Assembly (NCBI RefSeq): GCF_003611735.1 | Contig: NZ_RAWG01000081.1 | Coordinates: forward strand, 1 to 32,392 | Length of the DNA: 32,392 nt | Origin: Corallococcus sicarius | GTDB taxonomy: Bacteria > Myxococcota > Myxococcia > Myxococcales > Myxococcaceae | Reading direction: 5' to 3' | In this document: positions 1 to 32,392 of the stretch, piece after piece | How positions within the stretch are numbered: position 1 is the stretch's first letter | How the letters are laid out: every line of letters starts with the position of its first letter | Translations under genes and position numbers: made by a program | Notes under the pieces: generated by a model | Told to the model about the DNA's origin: nothing | What the model saw: the letters and a program-made list of their open reading frames with translations, nothing else | The model's database searches: none

Positions 1-1
1 G

Positions 2-157
2 ACCCAGCCCTTCCCCGCGGACCTCCACGTCTGGCCCCTGCGCGAACAGGAGCCGCAGGTGGTGGAGGTCGTCGCCCTGTGGCCCTCCGGCGGCCTCAGC
101 CCCGGCGCCCACACCGTGCTGGACGGCCTGCGACGTCGGCTCCAGAAACGGCGATAA
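2..157 (+). CDS. 3' end of an upstream gene (partial; ...TVLDGLRRRLQKRR*), function unknown
   Basis: Frame 2 reads through from the window edge with GC3-rich codons typical of the real genes here and ends at TAA 155-157. No start is in the window. Confidence 0.3.
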   Translation, partial: TQPFPADLHVWPLREQEPQVVEVVALWPSGGLSPGAHTVLDGLRRRLQKRR

Positions 158-187
158 TCCGACGAAGACGTCGATTTCTGTCGGATT
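156..187. promoter_or_regulatory. Nested palindromes upstream of the hydroxylase gene: AATCCGAC-N16-GTCGGATT enclosing CGACGaagaCGTCG; candidate operator or terminator
   Basis: A perfect 8-bp inverted repeat sits at 156-163 and 180-187, with an inner 5-bp palindrome at 160-173. It lies immediately after the upstream stop and about 60 bp before the RBS (AAGGAG) and GTG start at 248. Confidence 0.25.
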
Positions 188-247
188 TCCGTCCGCCGCT
201 GACATGGGTATCTTCCAGGTGTCCTGTTTCTCTCGAAGGAGCCCCCT

Positions 248-1846
248 GTGACGACCCCCACGGAACGGACGATTGCCCGCCTGCCCGCCCACCTGCGCCG
301 CTACGTCGTGGCCCAGGACTACGCGGCCTACACGCCTCGCGACCAGGCGGTGTGGCGGCACATCCTGGGGCAGCTGCGCGGGCACCTGGGGGACAAGGCG
401 CACCCTGTCTATCTGGAGGGCCTGGAGGCCACCGGCATCGGCGCGGAGGCCATCCCCAGCCTGGATGAGATGAACGAGAAGCTGTCGAAGCTGGGCTGGT
501 CCTGCGTGGCGGTGCGCGGCTTCATCCCTCCGGCGGTGTTCACGGAGCTGCAGGCGCTGGGCGTGCTCGCGATCGCGGCGGACATCCGCACGCACGAGCA
601 CATCCAGTACACGCCCGCGCCGGACATCGTCCATGAGAGCGCGGGGCATGCGCCCATCATCGCGAACCGCCGCTACGCGGAGTACCTCAAGGCCGTGGGG
701 ATGGTGGGGTTCAAGGCCATTGCCAGCGTGGAGGATCAGGCCGTCTTCGAGGCCATCCGCAACCTGTCCGTGGTGAAGGAGGACCCGACGGCGAGCGACG
801 CGGAGATCGCCCACGCCCAGGCCCGCCTGGAGGTCGCCAATGCCAGCCACCGCTACATCAGCGAGAGCACCCGCGCGAGCCGCCTGTACTGGTGGACGGC
901 CGAGTACGGGCTCGTGGGCGACCTGGAGAAGCCGCGCATCTATGGCGCGGGCCTGCTGTCCAGCATCGGCGAGGCGAAGCACTGCCTGACGTCCAAGGTG
1001 AAGAAGCTGCCCCTGAGCACGGTGTGCGCGGACACGGACTACGACATCACCTGCATGCAGCCGCAGCTCTTCGTGGCGCGTGATTTTGAACACCTGTTCG
1101 AGGTGCTGGCCGGGTTCGAGTCCACGCTCGCATGGAAGCGCGGCGGGGACCTGGGGCTGCAAGAGGCGCTGCGCGCCCGCACCGTCAACCACCTGGTGCT
1201 CGCGGACGGCCGTGAGGTGACGGGCAAGGTGGTGAAGCTGCTGCCGGCCGTGAAGGACGTGGCCCCGGGCCTGTCCACCTCCCTGGCGCGGCTGGACGGT
1301 CCCATCCTCATCTCCCGGAATGGCCATGCGGACGGCAAGCCGTTCACGGGCGCGGCCCTGGTGGCCTTTGGCGAGGGCACCCTGCCGGAGCGCGGGAACT
1401 TCCGGCTCGCGCTGGACAGCGGGCTGGTGCTGGAGGGCTTCGCGGTGGGCGGCGGCGAGGTGATTGGCCTGCGCGGAACGCTCGCGGGGCGTGAGCTGGT
1501 GTTGCCGTCGATGGCGCGCCTGTACCTGACGGAGCGGCTGCCGTCGGTGGCGGGCGGGCCGGCGGATCCGGGCGCGTGGGACCGGTGGTTCGGGGAGCTG
1601 GATGCCTTCACCGTCGGCGACGGCGAGGCCCTGGCCCGCGAGCGCAAGGCGCAGGCCCTGCACCCATCCCTGGCGGAGCTGTACACGGAGGTGCGCCGCA
1701 TCCGCGAGACGGGGCAGCTCTCCGCTGAGCGACTGGAGCAGATTGCCCGCGCGTCCAGCGACTTCCCGTCGGACTGGCTGCTGCGCGCCGAGGTCGCGGA
1801 GCTGCGCGGCGAGGTGCCCCCGCTGCAGCGCGTGGCCCACGCGTAG
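248..1846 (+). CDS. phhA: Aromatic amino acid hydroxylase family protein (phenylalanine-4-hydroxylase-like N-terminal catalytic domain) with a C-terminal extension of about 230 aa of unknown function
   Basis: The motif HEHIQYTPAPDIVHESAGHAP matches the PDxxHExxGH iron-binding signature of biopterin-dependent aromatic amino acid hydroxylases. A GTG start has an AAGGAG RBS 7 nt upstream. At 532 aa the protein is far longer than the roughly 300 aa of bacterial PhhA. Confidence 0.75.
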   Translation: MTTPTERTIARLPAHLRRYVVAQDYAAYTPRDQAVWRHILGQLRGHLGDKAHPVYLEGLEATGIGAEAIPSLDEMNEKLSKLGWSCVAVRGFIPPAVFTELQALGVLAIAADIRTHEHIQYTPAPDIVHESAGHAPIIANRRYAEYLKAVGMVGFKAIASVEDQAVFEAIRNLSVVKEDPTASDAEIAHAQARLEVANASHRYISESTRASRLYWWTAEYGLVGDLEKPRIYGAGLLSSIGEAKHCLTSKVKKLPLSTVCADTDYDITCMQPQLFVARDFEHLFEVLAGFESTLAWKRGGDLGLQEALRARTVNHLVLADGREVTGKVVKLLPAVKDVAPGLSTSLARLDGPILISRNGHADGKPFTGAALVAFGEGTLPERGNFRLALDSGLVLEGFAVGGGEVIGLRGTLAGRELVLPSMARLYLTERLPSVAGGPADPGAWDRWFGELDAFTVGDGEALARERKAQALHPSLAELYTEVRRIRETGQLSAERLEQIARASSDFPSDWLLRAEVAELRGEVPPLQRVAHA

Positions 1847-1847
1847 G

Positions 1848-2543
1848 ATGAGACTGGACGAGCAGGGCCGCGAGGTGTCCTTCGAGGAGCTGTCGGAGCG
1901 CTATCGCGGCCATGAGCTGTGGGCCTGGTTCCTCGAGACGCGAACCCTCGTCGACACGGAGGTGCGTCCGCGCCTCATCGAAGGAGGCCTGGACACCTCC
2001 GAGGACGTGGAGACCGGGGACGGCCCGTGGGCGCTCATCGTCGAGGGCGACCTCGTGACGACGGGAGACGTCCTCCTCTCCACGGGGGATTACGCCTCCA
2101 GCACCCTCCTCGTGACAGGCCACCTGCGGGCTCGGAGCCTCAAGTACGCGACGAGTGCGCGCGTGGTGGTGGACCGCGACCTCACCGCGTCCGGCGTCAT
2201 CGTCGGCACCTGGGGGACGGACGGAGCGGTGTTGGGTGTCGGTGGAACGCTGACGGCGCGAGCGGTGCTCTTGGATTCCCACACGCCCCTCTGGGCGAAT
2301 GCGGGCGGGCCGCGCTCCGTCCCGGAGGCCTTCCGCACCCTCATCGTCGGGGGGCGGGGCTGGCAGGAGTTCACGCCGGACCTCGAATGCGACGACATCG
2401 AACGGCACGAGCAGACCTACGTGCCCGAGGTGCTCAGGGCAGGCGTGCTCGACCATGCCAGGGCGCTGGCACATGCGCGGCACGGCGGCAGCCCCTTCCT
2501 TCCCGAAGTGGAGCGGGCGCTGCGGGAGAAGAAGGGGCTCTGA
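1848..2543 (+). CDS. Hypothetical protein with repetitive G/V/T-rich beta-strand-like segments (possible beta-helix or bactofilin-like fold)
   Basis: An ATG lies 1 nt after the upstream stop, in the same frame as track ORF 1602..2543. Repetitive segments such as EGDLVTTGDVLLSTGDYASSTLLVTGHL and ASGVIVGTWGTDGAVLGVGGTL are present. I recognise no conserved catalytic motif. Confidence 0.45.
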   Translation: MRLDEQGREVSFEELSERYRGHELWAWFLETRTLVDTEVRPRLIEGGLDTSEDVETGDGPWALIVEGDLVTTGDVLLSTGDYASSTLLVTGHLRARSLKYATSARVVVDRDLTASGVIVGTWGTDGAVLGVGGTLTARAVLLDSHTPLWANAGGPRSVPEAFRTLIVGGRGWQEFTPDLECDDIERHEQTYVPEVLRAGVLDHARALAHARHGGSPFLPEVERALREKKGL

Positions 2544-2854
2544 TCCTGGAGCCGTAGGAGCCGCGCCCCGCCGCCTCACGTCACCTGAAGCGTGCCCGCT
2601 GGGACTCCGGCACCGAGGCGCGCGTCCGAGGGACGGCCGCGCGGCGCCCCGAGCCAGCACGTCGCCTTCCCCCCTCCTGCCTCCACGCCCTGTCATGGCG
2701 TTGCAACCGCGCGGAGGCGGACAGATGCCTCACATCCTTCCGCCACACGGCCGAAACCAGCCATCTTCGCACAAATTGCTTTTCCGGTAAGTCACGAGAA
2801 AGCAACAAATTCAACAAGGGTTGGATTTGTCATGCAAAGACAAGGAGGCGTGCC

Positions 2855-4027
2855 GTGACGCGAAACGTCCGCCGCTACGACGCGGTGTTGGTAGGAGGAG
2901 GAATCACCGGGCTGATGGTGAGCCACAAGCTCTCCCGGCTCGGGCTGCGATTGTTGCTGTTGGAGAAGCAGCCGACGCTCGCCAGTGGTCCCTCGACGCG
3001 CAACGAGGGCTGGCTGCACCGGGGCAGCTACCATGCGGGCTCCATCCGCGACCGGGAGAACGCGGTCCAGGTGGCGCGGCGCTGCATCTACGGGCACGAG
3101 CAGATCCGCGCCTTCGCACCGGAGGCGGTCGAGGACGCGGACCGCACCCCGCTGGTCCTGGTTCGTGACGCGGACCGGGTGCAGGAGCTGGTCTCCCGGT
3201 GGGACGAGGCGGGCGTCTGGTACCGGCCCAGGACGCGGGCCGCCGCCGCCGCGAGCTTCCCGGCCGCCGACCTCTCCCGCGCCGCCGCCATCTTCGAGGT
3301 CGCGGACGTCAGCCTCAACACCCGGATGCTGTACCGGAAGCTCTACACCTCCGCGCAGCAGGGCGGCACCGAGGTCCTCACCGGCGCGCGCCTGGAGCGC
3401 ATCAACGGCCTGGAGGCCAGCGTCGTCACCGCCAGCGGAGAGACGCTCCACGTCGAGGCCGGACTGTTTGTCTATTCCGCCGGCTTCGGCGCCAGGGATC
3501 TCTTCCGCGACCATTTCCAACTGACGCTGCCCATCCGCTACTGGAAGAGCCACCTGGTCGTCGTGCCCCGCCTGGGCGCCCACGGGCTGTTCTACGTGGA
3601 CGCGCACGAGGCGGCGATGATGCACCACGGCGGCTACAGCATCGTCGGCATGAACGAGGACGCGCTCCTCTGCCCCGAGCCGGACTACCACGTCATCGAG
3701 GAGAAGGCGGGCAACCTCCACCGCGCGCTGGAGCGGCTGGTGCCCGGCTGGAAGCGCGGGGCGACCTTCACCGACGTCGCGTGCACGAAGGTGGACTTCG
3801 CCCCCGACGCGACCGCCGCGCGCTCGCTCAACATCGCCATCCACGAGCCCGTCCCCGGGCACATCTGCATCCTGCCGGGAAAGATGACCGAGACGCCCTT
3901 CCTCACGGACGTCCTGACGGCGCGGCTCTACGAGCGCCTGGAGGACGGTCTCATCGCGCAGCGCCCCTGTGACGTCCTGCACGCCAACCTCACCCTTCAC
4001 CGTCGTGAACCCTCCCATGCGGCCTGA
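2855..4027 (+). CDS. FAD-dependent oxidoreductase (DAO superfamily; D-amino acid, glycine or hydroxy-acid oxidase-like)
   Basis: An N-terminal dinucleotide-binding motif reads YDAVLVGGGITGLMVSHKLSRLGLRLLLLEK. The GTG start follows a GGAGG RBS. It is preceded by a 310-bp AT-richer leader. Confidence 0.7.
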   Translation: MTRNVRRYDAVLVGGGITGLMVSHKLSRLGLRLLLLEKQPTLASGPSTRNEGWLHRGSYHAGSIRDRENAVQVARRCIYGHEQIRAFAPEAVEDADRTPLVLVRDADRVQELVSRWDEAGVWYRPRTRAAAAASFPAADLSRAAAIFEVADVSLNTRMLYRKLYTSAQQGGTEVLTGARLERINGLEASVVTASGETLHVEAGLFVYSAGFGARDLFRDHFQLTLPIRYWKSHLVVVPRLGAHGLFYVDAHEAAMMHHGGYSIVGMNEDALLCPEPDYHVIEEKAGNLHRALERLVPGWKRGATFTDVACTKVDFAPDATAARSLNIAIHEPVPGHICILPGKMTETPFLTDVLTARLYERLEDGLIAQRPCDVLHANLTLHRREPSHAA

Positions 4028-4643
4028 CCTGCTCTGCGCCCTCGATGCCCCCCGCCTCGCGGCGGGCCTGCTGACCATCGAAGAAGTCCTCGCGCTCGCA
4101 AGCCGCGGCAACGTCATCTTCGATCCGTTCTCCGTGCTCATCTCCCGCCACGCCCGCATCGGCGAGGGCAATGTCTTTCACCCCTGCGTCACCCTCACCT
4201 GCGCGCCCACGGCGGAGCTGCGGGTGGGCGACCGCAATGTCTTCCACACCGGCAGCCTGCTGGCGGCGGAGACCGGTCCCCTCACCATTGGGAATGGCAA
4301 CCAGTTTGGCGAGGGCGGCTTCACCGCGAAGGCGAACAGCCCCGGCGCGCGCATCGTCGTCGGCGATGGAGGGCGGTACCTGGGAGGCGCGTCTGTGTTT
4401 GGCCAGACGGAGCTCGGGTCGGGGACCCAGGTGCTGGGGGCCATCACCGTGGACGGGTGCAGCCTGGCCGGGGGCGCCGCGTTCAGCGACCCGGATCCGG
4501 ACCGGCGCGCCGCCGTCCTCAAGGGCTCCGGCACGGCCCGCCGGCTGGTGCTCGGCGTGGGCCAGGTCATCCTGGGCAGCGGCGCCTTCCGCCTGGAGGA
4601 CGCGAAGCCCCAGTCCTTCTTCCACCCGAAGGCGGCACCATGA
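4017..4643 (+). CDS. Left-handed beta-helix (hexapeptide-repeat) protein, acyltransferase or gamma-carbonic-anhydrase-like
   Basis: Repeated [LIV]-G-x-x-x-x hexapeptide-like segments occur, for example IGEGNVFHPCVTLT, VGDRNVFHTGSLL, IGNGNQFGEGGF and IVVGDGGRYLGGASVFG. It overlaps the upstream gene by about 11 nt; an alternative upstream start lies at 3969. Confidence 0.55.
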   Translation: MRPDLLCALDAPRLAAGLLTIEEVLALASRGNVIFDPFSVLISRHARIGEGNVFHPCVTLTCAPTAELRVGDRNVFHTGSLLAAETGPLTIGNGNQFGEGGFTAKANSPGARIVVGDGGRYLGGASVFGQTELGSGTQVLGAITVDGCSLAGGAAFSDPDPDRRAAVLKGSGTARRLVLGVGQVILGSGAFRLEDAKPQSFFHPKAAP

Positions 4644-5416
4644 GCGCCCCGGGTGACGCACCTGTCGGGCTCGGGCTGGGCTTGCTGTCCATTGGCCGCA
4701 CCTGGGGCTATCGCTCTGAGCCTCCCCCTCCCGAAGCGGACGCGCGGCGCCTGCTCGAGTGCGCCGTCGAGGCCGGAGTCCGCTGCTTCGACACGGCTCC
4801 CGCGTATGGCTCCAGCGAGGAGCGCTTCGGGGCCTTCCTCGCCACGCTGGGCTCGCGGCGCGAGGGGCTCCTCGTCGCCACCAAGTTCGGCGAGCACTGG
4901 GACGCGGCAGCGGGGTCCTCCTTCACCGACCATTCGTACGACGCGCTCCGCCGCAGCCTCGACCAGAGCCTCCGCCTTCTGGGGCGGATCGACCTGCTGC
5001 AGGTGCACAAGGCCACCGTGGCCACCGTGGGCGCGCCCGACGTGGTCCGCGCGCTCGAGTACGCCCGCTCCCTGGGCATCTCCCATCTGGGCGCGAGCAT
5101 CAGTGACGTGGCGGCGGCGGAGGCGGCCTGCGCGGTGGGCCTCTATTCCCATCTCCAGTTCCCCTACAACACGCTGAACCGGACGCTGGAGCCCGTCTTC
5201 GCGCTGGCCTCACGCCATGGCCTCCAGGTCCTGGTCAACCGGCCCTTCGCCATGGGGCAGCTGCTCCATGACACGCCAAGGGCGCGCGAGGTCGCCCTGC
5301 GCGAGTCACTCGAGCAGATCCTGCGCCAATCCTTCACGGGCTACGTGCTGACGGGAACGAAGTCCGTGGACCACCTGCGCCAGACGCTCGCGGCCTTCCG
5401 CTCCCGGGGAGGCTGA
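4640..5416 (+). CDS. Aldo/keto reductase family oxidoreductase
   Basis: An ATGA start/stop overlap couples it to the upstream gene. The motif RCFDTAPAYGSSEERFG is typical of the N-terminus of AKR (beta/alpha)8 barrels. Confidence 0.7.
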   Translation: MSAPGDAPVGLGLGLLSIGRTWGYRSEPPPPEADARRLLECAVEAGVRCFDTAPAYGSSEERFGAFLATLGSRREGLLVATKFGEHWDAAAGSSFTDHSYDALRRSLDQSLRLLGRIDLLQVHKATVATVGAPDVVRALEYARSLGISHLGASISDVAAAEAACAVGLYSHLQFPYNTLNRTLEPVFALASRHGLQVLVNRPFAMGQLLHDTPRAREVALRESLEQILRQSFTGYVLTGTKSVDHLRQTLAAFRSRGG

Positions 5417-5418
5417 CG

Positions 5419-6306
5419 ATGTGGATTGCCTATGGCCTGGGCGCCGGGGTGATGCTCGGCCTCTACGATGTCTGGACGAAGAAGGCGATGAAGGGGAACG
5501 CGGTCATCCCCGTCGTCATGTGGTCCTCGCTCTTCGGGGCGCTGGTCTGGGTTCCCACCCTGTTCTCCGGGGCGCTGCCCATCCACATCGACCCGTTCGG
5601 GCTGTCCCTGCGCGAGCACGCACTGCTGCTCCCCAAGGGCATCGCGATGACGGCCTCGTGGGTCCTCGCCTACTACGCGGTGCGGGAGCTGCCCATCTCC
5701 ATCGCCGGCGCCGTGCGGGCCTCGGGCCCGCTGTGGACGCTGGCGGGCGGGTTCGTGATGTTCCGGGAGCTGCTGACGCCGATGCAGTTCCTCGGCCTGA
5801 TGATCACCGTGCTGTCCTACTACGTGCTCTCCGTCGTCGGCAGGAAGGAGGGCATCGTCGTCTTCCGCAACACCGCCGTGCTGCTCATGCTGTCAGCCAC
5901 GGTGCTGTCGGCGGTGACGACCGTCTATGACAAGTACCTCGTCGTCCAGCTCCAGCTCCCGGTGCTGGAGATCCAGGCGCACTCCGCCTTCCAGCGGTGC
6001 GCCCTGTCCGCCCTCCTCTTCGTGCCGTACATGCTGCGCAGGGGCGGCGGCCTGGGGCTGGGGCTCACCTGGAGCTGGGCCGTGCCGCTGGTGGGCGTCT
6101 CGTGGGTGCTGGCGGAGCTCATCTACTTCCACGCGCTCATGGACCCGCAGGCGATGGTGTCCCTGCTGTCCGTCCTGCGCCGCACGAGCCTCATCGTCGC
6201 CTTCCTCCTGTCCGCCCTGCTCTTCCGCGAGGCGAACCTCTGGCAGAAGACGCTCATGATCCTCGTGCTCATCGCGGGGATGGCCATCCTCATCCTCGGC
6301 CGGTGA
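5419..6306 (+). CDS. DMT/EamA-family integral membrane transporter
   Basis: There are about ten hydrophobic helices in a two-half EamA-like arrangement. It starts 2 nt after the AKR stop. Confidence 0.65.
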   Translation: MWIAYGLGAGVMLGLYDVWTKKAMKGNAVIPVVMWSSLFGALVWVPTLFSGALPIHIDPFGLSLREHALLLPKGIAMTASWVLAYYAVRELPISIAGAVRASGPLWTLAGGFVMFRELLTPMQFLGLMITVLSYYVLSVVGRKEGIVVFRNTAVLLMLSATVLSAVTTVYDKYLVVQLQLPVLEIQAHSAFQRCALSALLFVPYMLRRGGGLGLGLTWSWAVPLVGVSWVLAELIYFHALMDPQAMVSLLSVLRRTSLIVAFLLSALLFREANLWQKTLMILVLIAGMAILILGR

Positions 6307-6312
6307 ATGAAA

Positions 6313-6346
6313 AACGGGCCGCTTCCCCAGTGGGAAGCGGCCCGTT
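6313..6346. terminator. Bidirectional stem-loop terminator between convergent genes (15-bp perfect stem AACGGGCCGCTTCCC/GGGAAGCGGCCCGTT, 4-nt loop)
   Basis: A perfect inverted repeat sits directly after the transporter stop and 44 nt from the stop of the convergent lipoprotein gene. Confidence 0.55.
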
Positions 6347-6389
6347 CCTTCAAGGCCTCTCAGAAGCCGGACGCCCCAGGAGGCGCCGC

Positions 6390-8009
6390 TCAGTCCTTCG
6401 TGCAGACGACGTCATCGACCTGGAGGTGGTCGCGGTCGGCCGCGCTGCGGCTCGGATAGAGGAGCAGGCGCCAGTCGCGCACGTTGCCGGTGAAGCGGAA
6501 GAACACCGGCTGCCACGCGTCACTGTCCACGGCGATGAAGTCGGTCTGCGGGCTCCAGCCGCCGCTCGAATAGGTGCGATGGCGGATGGTGCCGTGGCCT
6601 CGCACCCGATACGAGCAGGAGTAGTTTCCGCTCGGGACGTTGAACTTCTCGCTGGAGAAGCGTTCGGCCACCTGGATCGGGACCACGAACTGCAGCGCCC
6701 TCGAACCACCGTGCACCGCGGTCGTGTAGGGCAGGAGGCGCGTGGGTTTGATTTCAGTGCCCGGGTCGGAGACGCCGTTGTCGATGCCGTACCAGAAGTC
6801 GGGGAGGTAGTGGTTCCCGTAGTACGGGATGGAATAGGTGTTCCAGCTTTCAAACCCACCATTGCGGATGATGTTCGAGGGGTGGGCGGCGGAGACGCAG
6901 CGCCGGGTTGCCGCGTCGCAGGCAGGCAGCGCACCGCGACAGTCGTAGGTGGTGAAGCAGGCCCCTTCCGCCAGCTCGCACACGCCGGTCGTGGGATTGC
7001 AGCTCGTCGCCGGGTTGCTGCAGGTGACGCCAGCGCAGGGGTCGCCCGCGATGCAGAGGTGCGTGGCGTAATCGCAGACCGGCGTCTGCGGGGTCCCCGC
7101 GCAATCCGCGTGACGGGTGCAGCGATCCTCGGCGACCACGCAGGTGTGGGTGGCATCACAGGTCTGCCACTCGCTGCAATCCGTGGCGTCCTGGCAGCGA
7201 CCGGAGAGCGGCTCGCAGGTCGCGGTGGCATTCACGCAGCGCGCCCACGACTCGCAGCTGATCGCATCACACGGCTCGACGGCCCGCACGCAGCGAACAT
7301 CGTCGATGGACAGATGCTCCCCGCTGGTGCTCCGGACGCTGAAGATGAGCTCGAAGGTGTCGAAGACATCAGCGGCGAGGTTGAAGTTGTACGCCAGCTT
7401 CTTCCACTCCTTGCTGTCGACCCGGGTGTAGGCCGAGTAGGTGGAGTAGTCGTCGTCGAAGAAGGCGTTTCGCACTTCACCGGTGCCCCGCGCCTGGTAG
7501 GTGCAGGAGTAGCGGCCCGCGCGCATCGACTTCGCCAGGGTGCTGAAGCGCAGGTGCGAGGTCGAAGGGTTGGTCAGCCGGGCCGCGTTCACGCCTTCAA
7601 AGGCATTCGTCGTCTCCCGCCCCACCCCGTCGGTGGTGATGTCCGACGTGCTGCCGTACCACTTCGTCGGAACCGCACCGGGCCATTCTTCAAAGCCCCA
7701 GTTGTCGATGACGTTCCCCGCGGGAACCTCGCCCGCGTCCGGCGTCCCCGAACCTGCATCGGGCGTCCCGGAGCCTGCGTCCGGCGTCTCCTGGCCTGCG
7801 TCCGGCGTCTCGGTACCTGAATCCGGCGTCTCCTGGCCTGCGTCGGGCGTCTCCTGGCCTGCGTCGGGCGTTCCGGCACCTGCGTCCGGCGTCTCGGCAC
7901 CTGAATCCGGCACGGACTGGCCGGCATCAGGGGGCACCTCTGGTTCCGAACCACCGCAGGCGGTCACCAAGAGCAGCAGCGAAGCCAGACACACTCGAAA
8001 CAACGTCAC
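6390..8009 (-). CDS. Secreted lipoprotein with N-terminal (E/G)TPDAG(Q/S) heptad repeats and two jelly-roll-like modules (CBM4_9-like NxGFE starts) separated by a Cys-rich linker
   Basis: The lipoprotein signal is MTLFRVCLASLLLLVTAC. There are about 9 heptad repeats. Two modules begin NVIDNWGFEEWPG and NIIRNGGFESWN. Between them lies a Cys-rich region (CxxxxC spacing, about 24 Cys). Confidence 0.65.
   Translation of the reverse strand: MTLFRVCLASLLLLVTACGGSEPEVPPDAGQSVPDSGAETPDAGAGTPDAGQETPDAGQETPDSGTETPDAGQETPDAGSGTPDAGSGTPDAGEVPAGNVIDNWGFEEWPGAVPTKWYGSTSDITTDGVGRETTNAFEGVNAARLTNPSTSHLRFSTLAKSMRAGRYSCTYQARGTGEVRNAFFDDDYSTYSAYTRVDSKEWKKLAYNFNLAADVFDTFELIFSVRSTSGEHLSIDDVRCVRAVEPCDAISCESWARCVNATATCEPLSGRCQDATDCSEWQTCDATHTCVVAEDRCTRHADCAGTPQTPVCDYATHLCIAGDPCAGVTCSNPATSCNPTTGVCELAEGACFTTYDCRGALPACDAATRRCVSAAHPSNIIRNGGFESWNTYSIPYYGNHYLPDFWYGIDNGVSDPGTEIKPTRLLPYTTAVHGGSRALQFVVPIQVAERFSSEKFNVPSGNYSCSYRVRGHGTIRHRTYSSGGWSPQTDFIAVDSDAWQPVFFRFTGNVRDWRLLLYPSRSAADRDHLQVDDVVCTKD
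7731..7931. repeat. Tandem 21-bp repeats (about 9 copies, consensus GCGTCCGGCGTCTCCTGGCCT on the + strand) encoding the TPDAG heptads
   Basis: Near-perfect periodicity is visible by direct reading at 7741-7920. Confidence 0.7.
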
Positions 8010-8125
8010 AGCGGGCCTCCATTTTCAGGAAATGTCCGCTCGTACCACACCTCCCCCGTGTAGGGGGCGTGACGGGGAGTGTGAGGACACCGCGCGCCCG
8101 GAGCCCTGGGCGCGCGGTGGGACCC

Positions 8126-8536
8126 TCAGAACGAACGAACCAGCGTCCAGCTGTTGTTGTCGAAGCTGGGCACCGCTGAATACCGGCAGCTGCTGCTGTA
8201 GTACGAACTGACGATCGACCATCCGGAAGGCGGGGACCACGATGAGCAGGCGTTGACTCGCGTCCCGATGGGGTAGCCGGTGAGCTGCTTCATCTGCTTG
8301 CTGTTCGGGGAGAAGGTGCTGCCACAAGCGCCGCTGTTCCACCACTGGACGTCCACCCAGCCAGAAGGCGTCATGGTGCTCGAACAGACGTTGACCGTGT
8401 CCCCTGCCGCCGCCTGCTCCTGATTGGCAAGCCTGGAGTCCTCACCTTCGTCGCCAGGGCCGGCACCGCAACCCGCGACAGCCATTGCCAACGCCGCACT
8501 GAACAGCACTGCGCCTGCAAACCTGCGATTCGACAC
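8126..8536 (-). CDS. Small secreted Cys/Trp/Ser-rich lipoprotein (about 136 aa) with atypically low GC3
   Basis: A candidate GTG start gives the lipoprotein signal MSNRRFAGAVLFSAALAMAVAGC; the track ORF extends to 8623 with alternative ATG starts. There are internal repeats (PSGWVDVQWWNSGACGS / PPSGWSIVSSYYSSSC, NNSW). Many codons end in A/T, unlike the neighbouring genes. Confidence 0.45.
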   Translation of the reverse strand: MSNRRFAGAVLFSAALAMAVAGCGAGPGDEGEDSRLANQEQAAAGDTVNVCSSTMTPSGWVDVQWWNSGACGSTFSPNSKQMKQLTGYPIGTRVNACSSWSPPSGWSIVSSYYSSSCRYSAVPSFDNNSWTLVRSF

Positions 8537-8637
8537 GGTACCCCCACGATTGAGCTGGTTTGGCACTTCCAAAACGCCAGACATATCGCCGAAAGTCTGC
8601 ATTGTTGGAATACGTGGGAACACTTAGCAAAGAACAA

Positions 8638-8665
8638 GCCCAGCAACCTTGTGAGGTTGCTGGGC
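8638..8665. terminator. Stem-loop terminator (11-bp perfect stem GCCCAGCAACC/GGTTGCTGGGC, loop TTGTGA) downstream of the protease gene
   Basis: A perfect inverted repeat lies about 45 nt after the S8 protease stop on the minus strand. It is followed by an AT-rich stretch acting as promoter region for the small lipoprotein gene. Confidence 0.5.
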
Positions 8666-8710
8666 CCCTGGACTTGGACTTCCAGTCTGACGTCGCGGTG
8701 TCGGCGAGGA

Positions 8711-10705
8711 CTACCGGGTGATGTTCAGCGCGGTGTCATCAACGAAGAAGCTGGTCTTCAGCGACGAGTCCTCCGTGCCGTTGAAGTAGATGCGGACGGT
8801 CTGGCCCTTGTACGCGGCCAGGTCGAAGGTCCGCTGCACGTAGGCCGTGCCCTTGTTCAGGTTGCTGTAGGTGGCCAGCGTCGCCAGCACCGTGCCCGCG
8901 CTGTTGCGGACCTGGATGGCCAGCTTGTCGTAGGCCGTCGAGCTCGTGGTCTCCGACGTGGTGATGAGCGTCCAGAAGCTGAGCGTGGCGCTGCACGCCG
9001 TGGAGGGGATGGTGATGTCCTGGTAGGCGAACTCGGTGAGCGTGCTGCCGGCGCCGTTCAGGAAGGCCTTGTACGTGCCCGTGCGCGGCGCGCTGCCCGT
9101 CGTGGTGCCGTCGATGACGCCCGACGAGGTCGTCCAACCCGTGTTGCCGCTCTCGAAGCCCTCGTTGACCAGGAGCTGCTCGGAGATGGCGCAGCTGCCC
9201 GTGCCGTTGTTCACCGTCACCGACACCGTGCCCGACGTGCCGATGTTGTTCGCCGCGTCATACGCCTTCGTGGTCAGCGCGTAGGTGCCGTTGGCCACCG
9301 ACGTGGTGTTCCAGGCGATGCTGTACGGCGCGGCCGTCGCCGTGCCCAGCAGCGAGGTGCCCGCGTAGAACTCCACGCGCGCGACGCCCACGTTGTCGGA
9401 GGCGTTGGCGCTCACGCTCGCGGTGCCGCTCAGCGTGGAGCCGCCCACGGGCGCGGTGATGGACGTCGTGGGCGGGGTGGTGTCCGTGCCGCCGCCACCG
9501 GTGATGAAGAGCGTGTACAGCAGCTTGTTGGGCGAACCGGTCCCCGGGCTGGTGACCTTGTTCGGCGTGGAGTTGTTCACCAGCGCGTCCCGCACCTCCG
9601 CGGGCGTCGCGGAGGGGTTGGCGCCCAGGTAGAGCGCCGCGGCGCCAGCCACGTGCGGCGAGGCCATGGACGTGCCGCTCATCGAGGTGCTCGACGTGTT
9701 GCCGGAGTTCGAGGCCGAGGTGATGCTCGAGCCCGGCGCGAAGATGTCCACGCACGTCCCGTAGTTGGAGAACGACGAGCGGGCATCGCTGCTGGTGGTG
9801 GAGCCCACCGTGATGGCATTGGGCGCACGGGCCGGCGAGTAGTTGCAGGCGTTGGCGCTGTCGTTGCCAGCGGCGACGACCGTCGTGACGCCCGCGGCGA
9901 TCATCCGCTGCGTCGCATCATCGATGGCCGGGATGGCGACATCGCCCAGGCTCATGTTGGCGACCGCGGGCTTGATGTGGTTTGCCGCCACCCAGTCCAT
10001 ACCGCCGATGACCTGCGCGTCGTTTCCGTAGCCCGTGCAGTCGAGCACGCGAACGCCGTGGAGGGTGACCTTCTTCGCCACGCCCCAGGTCGTGCCGCCC
10101 ACCGTGCCCGCCACATGCGTGCCGTGGCCATGGCAGTCCGTGGGGTCGCTGTCGTTGTCGATGAGGTCGGAGCCGTTGCCGATGCGACCGGTGAACTCGG
10201 TGTGGGTCAGCCGGATACCCGTGTCGATGACGTACGCATGCACGCCGGTGCCGTCGACGTTGTAGGTGTAGGAGCTGTTGCGCGGCAGGTCACGCTGGTC
10301 GATGCGGTCGATGCCCCAGGTGGCGCTGGTCTGCGTCGCAGACAGGCGGATCACGCCGTTCTCCTGCACATACGCCACGCGGGGGTCGGACAGGAGGCGC
10401 TGGGCCTCGGCCTCGCTCATGGACGCGTGGAAGCCGTGGATGGTGTGCTGATAGGTCCGCAGCACCCTGCCCCCGTTGAGGGACACCAGCTCCTGGGCGA
10501 TGTTCGCCGCCCCCTGCTGCCGGACCTCCTGCGTGGAGTCACGCAGGACGACGATGTACTCGCCGGGGACGGCCCGCTCACGGCGGATCATCTGCGCCGT
10601 GTGACCGAACTGCTCGCCGTCGGACTCCTGCGCCTCCGGCATCGGGCCGCATGCCGCGGCCAGCAGGGAGATGGCACTCACCGCCTGGGTCAGTTTCAGT
10701 TTCAT
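8711..10705 (-). CDS. Secreted subtilisin-like serine protease (peptidase S8) with I9 propeptide, lipoprotein signal, and C-terminal Ig-like plus jelly-roll (NxGFE) domains
   Basis: The start is MKLKLTQAVSAISLLAAACG. The catalytic triad motifs are D (YVIDTGI), H (HGHGTHVAGT) and S (GTSMASPHVAG). The C-terminal module begins LLVNEGFESGNTGW, like the modules in the 6390..8009 lipoprotein. The long track ORF to 11917 is an upstream read-through, not coding. Confidence 0.85.
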   Translation of the reverse strand: MKLKLTQAVSAISLLAAACGPMPEAQESDGEQFGHTAQMIRRERAVPGEYIVVLRDSTQEVRQQGAANIAQELVSLNGGRVLRTYQHTIHGFHASMSEAEAQRLLSDPRVAYVQENGVIRLSATQTSATWGIDRIDQRDLPRNSSYTYNVDGTGVHAYVIDTGIRLTHTEFTGRIGNGSDLIDNDSDPTDCHGHGTHVAGTVGGTTWGVAKKVTLHGVRVLDCTGYGNDAQVIGGMDWVAANHIKPAVANMSLGDVAIPAIDDATQRMIAAGVTTVVAAGNDSANACNYSPARAPNAITVGSTTSSDARSSFSNYGTCVDIFAPGSSITSASNSGNTSSTSMSGTSMASPHVAGAAALYLGANPSATPAEVRDALVNNSTPNKVTSPGTGSPNKLLYTLFITGGGGTDTTPPTTSITAPVGGSTLSGTASVSANASDNVGVARVEFYAGTSLLGTATAAPYSIAWNTTSVANGTYALTTKAYDAANNIGTSGTVSVTVNNGTGSCAISEQLLVNEGFESGNTGWTTSSGVIDGTTTGSAPRTGTYKAFLNGAGSTLTEFAYQDITIPSTACSATLSFWTLITTSETTSSTAYDKLAIQVRNSAGTVLATLATYSNLNKGTAYVQRTFDLAAYKGQTVRIYFNGTEDSSLKTSFFVDDTALNITR

Positions 10706-10882
10706 TCGGCCTCTCAGGGAACGTGCGGGCACCGGGTCGGAAGCCCTCGCACAGCCCGTGGAATTAGCTTTTCTTGCTAGCGCGGTCAACCCGGCTTTCA
10801 TGGGGAAGCCCGCATGGGCCTCCGGGTTCACATTTCGCGGTGTGACGCCGGGGGACGAAGCCCGGCGGATAGACTTGAGGCC

Positions 10883-11935
10883 GTGAGCCACTTCCCGACC
10901 GCCCTCCCCTCCGTTGAAGCCATTGCCCTGCGCGGAGGCCCGGTGCTGCGTTGGGGCGTGCTCGCGCCCGGACGGATCGCGGGAGGCTTCGTCTGGGCCC
11001 TGCATCAGCACACCGACCAGCGCGTCCACGCGGTCGCCTCGCGGGATCCCGAGCGCGCGCAGCGCTTCGCCGCCACCTACGGCATCCCACACGTCCACGG
11101 GTCCTACGAGCAGCTCGTCGCCGACCCGCACGTCGACATCGTCTACGTGGCGTCTCCGCACAGCGAGCACAAGCGACAGGCCCTGCTCGCCATCGCGGCC
11201 GGCAAGCACGTCCTCGTGGAGAAGCCCCTGGCGCTCGACGCTGGCGAGGCCCGGGAGATTGCCCGGGCCGCTCGCGCCGCGGGCGTCTTCGCGATGGAGG
11301 CCCTGTGGTCGCGCTTCCTCCCGCAGACGCTGATCATCGAACGGCTGCTGCGCGACGGCGTGCTCGGAGACCTCCGGCTCGTCACGGCGGACTTCGGTGG
11401 CCGCTTCGAGTTCGATCCCGAAGGCCGCATCTTCAACCCCGCGCTCGGCGGCGGAGCCCTGCTGGACCTCGGCATCTATCCCATCTGGCTTGCGCACTTC
11501 GCGCTCGGCCCGCCTCCGCGGGTGCACGCCACGGGCTCGCTCGCCGAGACGGGCGTGGACGGCCAGGCGGCGCTCATCCTCACCTACGCCACGGGCGCCC
11601 AGGCGCTGCTGCACACCACCCTCTTCGCCGAGACGCCCCAGGAGGCGGTCATCGCGGGCACGCACGCGCGCCTCCAGCTCGACTCGCGCTTCTTCACGCC
11701 CGGCGGCTTCACGTTGAAGGCCGCGAGGTCGGAGCAGCGGCTGCGTTGGGCCGACCCGTCCGGCATCCACGGCAGCGAGGGCCTCGCCTACCAGGCCGCC
11801 GCGGTCGCACGACACATCGGCGAGGGCCAGACGGAGTCGCCGTTGCATCCGCTCGAGCACAGCATCGCCTTGCTCGAGACCATCGACGCGGCGCGCGGGC
11901 AACTTGGCGCCACCCACTGGAGGGACCGCGAATGA
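10883..11935 (+). CDS. Gfo/Idh/MocA-family NAD(P)-dependent oxidoreductase
   Basis: The N-terminal Rossmann segment reads LRWGVLAPGRIAGGFVWAL. EKP and other typical GFO_IDH_MocA features are present (VLVEKPLALD). The start could instead be the ATG at 10814. Confidence 0.7.
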   Translation: MSHFPTALPSVEAIALRGGPVLRWGVLAPGRIAGGFVWALHQHTDQRVHAVASRDPERAQRFAATYGIPHVHGSYEQLVADPHVDIVYVASPHSEHKRQALLAIAAGKHVLVEKPLALDAGEAREIARAARAAGVFAMEALWSRFLPQTLIIERLLRDGVLGDLRLVTADFGGRFEFDPEGRIFNPALGGGALLDLGIYPIWLAHFALGPPPRVHATGSLAETGVDGQAALILTYATGAQALLHTTLFAETPQEAVIAGTHARLQLDSRFFTPGGFTLKAARSEQRLRWADPSGIHGSEGLAYQAAAVARHIGEGQTESPLHPLEHSIALLETIDAARGQLGATHWRDRE

Positions 11936-13131
11936 GATACCTCCTGCTGCTCCTGATCCCCCTGCTTTCGAGCTGTGCCTCGCCCTCCAAAGGCGCGGTG
12001 GTACAGGAGCCCGTGGCGGTCTCCGATGAAGACCGGATTGTTCGTGACCTCTGCGACAAGAGGCTTGCGCTGCTGGGCGAGGAAGGCCACCACGGCAATG
12101 CCAGGACCATCGCCTTCAAGGCAGCACTGATCCGCAGGCTCGTGGAGGAGTGCCACTACGATGCCTTCTTCATCGAGACAGGCGCCTATGACTTCCTCCA
12201 CCTCCAAGCGCAGCTGAAGGCGGGCCAGCCCGTCAGCGAGGCCCAGGTCACGGCTGGGATTGGCGGGATGTGGGCGAATCAGGAGATGGCGCCCCTGATT
12301 CCATTCCTGACCGAGCGGCTCAACGCGGGAACCCTCGTCGCCGGTGCGATCGATGATCAGCTCAACAGGAGCACCTACGCACAGACGCAGATGCCGCGTG
12401 AGCTCATCCCCTACCTGGACGGCCCGAGGCAGGCCGAGTGCGGACCGGAGATCGAGCGGAACATGACATGGCAGTACGACGAAGCCCACCCGTTCACGGT
12501 GGAGACCGCGAAGCGCATCCTGGGCTGTTGGAAGGAGCTGGCGGCTTCGCCACTGGGAACTCCGGAGCAGTTGCAGATGGTCCGCAACCTGGAACGGAGC
12601 TTCACCCGGAAGGTCGCCATGATGTCCCGGCCTCCGACGCCGTCCGGAGCAACCTGGACCCTGGATGACGACAACGCGCGGGAGCGCTCCATGTTCATGA
12701 ATCTGGAGTGGCTCCTGTCCCAATCACCCAGGCCCCGGAAGGCCATTGTCTGGCTTGCCACCCTCCATGCAGCCAAAGACCTCAAGGGCCTGGGTACGAA
12801 CAGGCAACACCCGACGACCTTCGGTTCCTATGTCCAGGAGAAGTTCGGGGCGCAGGCCTTCGTGCTTGGCTTTTCCGCGCTCTCCGGAAGCTATTTCACG
12901 GGCATGGACGGTCGCGCCAGGGTCATCCCGCCCGCGCTGGCAGACTCCCTGGAGGGCCTGGCGTTCTCAGGCCACACCGGGGACACCCGGTATCTGGATG
13001 CGAGCCAGCTTCGTGCGTTCGGGCCCAAGAAGGCCCGTCCCTTCGACTACGTGTGGATCGAGGGCCCCTGGGCAACGGTCATGGATGGGCTGCTGATCTT
13101 CCGGGAAGAAGCGCCCCCGCGCCCCCTCTGA
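11932..13131 (+). CDS. Lipoprotein of the erythromycin-esterase / ChaN-Tiki-TraB-like superfamily (putative hydrolase)
   Basis: An ATGA overlap joins it to the upstream oxidoreductase. The lipoprotein signal is MRYLLLLLIPLLSSC. LLGEEGHHGNARTIAFKAALIRRLVEECHYDAFFIETG resembles the GExxHG motif region of Ere-family esterases. Confidence 0.5.
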   Translation: MRYLLLLLIPLLSSCASPSKGAVVQEPVAVSDEDRIVRDLCDKRLALLGEEGHHGNARTIAFKAALIRRLVEECHYDAFFIETGAYDFLHLQAQLKAGQPVSEAQVTAGIGGMWANQEMAPLIPFLTERLNAGTLVAGAIDDQLNRSTYAQTQMPRELIPYLDGPRQAECGPEIERNMTWQYDEAHPFTVETAKRILGCWKELAASPLGTPEQLQMVRNLERSFTRKVAMMSRPPTPSGATWTLDDDNARERSMFMNLEWLLSQSPRPRKAIVWLATLHAAKDLKGLGTNRQHPTTFGSYVQEKFGAQAFVLGFSALSGSYFTGMDGRARVIPPALADSLEGLAFSGHTGDTRYLDASQLRAFGPKKARPFDYVWIEGPWATVMDGLLIFREEAPPRPL

Positions 13132-13145
13132 ACCGACAGCCGCTG

Positions 13146-13976
13146 CTAGTAGCCGACGTAGCCGGTGCCGCTGTTGAGGTTCTTGATGCCCGGGACGTTG
13201 GACACCGAGCCGTAGCGGTCCACCGCGTAGCGCACGGCCGCGGCGATGTTGTCCACCGGGTTGCGGATGTCGTCGTGGCCGGGGAGCTTGTGCGCGTCGA
13301 ACGTCGGCTGGATGGTCTGCATCAGGCCGATGGACGGGGTGCCCTTCTTCGCGTTGTCGTCCGTGAGGTTGATGGCGCTGGGGTTGCCGCTGGACTCGTG
13401 CTCGATGATGCGGGCGATGTCCTGCGCGTTCATCTTGTCGGCCGGGATGCCCGCGGCGGCGAGCAGCTTCTGCGCCTGCTTGATCCAGTCACCCACCTGG
13501 CCCTGAGGAGCCGGACCCGTAGAGCCGGCCGCATCGGCGGCCCCGGCCTGGTACGAATCACCCGCGCTCGACGGGCCGCCCGCGCTCGCCGCGCCTTCCG
13601 CGCTCGGAGCACCTTCCGCGCCCGACGAAGCCTCGACGCCCTCCTCGCCGCCCAGGGAGGGCGCTTCACCGATGCCGTTGGCCTGGAGCATCTCGGTGAG
13701 CTGCTCCAGCTCCTTCACCATCTCGTTGAGGCCCTCCATGAACTTCTTGAACTGCGCCCCCTGCTGGGGGCCCGCGCTGAAGCCATCCTGCTGGAGCTGA
13801 GCCGCCACGTTCGACTGGGGCTTGCAGCCACCGGCCCGGATGCTCGGGGCGGACAGGCCTTCAGGCCGCGAAGCAATGTCCTGCGTGGGGCGGCGGATGG
13901 TGGCGGAGTGGTTGGACAGGGGCGAGAGGGCCATGGGATTTCCTCGGGAGAGTGAAGGGGACTGCATGACCAACAC
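13146..13976 (-). CDS. Lytic transglycosylase (SLT-domain) protein: N-terminal disordered Gly/Ala/Ser-rich region, C-terminal SLT domain, no signal peptide
   Basis: SLT catalytic motifs are IEHESSGNPSAIN ... GLMQTIQPTF ... AAAVRYAVDRYG. The first 150 aa are low-complexity and no hydrophobic signal sequence is present. The start is uncertain; MALSPL near 13934 is plausible. Confidence 0.65.
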   Translation of the reverse strand: MLVMQSPSLSRGNPMALSPLSNHSATIRRPTQDIASRPEGLSAPSIRAGGCKPQSNVAAQLQQDGFSAGPQQGAQFKKFMEGLNEMVKELEQLTEMLQANGIGEAPSLGGEEGVEASSGAEGAPSAEGAASAGGPSSAGDSYQAGAADAAGSTGPAPQGQVGDWIKQAQKLLAAAGIPADKMNAQDIARIIEHESSGNPSAINLTDDNAKKGTPSIGLMQTIQPTFDAHKLPGHDDIRNPVDNIAAAVRYAVDRYGSVSNVPGIKNLNSGTGYVGY

Positions 13977-14171
13977 CTACAGCAGGAGACATGCCAACCC
14001 TGCGGCGGGCGCCCGTCGCAACCCAAGTGCCTGATATCCCTGAGGTGAACCTCCGCCTGGCCTCGAAGCACGCGGCGCGGCGGCGCAAACCGGGCTCCCT
14101 TCCCTGATGACTCGAGTCATCGCCCGCTGACCGCGGTCACCAGCAGCCTTTGGCGACCGTGACCGGCTCGG

Positions 14172-14215
14172 CGTTCTCTGGGCCCGGGGGGCCCCGGGGG
14201 CCCCGGGGGCCCATG
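14172..14215. repeat. GC-only palindromic run (GGGCCC/GGGGGCCCC)n in the intergenic space between two minus-strand hydrolase genes; hairpin-forming, possible terminator
   Basis: ctgggcccggggggccccgggggccccgggggccc is self-complementary. It lies about 75 nt downstream of the stop of the 14288..15907 gene. Confidence 0.3.
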
Positions 14216-14287
14216 AAGAAAGCCCGGTCGGCCCCCTGAGAAGGAGGGCCGCCGGGCCGGTTCTTCACGTGTGGGAGGCTGAGGCGA

Positions 14288-15907
14288 CTACCCGTTGCGG
14301 CGCACCATCGCGACGTCGAAGCGGCGGTCCGTCACGTAGCCCTCGGCGGACTTGCCGGGGCGGGTCATCCCGCCCGTCTTCTCGTCCACGTAGAAGCGGT
14401 TGTTGGGGTTGGTGTCCTTGCCCTTGCTGGCGTTGGTCGTCCCCGGGTCGTGGAACGTGTAGTAGGTGCGGCCCTTGTCGTCCACGCCACGGCCCGTGAT
14501 GGTCACGAAGTGATCCGTGAGCCCGTCCGCGTTGTACGACGCGTCCTTGTGGCTGACGCCCACCACCACCGGCTTGCCGGCGTTGAGCTGCTGGTCGATG
14601 TAGTTGCGGCCCTCGGCGGCCTTCTTGGAGTTCACCGACAGCTGGCCCGTGCTGTTCTCGCTCGTGCCCACCTGGATGCGCTTGTCCGGGCCCGTGACGT
14701 TCGCGCCGACCTTGCCCGCCATCGCCTTCGCGGCGTCGAAGCACGCGGTCTTGCTCGGGGTGAAGCCGTGGCCCCCCTCGAACTGGCTGTAGTACGGCAC
14801 CTTCACGTGGACCGCGGGGCCCGACTTGGAGGGCGCCACGTTCTGCGTGTCATTGAGGTCCACTTCCGTGGTGGGCTTCTGCGAGTTGGCGCCCGACGTG
14901 GAGCCGGAGTTGCTCGTGGACGGCTTCGTGCCACCCGTCGTGTTGCTCGTGGCCGGCTTCGTGCCACCCGTCGTGGTGCTCGGGGTCGTGGTGCCGCCCG
15001 CCTTCTCGTTCTTGAGCAGCGCGAGCGCGTCCTTCGACTCGTTCTTGAAGCGGTTGGCCACGCCCTCCTGCATGCTCTTGGAGCTGCTGGAGAAGTGCAC
15101 CAGGTTGCCGCTCGAGTTCGTGCGGCCGCGCTCGGCGTAGATGTCCTTGATGAGCTGCTCGTCGCTCACCTTGGCGGGATCGCGGCCGGCCAGCGCCTTC
15201 TTGAAGATGTCATCCGCCTTGCCCGGCCCGTGCTGCACGGACGTGGACCAGGCCACATCGCGCAGCGCCGCGGAGCGCGTGTTCAGGTCGATGCCCGTCG
15301 CCTTCTTGATGTTCGCGGCGCCCGGCTCGTAGTGCGTGGCCTGGATGTAGTCGTGCTGCGCCTTGTCGAAGCCCTTGGGGTCCTTCGCCGCGAGCTGCTT
15401 CCACGCGTTGGAGAACGCCTCCGAGCCCGGCTTGCTGCCCGACAGCGCCGAGTGGTACTCGGGGTGGCTCTTCTTCAGCGAGTTCACGAACGACTGCGCG
15501 GACCCGTTCGCGGACGCGAACTGGTAGGAGCCGTAGGACACGCCACCGTGGTCGCCCTTGCCCGTGGACACCGTGCCGGGACCGCGCGCCTCGTACTTGC
15601 GGCTCAGCCCGCCCAGCTCACCGCCGCCCGCGGGCGCCGTCGTCTGCTTCGTGGTGTCCGTCGCCTTCGTCCCGCCCGTGTTGGACGTCGCCGGCTTGGA
15701 GGTGGTGCTGGTGGCCGGCTTCGTGCTCGTGCCGCGCGCGGGCTTCGTGTCGAAGCCGTCCGGGATGCGCAGCGTCTGGCCCGCGCGGATGCGGTCCGGG
15801 TCCTTGATGTTGTTGGCCTTCACCAGCGCCTTCACCGTCGTGTCGTTGCGCTTGGCGATCGCGGAGAGGGTGTCGCCCGAACGGACGCGGAGGCTGGAGA
15901 CGGTCAT
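14288..15907 (-). CDS. Multidomain peptidoglycan-targeting protein: N-terminal LysM, Thr/Ser/Lys/Gly-rich linkers, central conserved domain of unknown identity, C-terminal C39-like (papain-fold) peptidase; no signal peptide
   Basis: The LysM domain is VRSGDTLSAIAKRNDTTVKALVKANNIKDPDRIRAGQTLRIP, placed right at the N-terminus. The C-terminal domain reads VPYYSQFEGGHGFTPSKTACFDAAKAM ... DHFVTITG, with Cys and His consistent with the Peptidase_C39_2 type. The central domain reads GDHGGVSYGSYQFASANGSAQSFVNSL... Confidence 0.65.
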   Translation of the reverse strand: MTVSSLRVRSGDTLSAIAKRNDTTVKALVKANNIKDPDRIRAGQTLRIPDGFDTKPARGTSTKPATSTTSKPATSNTGGTKATDTTKQTTAPAGGGELGGLSRKYEARGPGTVSTGKGDHGGVSYGSYQFASANGSAQSFVNSLKKSHPEYHSALSGSKPGSEAFSNAWKQLAAKDPKGFDKAQHDYIQATHYEPGAANIKKATGIDLNTRSAALRDVAWSTSVQHGPGKADDIFKKALAGRDPAKVSDEQLIKDIYAERGRTNSSGNLVHFSSSSKSMQEGVANRFKNESKDALALLKNEKAGGTTTPSTTTGGTKPATSNTTGGTKPSTSNSGSTSGANSQKPTTEVDLNDTQNVAPSKSGPAVHVKVPYYSQFEGGHGFTPSKTACFDAAKAMAGKVGANVTGPDKRIQVGTSENSTGQLSVNSKKAAEGRNYIDQQLNAGKPVVVGVSHKDASYNADGLTDHFVTITGRGVDDKGRTYYTFHDPGTTNASKGKDTNPNNRFYVDEKTGGMTRPGKSAEGYVTDRRFDVAMVRRNG

Positions 15908-16100
15908 GGAGGAACCTTCATGTCAGGCCGCGAACACAGGGGTCGCGGACGTGATTGGATATTTGCGGTGATTATCGTCGGGCAGTGCAGGCAGTTTCCC
16001 ATTCTCAGTCACAATCATGTCAAACCAGTGATTCCAGCAACTTCAGTTTCAGCGGATAAATCCACCGATACTGAAGAAACCGACCAGGAGACCTACCCGG

Positions 16101-17144
16101 ATGCGCAAAATCCAACCCAAATTCAAAAATGTGTCAATGCTGCTCGCCCTGGGCCTTGCAGCTGCGGTCTCGAATGCCTCAGCGCAGGGGTCTGACGGAC
16201 TCACGGGTCTTTATTCCAAGGACGGCGGCGCACTGGCCATCGTCGAGGGAAGCAACGAGACGCTGATCCACTACTCGGCCGGTTTTCCGCAGGGCGACAG
16301 TGTGGGCACGTGTGACTGCGCGCTCGTCGTGCAACGCAAGACGCCCACGCGCTGGACGCTGAACGTGGCCGGAGAGAAGGAGCCCTGGACGCTGCGCGTC
16401 GAACCCCAGCGGCTGGTGCTGGAGACGAAGGCGCCCACCTGCTGTGGCGCGGGCTACCCGGGCAAGGACTCCTTCACGCGGGGCACGCCCCAGCCGCTGA
16501 CCATCTGCAAGGTGAAGGCGTCCAAGGCGGGCTTCTTCGCGTCGGACGCGGCCAACACGCCCCGCAAGACGTTCGTGGTGTCGGGCGACGCGGTGGAGGT
16601 CTACCTGGATCCGGTGGAGCCGGACCTCATCCCCGCGCGCTTCCAGGGGCCCCAGAAGGCCACTGCCGGGCTGATCAAGCGCGCGGACCTGGACTGCGCG
16701 GCGGATACCGCCCCCTCCAAGGCGCCCCAGACGGCGCAGGCGCCCATCGCGGCCGACAAGCTCCAGCCCTTCGCGGGCACCTGGGTGGAGTTGACGCGCA
16801 AGGGCAAGGGCTTCGTCATCCTCAAGCCCTGCTCGGCCCAGAACCGCAGCTTCACCGTCAAGCCCGCGACGGGCGAGGTGGTGGTGCAGTTGGGGCAGGA
16901 GGCGACGACGCTGAAGGTGACGTCACTGGAGCCCGGCAAGGGCGCCGGGGCCTGGGTGCTGGGGCTCACGTCCGCGGCGGGCAAGCCGGAGGCGCTCCAG
17001 TGGAAGACGGCCGACGCGGCGAAGGGCACCGTGTCGGTGACGAGCCCGGACCTCTTCTCCCAGAGCCATGACTACGTGCGCCAGGAGAAGCAGTCCGCGT
17101 TCCCGGTGAAGCAGGAGACCGGCTGCGACGAGTACGAGCAGTAG
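16101..17144 (+). CDS. Secreted hypothetical protein with signal peptide and several paired Cys residues
   Basis: The signal peptide is MLLALGLAAAVSNASAQG, with an alternative start at 16137. It is divergent from the LysM-peptidase gene across an AT-richer 190-bp promoter region. I recognise no family. Confidence 0.5.
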   Translation: MRKIQPKFKNVSMLLALGLAAAVSNASAQGSDGLTGLYSKDGGALAIVEGSNETLIHYSAGFPQGDSVGTCDCALVVQRKTPTRWTLNVAGEKEPWTLRVEPQRLVLETKAPTCCGAGYPGKDSFTRGTPQPLTICKVKASKAGFFASDAANTPRKTFVVSGDAVEVYLDPVEPDLIPARFQGPQKATAGLIKRADLDCAADTAPSKAPQTAQAPIAADKLQPFAGTWVELTRKGKGFVILKPCSAQNRSFTVKPATGEVVVQLGQEATTLKVTSLEPGKGAGAWVLGLTSAAGKPEALQWKTADAAKGTVSVTSPDLFSQSHDYVRQEKQSAFPVKQETGCDEYEQ

Positions 17145-17148
17145 CGAC

Positions 17149-18187
17149 TCAGGCGGGGGTGCCGTCCGGCTTGGAGGCGTTGCCGGCCGACAGGCGGGGC
17201 GCGCCTCCCGGGCCCAGCAGCCCCTGCATGGCGTCGAAGAGGTTGAGGTTGGCGCCGCTGGGGAGGAAGACGACCTTGTCCAGGCCGCCCACGACGGCGG
17301 CCTGGGCCTGGGCCGCGACGGCCTTCACGAAGTTCTCCCCTCCCCCCAGCGCCTCCACGCGCTGGCGGAACTGCGAGGCCTCCACCTCGGCGAGTCGGGA
17401 CTGGCGCTCCACCTCCAGGTCGTTTGAGGCGCTGCTGCCGCTCCAGGGCCATCTGGGTGGTGAGGCGCTCGCGCTCCAGCTCCGCCTCGGAGCGGATGCG
17501 GGAGGCCCGCGCGTCGGACTCGGCGCGGGCCAGGGCCTCCTCGCTCTCCACGCGCGCCTTCTCCAGCTGCGCCTCCGCCTCCGCCTCCACCTTGGCGCGG
17601 CTGAGCGTTTCGAGCTGGTGGTTGCGGTTCTGCAGCTCGATGAGGGACTGGCGCTCCGCCTCCGACTTGCGGTGGCTGGCGATGTCCGCGAGCTGCTTCT
17701 CCTCCTCGCTGCGGATGCGCTTGAGTTCGGCGGCGGCCTGCGCTTCCTGGCGTGAGGCGTCCAACTGGATCTGGATGTTGGTGTCGATGACCTCGCGCAG
17801 CTTCAGGGCCGTCTTCTCGTCGACGGGCGCGATGTCCTTGATGTCGATGTCGATGATGCGCAGCTGGTTCTCGGAGAAGAGCCGGTCCTTGCGAGCGCGG
17901 CCCGCGTCGTCCATGCCGAAGATGGCGCGGCGGATGAGCACGCTGGCGTTCTTGTGGAAGGTCTCGAATTCGTTCTCCGCGGCCACCTGGCGGATCCGCG
18001 ACGCGAGGTTCTCACACACGTACCCGATGAAGTCGTTCACCCGGAAGATGGCCTTGTCCTTCTCCGCGTCGCCCTGCACGTCGAACTGCCACTTGTAGGA
18101 GAGCTTGATGCGCAGCCGCGCGAGGTCGCGTGTGGCGACCTCGAAGAGGTCCGTGGCGAAGTCCGGCCCCAGCCGCAGCATCAGCAA
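17149..18187 (-). pseudogene. Flotillin/SPFH (band-7)-like gene remnant: 5'-truncated (no SPFH N-terminus or TM) and frameshifted near 17422-17426
   Basis: The track ORF 17072..18187 encodes YKWQFDV ... VNDFIGYVCENLASRIR plus an EA-rich coiled coil (EAEAEAQLEKARVESEEALARAE), then decays into Pro/Gly/Arg junk. The true continuation (ERQSRLAEVEASQFRQRVEALGGGENFVKAVAAQAQAAVVGGLDKVVFLPSG) lies in ORF 17149..17412 in another frame. The shift is at the run rendered caaacg. No upstream SPFH domain exists before the lipase gene at 18287. Confidence 0.5.
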
Positions 18188-18286
18188 GAACAGCTCCGGC
18201 AGCCAGCTCCGGCATGCCCCGTCCTGGACCAGCCGCCCGCTCCATTCCGGCGCGGGCGGCTGTTCCAGACTGGCGCACCGGGGTGA

Positions 18287-19180
18287 CTACCGCGCGCTCA
18301 GCTCCTCCACTGTCCACTCGTCGGCGGAGAGGCCGGCGCTGAAGCCGAAGGCGGCGGACACGAGGTCATGGCCGTAGTCCGCGAAGATGCGGTGGCTGTA
18401 GCTCGTGGGGTGGAGCCCATCCCAGAACAGGTACGTGTCGGGGTTGACCGCCTTGCCCTTGCAGGTGCCGGTGACGTTCGTCAGCCCATACGAGGACGGC
18501 GACGCGATGATGGCGTTGAACTGGTTGAAGGCGTTCATCCCGATGAAGGTGACGGACGGGAAGTCCTGGCGCAGCTTCGTCAGCGATTGCGCCCACAGGG
18601 TGTTGAACTGGCTGGTGGGAGGCGCCAGCACGGTGGTGCCCAGGCCGCCCGGGACTGACAGGGCCGCGGGCGTCTTGTTCAAGGGCGGCAAGTTGACCCA
18701 GAGGATGCGCTTCGCGCCCGCCGCGACCAGCTTGCGGATCTGCCCATTGATGTTGGAGACGGCCGTCGTCGCCGCGGCCTTGATGCCGGCCGAGTCGAAC
18801 GGGTTGGCCTGGGCCTTGTAATTGATGTCATTGCCTCCGCCCCAGAGGACGTACAGCGCCGTGGAGGACGCCGTCGGTTGGGCCGCCAGGTAGTTGTTCA
18901 CCTGGCTGGTCATCCCGCTGGTGACGGCGCCGCCCCGGGCGTAGTTCGTGCCGCCGTTGTCGGACGCGGTCAGGGGCAGGCCCAGCTGCGTCGCGAGCTG
19001 CTTCACCCAGGTGCCGGAGATCTGGCTGGAGGGATTCGTCGTCGGACCGCTGGTGGCGATGCCGTTGTTGCCGTTGTCACTCAGGCTGTCGCCAAAGACG
19101 ACGATGCTGCTCTGCGCGCCAGCGTGGAACGGGAGGAGGACGGCCAGGAGGGCCGAAAGCAACAGGAAGGGATGCTTCAT
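18287..19180 (-). CDS. Secreted GDSL/SGNH-family lipase or esterase (paralog 1)
   Basis: The signal peptide is MKHPFLLLSALLAVLLPFHAGA, followed by the block I motif VVFGDSLSDNGN. GGGND is a block III-like motif. The start is estimated from the track (MKHPF). Confidence 0.75.
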   Translation of the reverse strand: MKHPFLLLSALLAVLLPFHAGAQSSIVVFGDSLSDNGNNGIATSGPTTNPSSQISGTWVKQLATQLGLPLTASDNGGTNYARGGAVTSGMTSQVNNYLAAQPTASSTALYVLWGGGNDINYKAQANPFDSAGIKAAATTAVSNINGQIRKLVAAGAKRILWVNLPPLNKTPAALSVPGGLGTTVLAPPTSQFNTLWAQSLTKLRQDFPSVTFIGMNAFNQFNAIIASPSSYGLTNVTGTCKGKAVNPDTYLFWDGLHPTSYSHRIFADYGHDLVSAAFGFSAGLSADEWTVEELSAR

Positions 19181-19221
19181 GGTGGGCTCCGGGTTGAGAC
19201 AGGGTTTTTTGTTCGCTCCAC

Positions 19222-20115
19222 CTACTGCGCGCCCCACTCCTCCGCGGTCCACTCCTCGGCCATGAGGCCGGGGCTGAAGCCGAAGGCGGCGGAGACCTGG
19301 TCGTACGCCTGATTCGCGAAGATGCGGTGGGCGAAGCTCGTCGGGTGGATCTCATCCCAGAACAGGTACCGGTCCGGGTTGACGTTCTTGCTCTTGCACG
19401 TGTCCGTGACGTTCGTCAGTCCATACGAGGACGGCGACGCGATGATGGCGTTGAACTTGTTGTAGGCGTTCAGCCCGATGAACTTCACGGTCGGGAACTC
19501 GGTGCGCATCCGGGTGATGGACTGGACCCAGAGCGTGTTGAAGTGCGTGCTGGGCGGTCCGAGCAGGGCGTCGCCCAGACCGAACGGGATGGACCGCGCC
19601 GCGGGCGTCTTGTTGAGCGGCGGCATGTTCACCCACAGGAAGCGCTTCGCGCCCCGGGCGACGAGCTTGCGGATCTGCCCTTCGATGTTGGAGACGGCCG
19701 TCGTCGCAGCGGCCTTGACGCCGGCCGTGTCGAACGGGTTTTCACGCGCCTTGTGGTGGATGTCGTTGCCGCCGCCCCAGAAGACATACAGCGCCGTGGG
19801 GGACGCCGTCGGGTTGCTGCTGATGTAGGCGTTCACCTGGTTCGTCATGTCCGCGGTGACCGAGCCGCCCTGCGCGTAGTTCGTGCCCCCTTCGTCGGAG
19901 GCCACGAGCGGAAGGTCCAGCTGGTCCGCGAGCTGCTTCACCCAGGGGCCGGAGATCTGGCTGGAGGGATACGTCGTCGGACCGCTGGTGGCGGTGCTGT
20001 ACTTGCCGTTGTCACTCAGGCTGTCGCCAAACGCGACGATGCTGCTCTGGGCGCTCGCGTGGAACGGAAGGAGGATGGCCAGGGCGGCCGAAAGCAACAG
20101 GAAGGGATGCTTCAT
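19222..20115 (-). CDS. Secreted GDSL/SGNH-family lipase or esterase (paralog 2, tandem duplicate)
   Basis: The N-terminus is almost identical to paralog 1: MKHPFLLLSAALAILLPFHASAQSSIVAFGDSLSDNG. There is a 41-bp spacer to paralog 1. Confidence 0.75.
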   Translation of the reverse strand: MKHPFLLLSAALAILLPFHASAQSSIVAFGDSLSDNGKYSTATSGPTTYPSSQISGPWVKQLADQLDLPLVASDEGGTNYAQGGSVTADMTNQVNAYISSNPTASPTALYVFWGGGNDIHHKARENPFDTAGVKAAATTAVSNIEGQIRKLVARGAKRFLWVNMPPLNKTPAARSIPFGLGDALLGPPSTHFNTLWVQSITRMRTEFPTVKFIGLNAYNKFNAIIASPSSYGLTNVTDTCKSKNVNPDRYLFWDEIHPTSFAHRIFANQAYDQVSAAFGFSPGLMAEEWTAEEWGAQ

Positions 20116-20238
20116 GTGGGGGGACTCCAAAGGGGGGACACAGACGCTTGGCGCACTGTGTCACCCGCTTCGGAGCTTTTCCACGAGTTTCTACACTTCC
20201 TTGTTTTATTCTGGATGTTTCAGCTGGCTCAGCCCGTA

Positions 20239-20928
20239 TCAGCCCCGGGCGGCGCGGGCGTCGCGGCCCTTGGCGCGGGCGGCCTTGGAGAGCAGGTCGG
20301 AGCCCTTCTCCTCGCCCTTCATCCACGCCTTCATCGCGGGCACCACCTGCTTGCTCCACGCGCGTCCGCCGCGCACGGCGAGGAAGTCCGTCACCAGCGC
20401 ATCCACGAGGGCGGAGAGCTGTTCGGTCAGCTCCAGGCGCTCGGTGAGCTGATCATCCTCCTCCTCGGTCATCAGGGCGGGCAGCTTCGCGGCGCGGATG
20501 TCCAGGAACTCGGCATCCAGGGTGAGCTCGAACTCGCGCTCGCCGTGGGTGATGCGCAGCCGCGCTTGGGACACGAGCAGCCCCCGGTCCAGCGAGTGCC
20601 GCACGTTCTCCGAGTACGGCGCCAGCGTGCCGCGCGCGCTCAGCTCCGTGACGTCGCCCGCCACGCCGCGCAGCACGACCTTGCCCAGGTAGAGGGCGGT
20701 GACGGACGCGCCGTCGTGGTCCACCAGCGCATCGCCGGACTCCGAGCGCCACAGCAGCCACGTCAGGAACTCGCGCCCCAGGTAGGCCCGGCCGCGCAGG
20801 AGCTGTTCGCGCGCCTTGCCCTGTTCGACCTCGGCCTCGTCCTTGACCTCTTCGGTGGAGCCGCCATCCACGCCCACGTCGCCCCGGGCGAACGCCGCCT
20901 CGATCCGTGCCTGCTCACCCTTCGCCAT
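20239..20928 (-). CDS. rdgC: RdgC-like recombination-associated protein, C-terminal portion; possibly the 3' half of a frameshifted rdgC
   Basis: LTWLLWRSESGDALV ... ENVRHSLDRGLLVSQARLRI ... FELTLDAEFLDIRAAKLP ... LVTDFLAVRGG parallel the E. coli RdgC C-terminal half as I recall it. It overlaps the upstream ORF by about 14 nt in a different frame. Confidence 0.4.
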   Translation of the reverse strand: MAKGEQARIEAAFARGDVGVDGGSTEEVKDEAEVEQGKAREQLLRGRAYLGREFLTWLLWRSESGDALVDHDGASVTALYLGKVVLRGVAGDVTELSARGTLAPYSENVRHSLDRGLLVSQARLRITHGEREFELTLDAEFLDIRAAKLPALMTEEEDDQLTERLELTEQLSALVDALVTDFLAVRGGRAWSKQVVPAMKAWMKGEEKGSDLLSKAARAKGRDARAARG

Positions 20929-21565
20929 GGCTGTCCTCCACCGAAGCCGTCGCCGGCAGGTCCATTCCGATGAGCTCCGCCGTGGGGCCCAGGGCCTTGT
21001 CGTCGATGCCCGCACGCTGCGCCATCGACGCGGGCGTGATGCCAATCACCTTCACCGCCAGGGCGCCCTCCAGCGCGACGGAGATCTCATCCACCGTCTT
21101 GCGGGACGCGGCCCAGATCTGCACCTGCTGCGTCTTCAGGTTCCACGCCACGTCCAGCACGGCGGTGCGCGGCACGGCCCGCTGACGGAGCAGCTGCTTC
21201 AGCTCCGCCTTCTGCTTGTTCTTCTCCGCTCGCGCGGGAGGACGGCTGTTCTCCCGGGCGAAGGCGGCGGACCACTTGTCCAGCTCCGCCTTCATCATGG
21301 AGGCGGGGACCTTCAGGGTGTCGATGCGGAAGGCGAACAGGGCGTACTCGCCATAGAAGAGGTGGGTGGTGGAGAAATCGGAGGCCTCCGCGTTCTCCAG
21401 CTCCACGAAACCAGCCGCGCGCTCATCTTCGGAGCGGCGGTCGATGGGCTCGAACGCATGGGACTTGAGTCCCTTGGTCAGCCAACGCTTCACGTCGGAC
21501 GGCGCATCCTTGGCCGGCTCGGTCCGGAAGCGCGAAAAGGTGACGGCACCACGTAGGACAGGCAT
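20915..21565 (-). CDS. rdgC: RdgC-like recombination-associated protein, N-terminal portion
   Basis: MPVLRGAVTFSRFRTEP ... LKSHAFEPIDRRSEDERAAGFVELENAEASDF ... KVPASMMKAELDKW ... resemble the RdgC N-terminal half (HAFQP ... ILPASVVKQEL ...). The family call is made from memory, with no search run. Confidence 0.4.
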   Translation of the reverse strand: MPVLRGAVTFSRFRTEPAKDAPSDVKRWLTKGLKSHAFEPIDRRSEDERAAGFVELENAEASDFSTTHLFYGEYALFAFRIDTLKVPASMMKAELDKWSAAFARENSRPPARAEKNKQKAELKQLLRQRAVPRTAVLDVAWNLKTQQVQIWAASRKTVDEISVALEGALAVKVIGITPASMAQRAGIDDKALGPTAELIGMDLPATASVEDSHGEG

Positions 21566-21778
21566 GGGGCGCGGGAGGATGGGGGGCCAGTGCCGTGGCG
21601 TCAAGGCACTCGGGGTGGCTGGACGCCAAGGCCGTGGGAATAGCCAGCGAACCCGGCCGTTGCGCGCCCGTCGTCCCTGCCCGGTCGCCCCCGGGCCGTC
21701 CACCCGTGTACGCCCGCCCGTCCCCGCCGGCCGGAAACCATGACACTCCCAGGCACGCGACATACGGTGGCCGCCGCC

Positions 21779-23272
21779 ATGCGCCGCGCCCCCGTCCTCG
21801 TCAGCGTCTCCACCGTCTGTGTCCTGCTGTCCGCCTGCGCCCACGCGCCTCCCGGGTCGGAGGCGGCTCCCGGGCGCACCCTGCCCGACGTCACCCGCTC
21901 CCTGCTGGAGACGCTGGAGGCCGACGGCGCGCTCGCGGGCGCGTACGTGGTGGACGCGCGCACCGGCGAGCCCCTCTTCAAGCACCGGGAGAACGTGCGG
22001 CTCCTGCCCGCGTCCACGATGAAGGTGGTGTCCACCTCCGCGGCGCTGTCCGCGCTGGGGGCGGACTTCCGCTTCGTGACGCCGGTGTCGCTGGAGGGCT
22101 CGCAGGTGGGGGGCCTGTTCCTGGGCGACATCGTGGCGCAGGCCTCGGGCGATCCGTCCCTGGGCTCATGGCGCTTCCCGGAGACGGCCCTGGCGTGTGA
22201 GCGCATCGCGGAGGCGCTCCAGGCGCGCGGCATCCACCAGTGGCGCGGCAGCGTGCGCATCGCCGGCACGGACGGCGTGGACGGCCTCATGGGGCCGGGC
22301 TGGGCCTGGGATGACGCCGCCTACGCCTACAGCGCGGCGCCCACCCCGTTCGTCTTCCGCGAGAACGTGGTGGACCTGGCCCTGGCCCGCGCGCCCGGCT
22401 CCACCTGCGCGGACGCGCCCGCCGTCCAGTGGACCCCCACCTTCGCCACGCTGTCCGCCGTGGTGCGCGTGGACGTCAACGCGGACCGCACCAACCTCTC
22501 CTGCATGCGAGCGGGCCCGGGCGTGAGCTGCACGTGGCGCTCTCCCCCCGGAGGCCCCTGCCCCCAGGCCGCCGCCGTGAAGCTGGCCGTGGAGGCGCCG
22601 CAGGACCTGTTCGCCGCGTGCGTGGACGACGCGCTGGCGCGCCACGGGGTGACGCGGCTGCCGCTCACGCTGGAGGCGCCCACGCCGCCCCTGCCCCCGG
22701 TGCCGGTGCCGCTGGTGGAGCTGATGAGCCCGCCCCTGTCGGAGCTGGTGCGCGTGACGAACAAGGAGAGCCTCAACCTGTACGCGGAGCGGCTGGGCAT
22801 GCGCTTCGCGCGCGAGCGCACCGGCCAGGAGGGCTACGCCGCGCTGAGGACGGCGCTGGTCGCGGAGCTGCAGCGGCGCGGGGTGCCGCCCAAGGACCTG
22901 CGCCCGGTGGATGGCAGCGGCCTGTCCCGCTACAACCTGGCCACGCCCCGGGGCATGGCGCGCGTGATTCTCACCAGCCTCCAGGAGCCCTATGGACAGG
23001 CGCTGGTGGACAGCCTGCCGGTGCTGGGCGTGGACGGGACGCTGGCGGGACGGCGCACGACGCAGGCCACCGCGGGCCGCGTCCGCGCGAAGACGGGGAC
23101 GCTGACCGGCCAGAAGTGTTTCGTGGGCGTGGCCGAGCGCCCCAACGATCCGGAGCACCCACGCGTCGTGTTCGCGTTGATGCTCGGCAACATGGACGAG
23201 GGCACGAAGCCCAACGCCAACGAAGCCTTCGATCTCTTCTCCACCGCCCTGGTGGAGCTGCCCCTGCGCTGA
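21779..23272 (+). CDS. dacB: D-alanyl-D-alanine carboxypeptidase/endopeptidase (PBP4, peptidase S13, DacB-like), lipoprotein
   Basis: The signal is MRRAPVLVSVSTVCVLLSAC. The SxxK active-site motif is PASTMKVVSTSAAL. Its length and C-terminal region are consistent with PBP4. Confidence 0.7.
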   Translation: MRRAPVLVSVSTVCVLLSACAHAPPGSEAAPGRTLPDVTRSLLETLEADGALAGAYVVDARTGEPLFKHRENVRLLPASTMKVVSTSAALSALGADFRFVTPVSLEGSQVGGLFLGDIVAQASGDPSLGSWRFPETALACERIAEALQARGIHQWRGSVRIAGTDGVDGLMGPGWAWDDAAYAYSAAPTPFVFRENVVDLALARAPGSTCADAPAVQWTPTFATLSAVVRVDVNADRTNLSCMRAGPGVSCTWRSPPGGPCPQAAAVKLAVEAPQDLFAACVDDALARHGVTRLPLTLEAPTPPLPPVPVPLVELMSPPLSELVRVTNKESLNLYAERLGMRFARERTGQEGYAALRTALVAELQRRGVPPKDLRPVDGSGLSRYNLATPRGMARVILTSLQEPYGQALVDSLPVLGVDGTLAGRRTTQATAGRVRAKTGTLTGQKCFVGVAERPNDPEHPRVVFALMLGNMDEGTKPNANEAFDLFSTALVELPLR

Positions 23273-23316
23273 TGAAGCCAGGGCACGTCACAGTGCACAT
23301 CGATGCGAGGTGAACC

Positions 23317-25497
23317 GTGAAGCTCAGAACCGCAGTGACCACCGCCGCGCTGCTCCTCCCGCTCGTGGCCACGGCCGCGGGCAAGGCGCCCGCGAAGCCC
23401 GCCGCCGCGGAGAAGCAGCCCGTGGAGAGCACCTACCACGGCACCCCGGTGGCGGATCCCTACCAGTGGATGGAGTCCGCCACCGACCCGAAGGTGAAGT
23501 CGTGGACGGACGCGCAGAACAGCTACACCCGCGCGGTGCTGGACAAGCTGCCCGGCCGCGAGGGCCTGCGCCAGCGCATCACCGAGCTCTTGTCGTGGAA
23601 GTCGCCCGCGTACGCGGCGCTGGACGAGAAGGGCGGCGTCATCCTGGCGGTGAAGTTCCAGCCGCCCAAGCAGCAGCCGACGCTCGTCGTCGTGGGCTCG
23701 CTGGACGACACGTCGAAGGAGCGCACGCTGGTGGACCCCACGCAGGTGGACCCGTCCGGCAAGACGACCCTGGACTGGTTCCAGCTCACGCACGACGGCA
23801 AGAAGGTGGCCGTCTCCATGTCGAAGGGCGGCACGGAGAGCGGTGACGTGACGGTGTACGACGTGGCGGGCGCGAAGGCGCTGCCCAACGAGGTCGTCCC
23901 GCGCGTCAACGGCGGCACCGCGGGCGGCAGCCTCGCGTGGAACGCGCAGGGCACGGGCTACTTCTACACGCGCTATCCGCGCGGCGAGGAGCGTCCGGCC
24001 ATCGACCGTGAGGTGTATCAGCAGGTGTACTTCCACACGCTGGGCACGCCCACGGAGAAGGACACGTACGCGCTGGGCAAGGACTTCCCGCGCATCGCGA
24101 TGACGGACCTGGAGGCCAGCGACGACGGCCAGTACACGTTCGCGCGCGTCGCCAACGGGGACGGCGGCGAGTTCGAGCTGTACCTGCACGGCCCCTCCGG
24201 CAAGTGGACGCAGGTGGCGAAGTTCACGGACAAGGTGGTGTCGGCGCGCTTCGGCAGCGACGGCGCCGCGTACCTGCTCAGCCGCAAGGACGCGTCGCGC
24301 GGCAAGGTGCTGCGCCTGCCGCTGGCGACGCCGACCCTGGACAAGGCGACGGTGCTGGTGCCCGAGGGCGAGGCCACGGTGCAGTCCATCCTGGCCACGC
24401 AGAGCCGGCTGTACCTGGTGGAGCAGCTGGGCGGACCGTCGCAGCTGCGCATCGTGGACCTGAAGGGCAAGGCGCTGGGCATGGTGCCCACGCTGCCGGT
24501 GTCCTCGGTGGGCGGGGCGGTGCGGCAGGGCGCGGATGATCTGCTGTTCATCAACGGCAGCTTCACGCAGCCGGCCGCGTGGTTCCGCTACTCGGCGAAG
24601 GACGGCAAGGTGACGAAGACGGCGCTGGCGCGCACGGCGGCCATCGACATGAGCGACGTGGAGGTGGTGCGCACGGAGGCCACGTCGAAGGACGGCACGA
24701 AGGTGCCGCTCACCATCCTGAAGAAGAAGGGCACGAAGCTGAACGGCAAGAACCCGGCGTGGCTCACGGGCTACGGCGGCTTCAACGTCTCCATCACGCC
24801 CGGCTACAGCGCGATGACGGGCCTGTGGCTGGAGCAGGGCGGCGTGTTCGCGGTGGCCAACCTGCGCGGCGGCTCGGAGTTCGGTGAGTCCTGGCACCAG
24901 GACGGCTCGCTCACGAAGAAGCAGAACGTGTTCGACGACTTCTACGCGTGCGCGAAGCTGCTGGTGGACCAGAAGTACACGCAGCCGAAGAAGCTGGCCA
25001 TCCAGGGTGGCAGCAACGGCGGCCTGCTGATGGGCGCGGCCGTGACGCAGCACCCGGAGCAGTACGGCGCGGTGGTGGCGCGCGTGGGCATCTACGACAT
25101 GCTGCGCACGGAGCTGACGCCCAACGGCCAGTTCAACGTCACCGAGTACGGCACCGTGAAGGACCCCGAGCAGTTCAAGGCGCTGTATGCCTATTCGCCG
25201 GTGCACCAGGTGAAGGACGGGACGAAGTATCCGTCCATCCTCTTCACCTCCGGGGCGAACGACCCGCGCGTGGATCCGTTCCACTCGCGCAAGATGGTGG
25301 CCCGGATGCAGGCGGCCAGCAGCTCCCCCAAGCCCATCCTCCTGCGCGCCGACGCGGAGACGGGGCACGGCGCCGGCACGCCGCTGGCCGCGCGCATCGA
25401 GGAGGAGGTGGACGTCTACTCCTTCGTCTTCAACGAGCTGGGCATGACGTACAAGCCCAACGCGACGAAGAAGCCCACCGCGCCCGCGCCGCAGTAG
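23317..25497 (+). CDS. Secreted prolyl oligopeptidase (peptidase S9A)
   Basis: A signal peptide is present. The N-terminal propeller start reads DPYQWMESATDPKVKSWTDAQN. The catalytic Ser lies in GGSNGGLLMGAAVTQHPE, and C-terminal Asp/His regions are present (GANDPRV ... ETGHGAG). Confidence 0.85.
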   Translation: MKLRTAVTTAALLLPLVATAAGKAPAKPAAAEKQPVESTYHGTPVADPYQWMESATDPKVKSWTDAQNSYTRAVLDKLPGREGLRQRITELLSWKSPAYAALDEKGGVILAVKFQPPKQQPTLVVVGSLDDTSKERTLVDPTQVDPSGKTTLDWFQLTHDGKKVAVSMSKGGTESGDVTVYDVAGAKALPNEVVPRVNGGTAGGSLAWNAQGTGYFYTRYPRGEERPAIDREVYQQVYFHTLGTPTEKDTYALGKDFPRIAMTDLEASDDGQYTFARVANGDGGEFELYLHGPSGKWTQVAKFTDKVVSARFGSDGAAYLLSRKDASRGKVLRLPLATPTLDKATVLVPEGEATVQSILATQSRLYLVEQLGGPSQLRIVDLKGKALGMVPTLPVSSVGGAVRQGADDLLFINGSFTQPAAWFRYSAKDGKVTKTALARTAAIDMSDVEVVRTEATSKDGTKVPLTILKKKGTKLNGKNPAWLTGYGGFNVSITPGYSAMTGLWLEQGGVFAVANLRGGSEFGESWHQDGSLTKKQNVFDDFYACAKLLVDQKYTQPKKLAIQGGSNGGLLMGAAVTQHPEQYGAVVARVGIYDMLRTELTPNGQFNVTEYGTVKDPEQFKALYAYSPVHQVKDGTKYPSILFTSGANDPRVDPFHSRKMVARMQAASSSPKPILLRADAETGHGAGTPLAARIEEEVDVYSFVFNELGMTYKPNATKKPTAPAPQ

Positions 25498-25508
25498 CCG
25501 TGCTTCAA

Positions 25509-25539
25509 GGCCCGTCCTTCACAGCTTGAGGGACGGGCC
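25509..25539. terminator. Stem-loop (GGCCCGTCC / GGACGGGCC, 13-nt loop) after the prolyl oligopeptidase gene
   Basis: An inverted repeat begins about 12 nt after the stop at 25497. Confidence 0.35.
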
Positions 25540-25575
25540 TCCCTTCCCCTGTATTTCGTGGCACCCTGGCGCCCC

Positions 25576-26013
25576 ATGAGCCAGCTCATCCCCTTCTTCA
25601 TCCTTTCGCCCATCCTCGCGGGCGGCCTCGCCTGGTGGACGCTCACGCGCCTTGGCAAGAGGCGGAACCAGCGCGCGAAGGGCTCCCTGGACGCAGTGGT
25701 GGCGCGGCTGCGAGGGCAGAAGGCGCCCGGCGCGGTGGACCTCTTCGTGCAGGACGTGTCCTGGTCCGGAGAGACGGAGCTGTCGCCGCAGAACTGTTGG
25801 GTCCGCGTGGTGATGGGCGGCCAGGACGCCAGCGCCATTCCCGCGCGCTTCGAGGTGGAGAGCGCGCCGGGAGCGCCCCGCCCTCCCGCGCAGGTGCTGG
25901 CCGCGCTGCAGGCGCTGGAGGCACAGGCGCTGGAAGCCCTGAAGGCCGGCGGCTGGGCCTGGCAGCGCCCGCGCATCGGCTTCGAGCCGGCGGCATCGAC
26001 GCCTTCGGCGTGA
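25576..26013 (+). CDS. Small hypothetical protein with one N-terminal transmembrane helix
   Basis: MSQLIPFFILSPILAGGLAWWTLTRL is hydrophobic, followed by a soluble domain with coding-like GC3. Confidence 0.4.
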   Translation: MSQLIPFFILSPILAGGLAWWTLTRLGKRRNQRAKGSLDAVVARLRGQKAPGAVDLFVQDVSWSGETELSPQNCWVRVVMGGQDASAIPARFEVESAPGAPRPPAQVLAALQALEAQALEALKAGGWAWQRPRIGFEPAASTPSA

Positions 26014-26143
26014 ATGGCTGTTCGGCAAGGTCGCCGTTGAAAAGCGCTGCGACATGCCGCCCCCTGGGAAGTGAACGCAGGGCGACACGTCCTACCGGGA
26101 GCAGGTAACGGAGCGCTGGAGGGGCCCCGCGCCGGGTGCCAGC

Positions 26144-27238
26144 ATGCGCCGCATGCCCCCGCCCTCCCTGGATGCCCTGGATACGCCCGCCGCCCTCGTC
26201 GACCTGGACCGTGTCGAACGGAACCTCCAGCGCGTCGCGACCTATGCGCGGGAGCACGGCCTGCGCTGGCGGCCCCACACGAAGACCCACAAGACGGCGG
26301 AGCTGGGCGCGCTCCAGGTCGCGGCGGGAGCCTCGGGCGTCACCGTGGCGACAGCCCTGGAGGCCGAGGTCATGGCCCGGGTGTCCGACGACGTGCTGTT
26401 CGCGTACCCGCCCGTGGGAGCACGCCGACTCGCGCGCTTGATGGCCCTGCCCTCTCGCGTGCGGCTCACCGTGGCGCTGGACTCACGCGAAGCGCTGGAG
26501 GGCCTGGCACTCGCGGCCCGGGACGCCGGGCGCACCGTGGACGTGCTCGTGGAATTGGACCTGGGCATGCGTCGGGTCGGACTGCGCACGCCCGAGGACG
26601 CCGTGGCCCTGGCGCGTGTGGCGGCTTCCACACCGGGCGTGGCGTTTCGCGGCGTGACGTTCTACGCGGGCCACCTCCGGATGCCGCAGGCGGAGCTACC
26701 GGCCGCGATGCGGGCCCAATCCCAGACACTGGCGTCGTTCGTGGACGCCCTGCGCGCCTCGGGGCTTCCTCCCGAGGTCGTGAGCGGCGGCTCCACCCCG
26801 ACCCTCTGGCAATCCCATGCCGTGCGCGGACTCACGGAGATCCGCCCCGGCCTCAATGTCTTGAACGACCGCAACAGCGTCACGATTGGTGCGTGTGATT
26901 GGACGGAAGTGGCCTACTCCGTCCTCGCCACCGTGGTGAGCACCGCCGTCCCAGGACAGGTGGTCATCGACGCGGGGGCCAAGGCGCTCGCGAAGGAGGA
27001 AGGGCTGGCGCCGGGGTATGGCGTGCTGCTCGAGCGACCGGAGGTCGTGGTGAAGAACCTGTCGGAGGAGCACGGGCTGCTGGACGTATCCGCCACGACG
27101 TGGCGCCCCCGAATCGGGGAGCGAGTGCGCGTGGTGCCCAACCATGTCTGTGTTTCCGTCCCCCTGCATGCCCGACTGCACGTCGTGCGGGGCGACACGG
27201 GCGTGGCGACGTGGGAGGTCGCCGCGCGCGGCTGGTGA
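26144..27238 (+). CDS. PLP-dependent enzyme of the alanine-racemase-fold D-serine dehydratase-like / D-threonine aldolase (DSD1) family
   Basis: The PLP-lysine region reads LRWRPHTKTHKTAELG. The N-terminal TIM-barrel plus C-terminal beta domain architecture and the VVPNHVC motif near the C-terminus are typical of the family. Confidence 0.65.
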   Translation: MRRMPPPSLDALDTPAALVDLDRVERNLQRVATYAREHGLRWRPHTKTHKTAELGALQVAAGASGVTVATALEAEVMARVSDDVLFAYPPVGARRLARLMALPSRVRLTVALDSREALEGLALAARDAGRTVDVLVELDLGMRRVGLRTPEDAVALARVAASTPGVAFRGVTFYAGHLRMPQAELPAAMRAQSQTLASFVDALRASGLPPEVVSGGSTPTLWQSHAVRGLTEIRPGLNVLNDRNSVTIGACDWTEVAYSVLATVVSTAVPGQVVIDAGAKALAKEEGLAPGYGVLLERPEVVVKNLSEEHGLLDVSATTWRPRIGERVRVVPNHVCVSVPLHARLHVVRGDTGVATWEVAARGW

Positions 27239-27242
27239 AGCG

Positions 27243-28238
27243 TCAGAGGAGCCGCTGCAGCTCCTGGGTGAGCACCTCTTCCAGGTGCCGGATGCTGCGG
27301 TAGACGAGGCAGCGGTAGCTGGACACGTCAAAGCGCAGTTCCTTCACGTCCCGCACCAGCAGCAGCGTGGGCTTTCCCCTGCCCCAGGCGTACCCGACCT
27401 CCAGGTACACATTGGGGTTCGCCAGTGACAGGTCCGCGATGACGACCTTCGCGGTGTCGATGCGGTCCCGGATGCGCTGGATGATGGGGCCGTCGAACGT
27501 GGCCTGGTCCACGCGCTCACACAGCAGGCCCGCGGCCTTCACCGGCCCCAGGATGCCGTAGTGGTAGGTGTCCTCCAGCTCCGGCGCGAACGGCATCGCG
27601 ACGAAGGCATGCGGCTTCTCGTTGGAGTTCGCGCCCGCGGACGCCATGGGCGCCGCCGCGACGAACCGGGCGTTGCGCCGGACGCGGAACCCCATCCCGC
27701 CCAGCAGCGGCTCCACGCCCAGGGTGGCCCCCAGGCCCAGCGCCAGGGCCTTGCGCAGCCGCTCCATGCGCTTGGGATTGAGCTCCACCACGGTGATGCG
27801 CTCCAGGTCGCGCGGGCCGATGCCGCGCTGGAACGCATCCACGAAGCCGCCCACCAGGGCCAGCACCGCCTCGTCCTCATCGAGCCCGTAGTTGGGGCCG
27901 TGCACCGTGCACGCGAGGTGACGGAGGCCGGGTCGGGGCTCCAGGAGCTGGAGCGCCCGGACCGCGAACTGGCGGATCTCGTGGTAGCCGAACTGGCGCA
28001 GGCGCACCGTGCCCAGGAACAGCACCCAGGGAGCCCCCAGGCTTCCCTTCGTCTCGATGATGCGATGGTCGCCCGGCAGCAGCGAGAGGCCCTCCGCCGC
28101 GTGGCCCGCCAGCTCCAGCCGGCGCATCACCGCGCCGTCCGCGCCGTGGAAGCCCTGGGCGTACTTGAGCAGCACGCCGTCCGCGGCCACGTCCCCCACG
28201 TCCCCCACGTCCACGACAACGTCCAGCGTGTCACCCAT
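27243..28238 (-). CDS. Two-domain protein: N-terminal divergent macro-like domain fused to a C-terminal nucleoside 2-deoxyribosyltransferase-like (SLOG/TIR-like Rossmannoid) domain
   Basis: The N-terminal segments align to the macro pattern (GD[IV]..., ...HG.DGAVMRRLELAG ~ HGGGVxxAIxxAAG; GDHRIIETKGSLGAPWVLFLGTV ~ G.A.vT.g.L..kyViHtVGP; LACTVHGPNYGLDEDEAVLALVGG ~ iAFPaIStGiYG.p...aa). The C-terminal segments are HAFVAMPF ... KVVIADLSLANPNVYLEVGYAWGRGKPTLLL, with the conserved Glu in the DxGTxFExGYAxAxGKP-like NDT motif. Confidence 0.55.
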   Translation of the reverse strand: MGDTLDVVVDVGDVGDVAADGVLLKYAQGFHGADGAVMRRLELAGHAAEGLSLLPGDHRIIETKGSLGAPWVLFLGTVRLRQFGYHEIRQFAVRALQLLEPRPGLRHLACTVHGPNYGLDEDEAVLALVGGFVDAFQRGIGPRDLERITVVELNPKRMERLRKALALGLGATLGVEPLLGGMGFRVRRNARFVAAAPMASAGANSNEKPHAFVAMPFAPELEDTYHYGILGPVKAAGLLCERVDQATFDGPIIQRIRDRIDTAKVVIADLSLANPNVYLEVGYAWGRGKPTLLLVRDVKELRFDVSSYRCLVYRSIRHLEEVLTQELQRLL

Positions 28239-28261
28239 GGCCGCGAAGTGTAGCCCCGTCG

Positions 28262-28975
28262 TCAGCCTCCCGCGACCGGCATGAACCGGTTGAACCAGCC
28301 CAGCACCTCTTCCCAGACGCGGCCCCAGCCCGCTTCGGTGAACATGTGCTCTTCGCCGGGATGCTCGAAGTAGCGGAGGCGTTCGGGAGCGCTCGCGTAA
28401 CGCGGCAGGAGCGCGTGATGGAGCTCGCGCGCCTCGTGCGCCGGGACGAGGGAGTCCGCCCCCGCCGTCTGCATCAGCAGGGGCGTCGGGAAGAAGCGCT
28501 CCAGCCGTTCGTGGACCTGGGGCCCTCGGGGCGGCGGAGCGATGATCGCCACTGCCGCGTCGAGCGCCAACTTCGACCCCATGGCCTCGTAGAGGATCGC
28601 ACCGCCCATCGAGATGCCGCAGACGCCCACCGCTCCCGGCCGCGACCCGCCCCGCTCCGCCAGCGCACCGAGCACACGGGGAAGCTCCTCCGCGGTGCGT
28701 GAGACGACTTCGCGGAAGGACTCATCCCAATGGTCGGGGCTGAAGCGGCGCTCGAAGTCGGGATACCGCCGCTCGCCATGCCCCACGGCGTCGAGGATCA
28801 CCGCGAGGTAGCCATGCCGGGCCAGCAGCCGCGCCTCGGGAAGCTGGACCTCCTTCGACCCTCCCAGTCCAGGGATGAGCACGACAGTGCCCCTGGGTCC
28901 CGGGGCCAGGGTCGGCCCGTCGCCCACCACCAGCGCCGGAGCCCCACCCAGCAACATCCTCTGCTCCTGCGGCAT
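28262..28975 (-). CDS. Alpha/beta-fold hydrolase (dienelactone-hydrolase or carboxylesterase-like)
   Basis: The start MPQEQRMLL has a GGAGG RBS. The nucleophile elbow is GISMGG, the Asp lies in GADSLV and the His in EEHMF. A 23-bp gap separates it from the downstream macro-fusion gene on the same strand. Confidence 0.65.
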   Translation of the reverse strand: MPQEQRMLLGGAPALVVGDGPTLAPGPRGTVVLIPGLGGSKEVQLPEARLLARHGYLAVILDAVGHGERRYPDFERRFSPDHWDESFREVVSRTAEELPRVLGALAERGGSRPGAVGVCGISMGGAILYEAMGSKLALDAAVAIIAPPPRGPQVHERLERFFPTPLLMQTAGADSLVPAHEARELHHALLPRYASAPERLRYFEHPGEEHMFTEAGWGRVWEEVLGWFNRFMPVAGG

Positions 28976-29144
28976 CGCGCCTCCAATCCCTTGCATCTTC
29001 CACCAACCTGTCCGCCAAACGCTTACACCGTAAGGGTTTACCCTGAGTCCGCCTGCCTGGTCGGAAGGCATTCCTGCGGATCTCCCGATGGCTGTGAAGC
29101 ATTTCACAGTCACAGGCCCGCCCCCTCGGTAGCGTCCGTGCCCC

Positions 29145-30026
29145 ATGTCCCTGTTCGCGCGCCTGCAGGCCTTGCTGTCCGCCCACCCGTCCGCCCCGGA
29201 AGCTTCCGCCGGACCGGCGTCCGCGACACCTTCCGCCCCGGCGAACGTGACGGAGCCGGAGGTGGCCCCGGCCCCTCCCGTCTGCACGCGCTACCTCCAG
29301 GCGGGCCAGGTGGTGGTGCGCGAAGGCGACCCCGGCAACTCCATGTTCGTCGTGCTGGAGGGACGCGTCGCCGTGCTGCGTGGCAACGACGGCGCCGCGA
29401 ACATGGAGGTGGGCCGCCTGGGCTCCGGGGAGTTCTTCGGAGAGCTGGCGCTGCTCACCGGCACGAAGCGCACGGCCACGGTGGTGACGGTGGAGGACGT
29501 GGTGCTGCTGGAGCTCACCCAGGCCGGCGTCCGGGAGCTGGGCAAGGACTACGGCGTGAAGGGGGACCAGATGCAGCTGGCCGCGAAGGAGCGCCTGCTC
29601 GCGGACACGCTGCGCAGCAACCCGCTCATCGCCGCGCTGCCCCCGGAAGTGCAGCACGAGTTGGGCGACGCCTTCGTCCCCTGCACCGTCCCCGCGGGCG
29701 AAACGCTCCTCACCCGGGGCCAGCCCGGCGACGCGCTCTACGTCCTGCTGCGCGGCCAGTGCGAGGTCTTCCACACGCACAGCGACGGACGCCAGACGTC
29801 CTTCCCCCTGCTGGAGGAAGGCGCCCTGTTCGGGGAGATCTCCCTGCTGAGAAGCCGCCTCGCCACCGCCACCGTGCGCACCGTGACGCCGTGCACGCTG
29901 CTCAAGCTGGAGCGCGAGGTGTTCAGGAAGGCGTTCCTGGGCCAGCCCGACCTGCGGGGCGCCCTGGTGCGCCTGGGCCTGGAGCGGCTCAAGCACACGC
30001 TGGAAGTCATGGGCGAGCCGAAGTAG
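29145..30026 (+). CDS. Protein consisting only of two tandem cyclic-nucleotide-binding (CAP-family cNMP) domains
   Basis: Domain 1 is GDPGNSMFVVLEGRVAV ... GSGEFFGELALLTGTKRTATVVT. Domain 2 is GQPGDALYVLLRGQCEV ... EGALFGEISLLRSRLATATVRT. Both show the classic FGE...R[ST]A phosphate-binding cassette. No output domain follows. Confidence 0.75.
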   Translation: MSLFARLQALLSAHPSAPEASAGPASATPSAPANVTEPEVAPAPPVCTRYLQAGQVVVREGDPGNSMFVVLEGRVAVLRGNDGAANMEVGRLGSGEFFGELALLTGTKRTATVVTVEDVVLLELTQAGVRELGKDYGVKGDQMQLAAKERLLADTLRSNPLIAALPPEVQHELGDAFVPCTVPAGETLLTRGQPGDALYVLLRGQCEVFHTHSDGRQTSFPLLEEGALFGEISLLRSRLATATVRTVTPCTLLKLEREVFRKAFLGQPDLRGALVRLGLERLKHTLEVMGEPK

Positions 30027-30043
30027 CCCCCGGCCGCCCGCGC

Positions 30044-30625
30044 CTACCCGTGGAGCGTCTCGCCTGCCTCGAGCATGGCGACGAACTTCTCCAGCCGCCG
30101 CGCGCGCGTCTCCGGCTTCTTCGCTTCGTGGAGCCGGTACAGGATGGCGTACCGGTTGGCGCTCTTGAGCGTGGCGAAGAACGCCTTCGCCTTCGGGTTC
30201 GCGTCCAACGCGCGCAGCAGGTCCTCCGGGACGACGATGTCCTTCGCCCCCGCGTACGCCGCCTCCCAGCGTCCGTCCGCCCGGGCCGCCTCCACCTGGA
30301 GCAGGCCCGTGGGCTTCATCCGCCCCGCGGCGATGAGGGCATCCACCTTGCCGCAGTTGATCTTCGACCACTTGCTCCGGGCGCCCCGGGGCGTGAAGCG
30401 CTGGAGCCAATACGCGTCGTCGAACGCGTCCTTCTGCCCGTCAATCCAGCCGTAGCAGAGCGCCACGTCCAGCGCCTGGGCATACGTCACCGACGGGATG
30501 CCCGAATCCAGCTTGGCCAGCTTCAACCAGACGCCCGGCGCGTCCACGTGGTGCGTGTCCAGCCACTTCTCCCACGCCTGCTCCGACGCGAACGGCACGA
30601 CGGGGAGCTCCTGCTTCGCCTTCAT
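30044..30625 (-). CDS. YdeI/OmdA (DUF1801-type) family protein
   Basis: YGWIDGQKDAFDDAYWLQRFTPR and the C-terminal KSANRYAILYRL are typical of the YdeI/OmpD-associated family. Confidence 0.5.
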   Translation of the reverse strand: MKAKQELPVVPFASEQAWEKWLDTHHVDAPGVWLKLAKLDSGIPSVTYAQALDVALCYGWIDGQKDAFDDAYWLQRFTPRGARSKWSKINCGKVDALIAAGRMKPTGLLQVEAARADGRWEAAYAGAKDIVVPEDLLRALDANPKAKAFFATLKSANRYAILYRLHEAKKPETRARRLEKFVAMLEAGETLHG

Positions 30626-30719
30626 CCAGTCCCACCTCTCGGAGGAGTTCAGGACACTCCCGCCGACAAAAGTCCCACCGGCAGTCTACCGACGGAAGGC
30701 GGCCGGGGCGGAAGCGGTT

Positions 30720-31481
30720 ATGACGCACGCCATGGCCGACCCCAACTCCCGTCCATCGAATGCCGTGCCTCCCTCGCTCAAGCGCGTGGCCTTCCACGCC
30801 GTGGCGGCCGGGCTCACCCCGCTCATCCCCGTGCCCTTCCTGGACGACTACGCCCTCCGGCAGGTGCGCGAGCAGGCCGTGCGCGACCAGCTCAAGGAGA
30901 AGGGCCTCAAGGCCCCGGACACGGCCGTGGCGGTGCTGGCCGGCTCCCATGAGGCGCGCAGCCTGGGCGGACGGCTCGTGTCCTACCTGAAGGCCGTGGC
31001 CCTCTTCCCGGTGCGCAAGGTGTTCCGCAAGGTCTTCTTCGTCCTCTGGGTGAAGGACTGCGTGGACCTGACGTCCGCGACGCTGCACCACGGCTACCTG
31101 CTGCACCACGCCCTGGAGCGCGGCGACCTGGACGACGCGTCCCTCCAGGGTGACGCGCCCCGGAAGGTGCAGGACGCCATCATCGCCGCCTGCAAGGAGG
31201 TGGACCCCCGCCCCATCAACCAGGCCCTGCGCCGCATCTTCCGCAGCAGCCGGCTGTTGATGGCCGAGGCCACCCGCGCCCTGTTCGATCCGAAGCGCGG
31301 CCCCCGCGTGCCGGACCGCGAGGGCGACAGCGCGGAGGTGCAGTCCCTCACCGACCGGCTCCTCAAGGAGCTGTGGGAGGAGCGCGGCTACTTCACCGCG
31401 CTGGAGGGGCACTACGTCCGGCACCTCCAGGGCGACCCCCAGAAGACAGGCGAGAAGACAGGCGGGAAGACGGGCACCTGA
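30720..31481 (+). CDS. Hypothetical protein (about 253 aa)
   Basis: An internal ATG (MTHAMADP) of track ORF 30498..31481 lies just after a divergent promoter region. Codon usage looks coding, and I recognise no family. Confidence 0.4.
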   Translation: MTHAMADPNSRPSNAVPPSLKRVAFHAVAAGLTPLIPVPFLDDYALRQVREQAVRDQLKEKGLKAPDTAVAVLAGSHEARSLGGRLVSYLKAVALFPVRKVFRKVFFVLWVKDCVDLTSATLHHGYLLHHALERGDLDDASLQGDAPRKVQDAIIAACKEVDPRPINQALRRIFRSSRLLMAEATRALFDPKRGPRVPDREGDSAEVQSLTDRLLKELWEERGYFTALEGHYVRHLQGDPQKTGEKTGGKTGT

Positions 31482-31482
31482 G

Positions 31483-32364
31483 TCACGGGGCCGGAGCGGT
31501 GGCGGTGGTTTCGGGGGCGCGGATGCGCTGGGAGAAGTCGTCCTGCCCCTGCGCGGCCAGCGCGCGCGCGTTGATGTGATAGCGCGCGCGGACCTGCTCC
31601 AGCGGGGCGTCCGTGTCGATGATGCCCAGCTCGTACGCGAGCGCGTCCGCGAACGCGGGCATCAGCGTGCGGTGATCGTAGGGCACGTCCTGGGTGGCCA
31701 CCTTCTCGAAGTGGCGCACCAGGTTGGTGGTGCAGTTGCTGGTGAGCGTGTTGTAGAACTCCGGCGCCGCGTGCAGACCGTTCATCCGCTGCACCATGTC
31801 CAGGAAGAACGCGGTGACGCGCTCCTTGGATGCCTTCACGGGGTACAGGTACACGGCGTCGTGGCGGAAGTTGGAGCGCAGTTGCACGAGGTCGCGCTCG
31901 TCGCCCACGACGTACGCCAGCTCGAAGCGGCGGAACAGGCCGCCCACCGCGGAGAACGTCTCGCCCTTCTCCCGCCGCACCTCCACGGAGAACACCACGT
32001 GGCGGCCGTCCTGGAAGCTGAAGGACACCATCGTGTGCGCCGCGCCGTAGACCCCGGAGAAGGGCTCCACGATGAACGACGCGCCCGTGAGCGCCTCCGT
32101 GTCGTAGGTGGCCGTGTACCAGGCCTCATCCCAGTCCGTGGTGCTCCGGTAGCGGAAGTCGCGCACCTCGTGGAGCGTCACCTGGGAGCCGGCGACCTCC
32201 GCCCACGGCGCCCGCGCCAGGTCCGGCGCCCAGTCCCGCCCATTGGAGGGCTGCACCGTGCGCACCCAGCCATACACGGCCGCGCATCCCACCAGCACCA
32301 CCGCCACGCTCCAGCGCCGGGAACGCCACCGCCACGCGGCCACCGCCGCCCCCAGGAGCCCCAC
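31483..32364 (-). CDS. Membrane-anchored hypothetical protein (possibly DUF4105-like)
   Basis: The N-terminus has a TM helix (WSVAVVLVGCAAVYGW). A conserved-looking soluble domain follows (YTATYDTEALTGASFIVEPFSG ... NCTTNL). The upstream region is truncated by the window end. Confidence 0.4.
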   Translation of the reverse strand: MGLLGAAVAAWRWRSRRWSVAVVLVGCAAVYGWVRTVQPSNGRDWAPDLARAPWAEVAGSQVTLHEVRDFRYRSTTDWDEAWYTATYDTEALTGASFIVEPFSGVYGAAHTMVSFSFQDGRHVVFSVEVRREKGETFSAVGGLFRRFELAYVVGDERDLVQLRSNFRHDAVYLYPVKASKERVTAFFLDMVQRMNGLHAAPEFYNTLTSNCTTNLVRHFEKVATQDVPYDHRTLMPAFADALAYELGIIDTDAPLEQVRARYHINARALAAQGQDDFSQRIRAPETTATAPAP

Positions 32365-32392
32365 GGCGAAGAGGGCCCGTCCCGGGTGGGCC

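Follow-up and report, generated by a model that had tools for sequence, protein, structure and literature searches.

A leaderless three-part peptidoglycan hydrolase and its divergently encoded secreted partner in Corallococcus sicarius, a probable effector-immunity pair

Corallococcus sicarius is a predatory soil bacterium. The window analysed here, a 32,392-nucleotide stretch of its DNA, contains two adjacent minus-strand genes for peptidoglycan hydrolases, A (13146..13934, 262 aa) and B (14288..15907, 539 aa), and beside them the plus-strand gene C (16101..17144, 347 aa). All three are real genes by third-codon-position GC content (GC3 0.89-0.97; 0.97 in B). The locus raises the question of what wall hydrolases without an export signal are for, and which of the three genes belong together. 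The conserved unit is B with the divergent C, not the two hydrolases A and B, and the pair is probably a wall-lysing bifunctional effector with a fused double immunity protein.

The initial annotation described both hydrolases as lacking a signal peptide, and this holds. Stop codons lie directly 5' of both reading frames (in B, five codons 5' of the ATG), and a hydrophobic N-terminus is absent from A and B, where the Kyte-Doolittle maximum is 0.5 (11-residue window, first 80 residues); the same measure gives 2.55 for C. The start of A is the ATG at 13934 ('MALSPLSN', common to all homologues), not the GTG at 13976, and the protein with the corrected start is still leaderless. No signal peptide was found among 120 listed homologues of B. 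The great majority of them, including all full-length ones, open with Met, a few residues and a LysM domain, and the remaining ones have other N-termini that are likewise leaderless.

The LysM-X-C39-like layout proposed earlier for B was recovered, and X can now be named. The peptidoglycan-binding LysM domain (residues 7-49, 15761..15889, minus strand; PF01476, 60.8 bits, E 1e-16) comes right after the initiator Met. Residues 98-290 (15038..15616, minus strand) form a VgrG3-type muramidase domain of the chitosanase fold, matching PF21277 (T6SS_VgrG3-like_C) with 180 bits and E 6e-53 and the C-terminal domain of Vibrio cholerae VgrG3 (PDB 4NOO/4NSO) with E 1e-25 (4NOO_A). Its catalytic-type residues E106 (KYEAR) and D119 (KGDHGG) are at least 90% conserved among 20 homologues. 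Residues 366-538 (14294..14812, minus strand) form a C39-like papain-fold Cys peptidase domain of the BtaeB-CTD type, matched by phmmer to PDB 9JDD_A/9JG8_C with E 2e-22; PF13529 stayed below threshold in the Pfam scan of B. The catalytic-type residues C389, which is the sole Cys of B, H466 and D487 are conserved. Since X is a VgrG3-type muramidase, B consists of LysM, then muramidase, then C39-like Cys peptidase.

Both catalytic domains thus have homologues among the toxin domains of type VI secretion system (T6SS) effectors with solved structures (4NOO, 9JDD), and for this reason B looks, by its sequence, like a delivered antibacterial effector and not a housekeeping autolysin. The earlier suggestion of delivered effectors is retained for B on this homology and abandoned for A and B as a functional pair. 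The likeness to VgrG3/TsiV3 of V. cholerae (4NOO, 4NSO) includes the homologous middle domain, the conserved Glu and Asp of the YE...GDxGG motif, the periplasmic peptidoglycan target (predicted for B) and the pairing with a secreted protector. The other close system is BtaeB/BtaiB (9JDD, 9JG8). BtaeB (Bfe7) is a GA3 T6SS effector of Bacteroides fragilis, a 617-aa component of the spike complex that is loaded by an adaptor (PMC13402684). B has only the toxin domain in common with BtaeB, and in C the proposed immunity module is joined to a second one and has a divergent gene. It is just 12% identical in sequence to BtaiB, a match that Foldseek fails to recover.

Gene A consists of a family-specific N-terminal region of ~90 aa (13662-13934), a Gly/Ala/Ser-rich linker (13503-13661) and an SLT lytic transglycosylase domain (13149-13502; Pfam SLT, 46 bits at a cut-off of 21), all on the minus strand, with the Glu of the E-S motif at residue 180. 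That A and B are cooperating effectors, or that the region is a prophage-derived lysis cassette, is extremely improbable. The two genes are adjacent on the same strand in the window, and both catalytic domains are similar to ones carried within large virion proteins of phages (phrog_167, phrog_34863, phrog_26249), the SLT domain of A matching phage tape-measure lytic domains with E 5e-39 (phrog_167). However, a terminator-like GC-rich hairpin with UUUCUUC (14208..14275, minus strand) lies just 3' of the B stop codon and probably separates B from A transcriptionally; its folding energy is -44 kcal/mol (z -5.7), and none of 200 shuffles folds as well. The adjacency is not kept in other genomes: in the closest relative 4 kb separate A from B, in C. 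exercitus the orthologues are ~1.85 Mb apart, and the neighbourhood of A changes with every genus examined, including Cystobacter and Stigmatella. No partner gene for A was found in these neighbourhoods. Phage genes, among them those for holin, capsid, tail and integrase, as well as tRNA and flanking repeats are all absent, and the B-C-MVP-like chromosomal synteny is stable in eight Corallococcus species-level loci (L003-L010); a phage origin, raised by the initial annotation as phage-derived lysis, is rejected on these grounds. Gene A is solitary, codes for a leaderless SLT protein and is unrelated to the pair; that it stands next to B in C. sicarius is a matter of position only. Its SLT domain is 65-80% identical to that of leaderless myxobacterial LysM+SLT proteins (~205 aa). 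These proteins and the LysM+GH19 protein of C. silvisoli (C25GH19C) resemble B in having Met, a few residues, LysM, a low-complexity linker and a wall-hydrolase domain without a leader, and differ from it in their single catalytic domain. A C-like partner was absent at the one LysM+SLT locus examined (L033).

The pairing of B with C is found well beyond C. sicarius. In a census of contigs with one genome per species, a leaderless LysM/C39-like hydrolase divergently adjoins C in 21 of 24 species-level C loci. The hydrolase is a B orthologue ~190 bp away in 18 of the 24, and in three (C. terminator, M. qinghaiensis, M. eversor) the same divergent position is taken by a different leaderless hydrolase with SLT, LysM and Peptidase_C39_2 domains; two of the 24 loci are cut by contig ends. 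The divergent promoter region between B and C (15908..16100) is 193 bp long. It contains the hexamer ATTATC at 15971-15976 (GATAAT on the B strand), 64 nt upstream of the B ATG. This hexamer is identical in nine of ten aligned loci from Corallococcus, Archangium, Pyxidicoccus and Myxococcus, and the Cystobacter locus (L013) has ATCATC with one mismatch. It may be regarded as a candidate -10 element; a consensus promoter scan gave no match.

The product of gene C, described earlier as secreted and Cys-containing, has both properties: a predicted Sec signal peptide (residues 1-28, 16101..16184) and eight Cys that are invariant across the family. The N-terminus is MRKIQPKFKNVSMLLALGLAAAVSNASA followed by QG, with an n-region containing K3, K7 and K9, the h-region MLLALGLAAAV and cleavage predicted after ASA before QG. 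The A-x-A-Q motif is invariant across the family, and a lipobox Cys is absent from the signal peptide. The signal peptide and the eight invariant Cys fit the expectation for a periplasmic protein. C gave no sequence match in Pfam, NCBIfam or PDB; its AF2 model (pLDDT 79) is all-beta. Module 1 (residues ~34-200, 16200..16700), a beta-barrel with an SH3b-like domain and six Cys, is proposed to inhibit the VgrG3-type domain (VgrG3C). Module 2 (residues ~215-345, 16743..17135), an eight-stranded lipocalin-like barrel, is proposed to inhibit the C39-like peptidase. The profile search divides C in the same manner (positions 12-202 and 207-342).

Both modules also occur singly, as stand-alone secreted proteins, and B and C co-vary module by module. 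Stand-alone module-1 proteins have ~200 aa and signal peptides, and P0271, the gene of one of them, has a 4-bp overlap with the end of a gene for a 668-aa PF21277 (VgrG3C) protein. In another locus (L037) module 1 and the VgrG3C domain are lost together. A gene with module 2 only (P0278) is divergent to a 242-aa peptidase-only gene, the product of which matches the C-terminal domain of B at 64% identity and retains LysM and the start of VgrG3C as degenerate remnants.

Several observations count against B and C as effector and immunity protein. Immunity genes usually lie downstream of the toxin gene on the same strand, whereas B and C are divergent. The assignment of module 1 to VgrG3C is based on one adjacency (P0271) and one co-deletion (L037). 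Two further stand-alone module-1 genes were sampled: P0274 (L045) comes after an unrelated fragment, LeuD-like by our reading, and for P0286 (L038) the contig is too short to judge the neighbours. Three loci (L021-23) keep module 1 (41% identity) despite the replacement of VgrG3C by SLT. A C-like neighbour is absent beside the leaderless LysM-X-C39-like protein of M. xanthus, as confirmed by tblastn, and beside a 301-aa leaderless LysM+VgrG3C protein from metagenome contigs, possibly acidobacterial, the gene of which sits after alr among housekeeping genes. Secretion-system genes were not found in the 32-kb window.

The route by which B might leave the cell can be considered in the light of the same data. 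It is possible, though doubtful, that B is T6SS cargo carried on the Hcp/VgrG/PAAR spike and injected into the periplasm of neighbours, with C protecting the sisters. The closest solved relatives of both B toxin domains are T6SS effectors, and the combination of a leaderless toxin and an immunity protein in the periplasm marks T6SS effectors that act there, as established for Tae/Tai, Tge/Tgi and VgrG3/TsiV3. C. sicarius has been reported to possess a T6SS (PMC8466578). The validated M. xanthus T6SS effector TsxE likewise has LysM, and TsxE/TsxI (MXAN_5572/5571) resembles B-C as a myxobacterial wall-targeting effector with a dedicated immunity protein (PMC5801462). However, TsxE has an amidohydrolase-2 domain, its gene lies immediately downstream of vgrG2, and tsxI shares its strand, whereas B-C differs in its catalytic domains, is not linked to vgrG and is arranged divergently. 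The T6SS has also been reported absent in strain EGB and in C. coralloides, C. exercitus, C. interemptor, C. aberystwythensis and C. carmarthensis (PMC8466578), and the B-C pair is intact in strain EGB and in these five species. Homologues beside secretion-system genes, which would have been expected from the initial annotation, did not appear: vgrG, hcp, PAAR, adaptor and MIX-type markers are absent from the window and from L001-L026. No similarity links the N-terminal region of B to the spike-loading part of BtaeB. The T6SS is a plausible candidate route for B in C. sicarius, and because the pair occurs in species reported to lack this system, another leaderless route (the needle-less T3SS*/Kil predation machinery, vesicles or cell lysis) is equally possible.

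That B, perhaps together with A and other leaderless LysM hydrolases, is exported for prey lysis through the needle-less T3SS*, the Tad-like Kil system or both appears unlikely. Prey lysis depends on T3SS*, for which no effector is known (PMC10433427), and M. xanthus predation induces LysM genes (PMC9548883). Degenerate T3SS clusters, unlike the T6SS, are present in all Corallococcus genomes compared, and the N-terminus of A is disordered and Ser-rich. As T3SS* has no outer-membrane part, B would cross the predator's own periplasm, and a periplasmic inhibitor would be needed. This argument is purely inferential, however, and linkage to T3SS or kil genes is absent in all loci examined. B starts with a folded LysM domain, atypical as a T3SS signal, and the B-C pair is missing from M. 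xanthus, the species in which Kil and T3SS* were defined.

It is distinctly improbable that B is a bulk bacteriolytic enzyme released non-specifically by vesicles, lysis or non-classical secretion, with C only as a safeguard against leakage. Myxobacteria do release many hydrolases, the window is rich in secreted ones, including an S8 protease and two GDSL lipases, and the leaderless LysM-GH19 protein of C. silvisoli has been predicted to be non-classically secreted (PMC10875029). However, the peptidoglycan of an intact Gram-negative producer is out of reach for an external enzyme, so it would be difficult to account for a periplasmic inhibitor that is dedicated and tightly co-inherited. Proteomic evidence for B was looked for and not found.

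Tse4 of A. baumannii is reportedly a bifunctional T6SS effector with lytic transglycosylase and endopeptidase activities. Effectors of this type direct one polypeptide against both glycan and peptide bonds, as is predicted for B, and differ from B in their domain families; to our knowledge, none of them has been described with an immunity protein in which two fused modules match the two toxin domains. As a probable effector and its double immunity protein, B and C may act as follows. B, lacking a signal peptide, would be synthesised in the cytoplasm and exit the producer by a dedicated Sec-independent route, and its N-terminal LysM would anchor it on peptidoglycan. The VgrG3-type muramidase domain would cleave the glycan strands and the BtaeB-type C39-like domain the peptide part, so that the sacculus would be attacked on both kinds of bond. 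Sec would export C into the periplasm, both in the producer and in its kin, where up to four disulfides would stabilise it. Module 1 would neutralise the muramidase domain and the BtaiB-like barrel of module 2 the peptidase domain, and in this way C most likely shields the producer's own wall.

Genes B and C probably form a peptidoglycan-targeting effector-immunity pair, as judged from sequence comparisons. The initial annotation had read the two wall hydrolases A and B as delivered effectors and C as a possible immunity protein. Toxin homologies and conserved pairing favour this reading for B and C, while gene A lies outside their unit. Peptidoglycan-targeting effector-immunity pairs are well known. 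What is unusual in B-C is the combination of two toxin domains formerly found in separate T6SS effectors, of Vibrio and of Bacteroides, the LysM domain at the extreme N-terminus of B in place of a known loading domain, and a probable immunity protein itself fused from two modules. In the databases the two proteins are named just 'LysM domain-containing' and 'hypothetical'.

The gene map of the window was drawn from GC3 frame analysis and Pfam scans. A secreted S8 protease (8711-10600, minus strand), a Gfo/Idh/MocA oxidoreductase (10814-11935, plus strand) and an erythromycin-esterase-like lipoprotein (11932-13131, plus strand) precede genes A (13146-13934, minus strand), B (14288-15907, minus strand) and C (16101-17144, plus strand). 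These are followed by a gene with an MVP-shoulder domain (17149-18187, minus strand) and two GDSL lipases (18287-19252 and 19222-20130, minus strand). By Pfam, the genes of the window are metabolic and secreted-hydrolase genes only; scans of all of them revealed no secretion-system or phage genes in the 32 kb, where tRNA genes and Rfam matches also numbered zero. The window is rich in secreted hydrolases: the S8 protease, the GDSL lipases, which are tandem paralogues each with a signal peptide, an S13 DD-carboxypeptidase (21644-23272) and a prolyl oligopeptidase (23314-25497). The major-vault-protein 'shoulder' domain (PF11978, E 3e-44) is here found in a bacterial gene, convergent with C and kept in synteny across all Corallococcus loci examined. 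In the window this gene has one extra A near 17419-17428 (CTCAAACGAC versus CTC-AACGAC) that frameshifts its last 87 residues, reflecting either a sequencing error or a pseudogene.

In gene B, a LysM domain (residues 7-49) is followed by a domain matching PF21277 (T6SS_VgrG3-like_C) with 180.1 bits against a cut-off of 27, over positions 1-182 of the 183 in the profile (E 6e-53). With phmmer, the same muramidase domain matches 4NOO_A at E 9.5e-26; 4NOO and 4NSO are crystal structures of the C-terminal domain of V. cholerae VgrG3. E106 (in KYEAR) and D119 (in KGDHGG) align with YES...GDYGG of 4NOO, are at least 90% conserved among 20 homologues, and are presumably the catalytic residues, given what is known of GH46-like enzymes. 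In PDB 9JDD/9JG8, the chain named 'Peptidase C39-like' is matched by residues 366-538 of B (E 1.9e-22 to 9JDD_A), with 'TACF' falling on 'VACY' and 'TDHFV' on 'TDHFI', which pairs the Cys and the His. C389 is the sole cysteine of B, and E106, D119, C389, H466 and D487 are conserved across the 20 homologues, drawn from six genera. PF13529 (Peptidase_C39_2) had no match in B at E <= 0.1, BtrH_N (E 0.084) being the only one to appear; some B homologues have faint precomputed matches to PF13529, and the SLT-LysM-C39 partner proteins of loci L021-23 pass it with 57-60 bits. The 'LysM-X-C39-like' architecture first assigned to B stands, and its unnamed X is now the PF21277 VgrG3-like muramidase. The linkers of B are Thr/Gly/Pro-rich ('GGTKPATSNTT') and contain tandem 33-nt repeats at 14909-14974 and 15678-15726, with similar units in both; linker length differs between homologues, which span 487-585 aa.

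A and B both lack a signal peptide, as had been noticed initially. Stop codons lie immediately upstream of both ORFs, so extension to a hidden signal peptide is impossible. Peak hydropathy in an 11-residue window over the first 80 residues is 0.5 for A and B versus 2.55 for C. No lipobox or hydrophobic N-terminal segment was found in A, in B or in the listed homologues. Among 120 listed homologues of B, the great majority, and every full-length one, have LysM a few residues behind the initial Met; the remaining N-termini differ but are leaderless too. Periplasmic lytic transglycosylases and autolysins of the housekeeping kind, in contrast, carry a Sec or lipoprotein signal.

Gene C encodes a protein with a typical Sec signal, cleaved after ASA and before QG, and eight invariant cysteines, confirming the secreted, cysteine-containing divergent product proposed earlier. 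No sequence match to C was found in Pfam, NCBIfam, PHROG, PADLOC or the PDB. Its AlphaFold model (pLDDT 79, pTM 0.69) is all-beta, with a barrel at residues 36-130, an SH3b-like domain at 134-193 and a second barrel at 218-345. A match of C to BtaiB, the immunity protein of the Bacteroides fragilis T6SS effector BtaeB, was not reproduced by a Foldseek search with this model, in which Tp0751 was the top match and BtaiB was not in the best 50. Searching 1.84 billion representative proteins with a profile gave 137 relatives, from which C is seen to be a two-module fusion. Module 1 (profile positions ~12-202) occurs as many stand-alone secreted proteins of ~200 aa and is an undescribed family, having no Pfam, NCBIfam or PDB sequence match; module 2 (~207-342) occurs as stand-alone proteins of 155-180 aa.

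The association of genes was surveyed with one genome per species, the loci found being queried by tblastn with the domains of A, B and C. Relatives of C are encoded at 24 loci, 18 of which, in Corallococcus, Archangium, Cystobacter, Pyxidicoccus and Myxococcus sp., hold a full B orthologue divergent to C and ~190 bp off. Three loci, in C. terminator, M. qinghaiensis and M. eversor, have another leaderless hydrolase (SLT + LysM + Peptidase_C39_2) at the same divergent position, and their C proteins are just 34-38% identical. Two loci end at a contig edge, and at two C has no divergent partner. Gene A was found at just one of the C loci, 4 kb away; in C. exercitus its orthologue lies ~1.85 Mb from the B-C pair, and in Cystobacter and Stigmatella the neighbours of A are unrelated, with no recurrent partner. 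B-C and the MVP-like gene show stable chromosomal synteny within Corallococcus. Synteny and the survey together show B-C to be the conserved unit, and the A-B adjacency is specific to the C. sicarius lineage. Directly behind the B stop codon is a strong hairpin (-44 kcal/mol, z -5.7), with UUUCUUC after it, which further suggests that A is on its own transcript. The pairing of A and B as adjacent hydrolases, from which the initial annotation had started, is hence abandoned, A being located elsewhere in other genomes.

The B-C intergenic region contains ATTATC at 15971-15976 (GATAAT on the B strand), 64 nt upstream of the B start codon. The hexamer is identical in 9 of 10 aligned intergenic regions (Corallococcus, Archangium, Pyxidicoccus, Myxococcus), with one mismatch in Cystobacter (ATCATC), and is a candidate for the -10 element of B; a scan for consensus sigma-70 promoters gave no match. 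Full-length C homologues, 44-46% identical, also occur in a Hyalangium MAG and an uncultured deltaproteobacterium (L016 and L017), where no B-type gene is nearby and an FHA/sigma-54 activator gene adjoins; these may be orphan immunity genes.

The divergent orientation of B and C is atypical for immunity genes. The module-1-only gene P0271 has its start inside a 668-aa VgrG3-like_C gene, 4 bp short of that gene's end, and this toxin-then-immunity order is the classical layout. The module-2-only gene P0278 has as its divergent neighbour a 242-aa gene with 64% identity to B's peptidase domain. This neighbour (locus L037, 4202-4930, minus strand) is a peptidase-only derivative of B with vestiges of two lost parts, a degenerate one of LysM, MSPKSLVRSSDASSAIARPHRTTI, and one of the beginning of the muramidase, GPNSASTGKSDRRGVS. 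It is the product of a natural internal deletion that removed the muramidase, and the partner gene has lost module 1 along with it. These two contexts tie module 1 to the VgrG3C domain and module 2 to the C39-like domain, the former link being suggested by one adjacency and one co-deletion. At the three loci with SLT in place of the muramidase, module 1 is kept, at 41% identity versus ~30% for module 2. Two more stand-alone module-1 genes were sampled; the first comes after an unrelated fragment, and the second is on a contig too short for its context to be read. Metagenome scans for stand-alone module-1 loci, meant for co-occurrence statistics, met alignments too divergent for a pattern search, gave no match with a single protein and yielded only 6 loci in the last scan.

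Members of the B architecture also occur without C. At the locus of the M. xanthus LysM-X-C39-like paralogue there is no C-like neighbour; this paralogue was considered as the predation-induced LysM gene MXAN_0418, an assignment dropped since the neighbours do not match. A 301-aa leaderless LysM+VgrG3C protein on metagenome contigs, possibly acidobacterial (L027-L031), likewise lacks a C-like neighbour and is encoded directly after alr, near dnaB and ribosomal protein genes, which suggests that the architecture serves, in some of its members, in housekeeping or in another way.

Gene A matches PF01464 (SLT) with 46.4 bits against a cut-off of 21.3 and has the 'EHESSGNP' motif, the Glu of E-S being residue 180. 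Comparison with homologues sets its start at ATG 13934 ('MALSPLSN') and excludes an upstream GTG. A conserved, family-specific N-terminal region of ~90 aa is followed by a Gly/Ala/Ser-rich linker and the SLT domain; homologues open with a conserved Ser-rich motif or with LysM. In the N-terminal region (13662-13934 in A), the extreme N-terminus of the family reads M-[AS]-[IL]-S-P/I-[LS]-S-x-[RS]..[FY]-R.P, then an amphipathic helix, FKKFMEGLNEMVKELEQLTEMLQ. This region may serve in export or chaperone binding. The VgrG3C protein P0072 has an N-terminus laid out much as in the A family; homology between the two was not established (pairwise E 0.002, profile E 0.13 with ~400 sequences).

A phage-derived lysis origin of A and B, raised initially as an alternative, would be in line with the resemblance of their catalytic domains to lytic domains inside large phage virion proteins. 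PHROG matches in A and B are confined to the LysM and catalytic domains, and the likeness fits modules delivered by injection-type devices. Phage lysis cassettes differ in having holin or spanin as well as structural and integration genes alongside, none of which surround A and B in the window. The prophage reading was rejected on the lack of phage and holin genes in the window and on stable synteny. Anti-phage defence models of PADLOC gave no match.

The pair also resembles polymorphic toxin-immunity modules. In these, domains are shuffled over N-terminal regions with immunity tracking the toxin, and the domains of B and modules of C behave likewise. VgrG3C occurs with LysM, WXG100, PG_binding_1, M23 or unrelated leaderless N-termini, the WXG100 form outside myxobacteria, and the C39-like domain occurs with CHAP or other N-termini. 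A range of leaderless wall hydrolases built from different combinations of domains is encoded in myxobacteria: LysM+SLT proteins of ~205 aa, whose SLT domain shares 65-80% identity with the one in A, LysM+VgrG3C, the A-type N-terminus with SLT, and CHAP with the C39-like domain. The LysM+GH19 enzyme C25GH19C of C. silvisoli is of this leaderless type (PMC10875029). In Corallococcus sp. BB11-1 (L033, 6001-10812), a gene with a weak AHH-nuclease match is followed by Imm11 and Imm49 immunity genes, together a polymorphic-toxin locus; about 1.8 kb upstream of the AHH-type gene is one for a leaderless LysM+SLT protein.

Both catalytic domains of B have counterparts in T6SS effectors. The VgrG3C domain of VgrG3 in V. 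cholerae is homologous to the middle domain of B; there, however, the toxin is joined to, or accompanied by, a VgrG spike or further T6SS genes, which B lacks in the window and at 26 related loci, and immunity is of the TsiV3 type, to which C does not belong. The C-terminal domain of BtaeB is homologous to that of B with the Cys/His pair kept, whereas its N-terminal spike- or adaptor-binding region has no counterpart, B aligning at residues 366-511 only. Pfam found no gp27, gp5 or VgrG domains in B. We infer from these homologies that the LysM domain would anchor the enzyme on peptidoglycan, the muramidase would cleave the glycan and the cysteine peptidase the peptide part. C would leave the cytoplasm by Sec and form its disulfides in the periplasm. 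There its two modules would inhibit the two catalytic domains, shielding the cell that makes them and kin cells.

A leaderless toxin that acts in the periplasm, combined with a periplasmic immunity protein, is the signature of T6SS effectors. TsxE, the one validated T6SS effector of M. xanthus, carries a LysM domain (PMC5801462). The search for secretion or prophage neighbours of homologues, suggested at the outset, found no secretion-system or phage genes in the window and no T6SS genes at the 26 loci, and the B-C pair has no identifiable secretion linkage. The T6SS has been reported missing in strain EGB, C. coralloides, C. exercitus, C. interemptor, C. aberystwythensis and C. carmarthensis (PMC8466578), all of which have the B-C pair intact; if that survey is right, the T6SS cannot be an obligatory route. 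All these Corallococcus genomes contain degenerate T3SS clusters (PMC8466578), and in M. xanthus the needle-less T3SS* is required for prey lysis, its effectors and those of the Kil machinery being unknown (PMC10433427). It is a speculative and rather unlikely idea that B is exported by a machine ending in the periplasm and hence needs a periplasmic inhibitor. T3SS*, with or without a Kil/Tad-like machine, would then push B into the predator's own periplasm en route to prey, and this passage would explain why a Sec-exported two-module inhibitor is co-inherited even without a T6SS. On such a route, the lytic cargo long sought in contact-dependent predation would be the wider set of leaderless LysM- or N-domain-hydrolases, gene A included. 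Likewise rather unlikely is the reading that, in predatory myxobacteria, B-C is the first effector-immunity pair to be recognised for a leaderless non-T6SS route.

As a two-bond wall lysin with a LysM anchor, B would be of practical interest as an antibacterial enzyme. B-C is a genetically tractable candidate for studying how predatory myxobacteria export lytic enzymes lacking signal peptides, and the finding would gain in interest should a non-T6SS route prove to carry the pair.
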